A stretch of 59,768 bases of DNA, counting the filler. It is 4 parts of 4 records of this genome, joined end to end, with 100 filler letters (N's around TTAATTAATTAA, not from the genome) between each part and the next. Parts side by side here need not be neighbours in the genome. Positions count along the whole stretch, not along the records: positions 1 to 25,853 come from SRR20825019_2167; 3 more parts are not named here. One strand, written 5' to 3'. The stretch's first letter is position 1. Each line of letters starts with the position of its first letter. Shown piece after piece: positions 1 through 59,768 of the stretch. The translations under genes were made by a program, and so were the position numbers. The notes under the pieces are model-generated. The model saw only the letters and a program-made list of their open reading frames with translations. It was not told where the DNA came from and searched no databases.

Positions 1-30
1 CCCCGTCATCCCCGTCATCCCCGTCATCCC
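1..30. repeat. 9-bp tandem repeat (ccccgtcat)x3+ encoding MTG repeats
   Basis: Directly visible at the start of the window. Confidence 0.85.
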
Positions 31-1581
31 TGTACGATTCGTAAAACCTGTCAGGGCGGTATTCGTGGAAGTCATTGCAGAAAGAGAACTCAAAAGAGAC
101 AAATTACTCATTTTTCTGGACATTCCGTGCTGAAGCCCTTTCGCGCTGCCGTGGTCATGAGAGTCTTCGGAATTTTTCAACTTCGTAACCATACTGAGCT
201 GCTGCACACGTAGCCTTGAAATCTTGGAAGCACCACCATTGTCATCCAACCCAGATATCGAAGGCGCATCCTCATCCAAAGGGTCCAAACTGCGTCGTCT
301 TCCCACTGCCAGCGTTTGACGAGTACCCTTTCGGGGAGGCAAATCCAGGGTGGTATCACTAGAGCGAGGATTGCTTCCAGACATGGTCGAAACGCTTCGT
401 TTCGTAGGAGAGTTGACAAATGGACCTGTGATCCATCCATCGCTTCCTTCTTCGTCCACTGTTTGCATTCCCCATGATTCATTGGCGTCAAGATTGCTTG
501 TTTCTACTGCCATCTCAGCTAGCTTTTGTGGCATTCCCTCCTCGGGCTTTGAAGGTTTCTGTTTCCTGGGACTGCTATATTTGGCAATATTTCTAAGAAT
601 AATGTCATTCTGCTTAGATGCTTTCTGGCGCTCTTCTTCTTCGATCAAAACATCAGCAATTCTTTCCCGAAACTCAGCCATCTTCGACGCATTATTGGAT
701 AAACTTTCAAGTTTCAGCGCAAGATCAGTTGGAAATGGGACGTAGTGCGGCATCTTTGGTGCTCCAATTCGGTTGCGCTTGGCCACTTCAGCCTGATCCA
801 CTCTCATACGCACATTTCGCTCAAAATCACGGCGTTGGAGCCGCTGGAATATTTCCGACTCGGCCTTCATTTGTTCCTCGTAACTCCTTTGCACCACGCC
901 GTTTTCTCCTTCTTTTACCTGCACTTCAAAGGTTCGATACGCCTCTTCTCGCTGTTCCTTAAGCAACTTTTCAGGCTGCAGTCCTGTAACTTCGGATACT
1001 GCAGCGAGAAATTCTTTCTCTTCCTCAGTTTTCTCGCCATTATCCTTGCCGAGCTCCTTTACCATTCGTATCAGCTTCTCCACTTCGTCTTCTTCCCGCA
1101 TTATCTTCTTGACATCTTTTCCTACCACCTTATTCATAACTTGAGTAAAAACGCTCAGCTCGTGCTTAGAGCGTGTCCTGGGCCGTGGATAACTTAGATC
1201 GATCACAAGTGAGCGCCCGGTGTCCGGTAGTGGAAGTGGGCCTGCAAAAGGTTTCATTGGGGTCTGCTCATATGGTGTCTCGGCGCCCGGCAATTCCAAA
1301 CAGCAAGACAAGATTGTATGTTTCCACTCTGCCGTGTCTTCCGGCAGCTCATCGCGCTGAGTCACACGGTAGATGGAGTCAGCCTTCTGATTCTCGCGGT
1401 CCTGTACGAGAGGAAGTGGGTCTAGTTTCCGCCCTTGAGGAATCTTCTTCAAGGCCGGTACTCCGCTTGCACGGTGTGTTACACTCACAGACCGATCGGG
1501 TAGCGGTGTCAGGTGACCAGTGGGAGAAGGTGGCGGCTCAGAGGCCACATCGAAAGGGCGCCCACTCAATTCGCGCTTCAT
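1..1581 (-). CDS. Hypothetical protein, 3'-truncated at window edge (>=527 aa), with a central charged coiled-coil-like region
   Basis: Manual translation: ATG at 1581 (MKRELSGRPFDV...) with an in-frame TAG upstream at 1606-1608. The frame stays open to position 1 and ends ...NRTGMTGMTGMTG. It is absent from the ORF track because it has no stop in the window. Confidence 0.75.
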   Translation of the reverse strand, partial: MKRELSGRPFDVASEPPPSPTGHLTPLPDRSVSVTHRASGVPALKKIPQGRKLDPLPLVQDRENQKADSIYRVTQRDELPEDTAEWKHTILSCCLELPGAETPYEQTPMKPFAGPLPLPDTGRSLVIDLSYPRPRTRSKHELSVFTQVMNKVVGKDVKKIMREEDEVEKLIRMVKELGKDNGEKTEEEKEFLAAVSEVTGLQPEKLLKEQREEAYRTFEVQVKEGENGVVQRSYEEQMKAESEIFQRLQRRDFERNVRMRVDQAEVAKRNRIGAPKMPHYVPFPTDLALKLESLSNNASKMAEFRERIADVLIEEEERQKASKQNDIILRNIAKYSSPRKQKPSKPEEGMPQKLAEMAVETSNLDANESWGMQTVDEEGSDGWITGPFVNSPTKRSVSTMSGSNPRSSDTTLDLPPRKGTRQTLAVGRRRSLDPLDEDAPSISGLDDNGGASKISRLRVQQLSMVTKLKNSEDSHDHGSAKGLQHGMSRKMSNLSLLSSLSAMTSTNTALTGFTNRTGMTGMTGMTG

Positions 1582-2764
1582 GACTGAAGAGCACAAATGT
1601 CGGTCCTAGCTCCTAGAGAGCCATACAGTCCGAGTGTGCGCTAGATGAATGCATGCTTTCGAGGTTTCCAACAGTACGACCTACTATCCTACGCCTACGC
1701 GCAAGATTAACTAGGATATATATACTCGGCACAAATACAAGCCCTGAACACTCGCGGGCATGGAATATGGGTGGAAAAGTGAAGGCCGGTAGAGGGAGTG
1801 TCGGTGTCCAGCGACCGCGGTCGCCTCACCATTGACTTCACAATAGTGGGACACTCACCCGCCGCTGGCCCATGGATACCTGACTAACGCTCAGCGCTGC
1901 TGCGCGGCCGGCCGGCTGGTGAGTGGAGCGTCTCCCATGGGACCGGTCGCGGGGCGCGGACACTGAGGACTCACTGACAGTGGGTGCCGTGGGCCCAGGC
2001 GCGGGGACACCGGCCGAGCACTCCTGACTCGGACGACTGCAGTGACGAGTCCGTCGGCCCAGCAGCCAGTGGCAGTCGGTCGGGTTACTGCCGGTCCGGC
2101 CGGGGAGATCCCGTCGAGATTGGGGACCAAACAGTTCTTTGGGGTATCGGTTTCATCCCCATTTGGGATACTCCGGAGAGGCCGTTAGTTCAAGCGGGTC
2201 CCCACGAAAGTTCTCTGTGGAGGACAGCCGCACGCAGGCACTGGCGATGGGTCTTCCACCTACCAAATTAGAAGTTTCTTCACTTGCCTCCTCGAGGAGC
2301 TGAGCGGTTACACTTATCCTCACGTAATTTTGCCCGCCCGGCCGCGCTGCGCTGGGCCGGGGCGACCGGGGCCGGGCGCAACGCGGCCGGGCGGAGGCCG
2401 CGTCAGGTCTGATGAGCCTGGACTCGCAGTCCGGGTCGGCCGGTGAGTGCCCGTTTGTCGGCCAGAGTCGATCTCAGTGGGGACAGGACCCGGCAGCCGG
2501 GGGCGCCCGGTAAGACTGATACAGGCTTCTCGACCTGACCGCCGGGCGACCACACCGGCACGACAGGCCTGGCAAGGTGGCGCCACAACAGCGTGAGTCT
2601 GCCTACAGGGGACAACCCCTCGCCGTTAACTCTCCAGGAAGTAGACGGATGGAGGCTGCACTTGTGCAAATCAACCGCGCCACCCGGTTTTCTTCGTTAT
2701 GTCAACTGTGTTTTGAAGGCATAAGTACTTCTATTGGAAGACATTAGACTCAAGCATCTTGGTC

Positions 2765-3604
2765 ATGCCCCAGCAAATCGGATACACAACTCCCAGTTTT
2801 CTCTCTCAGAGGTCGCGGTCGTCATCATCGTTCCCTCGTGAGCGCTCTAACTCACGCACTTACGATGTTGTGCCCGGTAGTTTCGGACGCGCCAATAGTC
2901 ACAGTTCTCTGTACGGATCGGACGCTGATGACACTCCGCTCGCAAGGGAGTTCAAACAGAAAGCAGCTATGAACGCACAAAATAACAGGCGTCCCAGCTT
3001 CCAGGATGTTAAGAAAGGCACAGCAGCTTCAAGAACCATGGCACGCCGGCGTTCAATTCAGGATATGCTTATCTTGTTGGGAAAGACACGCTTTACAGAG
3101 GACGAACTGGAGGTATTTACGGAGCAGTTTAAGCAATACAGCAGCACGGGTGACACGAGGGGTACACTGGACCGCATTAACTTTAACACGGCAATGAGCT
3201 ACTTTCACGACGTGACTGGAGGGGAGGCTTCACTAGATAGAATTTACAGGGCCTTTGACGAGGACAACTCAGGAAGGATTGACTATCGTGAGTTCATTCT
3301 CGGCATGTCTACTTATGTGAAGGGTACTGAAGATGAGAAGGTCGCCTTCATGGTGAAGCTATATGATACTAACAATGACGGATTCATATCCCCAGAAGAG
3401 CTGAGGTATATGCTTCGGGCACTGTTCCACTGCATCCACCCCGACCCCATTGAGGATGAGTATGAAAGGAACAAAGTTGTCGAAAGGATTATCAAAAAGG
3501 TCAAGTTTGGACCTGTAGACAAAATTCCCCTCCAAGATTTCAGGAAGACAATCAGTCGGGTCCCTGAGCTATCACGGTTACTTTCCAGCGTGTACGGGTC
3601 ATAA
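2765..3604 (+). CDS. EF-hand calcium sensor (calcineurin B / neuronal calcium sensor-like) with Ser/Arg-rich N-terminal extension
   Basis: EF loops DEDNSGRIDYRE and DTNNDGFISPEE; T-R-F-T-E-D-E-L and K-G-T-E-D-E-K-V-A-F motifs typical of the CNB/NCS family; no introns. Confidence 0.85.
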   Translation: MPQQIGYTTPSFLSQRSRSSSSFPRERSNSRTYDVVPGSFGRANSHSSLYGSDADDTPLAREFKQKAAMNAQNNRRPSFQDVKKGTAASRTMARRRSIQDMLILLGKTRFTEDELEVFTEQFKQYSSTGDTRGTLDRINFNTAMSYFHDVTGGEASLDRIYRAFDEDNSGRIDYREFILGMSTYVKGTEDEKVAFMVKLYDTNNDGFISPEELRYMLRALFHCIHPDPIEDEYERNKVVERIIKKVKFGPVDKIPLQDFRKTISRVPELSRLLSSVYGS

Positions 3605-3694
3605 ACATACTAGGATATCACTGTATATAGCTCTGGCACTGTCGCTTGTATACAAACACATTTTAGAGATGAAACCAATTGCAAAATTCTCGTT

Positions 3695-4667
3695 CTAAAT
3701 GCCAGTTGCTCCAACTGAGGACGTGTAAGAGGTTCCGAGCGCAGCACCGCTCCCATATGAGCCAGCAAGATCGGCAGCCTGAGAGTTGCTTGCTTCCCGC
3801 AACACAGACCTGAACCTTTGTCAGTGCAGTTCTACCTCCCCCTGCGTGTCGCCGCATTACCTAATAGTTTGATCACCACTCAAGTTGGAAGCGCCACCAA
3901 AGCTCGAAGGCACGGCAGCACCACCAGCGCCATAGCCACTTCCGCCATAATTGCCAGATCCATACTTGTCAGCAGCGCCACCCTGAACAAGGAATGTCAG
4001 CAAACCCCTTCTCAGTCGACGCCTGTCAATATCCTACATAAGACGACGACAGCCCAGAGGCCAAATACCCAGCATCAGAAGGAGGCTTGTAGGGAAGTGG
4101 GTCGACACTGGAGGCACCTAATAGGATGGTCATTCTCATAACCCCACGAGACACCAAGTGCGTCAACTACTCACCCTCCTTCGAGAGCTTATTGGGAAGG
4201 GAACTGGCCAAAAGGAAGAAGGCAAACCCGAAAGGAATCTACAACTTGACGTCAAACAATACTCGATTAAACAGTCCGAGACATATGCACCTTGAGGACC
4301 ATCTGGAGCGAAGCAAATGCAACCATGGTACGGCGGAGGTCGTCTATATGCTCTGAGCCGGATGTAGACGAGGATTTGTGAGCCAAATAGTCGCCTTCAA
4401 CACCAATCCACAGCAGGTCAAGCACAAAGGTAAATCCGGAGAGGAGGATATAAGCCTGGGCAGCCTCACGGTTCCTGTCCAGAGCACCATAGAGACCAAT
4501 TATGGCAACGAAAATGACGGGATCCGCTCGTGTCAGGGAAATCCAATACACAAAAGCCTACAGTCCACCTGTCAAAAACGTACAAACTCGGACATAGAAA
4601 CAAAAGCACATACGATTTGAACCAAGCATATGGTCGCACAAATCTTGGCAATTTTGTCAGTATCCAT
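3695..4667 (-). CDS. Multi-pass membrane protein, AGTRAP-like, with Gly/Ser/Tyr-rich tail; 6 exons
   Basis: Spliced model MDTDKIAKICATICLVQI|AFVYWISL...IIGLYGALDRNREAAQAYILLSGFTFVLDLLWI...FASLQMVLK|IPFGFAFF...GATGI*; five short GT-AG introns. Confidence 0.6.
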
Positions 4668-6037
4668 GGCGAGGTTGACCTTGCCCGCCATAGTCAGAGA
4701 ATAAATAGATATCTGTTCCCCTCCTGAAGCAGCAACATATATGTATCGTCCAGTAGAGCACAGGAGGCTTGGCGTGTGTCCGGCGACCTAGAGTTGCCGG
4801 AGGTCCCGGCCGGCCGCTGTTGCCACGTCACTACAATCGTACCCGCCAGCCTGAAAGTTTGCTCTTTTCTCCACGACAAGCCGTGGAAGCAAGGAAAGAG
4901 CACCGGCTCCATAGTTTCGAGGGTCCGGCTGGCGGCGCTGTGGCTGCGCGACTCGGCTGTCCCGGCCGGTCAGCAGGAGGGTCCTGTCCGGCCACTCGGA
5001 CCCCGCCAGGCTCCCGTCCACCGGGACGGACACCCAGCCAGTCCAGTTCCGACTCCGGTGACCCGGCCGGCCGGCCGGCCAGCGGCGGCACCGCACCCAG
5101 CCCGGCCCGCAGCCTCCGCGGTGGATGGCCGGGATCACTCACCAGGGCCGTCCATGCTCACGAGGCGACCACGAGCACGCCGTCCGGTCCACCGGTCGTC
5201 GTCTCTTAGCGGGAAAGCAAAGCAAGGATAATTTTGTTCGTTATATCGATGTATTCGACAAACGAATAACGAATTGAACGTTGCGAGGTGGATCCCGGCG
5301 CACGCACGCCGCACGGCACGCCCGCGCCGCTCGCGGCAGGGGGCCAGCCATTCCGGCGCGTGCCTGTGCCGCAGTGCGCAGGCGACCAGTCCTGTGTCCC
5401 TCGGAGGAGGAGGATGATGGGAACTTGTTGCCATGGCGACCATGACCGGCGGGCCCCGCTCGCTGCCGAGGCAGCTCGTGACTGTGGTCACTCCTGACTG
5501 CCAGTGTGAGCGGACGCGACCGGCCGCAGTAGGCCGGCGGGCCGCCCCGGCTGGTGTAGGGCGTTGAGCTGCCAGCGAGCGGCCCCGGAAGAGACTGGCG
5601 GCCCAGCCTCACGAGGGTGCTGCGCCCTCGACGGCACAGGAGGAGTGGCTTGCCCTCACGGCGCCTGAGGCCGTGCATGAGTGGGTGGGTCTCAGCGATA
5701 TGTTGAGCCCGGGGCACCTTCCCTTCACTGCTCACCGTCGCCGGACAGTCCCCGGACAACTTGAATTCTGGTCAGCTGAAGTGGGTGGCTCATCATCACC
5801 CTCTCCCTCCTCTGTCCAAAGGCTGGCTTGCACTGGTTTTCACACTGTCTCAGTCACACGCATGAGGGAATTTCCTTACTTTGGTCTACCAAAAGCGCCA
5901 CTTCAGAAGCGGAAAGCAAGTCTACCACTTCACTCGACAGGCTTTTGCGTTACCCAAATCTGGTGGGCACTGTGGCGATAGAGTTTGTATAACAGTCTGG
6001 TCGAGTTGTCGAACTTGTTCAAGAAAGTCCAAAAACA

Positions 6038-8964
6038 ATGTCTACGGACAAAGAGAACATGGTCCCCGTCATGACCCCGGGCAACCATGGCCAAGTCAAG
6101 GCTGTTGATGGGACTCCAAACACACGTGGTGGTCTTCACTTTGGTGGGAGTTATCATGCTAACCATGTTCAGGCTACACCTTTGGGTCTCCATAAGTCCA
6201 AAGCCATTCTGGAAACCCCCGCGGCGAAAACACCCAGGTGCAGCGGAACACCTCTCCTGACGCCTGGATCAACGGGAAAACACACACTTGCCCTGCGTAG
6301 GGGAGTCAAGCAAATTCCTGACAGCGGAGACGACCCCCACCGCACACAGTTGATCGAAAAGGTGCACTCAGTAGTGGAGCCTGCCCAGATCCTGCGCGCG
6401 TGGAAAGAGCTCACAGACTACGACTCCAAGAAGATTGCTGGCGCCAATGCCGACTGTGAGGCCACCAAAAAGGGTCAAAGGGCTCTGCTCCGATTGTATG
6501 ACATGGCAACTAAGAGTGTTGTCAAGACCGAGAACCTGCTGCAGAACCCTGACTATGTACACCTCTGGGCGGATTATGGGTTGGCCCAGTCGAGAGTCTG
6601 GAAGTACAATAGCTCCATGGAACAAGATGACTGCTGCGAAGAAGCAAAGACCACATTCAAATACATGAAAAATGAAGGAATCGGCTCAAGGATAGCGAAA
6701 CTTTACACCAGTTGGGCCGAGTTTGAACTCGAGAATGGATGTGAGGAAGCGGCAAGGAAGGTGCTGCAGAACGGACTGAAAAAGAAAGCGCAACCCTCTG
6801 TAGATATTGAAAAGGCAATCGGCGCTCTTGATAGCAAGAAAGATGACGGAAAATCCGCATTGACAGACTCGCAAGATATCAACAATGGCGCGGTTGTATC
6901 GGCAGACGACGCTGCGGACCGCAAGGAAAGGCGGGTTTGTTTTAGAAGCCCCGACACTGCCGAAGGATGTGCGGGAACTACTGTGGAGTCTCATGGAGAC
7001 AACGCTCACACGTCGGCGTCAAGTGCGACCACAAGGTCAATCGCACTCACGTGCACAAGCACCCTGGGCAGCACGGTGCACGGGTCCACCACTGGTCACA
7101 CCTCTTTGACTCACTCTAGTGGTCTCACGTGCACGTCCAGTCTCACCCTGACCGACAAGGACAACGACACGGCGCATACGTCACATACATCACACACTGC
7201 CGTGGGAAAAGCTCCGTCTACCGAAAAAAAGAACCGCGATGTTGAGCTCCTCTTGGAAGGCACCGAACCGACTAACACTAATTTTACGGAACTGACCAAA
7301 TCACTGAAGGAAGACCTTAAGAAAATGGTGATTCCCGAGTTTCGGAAACCCGCCAGCAAGCGAAATGAAAGTGCAACTAAGATACCAGGCGGCGGGAAGG
7401 CGCAGTCAGGTGGGAAGACACCGGGAAAAGCAAAATTATTCAAACCACTTGGCCTCTCAGGCGGCGCTGCCCGAGTCATTCCAAAGGCAGCACCGGTGAC
7501 TGAAGTCGTTGAAGAGCCAAAGAAGCCTGAAGAGAAACCTCATGCTGTTGAAGATCATGAAGAGACCAAAGAAGGAACCGGGGAAGTGCCTCTGGCGCCC
7601 ATTGATGAAGAGAATGCAGACGAGATGTCTACTGGTGACAGCGGAAGCCGCGCGGAAGGAAATTCTGCCCAGAAAGTGAAACGGGCATCTGAGTCATCAT
7701 CGGTGCCTCCAGCCCCGAAGGAAGCCTTCACCTCCACCAAGACGACTGGGCATACTCAGGTTACTACAACTTCCGGTGTAAACGGGCCCACCCTGACGAG
7801 TCAAGGGGTCCCTTCGTCCAATCAAGTCACATCTAGTGGTTCAGGTGACAAAAGCAAGGTAATGATCGTAAATGGGAAGAAGTATGCAATCCTCGAGGTC
7901 ATCGGCAAAGGTGGAAGCAGCAAGGTGTACAAGGTGATGGGCAACAACCGGAAGATATATGCCCTTAAGAAGGTGAAGCTTGAAGGAGTCGACTCCGAAG
8001 TAGTAGATGGTTTCATTAATGAAATCGAGCTCCTTAAGAAGCTGCAAGGCAGTGAGTATGTCGTCCAGTTGATTGATGCCGAGGTGAACCTCGAGGCAAA
8101 GTACATTTTCATGGTGATGGAGTTTGGTGACACCGACCTGGCCCGCATGCTCCAACGCCAGCAGGGAAAGCCCTTCAACGAAAACTACATCAAGCTTTAT
8201 TGGCAACAGATGCTTGAGGCCGTACATGCTGCGCACGAGCACCGAATCATCCACGCAGACCTGAAACCCGCCAACTTCCTCTGTGTTGAAGGAAGACTGA
8301 AGCTTATTGACTTTGGTATTGCCAAGGCCATGAAGAATGACACGACGAACGTGATTCGCGAAAACCAGGTAAGCTCAGATTGCCATGTGTTTCTATTTAT
8401 AGAAATTGATTTTTATTCCAGGTGGGCACCTTGAACTACATGTCGCCCGAGGCGTTGCTGGGTGAGGAGAGTGGAGACGGCAATGGAAAGCATATGCAGA
8501 AACTCGGACGGGCTAGTGATGTGTGGGCCCTTGGATGCATTCTGTATCAAATGGTGTATGGGCGCACCCCATTTGCCCACCTCAACCTCCTATCGCGCCT
8601 GCGTGTGCTCACATCTCCTAACTTTGAGGTTCCTTTTCCTAAGCCTGGCGAAGCAAGCGTTGATCTTCCAGCTGATTCGCCAATCATCGATGTCATTCGC
8701 AAGTGTCTGATGCAGAATTCGAAGGCCCGCCCCTCCATTCCTGAGTTGTTGGATTCGCCCTTCGTGAAGGGTGGCAGCACCCATGCAAAAGGCCCTGCCA
8801 TCACGAAGGAGCTGTTGTCTTCTCTTATCACTCAGCTGTCTTCTGTGTCTGGAGGACAAGGACTTGGTGGAACCAATGCAAATAATCTCACGACAGCGAT
8901 CCTTCAACAGATCGAGAACGGTCAGAATATCGACATATCATCCCTCACAAAATCGGCGATGTAA
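6038..8964 (+). CDS. MPS1: Spindle-checkpoint kinase Mps1/TTK with N-terminal TPR domain; one intron 8369-8421
   Basis: IGKGGSSKVY, HADLKPANFL, LKLIDFGIAKAM..DTTNVIRENQ|VGTLNYMSPE and DVWALGCILYQMVYGRTPF are Mps1-diagnostic. Removing the 53-nt GT-AG intron joins the two ORFs in frame. Confidence 0.93.
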
Positions 8965-9059
8965 GGTCGACACACAAGTCCTGACAGTTTAATCTTCCAA
9001 AAATGAAACTCGTGGGATTTGCGGAAAGGCACTATCGGCTTCCTCTCTACTAACACTCC

Positions 9060-10608
9060 TCAAAGAATTGGGGGAATCACATCATTCTTGAGCATATGAT
9101 ACTCCCGCGCATACATCAATTGCCTGTGGCCAGTGGGGTTAGACGTCACTATCCCCTACACACCGGAACGACTCACATTACTGGGAAACCGAAGTAAAAG
9201 AACACCCAAAATGTGATATTCTCAAACTCAGTCATGTACTTGGGAACAAGTCGTCGAACGACAAACTTCATCAAGTAAATGGCGGGGATCTGCACAGGCC
9301 GTCAGACACCTACATCTCAACAGGAAACCATCAAGCACATACCTGCATCATCATCATACTGAGCATCCACAAACGAGCGATACGGAAAACAATTGCAAAG
9401 ACATACTCGTGCAGAACTGCGGAGAACAGGAATGTGGAGAATGTCGCGATAAACTTTCCGTGAGGAGATGTGGCGTCCAGATTCTCCACGTAGATGTGCC
9501 GCAACAGCCACTTGTGCACAGGCTTGTTCCACTTTCGCGAAAATTCATCTAAATTCTCCGAGTTCCACCAGTCTTGGTAGAAATCACGGTCGGCAAACCG
9601 CGTGAGTTCGGCAATGCAATTGAGCATCCCCTCAAATATAGTGTAAAATATGGTAAACCACCCAATCATTGCAGGCACAGCCAACCTAAGAATACACTCG
9701 AGCAAAGGCTTCGTAGCCACGTCAGCGTAGATGGGCGAGATGAACTTCTGAACAAGATGATACAGCACAGTCAACATCACAAAGGTTTCGCCGGCCTTGT
9801 AGAAAAAGAAAGGCCAACGGATGTTATCGTTCCGGGGATACGTGGTTTCGTAGACAAGTGTTGGAGCAACCAGATAGTACGAAAAATTTCCCAGGGTCAC
9901 GTTGTTTGGATAGACATCCGTGCCGCCCTTTCTCGGCGATAAATCCCCCGAGTCCCGGGCCTCGCGCCTGAGCTGCTGGTTGATAACAAAGTAGGAGTGC
10001 ATCTTCATGGACAAAACTATCTGCTCCAAGACAATCGCAGTGCTCGTCACTTCTCCGATATCAGTCCACCCATCCGATCAATAGCCCAACCAGCAACCTA
10101 CCGATAGCCATCTCCCTCTCAATCACAATCTTGGTGGGGACCGTAAACATGGCCGCTTGGCAAATCTGATGAGAGAATCAGAGGAGGGATTGTTTACCGT
10201 CAAATAGAAGTACCTGGAAAAGCATCGCTGATAGTGAGCTGCTAATGAAAAAATGGGCATGAAGATATGTCAGCACGAAGGAAGAGAAGGTCAGCGTGAC
10301 CATTCCCAGAAAGAGGAACAGCGTATTCCAGTGGTCGTTTGAAACGAAATGAAACAACCCCAGATCAATGATATAACCCGAGCGCCGGAACTCCAGAGTC
10401 ATGAGAGTGACGATCCACACCACACAACCTGCAGCGCCCTCAGCGTCCAATACGAGAGGCTAGGCTCAAATGGTAGCCTACCTGCCGTCACAAGGTTATA
10501 CATGCCCCGATAGTGCTTGGCATCCAGCTCTCGTGGTTTTGTAAGCAGTGATTCTCGCGGCTTGTGCAATACAGGCATTGCCCTGGGAGGGCTCCCAGGA
10601 GTTGGCAT
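9060..10608 (-). CDS. MBOAT acyltransferase, DGAT1/sterol O-acyltransferase type; multi-exon
   Basis: HKPRESLL...HYRGMYNL, YLVAPTLVYETTYPR, RFADRDFYQDWWNS, WNKPVHKWLLRHIY and catalytic SAVLHEY; ends ...YHMLKNDVIPPIL*. Confidence 0.88.
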
Positions 10609-11406
10609 GCTGAAAGGCTTCGGATTTCAACGAACTTTGCAACATAATTATATTTATCCACCCTGCAGCGCGCTGTGCGGTGCCCGGTGCGTGTTGGCGG
10701 GTGTATGCACAATGCTCCTCATTTAGTGAGCACTGCCTCGGCGCTGAGGCCGCCGGTCAGGTCTGGGTCAACCCCCAATCCTGCCTTGGTGGTTGGGCCT
10801 CGTCAGCAAGGGAGCCTTGGGTCCGGACCAGGGCTACTAGAGAGTCGGCTGTCGACAATATCGGGATCCCGTCCGACCGCCGTCAGTGGGGTAAGCGGGT
10901 CAGGTTGCGTGGCACGATCAGCCACTCCGGCCCGGGAAAATTATTTTCCAACCCCAGTCAGGATTCGCTGGTGGCCGGAGTGCGCCTCAGGTGGGGTGAA
11001 GGAACAGTCACCCCTCCGAAACCCCAAGGGAAATTTCAGATCTTCCTATAATGAAATTCCCAAGTATACCGGGATGGCCCCTCCCCTCACGCAAGTTGAC
11101 CCCCCGCGCGGCTTGCTGCGCATCACCTGTTGTCGTTGCCATCAGGTCAACTGCCCTCGTTTGGCCAGTGAGCCGAACATCCTGGATTTGTTACAGGGAG
11201 GACAGAACCTGCGAGGTGCACATGTCGTTGGGCAGCCCCCGCCCAGTCCCGCATTCACTGCCAGTCCACCGGACAACGGAAATGGGCTACCAGTTCAGGC
11301 ACTGAACCTGGAGGCCACATCGCCACTTGTGAATGAGGAAACTGTGTAAAACCACAAGTAAATATGTTGATAACACTGCACATACAACGGACAACGACAT
11401 TCGAGA

Positions 11407-13236
11407 ATGGCCGAGTATATGACCATAAAGGTATCTGACCCCGAGAAACATGGTGACGGGGCAAAGGCATATACCACGTATCAGATTACCGTGAAGGTGA
11501 GTGCCCTATATACTGTGGACGAGCTTCGCTAAGCTTACAACAGACCAACGCTCGTGAATACAACGATGTCGAGTCCATCGTTCGCCGCCGCTTCAGTGAT
11601 TTCCAGTGGTTGCATGGAGCACTGGAGTCTCAGGCGCTCGGTGTTTGGGTGCCGCCCATGCCTGAGAAGAAAGCGATGGGTCGATTTGCCGACGATTTTA
11701 TCAACCAGCGCATGCGTGGCCTCAATCAGGTAAGCTTCTGCCAGTTTTGCTGTCAAACTGTTCTCACCTCGCCTACGCGTAGTTCTGCCAGCGTATTGCG
11801 GCCCATCCTGTGCTCCGGAAGATGGATTGCGTTGTTTCATTCTTCACCGCAAAGCACTGGGAGTTGAAGAGTCAGAAGTCAGGTGACGATGGAGGTTTCC
11901 AGAAGCTGATCAAGAAGGTTACCCTGGAGACAGACGCTGTTGTGCTGAGCACCTCGGCACACAAGGCGCGTATCCAGGAAATGGATCCTGACCACAAGGA
12001 GTTCGACACATTGAAGGCCTACATTGGGGAGTTTGAAAAGAGCGTGTCGTCCATGAACAAGGCTATGGCGAACCTTGTGAAGAAGCAGCACGAGATGTCT
12101 GATGACTATAACTCGATGGCTCAGTCGCTCCTTCACATTGCTCAAGGAGAAACTGACCTGACAGAATCCCTAGATTGTAGGTGTCTGTGCTTTTGTTGAG
12201 TGCGTGCCACTAAACCGCCTGTAGCGTTTGGCCAGGTGTGCCAAGAAATAGCATCTTTGTTCACGCAGCAATCTCAACGAGACGACGAGAACACGGTTGA
12301 GACCCTCAAGGAGTATATTGGGTATGCCCAGTCTGCACAGGTGTGTGTTTTTGGGCGTATATCAGGGAGGAAGCATTGACAACCGGGATTCAACAGCGAT
12401 GTGTCAAGGTGCGCGACCAGGTTTTGGGAAAATACGAGGAGGCGTCCAGCCGCCTCACCAAGTACACTGCCCAGCTGGAGAAGGAGGTGGATGAAAAGGA
12501 GAAGAGGGACAAAGAAATCGAGGAAGATCCTACAAAGAAGAGTATGTGGAAAAGATTTGTCTCTTGTTGATATGGAATTCTATCTGACCCTCGCCTTCAG
12601 AGAAGGGTGGATGGTTCTCTAAGGATCCGGACGCTAAGCTCGAGAAGACCAAGAAGAATCATGCTGAGGCCGAGAATGATGTTGAGAATACCCAGAAGTA
12701 CTTTGAGGAGACAACAGAAACCATGCAGGCCGAAGTGCAGAGGTTCCACAACAACAAGCTGCGTGATTTCCAGAACATGATGTTGACGTACGTGAGAAGC
12801 CAGATGTCGTTTAACCAGAAGGTGGGTTTGGGGTGTTTGTTCTTGAGTAGCCCTCCGCTGATGTTCGGTACAGTGCAAGGAACAGTGGGAGAACCTGCTG
12901 CCGACGATTCACTGTCTGGACGAGAAGGAAACTGCATCTCCTGGCTACGGTCGCATCAAGGCAAAGTCGACGGTTAGCCGTAAGGGCAGTGACATCCCTG
13001 TCGAGGAGGACGCAACGCTGACCATGAAGAGTTCAAGCAAGTCCCGGCCCCTCTCCAACAGTAAGTTCGGCGATGAAGCAGCATTTGGCCAGAAGAGGCC
13101 CTCTGCAAGCTCACAGGCGGACGACGAAATCTTCGCTCCTGCTGCCATCAGCAAGTCCATGAACGAGGAGATTGCCGAGGCGGAGGAGGATGACTCGGCA
13201 ATGATGACCGCGTCCAAGGATGAGCTCACTCTGTGA
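11407..13236 (+). CDS. PX-BAR sorting nexin (Vps5/SNX1/2-like); 7 exons
   Basis: KVSDPEKHGDG..AYTTY, VRRRFSDFQWL, PPMPEKK...F.DDFINQRMRGL (PX domain), followed by a helical BAR region ending EVQRFH..KLRDFQ..M...QWE. Confidence 0.88.
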
Positions 13237-13297
13237 AGTGTATATGATAATTTTAAAGGTACCCCGCGGGGCACACAAGTTTCCCGGTGAATCGAGT

Positions 13298-15405
13298 TTA
13301 TCCAAACCTTCGGTAGATACCCTCATTGCACTGCACGACATCAGTGTAATGGCCACTCTTGGACGCCACCTTCCACCATCCCGGTTGCACCTAAGAAGCA
13401 CCGTCGTCAGCCATCAGGAACAAATAATGATACCGGCAAGCTCACGTTAAGGCCGGAAACGTTGACTACGTTTAGGGTTCCCGTGTTAGCCAGCTCTATT
13501 TGTTGGGGTGTAGGTCCACGCGAAGACTGCGCATCTTCGTTGTCTTCCCATGGTCGTGTCACAACTGGCGCCGCCGTGGAGGGGCGCACCGTGCTACCAG
13601 GGGGCACGGGCTGTACAGCACATAAGTGTGTCAGTCTAGTTTCCATCAACACTACCATTCACGTACTGGCTTGTATCGATCAAACGGCGGAGCAGTGCGC
13701 TCAGGCTCATATCTCATAGCCCGAGACTTCGATAGTTCCCTTGAATTCGCCGTATTTGGCCGAGACCCGCCTACCACACTGGCTTGTGAAGGCTTTCTGA
13801 CGGGCAGGCCCTTATGGGTCTTTGGGCCAGCTGTTACTGGTCTCTTTGGAACGGGATCCACGCACTTCGGAACGAGGAAGTCCTGAGCTATTACAGGGCC
13901 CTGTGAGAACAATTCAGTTATTCTGCTGCAAAAGTTACGCCTTCGTGTCATGAACCTCGTAGCGTTCGCGCATAGCGGGTTGTACAGTCCGGTTGCCATC
14001 CTCCAAAGGATTAAACAATCCATAATTATATACACCATCCTCATCGCCTGCATCGCGTGTCATTACAGAGTCCAATACGAGTATGTGAGAACACATGCTG
14101 CTACCTTCTAGACGCTTGGAGGCATCTCCGTGTCGCACCCCCAGCAAGTGCTCCCCGCCTGGACGGTATCCCCCGTAACCTGCCGTCCCGTCAGAGTCAA
14201 TTCTATCGAGTTCATGCAACAACTGACCTGGTGGGATTCCAGCTGTATCCACGACTTCCTGGCACTCCTTGGCCACGGAGTATTTTTCCTTGCGAGCTTC
14301 AATGGCTTCTTTGTCGCCCGAACCGATAGTGTTGAAACTATGCTTGGAGTCGCCCAGCGGCCCTTCTAGGTTACTCCTGAAGATTTCCTCGCAATTGGCT
14401 GCAGTTTCCTGTGAGCATGTCTTTCATCCCAAGAACATGCCAACCTACTCTTGGACATCCTCGAGATGTTCGCGGCAGTCTGACCCAGCACGTATGCTTT
14501 CCCCCTCACAAAGCCTGTATAACCCGGCACAGCACCATGTGGATCCTCTACCGTATGCCCTAATTCAGTGTCCATGAAGTTATCGCGGGGATTCACCGGC
14601 ATCACCCAGTCCTCTTTCTCCTCATTCTTGTGTAACCACCGCTTGCGAAAGTTAAATACCCTCGGACCCACACGGAACAAGATAGGCTCTCGAAGATCTA
14701 GCCGCCTGAAATTTTGTCCTGGCTGAGTGCCTCCAGGATGTTCTACGGGAACAACAGGCTCTGTCCATTCTATCAGCTCAGTCCGCCCCGTCATCAAAAT
14801 AATCATCACTCACTTGGCTTCTTGGGCGCACAAATGTCCTCTAGTCCCCACAAACCGCTTCTCTCCTCCCTCCTTTCCTTGCCGGTGGCCGGGTTGATCG
14901 GTCTGCCCATTTTGCCCATTCGGTCAGACAGCGTATCAGTTTTGCTCGCCGGGATGACGTAATGCTTGCGGCCAACTCCTTTCTCTCCCCTGCTGTCGAT
15001 GGGCCGTGGCTCTTTCAAATACCGACGCCCTACTTTCTGTCAGCGGAAACACTGCAAGCGAAGTACAACTGACAAACCTTGTGCCTTCATGGTTCCGCTC
15101 TCTGGTGCTGTAAGTGGTCGCTTTCCGAATCTTCCGAAGTCCTCTCCTCCAACTGGAACCCCTCTTTCCACAGCTTGCTCCTTCTCAGGGAAGTACTTGG
15201 GCCCTATCTGCCGAGGTGAGGGGGGATTCTTCGGATCAAAAAATCTGTCAAACCCTCCAACTTTCGTAAAGGTTGAAGTGTGGGTGGGGTTGAACTGCTC
15301 AGGGTTACTAGAATTGTAGTGCACGGCATCCTTGTGCTTCTTCTGAAGGTGCCAGTTTGGGCCGGAACGGTCTATTCCGTTCAGACCTCCCGTTCGAACA
15401 GGCAT
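13298..15405 (-). CDS. Pro/Gly-rich protein with PYG-type motifs (FAM166/CIMIP2-like microtubule inner protein candidate); multi-exon
   Basis: Exons carry VPGYTGFVRG and TAGYGGYRPG. Short GT-AG introns join the ORF fragments. Ends ...EGIYRRFG*. Confidence 0.55.
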
Positions 15406-16721
15406 ATTAGCAAACTTCTGAGTATATCACGACTAGGCGCACACCATCTCCTGAGCACTGTGAGTGTGTTGCTTTGGTGCAGTGTGTGTGATAGATATAT
15501 ATATGATGCAAAGAAATGAATCTCTACTCACGGAGTGTGGGCTGCTTTCGCACTATCGGAACGCTTGCTTGCAGGTTAAAACGACTGCCAAGGAGAGGGT
15601 GTGGTCACCAGCAGGTCTCTCCTATGGGCGTGCTCTGGAAGGCAGTGGCAGCAACAATTCTGACTGAGTCTGACCACACGATGGCGCAACGGCCCCAGCC
15701 ACCATATGCCTCGCGGTCTTGGCCGTGCATGCACGGGAGACCACACACAACACCCCATTCCGTTCCTCCACTGAAGCCCCTGGCCGGGCTTGCGGCCGGG
15801 CCGGCTGGAGCGCGAGCCCGCTGTCTCGGGGCCCCTTCCGTCCGACTCGGTGGGCTCGGCCCTCGGGCGGGCGCCCGCCGCACCGGCTCGGGGACCTGTG
15901 CCTGCCCCCGCCGACGACACCAATGGCTGAGGATCGCGAGTCCGGGTAGCCAGTGAGTAGCCAACACCATGATGGGCGCCCGGCAGCCGCCGAGGCGCGC
16001 CTACTACCCGGCCGGCCCGGCCGGCGGCCTCGCGCATCACGGTGTGCGCTTCTGGCGGTTACCCATCACGTGGCCCACCCTCAAGTCATTTCTGGAGCTA
16101 TCCTCGACCAAATCGCGATTGTCCTTCACCAAAGGAGAGCGCTCAGGTACAGTACGGGGAGGCGCCGATGGGGACCGGCCGAGCGAGATGAGGGCCGGGG
16201 CACCGGCCGATGAGTCTGCGAGCAGTGCAGCGGCCCTCGGCTCAGCTCGCCCCTCGCCACGACGGCGACTCCGAGGGCGCGCGGGGCCCCGCGGCGCTGC
16301 TCCCGGCCTGGCTCGCAGTCAGTAACCACCCCGGTTGGTCGCCGGGCCCGGGCGGACCGGGAGAATGATGAATCGGGCTGCTGGGCCACCGTGACGTCTC
16401 CATCGTCAGTGAGCCTCCCCAGGTCCGCGGCGGCCGCGTCCCTCCGTGCGGCCGCCAGCGCGCGCTGCTGGGGCCAACGCAATATCAGGCTACCAGGCCA
16501 CACTGCCAAATGCTTCACGACATCTCAACCCACTCAGTAGCCCGGCCTAGTTGGCGGCCGGCGGTCCTCTGCTCATCCATGACGGCAACGATACAGCGCT
16601 ATGAGCGTATTCTTTCGGCGAACACCCAGAAACTGACTCGCCACCCCCTTAGTTGAACACCTTTATATGCTACCGATGGGGAGGAGACGGTGTGGAGCAG
16701 GGCCCGCCGGACGGGACAGCC

Positions 16722-19700
16722 ATGGCAGCTTCGACCGGAAACCATGCTGGCGAGTATCGGTGCTTGCAGTCGTTGCGCGCTGTATATGCGCGGAACCTGA
16801 AGCCCCCTGGGCAGGAGTTGCTCAACCCTTTCTTCAGTATTCACTCTCCCGACGACCAGCTAGTATATACTAGCGAGGTGTCCTTCCAGACCCTCAATCC
16901 AACGTGGCTTAATCTTAGTGCGGGTCGGTTTGCCAAGGGCGCATGGGTAGATACGCCGCGCTTTTCCGTTAAGGTGTCAAGCAGGAACATACCACTTGGA
17001 GGTACCAGTTTCCAGGACCAAGTGCTGGTGGAGGACAACATTCACGCCCTTGATCTCGTACCACTTGGAAGCAGTCAGCTCACTGTCCTCACCACTACTC
17101 CTCCGAATGCGTTGATATTCGAGTTCCAGGACGGCTTGTATGCGAGTGTTGAGGTTGCTGTCGCAATTGATCAGGGCGCATGTTTGGACGCTGGGCCGGC
17201 CGCAGGCCCCGCGACCCGTGTTGAGCTGACCGATAGAATCAAGAGCTTGTACAAGCTAGAGGAGATGCAGAAGAAGCTGGCGGACATGCGGGAAGAGACT
17301 GGACGCTGCAGAAAGGACCTCAGTGACAAGCTGGTCGCTCGGGCCGAGCTTTTGTCAAAGCAAAGGCAGCACGAGATCCAGCTTGGCCGTGTGTGCAGGG
17401 CAAAGGAAGTGTTGGAAAAGGTAAAGAGGGAGCGGGAACAGCAAACAGCGGGCCTCCAGACGCTGTGGTCTGCCATGCGTCCACGCAGCACGCGGTTGGT
17501 GGAAAACCTGGCACGCCTTAAGCATCTGAAGGCGGTGACGGAGGTCAACAAGAAGAAGCTAGAGGAGGAAAAAGAGAGGAGGAAACGGGTGTCTTTCGCA
17601 TTGCATGCCAGGCAGTGGCAGCTCATCAGCGAATTGGCCGCGGTTTACCCTATCGAGGTTCCCTCGGACGGCAAAGTGATGCGGATCGTGGGATTGCCGC
17701 TGCCTAATGCCGACTTTAGTGGGATCGATGACGAGGTTGCCCAGGCGGCACTGGGGCATGTTTGTCACCTTGTCTCGGTACTTGCACGGTACCTAAATGT
17801 GCGCCTAAGGTATCCAATCACGGCTATGGGGAGTCGCTCGGTGATTCGAGACGATTTCTCTCCATATCAACAGCCTGAATTCGCGCTTTATCATCGCACG
17901 ACATCTCCGCAGCGCTTTGAGTACGCCCTTTTCCTTTTAAGTAAGAATGTGGAGCACTTGTCCTATTCCATAGGCCTGCCCCTGCAGAGCATTAAGGATA
18001 TTCTCCCTAATGTGCGCAATATCTTTGAGTCTGAGAGCATATCATGGTGTTGCGCGTTCGAGGTGCCTACCCTTTCATTCGCCGCGGCCTCCGGAAATGT
18101 GAAGCTTGTCCAGAAGATCATTGAAAGTAGGAACCGTGGTCTATCTTTTGAGAACCTTATCGATGCGGCCGGCAACACTCCATTGCACTACGCTGTGGCG
18201 TACGGACAGGTTGTGTGTGTCAAGACCCTCATCCAGCGTAAGGTTGTAGACGTGAGCGCCCGCAACTATTCCATGATGACCGCCCTTGATATTGCAAGAA
18301 GATTGCAGAATGTCCATGATGTCTCTGACAGCTTCGCCATCCGTAGTGAGCTTCAATCTGTCCAGAAGACAACTGCTGCCAAACTCAATAGCAGACTGGC
18401 TTCAACATCCCCGATACCGAGCCCCGTCAAAACAACGCCAAAACTCTCACCTCTGACCATTAGGGGCTCCCCCCCGCCACTGAGTATGCAGACCCCCCGT
18501 GTTGCGCCGGCGGAGTCTTCGGAGGATGATGCCGGAGCCACAGGACCCGAAGCAACGGCGGGACCTCGATCGAAGTTTGGATGGGAGATCAACAGAGATG
18601 ATGTTCAGGACCTGGGCCTGAAGATCGGCGAGACGCGATACTGGAAGCTATTCAAAGTTGTGTGGAACTGCCGCCTTTGTATCATGAGAGTGCCCCAAAG
18701 GGAGAACTTTGAGGACATGAAGATGCAGGCACAGATGCTGGCGTCCGTGCGTGACGAGCATGTAGTGGAGTTCTTGGGCGCGTCCCTGGAGCCCGGCAGG
18801 ATGTGCATTATCACAGATTACATGCCTTACACCCTTGCGGACCTCCTTTCGGCCAATGTGACCGAGCCATTGAGGCCCGAAACTCTGATGCAGATTGGAA
18901 AGGATATTGCCGCGGGCATGTGCGCCCTTTTGTCCGCCCCGAAGAAGCCGTTGCTGCATGGCCGCCTCAAGCCTTCGAACCTATTGGTGAGTCATGCGGG
19001 GCGTATCAAGATTGCCGATTATGCACAGCTGTGGATTCTCAAGGATGAAGAGTGTGCAGATGAGATCTTCAGCCATAGTAACATGCGTTATGCCGCCCCT
19101 GAACTTCTTGGTGCGCGCCTTTATACCCAAAAGATGGATGTGTTCTCGTTTGGTACCTTGATGTGGGAATTGTGTGCTGTAGGACGTGACAGTGTGACGT
19201 TGGACAGCACCAAGATTCACCCAGCATCTTACGGAATGTCAGTCATGGTTGGGCGGCGGATTGCTGGGCACATGAGCGAAGCAGGTTTTCGGGTGACGGA
19301 GAAGATGCCAGTGGGAATTCCCCACGAACTCATTGGCCTGATTAAGTCATGCTGGCTCACCGACCCCACCAAGCGCCCCTCCTTTTTTGAAATCCAGGAT
19401 GTGCTTGGATTTATCAGCACAAGCACGAAGCGCGTGGGTGTGCCGGCCCGGGGTCAGTTCTGGTCTGACCATGTTGAGACGGATTGCCATAGGGCAGTTG
19501 TCACCCTCATGTTCCAATCAGCCTCTGCTGCGCCGACCCTGCACGGGCACTTCCCCTTCCTGAAGACAGTCGGTCCATTCCTTGTAAGCATTGTCGATGG
19601 ATTGACAGACACCGAATGCAAGCTTGTCAGCGTGCAAGCTAACCGCAAGTTGATGGACTACTTTGGCACGCAGGTTGATGTGGACTTACCTGCCGCAGCT

Positions 19701-21059
19701 GCCTTTAAGATTTACAATTGCGCAGTGGCCAAGGATGTGCGTTTGAAGTCCCAAGACATCATGGCGGTGGGGGTGGAGGGATGGACCACCATCGGCATTG
19801 TTCCTGCCCCACCTGCCCGGACAGCTGCCTCTGACAACCAGCAAGGAATGGGGGTGGCCGCGCCTACACAGCGCAAGTCTGGAGGAAGCAAGACTAGGGC
19901 AGTGGCATTCACGCCTGAGGGTTCGTCCCCAGCCCCTGTAAACCTTAGTAGCACTGAGATTCTCTTTGCCAGTAGTCGCCAGAGTGATTCCACTTCTCGT
20001 CTTAGTGGAATTTCTAATGCGAGCTCTAATAGTTTGGCAAGCTCGCACACTGCGGCGTCAGGAGCTTCTGGCAAAGACGTGGACGCGCTGTTGCAGACAA
20101 AAATGACGGAGGATGGATCCGGAGCATGGACCCCCAAGAGCGACACTGGGATGATTGAGACCGCCCTGGATGTGATCGAAGCCGCCGCTCCCCGCGAAGA
20201 TTCAACGCATGTCGTTCAGGAGACTGTCGAAGAGCCCGAGCCCTCCGTGCCATGCCTGGAGGAGAGCATGCCATCTGAACCTGTGGCTGACGACCGGAGG
20301 ACGATGTCCTTTGATCGAATTAGCCCCCCACCATCAGTACGTACCAGCCCTGAGGTCACGGATGAAGCGACAAATGGTGGTCCTGGGCCTGCTAAACAGG
20401 ATAATTGGATGAATGACATCACGCCAGCCCCCACAGTGGAATCAAATGGGATGGAGAACGGGGCCACCGCCGAGCCGTCAGGGGCGGAGGCGGCGGCGGC
20501 CCCAAATGATGAAGGTGTCGACGACGGAATGTTCGTGCAGAAGATTAAGCCGAGTTTCTTCAAGAAACGGATCCGCCCTCGCGGCCAATCCGGGCAGGAC
20601 GAGCCGGTGCCCTCGTCATTCATGCCGACGCAGTCAAGTCTTGCCCGATCGCGTAGCAAGAGCCCCCCCGGTAGAAATCGCACTAAGGTAAGAGAGAATG
20701 GTTCTGTCTGGGTCGGCACTGCTTGTACTAATTCGACTCGCTTACAGTCACCACCTCCTAACCGCGCGCCATTCAGGCCTGGAGGCGTGGCGCCGCCACC
20801 TAAGAATGCTTCTGCGCGCACACCAGGGAGGAGCAGTCCGGAGCGGGCGCAGCGGGGAATGCGGTCCGCAGCCGTGGGAGCGGATCCGGCTGTACAGGAG
20901 GGAATTCGGCCATCTAGTCTCCGAGCACGCAGCCCGCCCAAGGGTATGTCGGCCAGAGCTGCTTCACCTCCCAAGGGGGAGTCCACCGGGGATGGGACAT
21001 CTAGGCGGGGCAGTGTGAAGGATATGGCAAGGATGTGGGAGAAGAGGCAGTCACAGTAG
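16722..21059 (+). CDS. UVRAG/Vps38-like protein (C2 + coiled coil + Atg14/BARA-type domain) fused to ankyrin repeats and a TKL-like pseudokinase
   Basis: C2: VYTSEV...TLNPTW. UVRAG: QLISELAAVYPI, ALGHVCHLV..LARYL.V.LRYP, RFEYALFLLSKNVEHL. Ankyrin: GNTPLHYAV..GQV.CVKTL, MTALDIA. Kinase fold: HGRLKPSNLLV, KIADY, RYAAPE, DVFSFG..MWE, CW..DP..RPSF. Probable in-frame intron at 20688-20747. Confidence 0.85.
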   Translation: MAASTGNHAGEYRCLQSLRAVYARNLKPPGQELLNPFFSIHSPDDQLVYTSEVSFQTLNPTWLNLSAGRFAKGAWVDTPRFSVKVSSRNIPLGGTSFQDQVLVEDNIHALDLVPLGSSQLTVLTTTPPNALIFEFQDGLYASVEVAVAIDQGACLDAGPAAGPATRVELTDRIKSLYKLEEMQKKLADMREETGRCRKDLSDKLVARAELLSKQRQHEIQLGRVCRAKEVLEKVKREREQQTAGLQTLWSAMRPRSTRLVENLARLKHLKAVTEVNKKKLEEEKERRKRVSFALHARQWQLISELAAVYPIEVPSDGKVMRIVGLPLPNADFSGIDDEVAQAALGHVCHLVSVLARYLNVRLRYPITAMGSRSVIRDDFSPYQQPEFALYHRTTSPQRFEYALFLLSKNVEHLSYSIGLPLQSIKDILPNVRNIFESESISWCCAFEVPTLSFAAASGNVKLVQKIIESRNRGLSFENLIDAAGNTPLHYAVAYGQVVCVKTLIQRKVVDVSARNYSMMTALDIARRLQNVHDVSDSFAIRSELQSVQKTTAAKLNSRLASTSPIPSPVKTTPKLSPLTIRGSPPPLSMQTPRVAPAESSEDDAGATGPEATAGPRSKFGWEINRDDVQDLGLKIGETRYWKLFKVVWNCRLCIMRVPQRENFEDMKMQAQMLASVRDEHVVEFLGASLEPGRMCIITDYMPYTLADLLSANVTEPLRPETLMQIGKDIAAGMCALLSAPKKPLLHGRLKPSNLLVSHAGRIKIADYAQLWILKDEECADEIFSHSNMRYAAPELLGARLYTQKMDVFSFGTLMWELCAVGRDSVTLDSTKIHPASYGMSVMVGRRIAGHMSEAGFRVTEKMPVGIPHELIGLIKSCWLTDPTKRPSFFEIQDVLGFISTSTKRVGVPARGQFWSDHVETDCHRAVVTLMFQSASAAPTLHGHFPFLKTVGPFLVSIVDGLTDTECKLVSVQANRKLMDYFGTQVDVDLPAAAAFKIYNCAVAKDVRLKSQDIMAVGVEGWTTIGIVPAPPARTAASDNQQGMGVAAPTQRKSGGSKTRAVAFTPEGSSPAPVNLSSTEILFASSRQSDSTSRLSGISNASSNSLASSHTAASGASGKDVDALLQTKMTEDGSGAWTPKSDTGMIETALDVIEAAAPREDSTHVVQETVEEPEPSVPCLEESMPSEPVADDRRTMSFDRISPPPSVRTSPEVTDEATNGGPGPAKQDNWMNDITPAPTVESNGMENGATAEPSGAEAAAAPNDEGVDDGMFVQKIKPSFFKKRIRPRGQSGQDEPVPSSFMPTQSSLARSRSKSPPGRNRTKVRENGSVWVGTACTNSTRLQSPPPNRAPFRPGGVAPPPKNASARTPGRSSPERAQRGMRSAAVGADPAVQEGIRPSSLRARSPPKGMSARAASPPKGESTGDGTSRRGSVKDMARMWEKRQSQ

Positions 21060-21110
21060 TGTTCAGTGTATTCATTTTGCATCCCTCCCCATGATCCCGG
21101 CGCTGTGTCC

Positions 21111-21957
21111 TTACAGGCTCTTGTGCTTCTGGCGGGTGAGTCACGAGGACCCAAGAGTGCCATAGACTCACCTTGTATGTCAACTTCTCGAGGTTGTTGA
21201 TTTCCTCTTGAGAGGTGAAGATGGTGTGTCGAATATACTCTGCCACCAAGTAAAACAGAGCGTTCTTGAGCCATGTCCACAGCACCAGAACATCCCAATA
21301 GCCCCCATATGCCCACCTGGCCACACTGCGTGAGCCACACACTATCACCGCAAGTCGACATGGGCACTCACAAAAACGTAAAGAACATAACCGTCCAAAA
21401 TGCTGTCACTGCTCCTGTCAGGAGATTGCACAGACGCCGGTTCCTCGCGCCTCCCTTCATTAGGTATTGTCCTGGTGCAAAATTCAGGTGGCAGCTAATA
21501 TCAAAAAGACACCTTACCCGTATAATAAAAGCTACCGGCCGCCAGGAGCTCCAGGCTCACTACGACGTGTATGTTCAACATGTTCTAGATATCTCTCAGT
21601 TCACGCCCGGCACAAACGGAAGGCAACATACCCTAAAATAGATCATGTAGCTTGTCCACGGATACACTTCCAAATAGACCGCGTGACCAACACACCACAT
21701 CGACAGGAACACACTGATGCCAAGTATCACTCGCTACAGTGAGTTAGTAACTCTAGGAACAGAGTGACTATTGCAAACGCGCACACCTTCCAATACATAT
21801 TGAACTCCTCGTCGTCACGGCGTAAGGTCTCAATAAGCTCCTCCTGGTCTACAGGCTACTTAGCACGTGGATGATGGTGACGGGGAGTAAAACTACCTTT
21901 CTCGTCCATTATCTGAATCTTATCCTGAACTGGGATGCCGTTTTCCTCTCCATCCAT
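21111..21957 (-). CDS. Small conserved-looking multi-pass membrane protein of unknown function; about 6 exons
   Basis: Spliced model MDGEENG...IMDEK|DQEELIETLRRDD...YWK|RVILGISVFL...EEINNLEKLTYK|HKSL*; hydrophobic middle; canonical short introns. Confidence 0.6.
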
Positions 21958-22725
21958 AGGGTTCCTCCATCCCACTCTCACCAATGGAATGCTCAAAGAC
22001 ATGCTGGCGGTGGGTTGCAGCGAGTTCATTGTGAAAGGTATCCAATATAATATAATAGGTGGTTCGACCTGTCGCGAGGACTTGAGCTGAAGCTAGCCAA
22101 TAAGGGCTTGGTTACCCATGATGGTCGGCTTGGTTTGAGCAGAAAGCCTGACGACATCCTGTCTGCATTCTGTTGTTCCGTTCTCATGAGCACCGGTTCG
22201 GGCACCGAGGGCTCGGGCCCACCAGCCTGCCCAGCTGGCCCGGCCGGCGGCGTTCCGTCCGGCGTCGCAGCGACCGGAGCCTTTCGGCGCGGGACAGCGG
22301 CCGGGCCAGGGCGCACTCACCCGCGGGAGCATCACTCCCCGAGCCCGGCCGGGCCCGACTGGCCCGGGCCGGTCGGTCGCTCCGCATGGCGGCCGGCTCG
22401 GCCGGGCCCCGCCCCAGTCACTGACCGGCACGCCGCCGGGTCCCGCCGCCCGGGCGGCCCCGGGCGGGCGCCCGGCCGGCCGGGCAGGGCCGGCCAGCCC
22501 GGGGCCCCCGGTCCCGTCCGTGGGCCGATGTCCCTCCGGTCGGGTCCCTGGGCCACCGGGCTCCCAGCACAACGGAGAGAGCCGAGCCAGACAGACTCTA
22601 CGTCAAGGCCGGCTGCTCGGCTTGCCATATTCGCACCAGGTCGTTTGGGGGCGTGGGTAATGACAGCTGCACAAGGTCCATATAAACATAGCCTCTGTGC
22701 AGTACTACTAACGCATGGTTTCACG

Positions 22726-24415
22726 ATGGACCAGTCCGAAGACACGCCAGCAGAGCCGTTGGAGGTTCCTCAGTCACCGGCAGGCACAGGTCAGGGCGCG
22801 CAAAGGAACTGGATATGATACTGACCATGCTTTCTCACCAGACGGCAACCATTCGGACGATGAGGAGGTTGGTGACATTTCAGGAGGTGGTATCGGCTGG
22901 AACTAATAACAGGGGATCATTTTCAGGTGGATCCAAGGATCTATGCCAGCTATCTGATTCAACAGGTGGAAGATGCCCGGGAACAGGATATGCCGGCACG
23001 GAGCATCTTATCCCAGCTGGGCATGGAAGTGGCTGAGGAGTTTGATGACCTGGAACTCGAAGACCAGTGGGCTTTTGTCAAGCAGGTGTTGGGCCAGATT
23101 GTAAGAGAGATTTTGTCCCCTGCAAGAAAGAAACTGGAGGGTATCGATACGATTGACCATGCTTTGGAGCTAATACAGAAATCAAACAATATACTTGTTT
23201 TGACTGGAGCGGGCATATCTGTTTCTGGTATGTCATGGCGATGCTTCCGCCCTGCTTGATCTTGCTCACGTTCGCTAACGTTGTTCGATCAGTCGGTATT
23301 CCAGACTTCCGGAGTGAGAATGGCATATATTCCATGCTCGGAGAATATTCCCTTCCAAATCCTCAGGCCATGTTCGAGATCAATTTCTTCAAACAGAATC
23401 CAGTTCCTTTCTTCAAGTTTGCAAAGGTAACGAGATTATCACTGACGGGGCAGCTGACTAATACCCAAATTCAGGAAATCTTTCCTGGCACCAGGTACCA
23501 ACCTTCGCCGTGCCATCGCTTCATCAAGGCGATTGAGGACCAGGGCAAGCTGCTTCGCAACTATACACAGAACATCGATACACTGGAGGTTGTGGCAGGA
23601 ATTGAGAATGTCATTCAATGTCATGGCTCATTTTCGACGGCTCGTTGCACGAGCTGCAGGTGTGTGCCCGGAGACGGAGGACGGGTGTTGTGAAGGATGA
23701 TCAACTAACGATCGCGTGGCAGACGGCAGGTCCCCGGCGAGAGCATTAAGGAGGACATTATGAATCAGGTGATCCCCAAGTGCGGTGAATGCGGGGATGA
23801 GAATGGAGTGATGAAGCCGGACATTGTGTTCTTTGGTGAGGCGATGCCCACAGCATTCGACAACGCTATCAGAGAGGACCGGGAGAAGGTGGGTTGGGAC
23901 TGGCTCCGTGTCAGTGGCATGATGATACTTACGCAGGCGCAGGTGGATCTTGTGCTGGTGATGGGCAGTTCCTTAAAGGTAGCGCCCGTGGCTGACATCG
24001 TGCGGATGGTGCCAGCCGGCGTGCCTGTTGTTTTGATCAATAGAGAGGTTGTCGGGAAGCCGAACAACTTTGATGTCGAGCTCTTGGGTAACTGTGATGA
24101 TATCACACGACGTAAGCACTCGAATCGATGAATCGCGGCACTGAGTTTGACTTTCATGTAGATTTGTGGTCTGCCCTTGGCTGGCCGGGTGCAGCTAGTG
24201 GCCCTCCGGTGTGGACCGAAGTCGCAACATTCTGCCCACCGAATAGATACCTATTCGAAGGATCCATTCCTTCCGCTGCAGTGTACCGCTCCATCGTTGG
24301 CAACAATAGTGGCGAAGTCGAAAAGCCTGATGGTGGTGAGCGATGCGCCTCGCCTGATCGGCAGCCTTCGACTGCGAATGAAAATATTGGCGCGGAGACC
24401 CAGTCACAGTTGTAG
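22726..24415 (+). CDS. NAD-dependent deacetylase, class I sirtuin (SIRT1/Sir2-like); multi-exon
   Basis: VLTGAGISVS|VGIPDFRS, LLRNYTQNIDTLE, IQCHGSF, CTSC...CGEC zinc module, MKPDIVFFGE, VMGSSLKVAPV, LINRE, LLGNCD. Confidence 0.92.
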
Positions 24416-24577
24416 TTGATGCAAGGACAATCCTGTAACCGGCATCAAGTGAGTGTGCGGCCGACATGGCGCGGAGCATGATCGGTGGGCGCGAATCGAT
24501 AAAACCACTTTACTGCGATTGAAGGATGCGTCCTTGACTAGCCGTGGAGTGCTGCCCATCCACTACCCTCGTTATAC

Positions 24578-25650
24578 CTACACCAGAGGGACAGAGATGC
24601 GTTTGACCTCCCTGAACAAAAGAATTAGCTTGCGTTAAGAACCACACACATATGCACGCACCGCACGGTCAGATTCGAAAACACTTCGTTAGGATCCGCG
24701 TAAGGAGCCTGGGGATTCTCAGGGTGCTTCCTCGCGTAGTCCTCCCAAGGGTCCTCACGGACCTGCCATTCCCTCAGCACCCCTTTCTTGCCGATCTCGT
24801 AGTAAACCCGCGTGTCCACAACCCTTAGCAGGACGTGGTCTACACGCAAGAAGAACCGCACTAGAACCAGGAAACAAGAGGGCATCACCCGCTAGAGAAA
24901 TGTTAGGACTCATCATGGGGATGTGGTGGGACTCTCACAATGCGGATACTGTAAGAGGCGTGACCATGGTCATGGAGTTCATCTTCAAACAGATCAAGCT
25001 CGCGATAGAACAAGATTGGATCCGGCCTCTGCAAGCATTGATGTATGAGATAAGATATGGCCGGCCACGTGTGCGATACTCAGCACCTGCAGGAGGGCCA
25101 CATTAATGGTCTCATCCGTTTCATGAGGTGTGCCTGCGCTTCCTTCTTCCAGAACTCCGGGAGACAACACACTGTAAGTCCAGTCATACTCCATTGTTAC
25201 TGCATCCTTGGGCCTGCGATTTCACGTTAACCACAGTGATGATATCAAGCACGGAGACTCATACGTGGTGGCCTTTGATTTCCACTCGCGAGCGCACGAT
25301 ACGTGAAAAGCAGGAGCCTTAGCCTGGGACCATCCCCTGAGCCCGTCCTCCGTGTCGAAACGGAACTTTGTAGACGTTGGCTTATGAAAAAGTTCTAGGA
25401 AGTTGTCTCCAAAGACCATTTCCGGCAATGGACTCTTGGTGCCAAGTTTATCGGAGAGTCTGAATAAGAATACATTAATTCTATAGTTTTGGAGAACCAA
25501 CTGCCTTTCAACCACTCACTCCCCCAGTGCTATTGCGCCGCAAATGGGCATTTTCTGCGTCTTAATCAACCACTGCCCCCACTGACCACCATTTTCAGCA
25601 TTCTCTGTATCAGGCAAAAAGGAGACTGACTCCTCATCAAGCTTAGCCAT
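24578..25650 (-). CDS. TIP41: TIP41/TIPRL family PP2A regulator; multi-exon
   Basis: LPEMVFGDN, YDWTY, FFLRVDHVLLRVVDTRVY and LREW motifs. Confidence 0.9.
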
Positions 25651-25853
25651 ATCCACTGAATATTCAAGAACTTATTACGCAAGTTGTCTAGCTAATCTAA
25701 TTATAACAATATATTGTGGTACGAGGCCGGACGGGCGGCGGAGAGACTTGACGGCGGGGACCTACGATTCTTTCACTGTGCCGGTCGCGCTCGGGGGGGC
25801 GGCGCGGCCTGTGAGGTGCGTAAAGGTGGGGGGCGGGGGGGGGGGGGGGGGGG

Positions 25854-25953
25854 NNNNNNNNNNNNNNNNNNNNNNNNNNNNNNNNNNNNNNNNNNNNTTA
25901 ATTAATTAANNNNNNNNNNNNNNNNNNNNNNNNNNNNNNNNNNNNNNNNNNNN
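25854..25953. other. Artificial contig linker N44-TTAATTAATTAA-N44
   Basis: Six-frame stop linker flanked by Ns; identical in all three copies. Confidence 0.98.
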
Positions 25954-26254
25954 AAAAAAAAGAAAAAAAAAAAAAAAAAGAAAGAAGAGAAAAGACGAAA
26001 TTGGAAAAGCTGAACCCAAAGAGAGTGAAAAGAGAAGCACGAAGGAGACGAAACTGTGCCACGCGGGCAATGGAATATACTCCACTTTCGTTAGCAGGAG
26101 GTCTGTAAACGGCAAAGAAAAAAGTGCGAGATCTTTCCAACTCATCCTGTCTTAAACTGGCCTGCTTAGTAAGCTTTCACATGTTTCCAACAAAACTCCA
26201 AAAGCTAAAGCGGGACATGAGGACACAACAATATTATTTTCTCCTCGTCTGCCC

Positions 26255-26495
26255 CTACTGGGACTTGGCAGCGTTGATGCGTCGCAGAGTCTCCTCCTTC
26301 ACCCATCGCTGATAGGCGTCGTGCTGGGCCTGCGGCTTACCGTTAAAACCCAAGCTAACCTCTGAAAACTTAAAAAAAAGAGGTAATCTTTACCTGGTTG
26401 AGCAGATTCTCCTGGCGGGAACGAATGCGGGAGTCAACCACATAAAAACCGACGCCGGCGGCACCTACGCAGATGGCAAACTGATAGAACCTCAT
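26255..26495 (-). CDS. 58-aa single-TM microprotein, possibly PET117-like; one intron
   Basis: MRFYQFAICVGAAGVGFYVVDSRIRSRQENLLNQ|AQHDAYQRWVKEETLRRINAAKSQ*; GT...TTAAC...CAG intron spliced in frame. Confidence 0.55.
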
Positions 26496-27275
26496 GTTGA
26501 CTGGTTGGAACGCTGAACTCCTGAGATATGCGCTTGCGTGATATTCATGTACGAGGCCGGCACAGGAGCGAGCCGGGCCGGCGTCCCGAACGGCGGTGGG
26601 CACCAGCCCGGCTCAACCGCGGACCGGCCGCCCGACCACCGGGCGCGACCGAAGTGGGACGCGGCGGGCAAGGCGCTTGCGCCGGGTCACCACCGGCCGT
26701 CTGCGAGGCCACCGGCAGGCAGCGCCCAGCCGCCGGGCTGACTCTCGCGGCCCCGTCAGGGTCGTAGGTACGACGCCAGGCCGCGAGTGCTGGCCGGCCA
26801 TTGCCACCCACCGATTCCTGACTCACCGGCGTGAGCCGGAGCCGGCACCGGCTCAGGGAACAATGAATTCCTTGATCAGATGGCAAGCCCGCTCGGTCAG
26901 GCCATCCGATCGTCAGCCGAGCCCCGGCGCGTCCACTGACCGGGTGCGCCGGGCGTCCTCCGCGCCGGTGACCGGCCCCCGGCCGGCGGGCTTGGCCGGC
27001 CGCTCCGCCGGGCCGGCCGATGATCATGATATGAATCGCCGACCTCGGCGGTGACTCCTCAGGCGCCGGCGCAGGGCTGACGGGCCGGCCGGGAAGACCT
27101 GAAGCCATCAGTCCGGTCACCCTCGCATGGAGATGATGTGTCGGCGGCGGTCCCGGCAAGGTGGCGTCCGGTCACCGAAGGGGCCCTACGCTGTCACGAC
27201 TAGGCAGGCTGCAGAAAACCTCCAAACCACAAATATACTCAACGTAAACGTACTAGTTAACTGCACTCTCCCCCG

Positions 27276-28094
27276 ATGTTCAGCTCGCTGATCGCTCGCT
27301 TGTCATCCCAGCGTTGTGCTGCCTCACTTCGCTGCATACACACAACTCCTCTCCGCATGGTACTTGTACCGCCTCTAGGTATCCGTAGTGACGGGCTCTG
27401 ACTCCATTTCTCAGGGAAGGGAACTTTTAATTACTGATCCATGCCACGTCACAAGCGCGGAATCGTTCCACACGATGCTGTTCAACAGGTGTGAACCCAA
27501 ACCTACACCTTATGCACTCCTAAGCTGCTTATCTCGGCATTGACAGACATGTTCCTCTATGTGTTCGTGTGTACGCGAGCGATAAACTTTACGAGGCAAT
27601 TCAGGAAGGGCTCCACATGGAGGCTGTAAACGATGCCCAATATATATTTTCAGTGCGGGATGAGCATGTGAAGGATCAGTTCATCAAGGTGGGGTCACAC
27701 CTTACCGACTCGGGTAAGTCGATTGCTACCGAAAGCCATAGATGCCTTAACCAGGGTGGTGCTTGTCGTAGGCATGACAAGTATTGTGGACCCCTCCATA
27801 TTCACTGGCGACGACGCCAAAAAGTACAAAGTGAGCTGGCAGAAGTTTGTTGACAGTGTTGTAAAAGACGATGAGAGTCGGTAGGTCTAGCTAGCGTAGT
27901 GCATCATTGCGTCTAGGCCAACCTGTTCTTGCAGACAGAATCCCGACTTCCATTATATGTTCTTCGCGCCGGTGGGAGGTGATGTCGGGTGCACTGTGTA
28001 CGCCAAGTTCAATGATGATAGGGAAGCAATAGCGTTGATGATCTCGAGTGGCATCGACGAAACAGACTCGGTTTGTGTGACATCGAACTGGTAA
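27276..28094 (+). CDS. Mitochondrion-targeted DUF4241-like protein; introns 27360-27414, 27489-27546, 27714-27771, 27881-27934
   Basis: Presequence MFSSLIARLSSQRCAASLRCIHTTPLRM; motifs LLITDPC, TDSG|MTSIVDP and GGDVGCTVYAKFNDDREAIALMI. Confidence 0.6.
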
Positions 28095-28375
28095 TGAAGT
28101 ATGAGTGGCCGGGGCTGGCACACTGGGCATGCTGTCTGCACCGCCATGGCTTCACTGGCGGCGAGCCTCGCGCTGATTCGCCAAGGCGTCAGGCAGGGTC
28201 GTACCGGGGCCCCAGCGACGATGGCGAATTATGGAGAAATGAATCCAGTGGCGCCACCGGTCAGATGTGGAACGCAACCGTTCATAAACCGACCGGAATT
28301 GACAGGGGTTGCAACAACTATTTATGTCTCTATTCTCGAGTGGGCGCCGCTATATTCAGAGCACTCCGGTGTCAA

Positions 28376-31300
28376 CTAGTACATCATCTTGAGGTTAAGT
28401 GCACTGGCAAACTCCCGCGCCTGCTCATCAATCCATTGCTGCGGGTTGATCTTGGAAACCTTTGATCGTCCGATCTTACCTGCCTGCTTTTCTAGGGTCT
28501 TATTCGCAGGCTTAAACTTGAGGAACTTGTCGTTGGCAGGTTTCTTGAGGGTCGGCTTCGTGAATGCCTCAGTATATTCGTATGTGCGCTGCCGATCAAC
28601 AAGCCGCACAAACAGGGACATATTGTTCTTGCTCTTGAGTTTCTTCTTGTCGAAAGCAGCAGAAACAACCTCTGCACCAGAACCTTTCGTCAGTACCAAT
28701 TCACACCACTCCCTAGTCCACACTCACGTGGTATGCTGCCATATTGCAGCCCATCCTTGATGTAATCCTGGTTGACTGCGCCGTCAAAGAGAGGGATCTG
28801 ATATGATCCTGCCAAGACGTGGCCTCCATTGGAGAACACAGGCAGCACTCCCCACCCGACAGACTTCGTCGCCGCGCCTTTCGACTTGTTCTTTTTCTTC
28901 TTGCCGCCATCTTCATCGTCAGAATCATCTGAGGTTGAGTCGTTGGAGTCAGCCATCGTCCGCACGTCAAAGATCGCGCAGCTCTCGGACTTGACATTTG
29001 GATGGAACTTCCAGAATCCATCCAGCCACCTTGGAGCCTTGACATCTGCCTTCAGGTCATTCAGCTGCGTAAAGCGAACGTCGTCGGTGAGGTTCTCCTT
29101 GCTGTAGAAATTGTTTGGGGGCACAATGGAGACCACCGTCCATAGAAGCTGCTGTGGCGTGTTCTGCGCTCCATCCACAGCAATCTAAAGTAAAGACGGG
29201 TTAAAACCAATATGAGCACCACACATTCACCATTTGCATACCTGCAGTCCCGCCTCCCGATCATACTTAATCATGTAGTTGAAATTCATCCACGGTACTT
29301 CACCATCAGTTTTCATCTTGGACTTGATGAACTTCTGCAGCTGATCCTTTGGCAGGCCAGCGAGCTTGCCAGATTTGTCCATTCCAGCAAGGACATCCCG
29401 CACAGCCTGGTCACGCGTATTCTGCAGCCGAGAGTACATTTGCTTCTCCACCTGTGTAGGATGGCACCGACTTGTATCATAAATTCGGGTCTGGTATTCT
29501 GGGCGATCCACCTGTGCCTGCCGACCTTCACCGTATTTCTCTATTCGGATCAGCAGCGACGCTACACCAACGTTATCACAGGGATCGAGGGCATCAGATT
29601 TCAAGTTGATCTTTGGATTTGGCGTCCCGCGCTTAAGAGGAATCTGGAAGGCGCCCGAATTCAAGCAGTATTCGTCACTGGACGATGCTGCATCTGTCGT
29701 GCCCTCCTTGACAAAAAGATTGATGATGGCGAATCCAACGAGAACTACGCGCCGTTCATACATATCCAAGCCATTCACCTGTACCAAGGCACAGAGAGAG
29801 GGGTCGTCCAACCGCCCGCGGAAGCCCTTCCGCATCTCATACACGGGACTCATTGTGAAGTGGTCCGAATCACACTCCTTCTCCTCCATGGCTCCCACAA
29901 GGGTCCACCGTGCATCATAGATGGATACTGCACACGTGATAAAGGCAAGTTAGAGATCCTGCTCATCAAATGACTGATCTACACAGGAGTTCACTTACAC
30001 TGCACGGAGGATAGGATGATATTTTCTGGCAAGAAGCGTGCCCCATCTATATAGAAGTTAACTGACTCGTCTACGCCCAACTTATCATCCGGTGCCTCGG
30101 CCTTCTTGGAATAGAACAGCTGCAAAAAATTCAGTCAGAGCATCGATCTGCCACCACTTATGAATGTACTCACATCTTCAGGTACGCCTTCGACAGAATC
30201 AGCCGCTGCTTCGCGTGGATCAGTCTTTCTCTTCTCCCTCTCCGCCTTGATAATCGCCTCTTGTGGGTCATATATTGTGATACCAAGGCTCATTTTCTTG
30301 TTCCATGCCGAGGTCTTGCGGGGTTTCTCCGGAAGCGTGATGTAGGGACCCTTCCAAAGGGGCTTGAGTGTGGTTGTCATTGGCCGGATCTTACCCCCGT
30401 TTTCAAGACCCTTCAGCTGCGTGTAGAACCACGCTTGCATCGAGAAGTTTCCGTCCGCCTGCTCTTCCATCACTTCCACGGTAAGGTATGACGGGTCATT
30501 CGACTCTGGCTGGAACTTGAACGTTGCCTTCTCATTCCATGTCAGCACACTGATGGGACCGCGGCCAGAGGTTCCAGGCCTCGTTGTGTACTCCATCGGC
30601 GAGCCATCGGCATCAGACACAACGCCATTTCCATGGAAAAGTCGCAGTTTCAGGACCAGTGGCTTATCTGTAGTCACATCCTTCGCCTTGGATATGGACA
30701 CGCCTACGGTGTCCTGGCTCGAGCTCATTTTCTTCGGGGCTTTGTCCTTGCTCGGGGGTGCTTCCTTCTTCTTCGAGGGACCAGCATCCTCTATTGTCAT
30801 AGGTGCATTGTCTATCGGCTGCCGTGGCCGCACCGGGATCGCAGCGGCGCCACCATATTCTTGAGGTATCTTGTACTCTCCCTTAGTGTAAGTGGGGTCA
30901 ATCTTCATTTGCTGATGGCTGGCCACATTGTCAGCATGCACGAGTCGCAGAAACAGCTCCATGCTGGGCAGTCTTCCCATGTCCTCCATCTCGCCCATAG
31001 CTTTCGAGGGATTCACGGGAGGCCGGAAGGTGGGCAGTCGCCACAAACCCGACTTCAATTTTCGATCCTGAGAGAATAAGTCCAGCAATGCCCACCCCAG
31101 TGCCTGCATCTTCGGTCCTTGTGAAGGGCCCTGAGCGGGGGTAACGACCTCTTGAATCACGCATATAACCTTCAAGTTTGGAATCGCTGCAACCTTGGTG
31201 AACCTCCTCTCCTGCGACAGCACTACCAAGCTATGGGAAGGATCCTCGTCTTCCGTTTCACAAATGTCAAGCGCCTTCACCGGAGTCTTGGCCTCAGCCT

Positions 31301-33559
31301 TAAAGAAGAACTGGTACACCAGACAGCACTCTTTGACTCGCTTTGGGAGCCCAATGACGTAGTCGAAAAACAAAGCAAAGCCCGTCTGGGGCTTATAGAC
31401 TCCGTCGTTCGCCGTGATAGAGGTGACACCCCCTTCCTTCCCAAGAAGCTGCCTCACCCTCGCATCCTGCAGCCTCCTTTGCTGTTCAGTCTGCCACAAC
31501 TCATTGTCTAATTTCTTCTGCTCGAGCAACCTTTCCCTATCGAGGTCCTGCTTGAGCTTCTCCAAGCGAGATAGCTGTTTAAACTTCTGAATCTCGAACC
31601 GCATTTTGGTCATCTCTCTCACGTGTTCCATATGCAGTTGCTGTACTGCAGTCAGTGTCCCAAGATCAGCAACAAGCACACAGCATATTTCCTCACCTGA
31701 AGCTCCTCATCATCCTCGAGACCCGACATGTCAAAGTTCATCGTCTCCATGATCTCCTCTTCCTCTTCCCTCAATCGCGCCTCTTCCCGCTCTGCGTCAC
31801 CACCAAGATGCTTTTGAACAAGGTTCATAGCCTTCTTCAGCTGCTTCTGCTGCTCGTCGAACTGGTGCTTCACCTTAGTTCCACTAGCCGACTCTTCAAT
31901 TTCAGTCTGTAGTCGCTCATTATCCTCTGCAAGCTTGGCCAATATCTCATTGCTATGCTGAAGTTGTCGTTGCATCATTGCAAGAGCGGGGTTGGCATAT
32001 GGGTCCGGCGGCACCGGAGGTGGGACGGCGGCCATATTGTGCCTGGCGTCCCTCTCCAGCTCGTCCAAAGACGTAAGTATGACGGGGTCCCGACCTCCGC
32101 CACTGATATATTCCTCCCGAAGCCTCCTCACCTCCTCCAAAGAACCCGACCCCCCTCCCAAAATGGCCTGCGATGTTGAGAGACCGGCGGCAGCGTAGTG
32201 CGGCGAACCCATATACTGGCTACCTCCCATCCCTCCGTAACCCGATATCTCAGGAGAGAGTCTCTGACCTGCCCTCGGCGATGGACGCACCATGCGGTCC
32301 GACAGAGGCGGAGTCACCGCGGTCGCGGCAGTGGGCCTCTGAGACCGAATCATATCGATGTCATCTAGACTCTCACGAAGGCCGTTCTGAGACGCATTTC
32401 CCCTTTCAGGAGCAGACCGAATCATGGCGTTGCGAACAGCGTCGTTCTCGAGTTGTTCCTTGCGATACTCTACCAAACCTTCAATGTCATCCTGCATGTC
32501 TTGCCACGCTTTCCCGCTCATTTCTACCTCTTGCTCCACCTCCTGAGCAAACTCAGCGATGTCTTTGTATCCCTCTAGTGTCTTGGGCGGCAACCGCGCA
32601 CCCTCCGGCCGCATTTTCTCCATCTCCTCAAAGAAATGCCGCGCATCCCTCGCCTCCTCATCCAGCATTGCCTTGTGCTCCGCCTTCATTCGCTGCAGCT
32701 TGCTGGTTGCATCTCCATGACTATGCTTGATTCTCTGCAGTACCTGGTCCTGTGGCGTCTCGGCTCGGGTCCGGTGTCCGGTATCTTTCACAAGTTCCTC
32801 CTTCTTCTCAGTGAGGTTCTCTATATGGACACTGTATTCGGCAGCTTTCTTTCCGTGTTTGAATGCCAACATTTGCTGCTCGGAGAGTTTTGCAGCCCGC
32901 TGGAGAACACCCCCACTCTCCTCGGTACTGGCGCCTCCTCGAATCCTCCTCTCAAGAGCGTCGATCTCCCTCATTGCCTCCGCCTCCTGCTCCGCCAGCC
33001 TGGTTCTCTCAGCATCGATATCCGCAAGTTCACTCTGCTTCTGCTTCTCCAACTGCATCAGCATATTCCTGTCTACGCCATCAATCGCACCCAAAGCGCG
33101 TTCCTTGAACACACGGGCCTGCAATTCGTTCATGCGCTTCTGCTCTATTCGTTTAGACATCTCGATCAGTTCCCTCTCTAGGTCAAACTTCTTCTTTGCA
33201 AGAAACTCCTTCTTCTCTGCAATCTCGCCCTTGGCATTGTGGCTATTCACGTCCTTCTTGTTGAGAAGCCCCTTCATCAGTTTGTCGAGCTCTCTTTCCT
33301 CTCTGGCAACGTCCTCCCGTAGGAGGTTCAAGTTGGTGCCGTCCACACTGTCACCTGTAACATCTCCGCCATTCTTGAGGAACAGCATGATCTCATCCGC
33401 CCCAACCGGTATCCCGCCAGCTTTCTTCTTTGAATACCCATCAATGACCTCTGCAGCAGTATCCTTCAACTTTGTTCCGCAAAAGCGTTGCATGTGCTTC
33501 GACAAAAGGCCTTGATCTTTGAACTTCATCACGCAGTTCGGGCACTGAAAGGCCTCCAT
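28376..33559 (-). CDS. CCDC17-like protein (N-terminal zinc finger, long coiled coils, several C2-type domains); multi-exon
   Basis: FQCPNCVMKFKDQGLLSKHMQRFC zinc finger; YKPQTGFALFFDYVIGL; ciliary C2-type motifs LGWALLDLF...GLWRLP, VGFAIINLF...GAFQIPL and VGWGVLPVF...GSYQIPLF. Confidence 0.72.
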
Positions 33560-34785
33560 GGCGACAGACCCGTGCGAGTGCTGCACACCCTCCCTTCCCC
33601 AAGAAAATCTTCAACGACACCCGCCCTGCAGGCACCACTAGTCAGCTTTATAGACGCCGAACTTAGTGATACATATGGCGAGTTGAATGCACTTCTGCTG
33701 GTCTCTCGAAGTGGCGAAGTCTTCAGTGACGACTCACTGCCGTTAACGCAAAGCCGCTGTCCACTCGACCCACCACCATCCAAGCAGCTGCCCCAGTGCT
33801 GTGGAAGCCGACCGTTTGGAGCCCGGACGCGCGCCGGCGGGGCGTGCCCACTCTGTCCGCACTGCCAGGGCCCATTCGGCGTGAGCGCACTGGGGGCGGG
33901 CGCGGGGCGGTGGCGGGCGGGTGCGGCCCATGGTCATGAACAGTGTTGTTGATGGTTTTCGCGGGCCGCCCTGGCTTGCAGTCCAACTTCCCCCAGAGCC
34001 CTGACTTCAAACGTGGGACCCTGAACTGACCTCAGTTCCAATAAACCCCCCTCGATATAAATTATGTACGAAAAAAAGTGGGTAATCCTGGGATAATTTC
34101 TCCTGTTGGTGGCTAACTTCTTTATCAGCCTACGAGGGTGGTACAGTTGCGCCCTTCGCTCCGTTACTGGTGAGACGGTTTGTTCTGCTGGGCCCGGGAG
34201 ACCGACTGCGGAGTCGACGGCGCTGGTGCCTTGTCACGCTACTTGGTGTGGCGCCGCCCCTGTTGTGGCCGCTTCATGAACCGTCTCAATGATCCAGCAT
34301 GCCACGTGACTGCTGACCAGGATACGAGTCCGAGACAACCGGGCGTTGTGAGCGATCATGGCCTTACTAGCTTACTGCGAGTGGACGGATCCGAACCATG
34401 CCCGAGTCCATCATCCCGGCTCCCACAGTGGTCGGCACGGCACCTTTGGTGATGCTTCATTGGCTCTGCTTTGCCGCGCCGGCTTCGGACAAGAGCCAGT
34501 ATGACTGGCCGCTGCGAGTCAGTGGTCGGCATGGCACATGGGCGGTGGCAGCCGTAAGCGGCCCGAGGTCTTTGCTGGTGGTGCGGGCACACCAAAGTTG
34601 CTTTTGTGGAGTGTACTTCCGAGTATAAGAATATGTTCGCAATTTAGCTGTCTACTTATTGGCCACACGAAGGTGGTGCCCAGTCACCTATTATGTGCTT
34701 GTAGGTACACGATTTTCAAGTCATCTTCGATAGTTCATAGTCGAAGCAATTTTCCCTTTTTCTTGCGATAATATAATATTCTAAA

Positions 34786-37566
34786 ATGTTTGGAGACGAA
34801 GCATTCGCCCAAAAGCCGGCCATGCCGTCCAGTGGGGACAGTGACTCCTGGACTAATGTATTGAACAAAGACCTTGTTGATCAGATTGACGGAAGGCCGA
34901 GTTCTACTGGAATGACGGGCGGAAATCTTTACGATGGAGCGGCTCATACCCGAGCCATGTTTGGGAATGGGTTTGGAGATACCATGATGGGTTACCGCGC
35001 TGATGATCCGCTTCAAACCGACTGGGGCACCTCTGCTCCTCGGCCCCAAAGTTCTTCAGCCAGTGTTCCGGTCAGCCGCGGGCTCCCTCAAGTACCTTCT
35101 GCGACGGGGTCAACGGGATTAACCCAAGAGCAGTTGAATCAGTTGCAACATTTGCAGGAGTTGCAACTGCAGCACCAGATGCAACTGCAGAGGCAACAGC
35201 TTCAGCAGCAGCAGCAGCAGCTGCAAGGTCAAGTTAGATCCGATCAGGGGCAGAATATGGGTCTCTTCCAAGGTGGCCGGGACGCTTGGACTAGGGGCGG
35301 CACTGCTGACGTACAGGGTGACAACCACTGGACTAACATGAATGATCGTGGCGCTACCATGATGCAGAATGATGTTACTCAGATATCCAACATGTTGGGC
35401 GGAACTAACCTTGGATCAATTGGGCTTGACCAAGGGTTTGTGCAAGGGCTAGGCCTCTCAGGAGCAGGAGGATTTTCTCGGCAGATGGGAGCATCGTTTG
35501 GCTCGAAAGACAGTGTCGGTGACCCCTCTTGGGGGGCTAGGAATACTTCTTTTGGTGGCACTCTCGTGGGGGGGAGTCCGAACAGCCCGGTCGATCGGTA
35601 CGCTGGTGGTCAAATTGCAGGATCGCTGGGTAGTGGGGGTGGTAGTTTTACCGCCAGTCACCCCAGTGCAAGTCCCGGGAAGTGGGGCCCTCTCGTGAAT
35701 GCACGCCAAAGTGGAGAACCTGCGTCCTGGGAGAGCAACGCTCAGTCTTGGACCTCCAATTCCACCATGGGCACCCTGCACGGTGATGAATTGCAGAGAG
35801 CTCAGATTCAGGTGCAGCAGCAGCAGTTCTTGATACAGCAACAGCAGCTCCAAATGCAGCAGCAGCAGGCTCAGCTGAGTATGCTGCAACAGCATCAGTC
35901 GTTGATTGGCGGAACTGGTGGTCGCAAGGTCCATCCAGGAAACATGCCCGGTGGAGTGCCGCAATTGACCCCAAATATGTTCCCTAGCGGTGCAGGGAAT
36001 CTGGAAATGTACAATTTAGGTGGCCCGTCGAAGGGCGAAGGGAAGTCGGAGAACGCGACGTTGACTAGGGTTCTTTTCGTCAGGAATGTGGATAATGCCG
36101 TTCCTATTCAAGAGTTTATCGAGGCATTTTCGAGGTATGGTGAGATTCGTGGTTTCCATTCAGATTCCATGCAGCGTGGCTTCTTGGTCGTGCAGTACTA
36201 CGATATTCGTCATTCGGTTGCTGCATTGAAAGCGCTGAACTCTGAATTATTCGGGCGTCGCCGCATTGAGATTCATTGCACTTTGCCGAAGCATAATCCC
36301 AATGACAATCATGGATCTCTTGTGGTTTTCAATATTAACCCAACTGTGAGTGATGAAGACATCGTCATGCATTTCAGTGCTGCTGGCGAGGTTAGAGAAG
36401 TGCGGAAGGCACCTAACAAGAATAACCACCGCTTCATCGAGTTTTTCGATATTCGTTGTGCTCAGAAGGCACTGGATCTATTCAACAAGACTCAATTCAT
36501 GGGCAGTATTGTGAAGATCGAGCTGTCTCGTCCTGTTGGTGTACGTCGTGCCACTCACGGTACCCGTGGATTAGACGGCTCAGCCGGCGCTATGACTGGA
36601 CTTCCAAACTCAATCCTCGGTGCTATGGGGGAGACCACTGATCATCTTGCGGATACCAAGAGTGCGCTGAACAACCGTATGTTGCAAATTCCAGACTTGG
36701 ATGAGGAAACCATCAGGAAGATGTCTCAAAGCATCGGCGACGGCGATATTGCGGGTGAGCTAGGGCTTCATCAGAACAATGACAACTCGCAGTTCCGTTT
36801 GAAGCCCGATATGATCAAGTCAGGAGAGGATAAGCGTACCACTCTAATGATTAAGAATATTCCCAACAAATATAACCCGAAGATGCTTCTGCATGGAATT
36901 GATGCCCGCTTTGATGATAAGTATGACTTCTTTTATCTTCCAATGGACTTCAAGAACAAGTGTAATATGGGCTATGCCTTTATTAACTTCGTGGACCCAT
37001 TGGACATTTTGGACTTCTTCAATCAATTCCACGGAAAGACTTGGGATAGATTCAATAGCGTTAAGGTGTGCGAGATAACGTATGGTAGATTGCAAGGGCA
37101 AGTGGCTTTGATCAACCATTTCAAGAACTCGAATCTTTTATGCCAAAAGGATGAAAACTATCGCCCAATCATTCTCCATAACAACAAGAAAGTCTCCTTG
37201 GATGCATCCTACACTTTCGACAATCCCGCGGACGAAGGGCGGATCGATGGTGGTCCGGCCCCGCCCGCCTCCTCTGCTGTCTCTCAGCAGCCTCAGCAGG
37301 ACAACCTGCTGAAGATCCAAGAGCTGCAGCAGCAATTGGAAATGCAGCAAAAGGCATTGCAACAAACCCAACAAGCCCAGGCTTTGTTGCTTCAACGTGA
37401 GCTCCAACTCGCCGCGGAGGCATCGCGGGCCGAGACTGCAGCTACCGGAAACGCGCAGGACAATATTGAAAAAGCCCCTTCCTCTTCTGGGAACAATCCA
37501 GAACCTAGCGCCGAGACTACTGATGAGCAGAGTGCTGCGGCCGCGACCACCTCAACCCAGGGGTGA
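34786..37566 (+). CDS. Mei2-like RNA-binding protein (3 RRMs, Q/G-rich low-complexity regions); intronless
   Basis: RRM3 signature DKRTTLMIKNIPNKY...YDFFYLPMDFKNKCNMGYAFINF; RRM1 RVLFVRNV...YYDIR; RRM2 GSLVVFNI...HRFIEFFDIR. Confidence 0.93.
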   Translation: MFGDEAFAQKPAMPSSGDSDSWTNVLNKDLVDQIDGRPSSTGMTGGNLYDGAAHTRAMFGNGFGDTMMGYRADDPLQTDWGTSAPRPQSSSASVPVSRGLPQVPSATGSTGLTQEQLNQLQHLQELQLQHQMQLQRQQLQQQQQQLQGQVRSDQGQNMGLFQGGRDAWTRGGTADVQGDNHWTNMNDRGATMMQNDVTQISNMLGGTNLGSIGLDQGFVQGLGLSGAGGFSRQMGASFGSKDSVGDPSWGARNTSFGGTLVGGSPNSPVDRYAGGQIAGSLGSGGGSFTASHPSASPGKWGPLVNARQSGEPASWESNAQSWTSNSTMGTLHGDELQRAQIQVQQQQFLIQQQQLQMQQQQAQLSMLQQHQSLIGGTGGRKVHPGNMPGGVPQLTPNMFPSGAGNLEMYNLGGPSKGEGKSENATLTRVLFVRNVDNAVPIQEFIEAFSRYGEIRGFHSDSMQRGFLVVQYYDIRHSVAALKALNSELFGRRRIEIHCTLPKHNPNDNHGSLVVFNINPTVSDEDIVMHFSAAGEVREVRKAPNKNNHRFIEFFDIRCAQKALDLFNKTQFMGSIVKIELSRPVGVRRATHGTRGLDGSAGAMTGLPNSILGAMGETTDHLADTKSALNNRMLQIPDLDEETIRKMSQSIGDGDIAGELGLHQNNDNSQFRLKPDMIKSGEDKRTTLMIKNIPNKYNPKMLLHGIDARFDDKYDFFYLPMDFKNKCNMGYAFINFVDPLDILDFFNQFHGKTWDRFNSVKVCEITYGRLQGQVALINHFKNSNLLCQKDENYRPIILHNNKKVSLDASYTFDNPADEGRIDGGPAPPASSAVSQQPQQDNLLKIQELQQQLEMQQKALQQTQQAQALLLQRELQLAAEASRAETAATGNAQDNIEKAPSSSGNNPEPSAETTDEQSAAAATTSTQG

Positions 37567-38111
37567 TGGTGATTTTTTTGGTGGGACGAACTCCCAATAA
37601 ACAGTTTTTCTATTGATTTCTTTAATATCAATTAATGAAAATTGTAGTCACATTCGAGGGTGGCTCCTCTATCATCCCGAATGGGATGAAGCGATAAGAC
37701 GAGGACGTCTGTGCTCTCATCATCAGCTGGGGGTGGTTCAACGTTCCCCAAACAATACCGCAGCTCCAGCGTCGAATCCCGGAGGTTGTTGGAACTCATC
37801 CCACCCGGCCACCCGGCGACGCCCATCCTCCCATCCATCAGCGCACTGCTGCCCAGCAGGGCCTCCTTCTTGCCACCAATCCACTCGTCGATCGTCAGCG
37901 GCGACCACAGCCGTGAGCAGAGCCACCAACGACCTCGTCAGCCTGCGGGCGGGGCGCACCGGTGTCATGGAGAAACGAAGGTGAGCTGTGGGTGGTCGCT
38001 ATAGTATGCTCATCCGTCATCGCATGCCTCCTTGTGCGGATCTCGAGCCTGAGCCATTATACCCTCTAACGTTTGTCGCGAAGCGGGGAGGGGGGGGGGG
38101 GGGGGGGGGGG

Positions 38112-38211
38112 NNNNNNNNNNNNNNNNNNNNNNNNNNNNNNNNNNNNNNNNNNNNTTAATTAATTAANNNNNNNNNNNNNNNNNNNNNNNNNNNNNNNNN
38201 NNNNNNNNNNN
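38112..38211. other. Artificial contig linker
   Basis: N44-TTAATTAATTAA-N44. Confidence 0.98.
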
Positions 38212-38550
38212 CACCGTCGGCTGGCCCCGGCGCAGGTCGTCATCGTCCATTGCGGGCAGGTCGTCATGGACGAGAGAGTAACAGTGCACGCATTCCAGCG
38301 CTGCCGCCACGCGAAGTGCAGCACTCTGGTTGCTCGTATCGAACAGCGCGGCAGTCTCGAGTACGAGGAAAGGCCGCAAGCGTTTGCCGCCATTCAAAAC
38401 ACCATGGCGCATGGCCATCAGCAGCCGTTCGGGTCGATGTAATTCGCCTTCGAGCGGCCGGGTGCCGAGCAGGTCGCGCAGGGTCTTCTCCACCAGGTTC
38501 GCGCCGGCGGCCAGTTTAACCTCGAAGGGGAGGGTGGGTGTCTCTTCCAT
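38212..38550 (-). CDS. ispA: Farnesyl diphosphate synthase / polyprenyl synthetase, 3'-truncated at contig end
   Basis: GGKRLRPFLV and HCYSLVHDDLPAMDDDDLRRGQPT. Confidence 0.92.
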
Positions 38551-38673
38551 GTCCGGAGCGATGCCGTTAATGGGCGCCGGGGTCAAGTCCGTTTGTAGGT
38601 GCCATTGCGCCGCAGGCATTGGAGCGTTATGCGAAAAGCAGTTTTATGGCGTCTCTGATACGGGGAAACAGGA

Positions 38674-39450
38674 TTGAGCGGCCCGACAGTCGATCCGGAA
38701 AAAAAGTCGTCGACCATGGGCAGTCGGCGTCGTGGCCGCAGCGGTAAAACGCGGCCGGGACCCGCGCGTGGCTGGAGAAGATGGTTTTTGCGCCATGTCG
38801 TGACCATCGTCGTCGTTCTGGCCTTGATACCGGCGGGACTGACGCTTCTTTACAAGGTCCCGTTTGTTCACCCTCTTTCCACTTTGATGATGCGCGATCT
38901 GGCAACGCTTGAAGGATATGACCGCCGCTGGACCTCACTCGATAAAATGGGAACGCTGATCCAGTATTCTGTTGTCATGTCGGAGGACGGGCAGTTCTGT
39001 GCGCATGACGGGATCGACTGGGCCGCGTTGAACCTCGTCATCAATGATGCGCTGTCGGGCGAAAAGGCGCGTGGAGCCTCCACCATACCGATGCAGACCG
39101 TGAAGAACCTCTATCTCTGGCAGGGTCGCTCCTTCCTGCGCAAAGGTCTGGAGCTTCCGCTGGCGGTTTATCTCGATCTTGTCCTTTCCAAGCGACGTAT
39201 CCTCGAAATTTATCTGAACATTGTCGAATGGGGCCCAAACATTTACGGCGCGGAGGCTGCGGCGCAGCATTACTTCGGGCGGCGGGCTTCCGAGCTTACT
39301 CGTCGTCAGGCCGCGCTGCTGGCGGTGACGTTGCCCAATCCGCTGGAGCGCAATCCGGCAAAGCCGTCCGGCGGTCTCAACAGGCTCGCTGCAAATATCG
39401 AGCAGCGGGCGCGCAAGGCAGGCGGTTATGTGGGGTGTCTGAAACCCTGA
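38674..39450 (+). CDS. mtgA: Monofunctional peptidoglycan transglycosylase
   Basis: [45 protein letters not shown]; start may be TTG 38674 or ATG 38717. Confidence 0.93.
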
Positions 39451-39602
39451 TTGCGGCAATTCTCCAAAAAAATGCGCTGCGACCCACTGGCCAAAGGCCG
39501 TTTTGAGGTGTATAGGCACGCCGACTTCCAATTCCCGGCCGAGATGCTGGGCCCTGGATCAAGGGGCCGCAACGGCCTTTGACCGATTAGCGGAGCAGGA
39601 CA

Positions 39603-39785
39603 ATGGCTGTACCAAAAAGGAAAACGACGCCTTCGAAGCGCGGCATGCGCCGCTCGGCCGATGCCATCAAGGCACCGACCTATGTCGAAGACAAGAACTC
39701 GGGCGAGCTGCGTCGTCCGCACCACATCGACCTGAAGACTGGCATGTATCGCGGTCGCCAGGTTCTGGAGCCGAAGGACGCATAA
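39603..39785 (+). CDS. rpmF: 50S ribosomal protein L32 (Cys-free alphaproteobacterial type)
   Basis: [18 protein letters not shown]...[32 protein letters not shown] upstream. Confidence 0.97.
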
Positions 39786-39806
39786 GCGACTTTCTCCAGT
39801 GGATTG

Positions 39807-39839
39807 CGAAAAAGGCCGGTCTTTGACTGGCCTTTTTCG
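39807..39839. terminator. Bidirectional intrinsic terminator between rpmF and the ACT-domain gene
   Basis: cgaaaaaggccggtc-ttt-gactggcctttttcg hairpin with A-tract and T-tract on either side, between convergent genes. Confidence 0.85.
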
Positions 39840-39845
39840 TTTGGG

Positions 39846-40280
39846 CTACCCATTCACCGCATTCGCCTCAGCCCGCTGTTGAACGTTGAGAAGGACCGAG
39901 AAGGCCTTTTCCGCCTGCTTCTCGGGCACGAAGATATGGTCGTGATGAAAAGCGGCGATCACATTGCAGGGAATGTCTTCCTCTGCCAGTGCCGTGGCCA
40001 CGGAAGCGGTTAGCCCCACACCGTCTAGCGCCGAATAGACGCTAAGGACGATCCGGCGCATCGGCATGTCTGTATCGAAACCAAGCGCTTCGGCGCGTTC
40101 CAGGCTCAGGACGAGTGTCGTTCCCTCCTCCTCTTTGAAAGCTCCGACGGCGTCCTTGAGGAGTTTCTCGGCGGTATCCGGTCTAACGCTGCAGAAGACA
40201 TAGACGCCCTCACTCAGCACCGGCGACATGCCTTCAAGCATGGCCTGCCGGTTGCGAACGGGATCAGACATTTCGTGCAT
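39846..40280 (-). CDS. ACT-domain protein (DUF2241/ACT_3-ACT_7 type)
   Basis: M.P.L..G.YVFC, FKEEEGTTLV, VYSALDGVGLTASVATALAEEDIPCNVIAAFHHDHIFV. Confidence 0.85.
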   Translation of the reverse strand: MHEMSDPVRNRQAMLEGMSPVLSEGVYVFCSVRPDTAEKLLKDAVGAFKEEEGTTLVLSLERAEALGFDTDMPMRRIVLSVYSALDGVGLTASVATALAEEDIPCNVIAAFHHDHIFVPEKQAEKAFSVLLNVQQRAEANAVNG

Positions 40281-40315
40281 TCCAGAGTGGGGATAGTCTG
40301 CGGAGGTGTTCTGGA

Positions 40316-40927
40316 TCAGGAATCACCCATTGAATCGATCTTGCGCTGCATCGCCGCGATCTGCTCCCGTAAGTCTTTCAGGTCGTCGGAGCGGTGTGTG
40401 TCATTGCCCGCTTCCCTGTCTGTTGCCGCGGGCTGCTCGGAAGCTCCGGGCACCGGTGTGAACATGCGCATCGCGTTCTGAAACATCTCGATGTTGCGGC
40501 GCGTCTGCTCTTCCACCATTTTCATCGGAGCGGACATGCCCATCATGTCCATGGACGACGTCCCAAAAGCCTTGTTCATCTGCTCGCGCATGCGCTCCTG
40601 CTCTTTCGAGAAGGCCATCATGGATTGTTCCAGGAAGCTTGGAACAACCATCTGCATCTGATCGCCATAAAACGCGATGAGCTGGCGCAAAAAGGATACG
40701 GGCAGCATGTTCTGTCCGTTGCGGTCATTTTCCAGTTCAAAAATGATCTGCGTCAGAACCGAATGGGTGATGTCGTCGCCGGACTTGGCGTCCTGGACGA
40801 CGAAATTTTCATCGCGCTTCACCATTTCGGCGAGATCTTCCAGCGTCACATAGGTGCTGGTGCCGGTATTGTAGAGACGGCGATTGGCGTATTTCTTGAT
40901 GACGATCGGGTCGTCCTTGGCTGGCAT
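40316..40927 (-). CDS. phaR: Polyhydroxyalkanoate synthesis repressor PhaR (AniA)
   Basis: IKKYANRRLYNTGTSTYVTLEDLA, DITHSVLTQIIFE; GGGGAGG RBS upstream of ATG 40927. Confidence 0.96.
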   Translation of the reverse strand: MPAKDDPIVIKKYANRRLYNTGTSTYVTLEDLAEMVKRDENFVVQDAKSGDDITHSVLTQIIFELENDRNGQNMLPVSFLRQLIAFYGDQMQMVVPSFLEQSMMAFSKEQERMREQMNKAFGTSSMDMMGMSAPMKMVEEQTRRNIEMFQNAMRMFTPVPGASEQPAATDREAGNDTHRSDDLKDLREQIAAMQRKIDSMGDS

Positions 40928-41093
40928 TACTGACCTCCCCGTAGCACGGTGTCTATGGCGTCGCGTCCGGTCGTCTCTTCCGTCGACCTGGAATAACGAT
41001 GCCCTGGATTCAAGGACCAGGGGCAGGATATGCGCAAAATCCGGTCGAATGAAAGCGGTTTTCGCAGTGGCGAAGACGCAGCCGCTTATCTTC

Positions 41094-41124
41094 GGCGACG
41101 CGCAAGAGTTGTTGCGCTGCACAC
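41094..41124. promoter_or_regulatory. Candidate PhaR operator(s) in the phaR-phaA divergent region
   Basis: TGCGCTGCACAC (41113-41124) and GGCGACGCGCAA (41094-41105) resemble the rhizobial PhaR TGC-N3-GCA-type site as I recall it. Confidence 0.45.
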
Positions 41125-41229
41125 AACCGTTTGACTCGGCACTTATTAGCCGCGACAAATGCGGATAAGGTCAGTCCGTTGCAGGGACTGCGCATTTATA
41201 CGTATCGCCTTTTCAAGGGAGAAGCCTTC

Positions 41230-42414
41230 ATGTCGACAGCTGAAGCCATCGTCGTCGCCAGCGCCGCTCGGACACCGGTCGGTTCCTTCAACGGATCGTT
41301 TGCCACCGTTCCGGCCCACGAATTGGGTGCCACGGCCATTCGTGAAGCGCTTTCGCGCGCCGGAGTGGCGCCGGAAGAGGTGAACGAGGTGATACTCGGT
41401 CAGGTGTTGACGGCGGGACAGGGCCAGAACCCCGCGCGCCAGGCGTCGATCGCCGCTGGCCTACCGAAGGAGACGACCGCCTGGGTGCTCAACCAGGTCT
41501 GCGGTTCGGGCCTGCGCACCATCGCCATCGGCATGCAGCAGATCGCCACCGGCGATGCCGACATCATTGTTGCCGGCGGGCAGGAATCCATGACGCTCTC
41601 GCCCCATTGCGCCTATCTGCGCGCCGGTGTGAAGATGGGCGATTATGCCATGATCGACACGATGATCCGCGACGGTCTCTGGGATGCCTTCAACGGCTAT
41701 CATATGGGCATCACGGCGGAGAATGTGGCGCGGCAGTTTCAGATCACGCGTGACGAGCAGGACGCGTTCGCGCTGGCATCTCAGAACAAGGCGGAGGCCG
41801 CTCAGAAGGCTGGCCGTTTCAAGGACGAGATCGTGCCGGTGACGGTGAAGAGCCGCAAGGGCGAGACGGTCGTTTCCGAGGATGAATATATCCGTCATGG
41901 CGCGACCCTTGAGGGTATGCAGAAGCTGCGTCCGGCCTTTGACAAGGAGGGCACCGTGACGGCGGCCAATGCATCAGGCATCAATGACGGTGCCGCCGCG
42001 GTCGTTCTGATGCGCGAAAGCGAGGCGGAGCGCCGTGGCCTGACACCGCTGGCGCGTATCGCCTCCTGGGCAACGGCAGGGGTCGATCCGGCGATCATGG
42101 GCACAGGGCCGATCCCCGCGTCGCGTCGCGCGCTGGAAAAGGCCGGGTGGAAGGCGGAAGACCTCGACCTGGTCGAAGCCAATGAGGCTTTTGCCGCACA
42201 GGCCTGTGCCGTCAACAAGGATATGGGATGGAACCCGGAGATCGTGAACGTGAATGGCGGGGCGATTGCCATCGGTCATCCGATCGGGGCTTCAGGAACC
42301 CGCATTTTCAACACGCTTGCTTTCGAGATGCGGCGTCGTGGCGCCAGGAAGGGCCTTGCCACGCTTTGCATCGGCGGTGGAATGGGCGTCGCCATGTGTG
42401 TGGAAGCGCTGTAG
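41230..42414 (+). CDS. phaA: Acetyl-CoA acetyltransferase (beta-ketothiolase)
   Basis: [20 protein letters not shown] and LCIGGGMG thiolase motifs. Confidence 0.97.
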
Positions 42415-42522
42415 GTTCTTTGCCGGCACGCGGCGGGAGACGCCGCGCGTCAGCCGGCTTATCGCTCAGGCACAATGGGGCGAAGGCGGCGGGGGCAGTT
42501 CATTTTCAGGGAGGCGACCTGC

Positions 42523-43242
42523 ATGAAAACGGCACTTGTTACCGGTGGAACCCGTGGCATCGGCGCGGCAATAGCAACAGCCCTGAAGGATGCGGGCTAC
42601 CGGGTCGCGGCAAATTATGCGGGCAATGACGAGGCGGCGGCACGGTTCACCGGGGATACCGGCATTGCTGCCTATAAGTGGTCGATTGCCGACTATGACG
42701 CCTGTGCCGAGGGTGTTGCTAAGATCGAGGCCGATCTCGGGCCGGTGGATATTCTGATAAACAATGCCGGGATCACCCGCGACGTGATGTTTCACAAGAT
42801 GACGGTGGAAGACTGGCGCGCGGTTGTCGATGTCAATCTCAATGGCGTCTTCAACATGACGCATCAGGTTTTTGCTGGCATGCGTTCGCGCGGGTTCGGC
42901 CGGATCATCAACATATCTTCCATCAACGGTCAGAAGGGCCAGATGGGGCAGGCCAATTACTCGGCCGCAAAAGCAGGCGAAATCGGCTTCACCAAGGCGC
43001 TCGCCCAGGAGGGGGCGCGTTTCAACGTGACGGTAAATGCTATCTGCCCGGGATATATCGCCACGGACATGGTGATGGCTGTGCCGGAAGCGGTGCGCGA
43101 GAAAATCATCGCCCAGATCCCGGTGGGGCGGCTGGGCGAAGCGTCAGAGATCGCACGGTCTGTGCTGTTTCTGGCCTCGGACGATGCCGGCTTCGTGACC
43201 GGATCGACATTGACCGTCAATGGCGGACAATACTTCGTCTGA
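42523..43242 (+). CDS. phaB: Acetoacetyl-CoA reductase
   Basis: TGGTRGIG, NNAGITRD, SSINGQKGQMGQANYSAAKAG; GGGAGG RBS. Confidence 0.97.
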   Translation: MKTALVTGGTRGIGAAIATALKDAGYRVAANYAGNDEAAARFTGDTGIAAYKWSIADYDACAEGVAKIEADLGPVDILINNAGITRDVMFHKMTVEDWRAVVDVNLNGVFNMTHQVFAGMRSRGFGRIINISSINGQKGQMGQANYSAAKAGEIGFTKALAQEGARFNVTVNAICPGYIATDMVMAVPEAVREKIIAQIPVGRLGEASEIARSVLFLASDDAGFVTGSTLTVNGGQYFV

Positions 43243-43248
43243 AGAAAA

Positions 43249-43307
43249 AAAGCGCGACGTGCGCCTGGCTTCCCGGGTGCTGTGGAGAAAAAGCGGCGTC
43301 GCGCTTT
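43249..43307 (+). terminator. Stem-loop downstream of phaB
   Basis: aaagcgcgacg...cgtcgcgcttt inverted repeat enclosing a second small hairpin. Confidence 0.5.
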
Positions 43308-43775
43308 GATCGATTCTGTATCAATTTGAAGCAATTTGGTTAACGAGGCTTTCATCCTGTTGGATCCGGCCTGTGGATAAGCTGTTCGTTATCTGTCGAC
43401 AGAATGTGGAAAACACCAGATGTAGTGGTGAACGTATCGGGAACATTCCGATATCACTGATTCGTCGCCGATTCGTTCCGGGTTTGGTCGAAGTGTTAAC
43501 TCGCCGCTCATTAATGCGTCGAGCCCCGGTTAACGGATCAGCAAATTTCCCTAACAAAATCTTATGGTTGGTCGAAGTCGAGAAGAGCGGTTTTGTGACG
43601 TGCGTTCAAAAGTTAACGCTCGCTGCCCGATTCATGTTCATTCGGTGGTACGCTGATTCAGCATCTAGGTCCGTACGCTCTGGGATGTACAGCATGTGGG
43701 GGTGAACAAAACAGGAAACGTTCAAAGTCAGTGATTCGTCGCTGATTCGTTCCAGACTCGTTCCAAACCTTAACG
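43281..43775. promoter_or_regulatory. Cell-cycle-type regulatory region: three DnaA boxes, eight GANTC sites, several (G)TTAAC sites
   Basis: TGTGGATAA 43372-43380 (perfect DnaA box); TGTGGAGAA 43281 and TGTGGAAAA 43405 (one mismatch each); GANTC at 43312, 43459, 43470, 43629, 43655, 43733, 43744, 43755. Confidence 0.6.
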
Positions 43776-43907
43776 GACACATTGATCTTCAGGTTGTTTT
43801 GGCAGGCTTTGTCGGCGGAGTGACAGTCTTGCCTTGGAATGGAGAGGTAAAGCGTGCTAACCGGTGTTTCCGCCTTTTCTCGCTGAGGTAGACGGCTTTT
43901 CGGGCCT

Positions 43908-46900
43908 ATGAATTTCCAGAATCAGAACGCCAGTCCCCGGTCACTATCGGGGCGCAACGTCACAGCCATCCTCGGCCCTACCAATACGGGCAAGACGCAT
44001 CTCGCCATCGAGCGCATGGTGGCGCACTCGAGCGGTATCATCGGTCTGCCGCTGCGCCTTTTGGCACGCGAGGTTTACACGCGGGTTGTTGCCAAGGTGG
44101 GCGAGCAGCATGTGGCGCTGATTACCGGCGAGGAAAAAATATCGCCACCTGGAGCGCGCTTTTCCGTGTGCACGGTGGAGGCCATGCCGCGCGAGGCGGA
44201 TGTGGCCTTTGTCGCCATCGACGAAGTGCAGCTTGCCGCTGATCTCGAGCGTGGGCATATCTTTACCGACCGTATCCTGCATCTGCGCGGACGCGAGGAA
44301 ACGCTGCTGCTGGGTGCCGGCACGATGCGCGGCATCCTGGAAAAGCTTCTGCCGGGCCTTTCCGTCATCACGCGGCCGCGCATGTCGGTGCTTACCTATT
44401 CCGGTTCGCGCAAGATCACGCGGCTACCGCGCCGCTCGGCCATTGTCGCGTTCTCCTCAGACGAGGTTTACGCGATCGGCGAGTTGATCCGTCGTCAGCG
44501 TGGCGGTGTCGCCGTGGTGCTTGGCGCGTTGAGCCCGCGCACACGAAATGCTCAGGTGGCACTCTACCAGTCTGGCGACGTCGATTACCTTGTCGCCACG
44601 GATGCGATCGGCATGGGGCTCAACCTCGATGTCGACCACGTAGCGTTTGCGCAGAACCGCAAGTTCGATGGTTTCCAGTATCGCGACCTCAATCCGGCAG
44701 AGCTCGGCCAGATCGCCGGTCGTGCAGGCCGACATTTGCGCGACGGCACGTTTGGTGTGACAGGCCAGGTGGATCCGCTTGCCGATGAACTCGTCCATCG
44801 CATCGAGGCGCATGAATTCGATCCGGTCAAGGTGCTGCAATGGCGTACTGCAGCGTTCGACTTTTCAAGCATCGACGCGCTCAGAGCCTCACTTGATATG
44901 CCGCCTCCGGTCGAGGGGCTCACCCGCGCGCTGCCTGCCGCGGATGCCAAAGTGCTCGAATTCCTGTCGCGAGATGAGGACATTCGCAAGCTGGCGAACG
45001 GGCGCGAACGTGTCGGCCTTCTGTGGGAAGCCTGCGTGCTCCCCGATTACCGGCGCATTGCACCGGCCCAGCACGCAGAAATTGTTGGTGCAGTCTTTTC
45101 TGATCTGGCGCGAATGGGCCATGTCGATGAAGACTATATGGCTGAACAGGTCAAACGCGCCTCGTCCACCGAGGGGGACATCGATACTTTATCGCAGCGG
45201 ATCGCGCAGATCCGTACATGGACATTTGTTTCGCATCGGCCCGGATGGTTGGCCAACGCGACACACTGGCAAGAAAAAACACGAGAGATTGAGGACAGTT
45301 TGTCCGATGCGCTGCATGAGCGATTGACGAAACGCTTTGTGGACCGCAGGACTTCCGTGCTCATGAAGCGCCTGAGAGAGAATGCAATGCCGGAAGCAGA
45401 AATCAGCCCCGTTGGCGAAGTCCTTGTCGAGGGGCACCATGTTGGTGAGATGCTAGGGTTCCGCTTTACTGCCGACCGTTCGGCGGAAGGCGAAGACGCG
45501 CGAGCCGTCAAGGCAGCCGCGCAAAAAGCGCTCGCAGCCGAGTTTGAAACCCGGGCTGAGCGTTTTGCTTCGTCAGGCAATGGAGATCTGGCGCTCGATT
45601 CCGATGGCCTGCTGCGCTGGCTCGGGCAGCCTGTCGGTACGCTCGTGGCTGGCGACGATGCTTTGAAACCGCGTGTTGTGCTTCTGGCAGACGAGCAGCT
45701 TACCGGGCCGGCACGCGACAAGGTTGCTGCGCGCGCCGAGCGCTTTGTGTCATATCAGATCGAGTCGCTTCTCAAGCCTCTGGTGGACCTTCGAAACACT
45801 GAAAGTCTCTCGGGAATGGCACGCGGCATCGCCTTCCAGCTTGCAGAGAACTTCGGCGTGCTCAATCGACGCAACGTGGCCGAAGATGTCCGTGCTCTTG
45901 ATCAGGATGCGCGCGCTTCGCTGCGCCGCCTCGGTGTCCGCTTTGGCGCCTACCACATCTTTGTTCCTGCGCTGATCAAACCCGCACCTGCCGGCCTTCT
46001 GACGCTTCTGTGGGCGCTTATAAACGATGCCAAGGACAAGCCGGGCTATGGAGATGTCGTGAATGCGCTCGCCGCGGGACGCACCTCCATCGTTACCGAT
46101 CCGACTTTTGAGAAAGCCTTCTACGGGCTCGCGGGCTATCGCAATCTTGGGCGCCGCGCGGTGCGTGTCGACATTCTCGAACGCCTCGCGGATCTGATTC
46201 GTCCCGCGCTTTCCTGGAAGCCGGGAGCAGGCGCGCGCCCTGAAGGCGGCTATGACGGGGGTGCCTTTGTGGTCACACCGGCGATGATGTCGATTCTTGG
46301 CGCGACCGCTGATGATATGGAAGCGATCCTCAAGGGGCTGGGTTATCGTGGAGAGCCAAAGCCCGCGGATGAGGTGGCTGCGCATCTGAAGGCTCTGGAC
46401 GAGACGGCTTCGCAGACCGAAACGGCGCAGAAAGCCCAGAGCGATGGTGCCGTCGAACCAGTCGCCGAAGGCTCCGACACAGCTGCGCACAAAGAGACTG
46501 CCGAACCGGATGTGGATGGCGCAGCCGCAGCAGACGCGGTGGAGGCCCCGGTGGAAAACGCGGCACCGGCCGCAGATCCCAGCAAGCCGGATGCAGAAAA
46601 CGCCGAGCCGGATGCAGAAAACGCCGGGAAGGATGAAGAACCTGCTTCAGAAGCCCCGGATGCAGGTGCATCCGGTGCATCCGGCGAGGAAGAAGAGCCC
46701 AAACCTGTCATCATCTGGCGGCAGGCGCGTTTTGACGGGCGCAAACGTCATGGTGCGGGCAAGGGAAATCCGCGTCAGCAGGGGCGTGGGCGTCAGGAAC
46801 GTGACGGTGCGCAGAAGCGCGGCAAGCCCCCACGCAAGGACGGTGACAAGCCAGGCTTCAAGCGCAAGGGCGCGCCTCACCGTCCGCGCGAGGAGCGGCC

Positions 46901-46967
46901 GGCCCGGATCGATCCGGATTCGCCCTTTGCCAAGCTCGCTGCCCTGAAGGACCAGTTGAAAAAGTAG
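43908..46967 (+). CDS. SUV3-like ATP-dependent helicase (MgpS family)
   Basis: LGPTNTGKT, DEVQ, ATDAIGMGLN, QIAGRAGR; C-terminal DPDSPFAKLAALK typical of the alphaproteobacterial family. Confidence 0.92.
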   Translation: MNFQNQNASPRSLSGRNVTAILGPTNTGKTHLAIERMVAHSSGIIGLPLRLLAREVYTRVVAKVGEQHVALITGEEKISPPGARFSVCTVEAMPREADVAFVAIDEVQLAADLERGHIFTDRILHLRGREETLLLGAGTMRGILEKLLPGLSVITRPRMSVLTYSGSRKITRLPRRSAIVAFSSDEVYAIGELIRRQRGGVAVVLGALSPRTRNAQVALYQSGDVDYLVATDAIGMGLNLDVDHVAFAQNRKFDGFQYRDLNPAELGQIAGRAGRHLRDGTFGVTGQVDPLADELVHRIEAHEFDPVKVLQWRTAAFDFSSIDALRASLDMPPPVEGLTRALPAADAKVLEFLSRDEDIRKLANGRERVGLLWEACVLPDYRRIAPAQHAEIVGAVFSDLARMGHVDEDYMAEQVKRASSTEGDIDTLSQRIAQIRTWTFVSHRPGWLANATHWQEKTREIEDSLSDALHERLTKRFVDRRTSVLMKRLRENAMPEAEISPVGEVLVEGHHVGEMLGFRFTADRSAEGEDARAVKAAAQKALAAEFETRAERFASSGNGDLALDSDGLLRWLGQPVGTLVAGDDALKPRVVLLADEQLTGPARDKVAARAERFVSYQIESLLKPLVDLRNTESLSGMARGIAFQLAENFGVLNRRNVAEDVRALDQDARASLRRLGVRFGAYHIFVPALIKPAPAGLLTLLWALINDAKDKPGYGDVVNALAAGRTSIVTDPTFEKAFYGLAGYRNLGRRAVRVDILERLADLIRPALSWKPGAGARPEGGYDGGAFVVTPAMMSILGATADDMEAILKGLGYRGEPKPADEVAAHLKALDETASQTETAQKAQSDGAVEPVAEGSDTAAHKETAEPDVDGAAAADAVEAPVENAAPAADPSKPDAENAEPDAENAGKDEEPASEAPDAGASGASGEEEEPKPVIIWRQARFDGRKRHGAGKGNPRQQGRGRQERDGAQKRGKPPRKDGDKPGFKRKGAPHRPREERPARIDPDSPFAKLAALKDQLKK

Positions 46968-46976
46968 CGCCATGCA

Positions 46977-47366
46977 ATGATCGGGACGGCTTTAGAACGG
47001 CAGCGCATCGACAAGTGGCTGTTCTTTGCGCGGGTGGTGAAATCACGCTCACTCGCCGCCAAGCTCGCACAGGCGGGACGCGTCCGGGTCAATCGTAACA
47101 AGATCGAGCAGGCTGCTTACCAGATCAAGGTGGGTGATGTGCTCACGATCTCTCTTGACCGCCGCATCCTTGTCTACCGGGTTCTGGCGCCTGGTACGCG
47201 CCGTGGTCCTGCGGAAGAGGCGCGTATGCTCTACGAGGATATGACACCGCCCGCTCCGCCGAAAGAGATCGTGGCCGCGACGCTGCCGCCAAAGCGCGAC
47301 ACCGGAGCCGGTCGCCCGACGAAGAAGGAGCGTCGCGCGCTGGATCGCTGGCGTGACGACGGATGA
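46977..47366 (+). CDS. hslR: S4-domain RNA-binding protein (Hsp15/HslR-like)
   Basis: RIDKWLFFARVVKSRSLA, RRGPAEEARMLYED, GRPTKKERR. Confidence 0.9.
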   Translation: MIGTALERQRIDKWLFFARVVKSRSLAAKLAQAGRVRVNRNKIEQAAYQIKVGDVLTISLDRRILVYRVLAPGTRRGPAEEARMLYEDMTPPAPPKEIVAATLPPKRDTGAGRPTKKERRALDRWRDDG

Positions 47367-47503
47367 GGCCCGAACGAGTTCTGCGAAGCTGGAATGGGAT
47401 TTCGCCTGCGACGATTGCCGCGCAATAACGGGCCTTGCAACGGCCCTTCAAAGGCGATACCTCACCTCTCGACATTCGAAGAAGCTGTCAGCCGAGAGCA
47501 CCA

Positions 47504-47842
47504 ATGACCTATATCGTCACCGACAATTGCATCAAGTGCAAGTACATGGACTGTATAGAAGTCTGTCCGGTGGACTGTTTCTATGAGGGCGAGAACATGC
47601 TCGTCATTCACCCGGATGAGTGCATCGATTGCGGCGTCTGTGAGCCGGAGTGCCCGGCAGAGGCGATCAAGCCCGACACCGAGCCGGGTCTGGATAGCTG
47701 GCTTCAGCTCAATTCCGAGTATGCCGAAAAATGGCCCAATATCACTGCCAAGAAAGAACCTCCGGCAGACGCCAAGGAATTCGACGGTGTCGAAAACAAG
47801 CTGGAGCAGTACTTTTCGCCGGAGCCTGGCGAAGGAGATTGA
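47504..47842 (+). CDS. fdxA: Ferredoxin FdxA (7Fe/8Fe type)
   Basis: [51 protein letters not shown]. Confidence 0.96.
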
Positions 47843-47931
47843 GCCCACTTTTCGTCCGTGGGGCATAACGCTGAAAGACGGGGCGGTCGCGCAGGATTCT
47901 GCCGCGACATCTTCGCACATGCGTCAAATTC

Positions 47932-47960
47932 TTGATTCTTTCGGCTTTTTGTGGTAGCTT
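47932..47960 (+). promoter_or_regulatory. Sigma70-like promoter for the next gene, which lies beyond the contig (often carD in this synteny)
   Basis: TTGATT-N17-TAGCTT, with a GANTC overlapping the -35 element. Confidence 0.4.
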
Positions 47961-48103
47961 CGTAAAATCATGCCGGTGACAACACGTCTTTTGATGGCGC
48001 ACACAGACTAATCACTGAAAGGTGGGGCTCAAAATCCGGACCGGGGCTATCTGGGTCAGGGTGTATTGGTTTGCGTGGCGGGCCTGCGGTACAGGGGCTG
48101 TCA

Positions 48104-48203
48104 NNNNNNNNNNNNNNNNNNNNNNNNNNNNNNNNNNNNNNNNNNNNTTAATTAATTAANNNNNNNNNNNNNNNNNNNNNNNNNNNNNNNNNNNNNNNNN
48201 NNN
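48104..48203. other. Artificial contig linker
   Basis: N44-TTAATTAATTAA-N44. Confidence 0.98.
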
Positions 48204-49158
48204 GCAGCAGCAGCAGCAACAACAACAACAACACCAGCATTTTGAGTCTATGCTTGTTGGAGCTCTTGATGAAAGCAGCGTTGATACACTTTTTGAACAG
48301 GTCAGCTCAATGTTTTCTCTCCCGAAAGTGAGAAATTAATATTGTTTTCAGCTACGTGGTCTCTGTCGTCACACAGAAAAGCCATATGAGGTGTGGGAAC
48401 TTGTGTACAAGAATGAGCAGAGTAAGTCCCTGATCTTTTCCTTGCTTCGGTGAAGCGCATATTGATATTGTATAGAACAACCTTTCACCGAGGTTCGAGT
48501 ACGTAGGACAACGATCGAAGGACACACGAGGTGGACCCTTCGATATGTTGGCACGCAGCTTGCTGATGAAACCACCGTTCCAAACTCTACGTTGAAAAAG
48601 AAACGGCCAACGACAGTTCGGGGCTTTGCTGAGGTGAGGGGGGCGACGACGGCGGTGCTCCATTTCTGTTGACTTGTTGTGTTCAGGTGTTTGTCAGTGA
48701 AAACATAGGCGCCTTCCTCGAGTCACTTGGTTTTAGGTTTGATTTCGAGTTCCTTCGCACTGGTCACCTTTTCATCAAGGACAATGGCGTACAGGTCTCC
48801 ATTTCACATATCAATAAGGTATGGAACTTTCGAGACAAACACCACCTGGCTGATGTATTTGTGCAGATGCCAGTGCGCCATAGTGTTGAAGAAGCCGTCC
48901 GAGATGATCCCACAACACTTTATGTAGAGGTTTTCTCATCAGTGGAGTTTACTAGGGAGGATGATATTCGCTTCTTGGAGGAGAAGGTCAAGGATGTTGC
49001 TCATGTGCTCGTACCGTAAGTGAAGTGCCCCGTGTTCTCAGATTCATGCTCATGCTCAAGACAGAATTGTTCCTATGTACAAACAAGAAATCCGTGTAGC
49101 ACAGGCAATGCAGATGAAACCAGTTGGGAATGTCGGGAATAAGGGTGCGAAGAAGTAG
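48204..49158 (+). CDS. MED18: Mediator subunit 18, 5'-truncated in a polyQ tract; 6 exons
   Basis: Spliced: ...FEQ|LRGLC...RVRR...WTLRYVG...TVR..AE|VFVSENIGAFLESLGFRFDFEFLRTGHLF...LYVEV...VAHVLVP|..., matching the Med18 pattern. Confidence 0.85.
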
Positions 49159-49401
49159 AGACACCGCTGCACGGCATCTATCACAGCGCGGAATCTATAC
49201 GAATTGAGTCGCGGCATATGTTGTTGTCATTTCGATATGATAGAGTAAGACATGTAGCTCGGAGTGATAGCCTGATAATACACAAGGTGCAGCAGGTCCC
49301 GCTACACGGAATGACCGGGGCTCGCAGTAAACAATACCATTCAGGTGATGGAAAATCGCGTTTATTGTTACAGGAATATTTGCGGTACAACTGCTGGGGC
49401 T

Positions 49402-51794
49402 TTATGCCTTGCGAGAGAATTTGAGCTTGTGGCCGTTTGACTTGGACCGCTTCTTCATTGCCAAAGTCTTGGCACGGCCCTTCTCCTTGATTGATCGTTT
49501 CTCCTTGGCCTTGACTGAACGCTTCTGTTTCACCATGCTGAATGGATTGTTCTTCTTCTTCTCGCGGTTCGTCGTTCCTCCCTTGCGAGCGCTATCGTTC
49601 TTTTCCTTTCTCTCCTCGCGCACCGCCTCACGACCTTCGTGTACGGTCTTCAGCCTGTCCTCCAGCTTCCTCTTCTGGCGCTTGCGGCTGCTTTCAAGAT
49701 CGCCCGCGTCTATAACGGCATCCTGTGTGACGGCGCGGACATTAGCGGCCTGAGCCATGGCAGTCTTGGCCACCTCAGCCTTGCGTTTCTTGCCATGCGC
49801 CTTCTCGGCCGCCTTGTCTGCCTGCAGCTTCTTGATCCTTTCAAAGTCCATGGGCGTGAGAATACGGGTTGCCTCGAGGGGAAGAGCGGATTCCCCGTTT
49901 TCTTCTTTGTCACCTTCATCTTCACTCTCGGAGTCGCTGCTGTTCTCATCCTCTTCATCGTCACCATCACGCTTACGCTTCTTTTTCTTGCCTTCGCTGT
50001 CACTATCGCTCATTTCAATATCGAGCACACCACGATCATCATCCTCCGAGACATCAATCCATCCCGATGACTCACTGTCGGATTCAGAAGCCACTTCCCA
50101 ACCATTTGCCTCTACTTCGTTGACGCCATCTTCGCCTTCCTCTCCTTCATTGCCTTCTAAGAGTCCGGCACCCTCAACTCCGGACATTACGCGTCGTTCT
50201 CCATACTTCATACCCTTGCGCTCTTCCAAATTCATTTGACCATCCTTTCCACGATCCTTCTTGACCAGCATGGCCGGGTTGACAACACGGTACAGCTGGA
50301 TAAGGGACCGAGCAGCGGCGACAACTCCCTTGTCGCGCGAAGATTTCATTTGTGTCAAGTCATTCAGAAGTGCTTCGTCAAGAGCTAAAGGCTGGCGAGC
50401 ACACATTTCTCTTACAGTATTCAAACCGACGCACATCGCCTCATTCGTGCATCTATCACTAACAAAGTTGTCTACAATTGTTCTTACTACGGGTTCTAAG
50501 TCTTCAGGAGGCACGAGTTCATGACAACCTTGGGCAAGGCATGCCATGATCTTTGCGACTTCCTTTTGGTGCGGCTGCAAATATCGCTGAATGAAGGGGT
50601 AGAAATTCAATATGACAAGCTCGTGAGAGCCAATCAAACGAGAAATAAGATCAATCATCATGATTTTGACCTCAAACCTCTCGTTGGATTGGCGAAGGTT
50701 GCGAAATATTTTCTCAGTAAATCCCTATAAGGAAAACAATTAATCAGAATTGGAAATGCGAACGACCTCACTACTAAAGAACAAGTACAATGGGTGGTCA
50801 TGAAACACGTTTCAGAAGCAGAACTGGCGTGTTTTTCGTAGTTTCAACATGGTGTCATGTTTTCAGAACGATATTCATCATAGTGTCCAGACCAACCACT
50901 CACAAGACATGGATATACACAAACACACAGGTGAAGATGAACATAGCATACCTGGGGATCATGAACTAGTTGAATCGCCGGGAAAACTGGTTCGGTTTCT
51001 TGTGCCTTCCTTTTGTTCTGTTTCTTCAGTCTGCCCTTCAGAAGCTTTTGTTTCTTCTTGTCCTTTTGTGTTCCTTTCTTGTCGAAGGCGTTGTACATGT
51101 CTTGCTTTGTAACCAAGTCTTCTTCGTCATCGACCAGGGCAGAGTCTCCTCCAAGGAAAAACCTCATGGCGGGAATGAATAGCTTGCTTTCCTTTCGCAA
51201 ACAAGCAGTCGCTATCACGTTCACTGTTTTAGCGTCATTCCAAACCATGCGTCGATAAAGCTCTACCATGACTTTTAAGGACATGGAAGCCGCAGTGAGA
51301 TTATCATCTTGCAACATAGTGAACATGAAGTTTTGCAAGGTCTTGTTGAGTTTGTTGTCCTTATGTTTCTGATTCATACGGCGAACGTCTTGCACAATAT
51401 GACTATAAAGCATAGTGCGGAGTGTCTTGTCTTGGGCACGGAACATCTTGAAAAACAAAGGAAGTAGATACATCGGAGTCAACATTCCCCTGTTCCTCAG
51501 CAGAATCAGCGCTTGGCAGAGAGTCATACGCAGTTTTGGCTCCATAATAAGATAGTGTTCTTCCAACAGGCCCATCACAAGCTTGGGGAACTCCACTGTC
51601 TCCTCTTTATAACACGGGCTGACCTGACTAATAAACGCGATGAGGTTACCAAAGGAGTTCGCATCGTCGGATGGTTTAAGCTCAAAAATCTTCAACGCGC
51701 TCTGAAAGTGTCTCCACTGCTGATTGAACTCCTCGCGGTAACCCGCTGGGTCCCTTTTGATCTTATTCTGAAGATTCAACAAGTCGGACGCCAT
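49402..51794 (-). CDS. SDA1: 60S ribosome biogenesis/export protein SDA1; one 227-nt intron 50725-50951
   Basis: LLNLQNKIKRDPAGYREEF, VWNDAKTVNVI, HDPQ|GFTEK, YLQPHQKEV, HELVPP, GLNTVRE.CARQP, TTNREKKKN. Confidence 0.95.
50805..50887 (-). ncRNA. Intronic box C/D snoRNA, snR61/U38 (SNORD38)-type guide for LSU rRNA
   Basis: Minus strand: acac-t-ATGATGA (box C, 50881-50875), CTGA (D', 50866-50863), guide CGCCAGTTCTGCTT then CTGA (box D, 50815-50812), closing gtgt. The guide is complementary to the conserved LSU sequence AAGCAGAACUGGCG. Confidence 0.85.
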
Positions 51795-52772
51795 GGCCCC
51801 GACTCTACTTAACATAGCTTCGCACTGTTTATCTACATATATGTGGGTGCAGTGCCAGTGGAGGTAGTCAGAGCTACGTGGCAGGTCGACTGTAATTGCG
51901 ACACTGGGTAAGAAGAGTGTGCACGCTCAGTGGACGCTGCTCAGCCGCATCGTCCGGGGACCACCGCGAGACACCAATAGGGCCTAAGTTAAGGCCACGG
52001 GCTTTTGAGACGATGGACCCTTCTATGTTTAGCGTCCGCGAGTTCTCATCTTGACATGCGGGAATCACGCCATGATGATGGATTGACTCGTTGTCATAAA
52101 CCAAGACAAAACGGTTGTTCTTTTCCTGATGATAGTTTCCCTTCGATGCCGATGCCAACTGACTCCCGCCAAAATGGTCTCCGGGCCGCCGCGGCGACTT
52201 GGCCAGCCAGATGGAAGGTCAGGGGGCCCTGACGGTAGCCGCCGGGACGGGCCGAGCCCCGCCAAGTCCCCGTGTGACGGGGACGGTTCACTGATGCTCT
52301 CCCGGTCATGATGAGCGGCCGAGTCCTGGCGGGTGGCAGTGTGACGACAGCCAGACATCCCTGCCTGAAGCCCACGGCTGGGCCTTGGGGGCGTGGCGGG
52401 GCCCGCCTGATGATGACCGCCGGACCCGCCCGCGCCCCCGCCCGCGCCTCAGTCCAGTAGCCGCGTCCTCCAGGTCCCGGGCCGGGCGGGGGTGGTCCGC
52501 CGGTCGGCTGTCCGGTCTAGTCGTGGCTCTGCACACACACCCTGAGGCCTATGGAAGTGTTCTCATTGGGGCTGCGGCCAGCGTGCGGGGGCTGCGTTCC
52601 TTCTCAATCCGCCGAGTGAACAACCTGGCCGTCTCTATCGCATGACGGATGGCTCCGGCTCAGGACCGCGGCCACCCCTGTCAACTCTCGCAGGGCCGCC
52701 CACTACAAATATCATCGAGCCTCGCAGAGTTTCGTACCATTTGTGCGTAGGCGCCACCTTGTCAGCGGCAAG

Positions 52773-55435
52773 ATGGAGGCAAGCATGTTTACTATATTGG
52801 TGGCTACTGACAATCATGCCGGCTTCATGGAGAAAGACCCAGTGCGTGGCAATGACTCCTTTGAAGCCATTGAAGAAATTTTTCAGATTGCACAGAAAGA
52901 AGAGGTGAAGACTATTGTGTGAATCGTTGCAAACTGCGCGACTAACTCATACAGGTGGACTTCCTCTTGCTTGGAGGAGATCTGTTCCATGAGCAGAAAC
53001 CCTCAAGAACCTGTGAACATAAGAGTGAGTACATCTGTGTGCAGTTTTGCCGTAGGGCTGACCTTTGTAGTTATGGAAATATTCCGCAAGTACACTCTGG
53101 GTAGTAACCCCGTTAATTTCCAGGTTGTTAGTGACCAAATGAAAAACTTTGGGAAGTATGTTTGCGCTCTTGTCTACGTGATATTTGCTTATCAGCTTTC
53201 TTCAGGAAAGTCAACTATGAGGACGAGAATGTCAACATCGGGCTTCCCGTATTTTCGATTCATGGGAATCACGACGAGCCCATTGGGGTTGGTGTTTGTA
53301 CGAGTGTGGGGATAAATGCTGACTGTGGAATCAACAGGATAAGAGCCTCTCGAGCCTCGATATGCTGGCTTCCAGCAACTACATAAACTACTTTGGTAAG
53401 GTGGAGGATGCCAATGATATTGCTGTTTCCCCTGTTCTACTCAAGAAAGGAGATACCCACTTGGCCCTTTATGGGCTCGGAAACATTCGTGATGAAAGGC
53501 TTTTCCAATCTTTCGCCAATGAGGTGAGGCATATCGGTTCGTTTTGGGCCGCTACTAACAGCCGTGTAGAAGGTGGAGTTCTTCCGACCCAATGATAGAA
53601 CTAAGAAGGATTGGTTCAATATATTTGTTATTCACCAAAATCGAAGACAGAGGTCTGAAAAGAACGCAATCCCGACCCAATTCCTTCCAGATTGGTTGGA
53701 CTACGTGATATGGGGACACGAACACGAGTGCTTGATCGAGCCTACTGAGGACGCCGGAGGACGATTCGTTGTTTCTCAGCCTGGTTCTTCTGTGGTGACC
53801 TCCCTTATCGAGGGAGAAGCAAAACCGAAGCATGTGTCATTATTGCGCATCTTCAAGGATAGATACAAGTGTACAAAAGTACCGCTGCGAACCCCCCGGC
53901 CGTTTGAGTTCAAGGAAATCGACTTGGACACAGTTGTAAGAATTGACGGTAGTATTGAACCAGTGAGTACTTCTAATATGGTGACCCAGGACGTTGATCC
54001 ACATTGTGAAGAGGAGGTAGAAAGGTTTTTAGAGGAAGAAGTTGAGAAAATGATCGAGAAGGCCAGAGCCTCGCAGGATGAGAACTACGATGCGAAAATA
54101 CCCCTAATCCGGCTAAAGGTTCGGTGAGACTGCAAGAGTGAGCCCTTTCGCTAATATTTATTGTTTAGGTGGAATACACTGAAGGGAAGAATTTGAACGC
54201 AACCAGATTCGGCCAGCGATTTGTCAAGCGGGTTGCCAACCCGCAAGATATCTTGAAATTTTCCAAGAGAAAGGTCCGCAAGAGGGCCCCGGCGGGTGGA
54301 GATGAAAATGTCGAATTACCAGATGAAATCATCGTCACCAATGACAAGCCAGAGTTGGATAAGTTCGTCTCCTGTTACCTCGACAAAAAGGGCAACCTCC
54401 GAGTACTCAAGGAGAAAGAATTGACTGATGCTGTTGAGAAATTCATCAAGCATGACGACAGCAAAGCAATCCATGACTTTGTTGATGCTGCGGTCAAGGC
54501 AACGAAAGAGAGGTTGCTTGAGGTAACATTTCTGTGTGACCTTGTGCAATTGATTACTCACAGCGTAGTTTAGGGAGGCGAGCAAATGTTTGACGAAGAT
54601 GCGCTGCGGAGGGAAATCGAAAAAATGGGCGAGATGCATATGGCTGAAAAGCGGGCGAACATGCAGGATGTTGACCCTGCAACCCAAAGGCTCCTGGATC
54701 AAGCCGACAAGGCACCTGCAGGGACATCTTGCAACCCGCTTTTCTACAACTCCGATGATGACATTGGAGTGGCTCCCTCAAGTGCCACAGGTTAGGATGC
54801 GATGTGGGCTTATTGGCGGATTATTGATGCATCGATTGCAGGTGTGGGAGCTAAGTCAACTGCCTCCCGTCGTGGCAGAGGTACTGCATCCACTGCCACT
54901 CGAGGGCGAGGAAAGTCTACAGCTGCAAGTGCGACAGGTCGTGGCCGGGGTCGTGGCACCGCTAGCACAACAGGCCGGCAGACCCAATTGAATTTTGGTG
55001 GCGGTACTGCTGCTGACACGAACGACGCCGTGTCAGTGGCCCAGTCGCGGAGCCGGCGCTCGACCACGAAGAGAGCCAAGATCCAACTAAACAGCGATAG
55101 TGATGATGAAAACGACGATGAAGACGATGGAGATGACGACTACAATGAATACTTTGATGGTGGTAAAAAAGGGTAAGTTGATTCTGTCTCTCGCAAGGAT
55201 AGGAATTAAGGATTGCTCCAGGAAAGGAAAGGCGAAGGGCAGGGCCGCGGATGACTCAGACGACTCGGATGAATATGAAAAGCCAAAGTCATCCCGTAAG
55301 AGGAAGGCTGCGGCAGCCGACTCCGACGAAGATTCACCACCCCCATCCAAGAAGCCAGCCACCAAATCCACTACTTCCCGGGTCTCCCAGCGCCAATCGA
55401 GACCTAGTGCCGCCTCACTGTTCAGAAAACGATAA
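52773..55435 (+). CDS. MRE11: Double-strand break repair nuclease MRE11; multi-exon
   Basis: ILVATDNH, LLGGDLFH, VFSIHGNHD, LYGLGNIRDERL, IHQNR, IWGHEHEC, SQPGSSV.TSL; RG-rich GAR tail. Confidence 0.96.
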
Positions 55436-55471
55436 AATCCAATTCAGAACACTACTGTTTATCCTGGATTC

Positions 55472-58400
55472 TCAGTCCAAGAGATCCACACCATCGTCAT
55501 CCTCGAAATCATCGTCGAAGTCATCCTCGATCACATCTTCTACCGGGTCCGCCTGATCGTCCCCCGCATCATCACGGTTGTTCTTCTCTGCTGCTGCCTC
55601 ACTGGCACTCTTCTGTACAGATTCACCATCTTCACCATATCCTCCGTTATCCTCTTTTTCGTCACGATGCCCTGTAGAAACAGCTTCACTTTCGCCATCA
55701 ATACCGTTGCCTTGATAGTTTCCATCCTCCGCAGTTCCATGACTTGAACCTTTACCACCCATGTCCACCACATCCTCCGAATTAGATACTTCCATGATTC
55801 TTTCCACATTACTAATGTCACGACTCGAAGATTGTATGGGCTCGCCTTGGCATTCATCTTCTCCACCACGGTGCTCGCTCAAACTTGCGGACTGGGCCAT
55901 ACTGTAGAGCGGAGACTTGTAACCGATCGCATTGTCATCATCGTCACTATCTGGCATTGCATCCCCATGATCGGACCCATTGTCGGCGTAGGTGTTGTCA
56001 GCATAGGTATTTTCATTTTCGTCTTCCTTGGCAACGTTTTCTTGGCTTCGGACTGATGTCATGCTCGCCCCGACACCACCTGCTTCACTGCCCACCGACC
56101 AATCAGGTAGCATTTCGGTATCCCCGCCGGTCATGTGACGAGAATGAGCATTGGGTGTCAGAGCTACAGTTTCCATTCCACCAATAGGCTGTGAGGTCTC
56201 ATTCTCCTCTTCACCGACTACGGTTTTGCTGGTGAATTCAGAGTTTCTGCCTCTATCGCTTGTTCTCCCAATAGATTCACCACTTTCAGGCATCACTACG
56301 GGTTCCTCTTCAACAACTTCTTTGGATACCTCAATATTGTCTTCATTCAGGGGTTCTTTTTCCTCAACAATACCATTGGACGCCTCAAAATTATCCAAGT
56401 TTTCATTGTCTGCGACATTTCCATCATCTCCATGGTTGCTTTCCGATTGCCCTGCTGAATCGATTGGAACAAATTGCTCGGATACGGGACCGTTGTCGCC
56501 AGCGGGGTCGTTGTTGAATTTCTCATTGTCACCACCGGTAGAATATCCAGTGGCTGATACATTCTCCTCGTTCTCGCCACCATGCTCAACCGTGGTATCT
56601 TCGTGTAATGCAAGCTCGGCAATCAAATCCTCCGGAGCGGTCCCAGGACCCGACACTGTCAAATTGCGTAAGTGAGAAGGTCTGCGTTTGTCATTGCGCG
56701 ACGTCTCATCCGCTCCATCGGACCTCCCTTGAGAGGCACTTTCAACAGATTGGTTATTGGCACACAACCTGATTCTGCCACCATCCTTGTAGTATATATC
56801 AGTGGCATCTTCATCTCTACCCTCGATCATGTGGACGACTATAGCGTTCTCTGCCACCTTCTTCGCCACTCCGCGCAACCAATTTTCATCTTGCAAGACC
56901 TCAACCTCCCCTCCAACCACGTAGCCATCGGCGTGTGCTTGCTCCGGATTCTCGATGTTGGCTGCGCTCCTATCCCCTTCTGTCCGTGCAGACTCGGGCT
57001 CCACCTGCTCCATTGTCGCTTGAGTTGGATCATTCGCCTCTACAGCATTGTCCGACCCTTCTAGCTTTCCCTTTTCGTATTCGTCATTATTCTGCTGCAT
57101 AATCTCAAACTCAGCGCTTGGAGAGAGATCCACACTATCTCCAAGTAGGTCCTCGGGCATCTCTACATCAGCTGCAGGTTCACTATTGGTGCCCCCTGCA
57201 CCAACTTCGACTGTATGTGTCGCCATTTCAACTTCAGCCCCGGTTAAGAAGAACGTCTCCTTAGCAGCAGACTCGCTCATTCCCACTGGAGTAGGTTCCT
57301 CTTCATTCTCTTCTTCATCCTCCTCTATGATATTTTCAAAGAGTGCATCAAGCCCTTCAACATATAATTGCAATCGCTTCACCATTCTGCCCTTCTGGGG
57401 ACCTGTTTCGTTAGCCTTAATTACAGGTTCAGCTGTTTGCGCATATTCCTTCAGCGCATCCTTCTTTCTTCGAGCATCAGATACCAGTCCTTCATCTTTC
57501 GCCATGATCATATCTCGTGCCATATCACAGGAGCTCACGAGCACTTGATAAAGGGTTGCAGATGAGGCCATTATTGTCTTGAACTTGAAATGCTCCACTT
57601 CATCTCCCACCACAAATCCAATCACTTGTCCCAGATACTCAAGACAGGACTGCCGCTCAACAGCTGTGGGGAGCTCGAGGGCAGCCGCAATATTCTCAAG
57701 AGTCTTTACGAAGACCTCAATCCAATCAATCAGTTCCTCATCATCTGACTCGGGGGGTGGAGTGCCTGCCAACTGTGAGGAAACCTCCATCAGTTGATCA
57801 TCATCCAAGTCATCGAGATCCACTGTTCCCTCTTGTATTGCTTCCTTGTCAATGACCACTTCCCTTTCAATAGCCGCCTCGAATGGAAGTGTGTCAGGGT
57901 TTGCTGGGGGCTCGGCAATCGAAACTTTTGTCTTAGCCGGGGGATCCGGTCGTGATTTCACCGTGTACACCTTCCGCTTCTTTTCGTGGCGCTTTTGAGG
58001 ATCAGGTGATACGGATTTTGCTTTTCTTCGTTGTGCTTTCTCCTCTGCAATTCGCAATTTTTCTAGACGCTCCTTGCGTTCCCGAGCTCGCTGCCTCACT
58101 CGATTCTCCCTATTGACAAATTCTTGTGCTGCTTTCACATTTTTCATAAGTTCCGCAATTTGCGTGTCCTTCGCGTGAACAGCACTGTTGTGCTTTTTGG
58201 TTACTTCACGCTGCACCTTTTCCATCGCCATAAGTGTTTCGGTTAAGTTGGATATTGTTTTCTTTTGATCCTGTAGCCGCCCCTGAAGTTCCTCTCGGGT
58301 ACCAGGAGCATCCTTCAACTCTTCCTGCATCTCGACCATGCGGTCAAACACAATTTCCACACATCTGTCTTCAGCGTCATCTCGTTCCTCCTGGACCTCA

Positions 58401-59308
58401 TCAGGCATGTCCATGTCGCGGGTACGATTGACCTCATCGCCTTCTTCAATGATGCCTCCTCGAGGAGAAACGGGACGCGACACTAACGCAAATGCCCTCA
58501 AGCTCTCAATCTCATGCTTTGCACAAACAAGCAGCTTATTATGAACTCTATTCTTCTTTTCCAGAATTGTGAGGGCTTGGCGAGCCTTCCTCCTTTCGCT
58601 CTTTGCGTTTCCCAATTCCTCGTGAAGTTGGTGTATCTGGTTCCGAAGGTAATCTATATCCCGCTTGTTATCATGGGCTTTCATGGCTTCCAGCGACGTG
58701 TCGAGACGATTGTACACTTTCTCCAAACCCTTCTTTTCTGTCAAAAGCTTCTTCCGCTTTCTTTTGATCTCTGCGTACTTGTTCTTGACCTCATTGCCCA
58801 TGGCCATATCTGTGGATAAATTGAACAGTCGCGACTGCAGTGCTGAATTCTCTCCTTTAAGCCGGCTCATTACATTCATTACTTTCTCTATCCACTTGTC
58901 CTTCATTTGCACGTCAGCCTGCAACTCAAGCTTCCTCTTCACCATGTTTTCGTGGTCCTCTTCGTTGAAGGAAGATTCTGTACTAGCACCCTTGGGTGCC
59001 ACAGAGTTTAGTATACGTTCCAGCTTCTGCTTAGATTTCAGTAACTCCTTGTTACTTCCCTCAAGCTTTTTCTTCAACTCATCAAGATGATCCAATACGT
59101 ATCCCAACTTGGAGTTATTGGTTTCGGCCTTCGATATATCCAACTCACCATACTCCCCCAATTTCACTCCGCTTTTACTCACCCCGACAGTCATAGAACT
59201 CTTGTCATACCCCAAGCTCTGAGAACTCTTGTTGCCCTTATCGTGTATGTCCGGAAAGAAAGACACGGATCGAGTTCCGCCGACCTCTTCATATGAAGAG
59301 TCTCCCAT
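55472..59308 (-). CDS. Large intronless coiled-coil protein with acidic disordered C-terminus (about 1278 aa), function unknown
   Basis: Continuous ORF; heptad-rich N-terminal about 430 aa; D/E-rich tail; first ATG at 59308 (MGDSSYEE). Confidence 0.8.
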   Translation of the reverse strand: MGDSSYEEVGGTRSVSFFPDIHDKGNKSSQSLGYDKSSMTVGVSKSGVKLGEYGELDISKAETNNSKLGYVLDHLDELKKKLEGSNKELLKSKQKLERILNSVAPKGASTESSFNEEDHENMVKRKLELQADVQMKDKWIEKVMNVMSRLKGENSALQSRLFNLSTDMAMGNEVKNKYAEIKRKRKKLLTEKKGLEKVYNRLDTSLEAMKAHDNKRDIDYLRNQIHQLHEELGNAKSERRKARQALTILEKKNRVHNKLLVCAKHEIESLRAFALVSRPVSPRGGIIEEGDEVNRTRDMDMPDEVQEERDDAEDRCVEIVFDRMVEMQEELKDAPGTREELQGRLQDQKKTISNLTETLMAMEKVQREVTKKHNSAVHAKDTQIAELMKNVKAAQEFVNRENRVRQRARERKERLEKLRIAEEKAQRRKAKSVSPDPQKRHEKKRKVYTVKSRPDPPAKTKVSIAEPPANPDTLPFEAAIEREVVIDKEAIQEGTVDLDDLDDDQLMEVSSQLAGTPPPESDDEELIDWIEVFVKTLENIAAALELPTAVERQSCLEYLGQVIGFVVGDEVEHFKFKTIMASSATLYQVLVSSCDMARDMIMAKDEGLVSDARRKKDALKEYAQTAEPVIKANETGPQKGRMVKRLQLYVEGLDALFENIIEEDEEENEEEPTPVGMSESAAKETFFLTGAEVEMATHTVEVGAGGTNSEPAADVEMPEDLLGDSVDLSPSAEFEIMQQNNDEYEKGKLEGSDNAVEANDPTQATMEQVEPESARTEGDRSAANIENPEQAHADGYVVGGEVEVLQDENWLRGVAKKVAENAIVVHMIEGRDEDATDIYYKDGGRIRLCANNQSVESASQGRSDGADETSRNDKRRPSHLRNLTVSGPGTAPEDLIAELALHEDTTVEHGGENEENVSATGYSTGGDNEKFNNDPAGDNGPVSEQFVPIDSAGQSESNHGDDGNVADNENLDNFEASNGIVEEKEPLNEDNIEVSKEVVEEEPVVMPESGESIGRTSDRGRNSEFTSKTVVGEEENETSQPIGGMETVALTPNAHSRHMTGGDTEMLPDWSVGSEAGGVGASMTSVRSQENVAKEDENENTYADNTYADNGSDHGDAMPDSDDDDNAIGYKSPLYSMAQSASLSEHRGGEDECQGEPIQSSSRDISNVERIMEVSNSEDVVDMGGKGSSHGTAEDGNYQGNGIDGESEAVSTGHRDEKEDNGGYGEDGESVQKSASEAAAEKNNRDDAGDDQADPVEDVIEDDFDDDFEDDDGVDLLD

Positions 59309-59768
59309 GTTGAAGATACTTATCACAGCCGAATTGCTGGCAGATGCGGCTTCAGCACCCGGCGTTTTCTATCAATACTTATTTCCTCGAGTACCACTGA
59401 GTAGTAAGTAAACTATACATATACGTGTTGCTTATGTTGCCCCTGGAGGGGGGAGTCTCGTTTAGTCGGTGACAAGTCCGCGAGACCCCGGGCCGAGGTA
59501 GTTGAAGAGAGGATCGTTGAGGTCCTTGGGTGCGGCCTTCGTCACCGACCTGAAACCTGGGGCGCTCCGGCCGGGTGGGCGCGTTACTGAGCCAACTTCA
59601 AGTTGCTCCCTGACAACAGCCGGGTGGCAGAGGATGACTCACTGAGGGGCCCGGCCGGCCCTTGCGTCCGCATCGCCAGCCTCATGTCAGTGACGGTGCC
59701 GGCGGGGTAGAGGTTTTAGTGCAATACGGCGGCCCGCTCCGCCACGCCCCCCCCCCCCCCCCCCCCCC

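Follow-up and report, generated by a model that had tools for sequence, protein, structure and literature searches.

UVRAG/Vps38 sets the site at which complex II produces PI3P, and the way in which it is itself targeted and regulated via its C-terminal region has been only partly worked out. The locus described here raises the question of whether such a subunit can continue, within a single gene, into ankyrin repeats and a catalytically dead kinase. A preliminary description of the sequence had listed a C2 domain, a coiled coil, a UVRAG/Atg14-type domain, ankyrin repeats and a TKL-like kinase in one reading frame; all of these modules were recovered by Pfam, AlphaFold, Foldseek and alignments. 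The evidence reviewed below makes it probable that this is one genuine eukaryotic gene encoding a UVRAG/Vps38-type complex II subunit extended by ankyrin repeats, a catalytically dead kinase and a disordered tail.

The window (the whole stretch of DNA analyzed, 59,768 nucleotides) consists of four concatenated contigs from a fragmentary source assembly, one of which is 100% identical to a Nitratireductor (bacterial) chromosome. The bacterial stretch at 38212-48103 was considered as a horizontal transfer and discarded, as it forms a contig of its own, set off by N/TTAATTAATTAA linkers.

Organization of the Gene

The gene lies on the + strand well inside the first contig (1-25853), 4.8 kb from the nearest contig end. 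Its ORF (16722..21059) comprises 1445 codons and a TAG stop, starts at an ATG in a Kozak-like context (GCCATGG), 24 codons downstream of an in-frame stop at 16650, and holds all of the modules. At about 55% GC an open frame of this length is far beyond chance, and GC and GC3 are alike from module to module. The single uninterrupted ORF claimed earlier is thus confirmed, with no stop in 4.3 kb, and no intron or stop separates the modules; the earlier reading missed a single intron located downstream, in the tail. This spliceosomal intron (20688-20747, GTAAGAG...TTACAG) is 60 nt long and in-frame, and is revealed by a joint that omits these 60 nt in contigs from two sequence runs (X1 and X2). 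Its removal takes out codons 1323-1342 and leaves an open frame of 1425 aa. The domain order given previously stands, whereas the end placed at 19420 does not: the ORF runs 1.6 kb beyond it and about 540 more residues follow the kinase.

The UVRAG/Vps38-type Core

The core comprises three parts. A C2-type beta-sandwich occupies residues 18-141 (16773..17144), where AlphaFold places strands with pLDDT about 80-90; its Foldseek matches include solved C2 domains as well as the UVRAG chain of 9zpd/9zpc, it aligns with the N-terminal part of human UVRAG, and the Pfam C2 profile scores 15.9 bits, below the cut-off of 22. A long coiled-coil helix, the counterpart of UVRAG CC1/CC2, spans residues 172-308 (17235..17645), is modeled as a single helix with pLDDT >90 and likewise aligns with human UVRAG; the Pfam ATG14/Vps38 family (PF10186) matches residues 178-421 with 38 bits (cut-off 33.2). 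A BARA2-type alpha/beta domain at residues 311-444 (17652..18053) ends the canonical core, as judged from a sub-threshold APG6 BARA match, the model (320-444 at pLDDT >90) and the Vps30/Beclin BARA structures that it matched in Foldseek (3vp7 and 4ddp). The model of residues 1-445 as a whole has a pLDDT of 83.7.

By sequence and modeled fold, the N-terminal 440 residues form a complete UVRAG/Vps38-type core that is closer to UVRAG than to ATG14. Residues 11-437 align with human UVRAG 38-460 (phmmer vs. PDB, E 2.9e-34), and UVRAG, in the form of two distinct sequences, was the only PDB protein matched at E up to 0.01. The core model matched chain C of human PI3KC3-C2 (9zpd and 9zpc) at E 4e-26 and 6e-23, compared with 3e-5 for complex I chains. 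Cys repeats are a feature of Atg14; such repeats are absent here, and the first 60 residues contain one Cys. Relatives of the core are named UVRAG in UniRef. Among 83 of them, homology extends to query residues about 432-441 and no further, and many of the proteins terminate no more than about 5-20 residues from this point, in agreement with the earlier statement that UVRAG/Vps38 normally ends after this domain or in a disordered tail.

The best identities of the core to its relatives are only 31-35%, and its end branch in a tree of UVRAG cores is long (1.18, median 0.57). Both would suit a neofunctionalized UVRAG paralogue acting outside complex II, with a canonical UVRAG encoded elsewhere in the genome and the C2/coiled-coil/BARA2 part reduced to a membrane or dimerization module for the ankyrin-pseudokinase scaffold. 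This explanation is unlikely in view of the alignment with human UVRAG over the full length of the core and the retention of every column that is invariant (11) or nearly so (5) in an alignment of 17 UVRAG sequences. In addition, Diphylleia, with which the query groups (SH-aLRT 93, long branches) in what is a quick version of the tree that leaves the query position and the number of ankyrin gains unsettled, has an equally long branch (1.2), so the branch length of the query may reflect its lineage and not relaxed constraint.

Ankyrin Repeats and Linker

The first ankyrin repeat begins about 13 residues past the end of the UVRAG core. About 2-3 repeats are present at residues 451-528 (18072..18305), with Pfam Ank_2 (451-528), Ank (484-515), Ank_4 and Ank_3 all above their cut-offs; this part of the model is helical with low confidence (pLDDT 50-66). 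A linker rich in P, S, T and A (residues 546-615; 18357..18566), delimited by composition and with 6 S/T-P sites by motif count, has pLDDT <50.

The Kinase Domain

Residues 619-904 (18576..19433) adopt in the model (pLDDT about 90) a protein-kinase fold with a TM of 0.84 to the c-Src kinase domain in Foldseek. Pfam PK_Tyr_Ser-Thr (PF07714) matches residues 659-894 with 114 bits (E 9.5e-33), and PF00069 scores 80.7. The closest kinases among the PDB sequence and Foldseek matches listed are Src, Abl, EGFR, CTR1 and TAK1. On sequence criteria the domain belongs with the TKL group, considering the higher score of PF07714, the HRDLKxxN-type catalytic loop (LHGRLKPSN) and the presence of CTR1 and TAK1 among the best matches.

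The motifs were placed by alignment to ABL2 and to 12 relatives, and the four named in the preliminary description were all found at the corresponding positions. GETRYW (residues 636-641; 18627-18644) stands in place of the Gly loop, of which all Gly but the first are lost; CIMR (653-656; 18678-18689) replaces VAIK, with the beta3 Lys changed to Arg656; the alphaC Glu is Gln669; HGR (746-748; within 18957-18980) takes the place of HRD, the Asp being Arg748; and DYA (766-768; 19017-19025) that of DFG, with Asp766 retained. The catalytic-loop Asn753 and the APE motif (19095-19103) are also kept. By our reading of the alignment, the HRD Asp is present in 51 of 58 related kinases and the beta3 Lys in 56, and none of the 58 shares the substitution set of the query (GETRYW, K->R, E->Q, HGR and DYA). 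Since substitutions affect the Gly loop, beta3 Lys, alphaC Glu and HRD Asp alike, the domain is predicted to be an inactive kinase, i.e., a pseudokinase, as proposed earlier; the DFG Asp is nonetheless kept and, given that the catalytic-loop Asn and APE are too, the domain may have residual nucleotide binding.

These retained residues, together with the confidently predicted fold and the lysines flanking the degenerate Gly loop (YWKLFK), could also be accommodated by an atypical yet active kinase with relocated catalytic residues, which would phosphorylate complex II or nearby membrane proteins. WNK kinases provide a precedent for a relocated catalytic Lys. An active enzyme is nevertheless improbable here, as the catalytic base Asp is an Arg and the Gly loop, beta3 Lys and alphaC Glu are changed as well; moreover, Lys750 of the catalytic loop in the window is Met in the transcript contigs of both X1 and X2, which suggests relaxed constraint on this loop.

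The Post-kinase Region

The approximately 540 residues after the kinase have no recognizable fold. Residues 905-1040 (19434..19841) are moderately hydrophobic, with pLDDT about 30; Pfam matches were absent up to an E of 10, and a protein homologue search with residues 890-1050 found no homologues. A BTB domain weakly suggested for residues 895-1045 (Atlas score 0.77) is not supported, as no Pfam match was obtained at this threshold and the model is unfolded there. The remainder (residues 1041-1445; 19842..21056) is an S/A/P/G/R-rich tail, presumably disordered judging from its composition, with no Pfam match and, in a motif scan, 12 S/T-P sites including two SPPK.

Transcript Evidence and Integrity of the Junction

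The kind of sequence in X1 and X2 is unrecorded; their contigs are read as cDNA because of three joints that resemble splice junctions, their ends being GT..AG or CT..AC, and because of adaptor-like loose ends. These cDNA-like contigs tile 16719-17578, 17606-19798, 19778-20578 and 20570 onward, leaving 27 nt (17579-17605) outside contig coverage. The second of them (X1 record 3), 2193 nt long and with 4 mismatches, extends over 17606-19798 free of gaps and joints and bridges BARA2, ankyrin repeats and kinase, so this junction is no assembly artefact; coverage across 18000-18100, proposed at the outset as a check on the fusion, is unbroken. The junction is apparently transcribed as one piece, although contigs of this kind cannot prove one full-length transcript. 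Two other matches were set aside: a loose-end contig at 18176, considered as an alternative exon, begins at TPLHYA, a conserved ankyrin motif, without a preceding AG and is read as a paralogous ankyrin transcript, and 21 nt matched at 17260-17280 come from an abundant contig that is unrelated.

As contigs cannot reveal transcript ends, internal polyadenylation or an internal promoter might, in addition to or in place of the full-length mRNA, yield one product with UVRAG only and another with ankyrin and kinase only, making the fused protein a minor form, and X2 has adaptor-like loose ends inside the ORF at 18964, 19317 and 20095. These ends, however, flank short fragments on both sides, as is typical of library artefacts; the X1 depth is flat (about 6-7.5) over 16719-20578 and no contig joint or end occurs in 18000-18600, which renders separate products very improbable. 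Least probable is an artefactual fusion, whether by chimeric joining within an assembly that is fragmentary and may have been amplified, or by the reading of two neighboring genes as one: the short concatenated contigs with poly-G and poly-A ends, one of them bacterial, and the absence of the protein from public collections might be taken to suggest it, but mis-assembly at the junction, the refutation envisaged earlier, is largely refuted itself by the location of the gene within one contig, the independent contig that spans the junction with 4 nucleotide differences, the homogeneous composition and the lack of the stop that two genes would need between them.

Occurrence of the Architecture

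An exhaustive HMMER search covered 1.84 billion representatives, and none of the 160 proteins examined from it combined a UVRAG core with a kinase; the architecture is therefore not widespread, the other outcome that had been expected to overturn the proposal. Ankyrin repeats alone do accompany UVRAG-like cores in 6 of 83 representatives, N-terminally in all six, so the novelty claimed for the fusion holds for UVRAG plus kinase and not for UVRAG plus ankyrin. A literature search retrieved no UVRAG+kinase protein, which agrees, as do the protein databases searched, with the earlier remark that no fusion of the two had been described. Near-length searches with residues 1-910 returned kinase and ankyrin matches only, and an Atlas feature search with residues 1-1040 gave only Ank-kinase clusters among the matches listed (0.92-0.93). 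A metagenome scan with residues 301-910 produced 40 pattern matches, none of them a relative; no longer proteins matching the UVRAG alignment were found, which is weak evidence; and the exact protein is absent from a 15-billion-protein collection. With no orthologue bearing the same fusion in the databases and metagenomes searched, the fusion stands as a genuine variant of a familiar protein, seen to date only once.

Possible Role

If the fused protein acts in complex II, its core would still pair with Beclin through the coiled coil and BARA2 and occupy the adaptor arm of the complex with Vps34, Vps15 and Beclin. The UVRAG C-terminus would emerge at the membrane-facing tip of this arm, where the ankyrin-pseudokinase part could serve as a protein-binding scaffold at the membrane interface that targets or gates PI3P synthesis, and the S/T-P-rich linker and tail may provide regulatory phosphorylation sites. 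The location agrees with the review PMC6358306, which places the UVRAG C-terminus right at the membrane interface and describes it as a phospho-regulated tail. The fusion puts a folded protein-binding module where mammals have this disordered tail and hence nominates a partner class for UVRAG and a compact system for studying how the complex is regulated at its membrane tip.

A bolder, "Rosetta stone" reading, which we regard as a speculative proposal with a low chance of being correct, is that complex II in this lineage has, in addition to Vps15, another kinase-like scaffold at that tip, docking a specific membrane or cytoskeletal partner and gating PI3P synthesis through the phospho-regulated linker and tail. 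If so, and with the amoebal proteins that have ankyrin repeats N-terminal of a UVRAG core taken into account, ankyrin targeting of UVRAG would be recurrent and have evolved more than once, and an unfused Ank-TKL partner of UVRAG would be predicted in other eukaryotes. The value of the fusion is limited in that it is a single gene so far, from a poorly sampled protist, with a putative function; lineage-specific kinase fusions are common in protists.

Comparison with Known Systems

Human UVRAG and yeast Vps38 (7bl1, 9zpc, 9zpd, 5dfz) have C2, coiled coil and BARA2 in the order seen in the query, and human UVRAG is alignable end to end with the query core and shares its conserved columns; its N-terminal proline-rich stretch is missing from the query. 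The main difference lies past BARA2, where, according to PMC6358306, residues 465-699 of human UVRAG form a phosphorylated tail without structure and Vps38 terminates shortly after the domain, whereas the query continues into ankyrin repeats, the predicted pseudokinase and its tail of about 540 residues.

Proteins of amoebae and other protists (Balamuthia mandrillaris KAL6054767.1, i.e., P0024; P0028, P0076, P0098, P0103 and P0160) also join a UVRAG core to ankyrin repeats; in contrast to the query, their repeats are N-terminal and more numerous, and none has a kinase domain. The quick tree does not resolve them as close kin of the query.

The Ank + TKL kinases (green-plant/algal Ank-kinases, ANKK1/RIPK4, TNNI3K, TEX14 and ILK) resemble the query in that a TK/TKL-like kinase fold directly follows the ankyrin repeats, but none has a UVRAG core, and the query has only 2-3 repeats. 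ILK, which binds PINCH and parvin, is the classic Ank-pseudokinase scaffold, and both ILK and the inactive TEX14 are without catalytic residues. The ILK-type layout recognized earlier holds as regards the order of ankyrin repeats and pseudokinase but not as regards kinship of the kinase, since ILK is absent from the best 60 of 486 PDB sequence matches and from the Foldseek matches listed; the label denotes a resemblance of layout only.

Vps15, described as a pseudokinase, is a kinase-fold scaffold in PI3KC3 complexes, which is the type of role proposed for the kinase of the query. It is, however, a subunit in its own right, contains HEAT and WD40 domains and is unrelated in position and family, whereas the query has a TKL-type, predicted dead kinase fused to the adaptor-arm subunit itself.

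Domain Layout and UVRAG Core

The fusion gene is a plus-strand ORF of 1445 codons that runs from an ATG at 16722 (context GCCATGG; closest upstream in-frame stop at 16650) to a TAG at 21057–21059, with even base composition across its modules. The preliminary description had proposed that one ORF encodes all modules, and this holds, with no stop from 16722; the frame reaches further than described and stays open for 1.6 kb beyond 19420, the end of the kinase domain, where the described feature stops. Pfam recognizes ATG14/Vps38 (PF10186, residues 178–421, counted from the ATG; 38 bits versus a cut-off of 33.2), ankyrin repeats (four models over cut-off, residues 451–528) and a kinase domain (PF07714, residues 659–894; 114 bits, E 9.5e-33).

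The N-terminal 440 residues form, by alignment and modeled fold, a complete UVRAG core, in agreement with the UVRAG/Vps38-type part originally claimed. UVRAG is their sole match among all PDB sequences (entries 9zpc and 9zpd), residues 11–437 aligning with human UVRAG 38–460 (E 2.9e-34). An AlphaFold model based on a 17-sequence UVRAG-core alignment (mean pLDDT 83.7) comprises a beta-sandwich (residues 18–141), a single long helix (172–308) and an alpha/beta domain (320–444). Its top Foldseek match is chain C of human PI3KC3-C2 (9zpd, E 4e-26; 9zpc, E 6e-23), complex I chains scoring 3e-5 and lower matches including Vps30 and Beclin BARA domains as well as numerous C2 domains. The Pfam C2 model reaches 15.9 bits, under its threshold of 22, so the C2 domain first described misses that cut-off and its assignment rests on the beta-sandwich fold and the alignment to UVRAG. 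All 11 invariant and five near-invariant columns of the 17-sequence alignment are retained; that the gene is a neofunctionalised UVRAG paralogue is considered unlikely.

An exhaustive HMMER search with residues 1–910 gave 31,926 matches at E ≤0.001, and among the best 150 listed, 83 proteins matched the UVRAG part of the fusion protein. Those of their alignments that reach the C-terminal region halt at residues ~432–441, and many of the proteins terminate 5–20 residues later. Since the first ankyrin repeat begins at 451, the addition starts about 13 residues past the normal end.

A Degenerate Kinase Domain

The domain is grouped with TKL/TK-like kinases because PF07714 fits better than PF00069 (80.7 bits) and the closest solved kinases include CTR1 and TAK1; Foldseek gives a TM of 0.84 against the c-Src kinase domain. 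In a model of residues 440–1040 the kinase has a pLDDT of ~90, the ankyrin part is weak (50–66), and the linker and residues 905–1040 are unfolded (~30). Motif positions, for which HMMER alignments to ABL2 agree with a MAFFT alignment of 12 trimmed relatives, confirm every degenerate motif initially reported: the Gly loop GxGxxG is G636-E-T-R-Y-W641, the beta3 Lys is Arg656 (in CIMR), HRD reads H746-G-R748 and DFG reads D766-Y-A768. The alphaC Glu is likewise replaced (Gln669), and the catalytic-loop Asn (Asn753) and APE (792–794) are retained. Among 58 related kinases compared by aligned columns, the HRD Asp is present in 51, the beta3 Lys in 56 and this combination of substitutions in none. 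Two public runs of one sample, X1 and X2, read T at 18970 (codon 750) where the window reads A, changing the catalytic-loop Lys750 (HRDLK position) to Met, a single observation that fits relaxed constraint on catalysis. An atypical but active kinase, with Asn753 and APE on its side and the substitutions against it, is judged distinctly improbable.

The anatomy put forward earlier (UVRAG core, ankyrin repeats, degenerate kinase) thus stands, as does the ankyrin-before-pseudokinase layout; kinship to ILK does not, since ILK is missing from the listed nearest solved kinases and structures, and "ILK-type" is a label for layout only. The 135-residue stretch after the kinase (residues 905–1040; 19434–19841) is moderately hydrophobic, has no homologue, Pfam match or confident fold in the model, and may be a lineage-specific domain.

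One Gene in a Composite Window

Contigs of X1 and X2, whose library kind is not on record, were compared with the window over 16300–21400. They contain three joints, bounded by GT..AG or CT..AC, that skip 60, 46 and 55 nt, as well as adaptor-like loose ends, from which we infer that they are cDNA. X1 contigs cover 16719–17578, 17606–19798, 19778–20578 and 20570 onward at similar depth (6–7.5), 27 nt within the coiled coil (17579–17605) lying outside. The 2193-nt record (17606–19798) crosses the BARA2–ankyrin and ankyrin–kinase junctions without gap or joint, as expected from the earlier claim that neither stop nor intron separates the modules; its four mismatches to the window show that it is not merely the same assembly. 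Overall five differences occur, two synonymous (17735, 18983) and three not, namely codon 750, 17784 (A355T) and 20338 (V1206A). Given this record and the stop-free ORF, a single gene is much the most economical interpretation, a single full-length transcript being beyond what the contig proves; production of separate isoforms is very unlikely.

The contigs reveal a 60-nt spliceosomal intron at 20688–20747 (plus strand; GTAAGAG...CTAAT...TTACAG) which, being in frame and stop-free, is invisible to ORF scanning; its excision deletes codons 1323–1342 and leaves a product of 1425 aa. Introns observed here are very short (46, 55, and 60 nt), two of them (CT..AC joints 21126–21171 and ~21314–21368) belonging to a convergent minus-strand gene (21060–21400) whose 3' end overlaps that of the fusion gene. 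Its transcript contigs run into the 3' end of the fusion transcript at higher depth, and its ORF piece 21004–21405 has no Pfam match. Short partial matches to other, more abundant X1 transcript contigs occur at 17260–17280 and from 18176 onward; the latter contig starts at the conserved ankyrin motif TPLHYA and probably represents a paralogous ankyrin gene.

Three 100-nt linkers (25854–25953, 38112–38211, 48104–48203), each 44 N, TTAATTAATTAA and 44 N, indicate that the window consists of four separate contigs and not one molecule, so gene neighborhood is meaningful only within each. Contig ends carry poly-G (25840–25853, 38096–38111) and poly-A (from 25954). The fusion gene lies wholly within the first contig (1–25853), and an artefactual fusion is considered extremely improbable. 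This contig also holds a Bub1/Mad3-type kinase gene (6038–8961, plus; intron near 8434), an MBOAT acyltransferase fragment (9334–10077, minus) and a Sir2-family fragment (23157–23690, plus). About 4.5 kb upstream of the fusion gene, ORF pieces at 11457–12196 (plus) with PX (E 1e-13) and weak Vps5 C-terminal (E 5e-4) matches represent a sorting-nexin-type PI3P effector, whose closeness is probably coincidental. Elsewhere the window carries eukaryotic genes with short introns (SDA1 is interrupted at 50662–50846), and long ORFs at 55475–59308 (1278 aa), 30138–31631 (498 aa), 31655–33559 (635 aa) and 1–1581 (527 aa), all minus, have no Pfam match at E ≤0.001.

The third contig (38212–48103) matches Nitratireductor sp. 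L15S-10 (NZ_CP120674.1:772425-782315) at 100% identity and encodes an acetyl-CoA acetyltransferase (thiolase; 41230–42414) paired with an acetoacetyl-CoA reductase (42475–43242), and a helicase-related gene (43908–46967). It comes from a bacterium, either an associate or a contaminant, that was co-assembled with the eukaryote; horizontal transfer is ruled out, as this is a separate contig between linkers, wholly identical to the Nitratireductor chromosome.

Rarity of the Architecture

Among 160 proteins from two homology searches, 80 matched the UVRAG part only, 58 the kinase only, 19 the ankyrin repeats only and three both ankyrin and UVRAG parts; none combined UVRAG and kinase. Because domain scores are summed, any protein joining a UVRAG core to a TKL kinase would rank above the weakest listed match (112 bits), so the lack of one among the best 150 listed is informative for the library searched. 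By Pfam, none of the 83 UVRAG-like proteins has a kinase domain, one (P0095) has an Mrr-type nuclease domain and six have ankyrin repeats, all N-terminal to the core (P0024 from Balamuthia mandrillaris, annotated at source as a RING-type E3, P0028, P0076, P0098, P0103, and P0160). In an Atlas feature search with residues 1–1040, the clusters among the matches listed were all ankyrin-kinase, none with ATG14, and the exact protein was not found in a 15-billion-protein collection. The initial statement that no described fusion of UVRAG with an ankyrin-pseudokinase was known agrees with our full-text literature search, which, in the portions of text available, found no natural UVRAG/Vps38 fusion to a kinase or to ankyrin repeats, no description of the N-terminal ankyrin arrangement and no occurrence of "ankyrin" in PMC13218723.

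The databases searched hold no close relative of the source organism, so conservation of the fusion cannot be judged. The best-matching proteins, from Clastostelium, Muranothrix, Diphylleia and other protists, share 31–35% identity; a quick tree pairs the protein with Diphylleia (SH-aLRT 93, long branches) and leaves one versus several origins of N-terminal ankyrin-UVRAG proteins undecided. Only one instance of this fusion, a variation on a known protein, has been observed so far.

Proposed Role and Comparison with Known UVRAG Proteins

Within complex II, the core would pair with Beclin and sit on the adaptor arm, with the extension presumably emerging from BARA2 at the membrane-facing tip, the site of the mammalian phospho-regulated tail. 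The short ankyrin stack and dead kinase may form a protein-binding module, and the S/T-P sites (six in the 70-residue linker and 12 in the tail, two of them SPPK, by motif count) could be targets of regulatory phosphorylation. Together, module and sites favor a candidate scaffold for targeting or gating the synthesis of PI3P.

According to the accessible text of PMC6358306, human UVRAG comprises C2 (53–164), CC1, CC2, BARA2 (364–464) and an unstructured, heavily phosphorylated tail (464–699), its C-terminus being located directly at the membrane interface. Where human UVRAG thus continues from BARA2 into a disordered phosphorylated tail, the fusion protein continues into ankyrin repeats and a kinase fold; in the N-terminal ankyrin-UVRAG proteins the repeats precede the core and no kinase is present, whereas here they follow the core and lead into the kinase.
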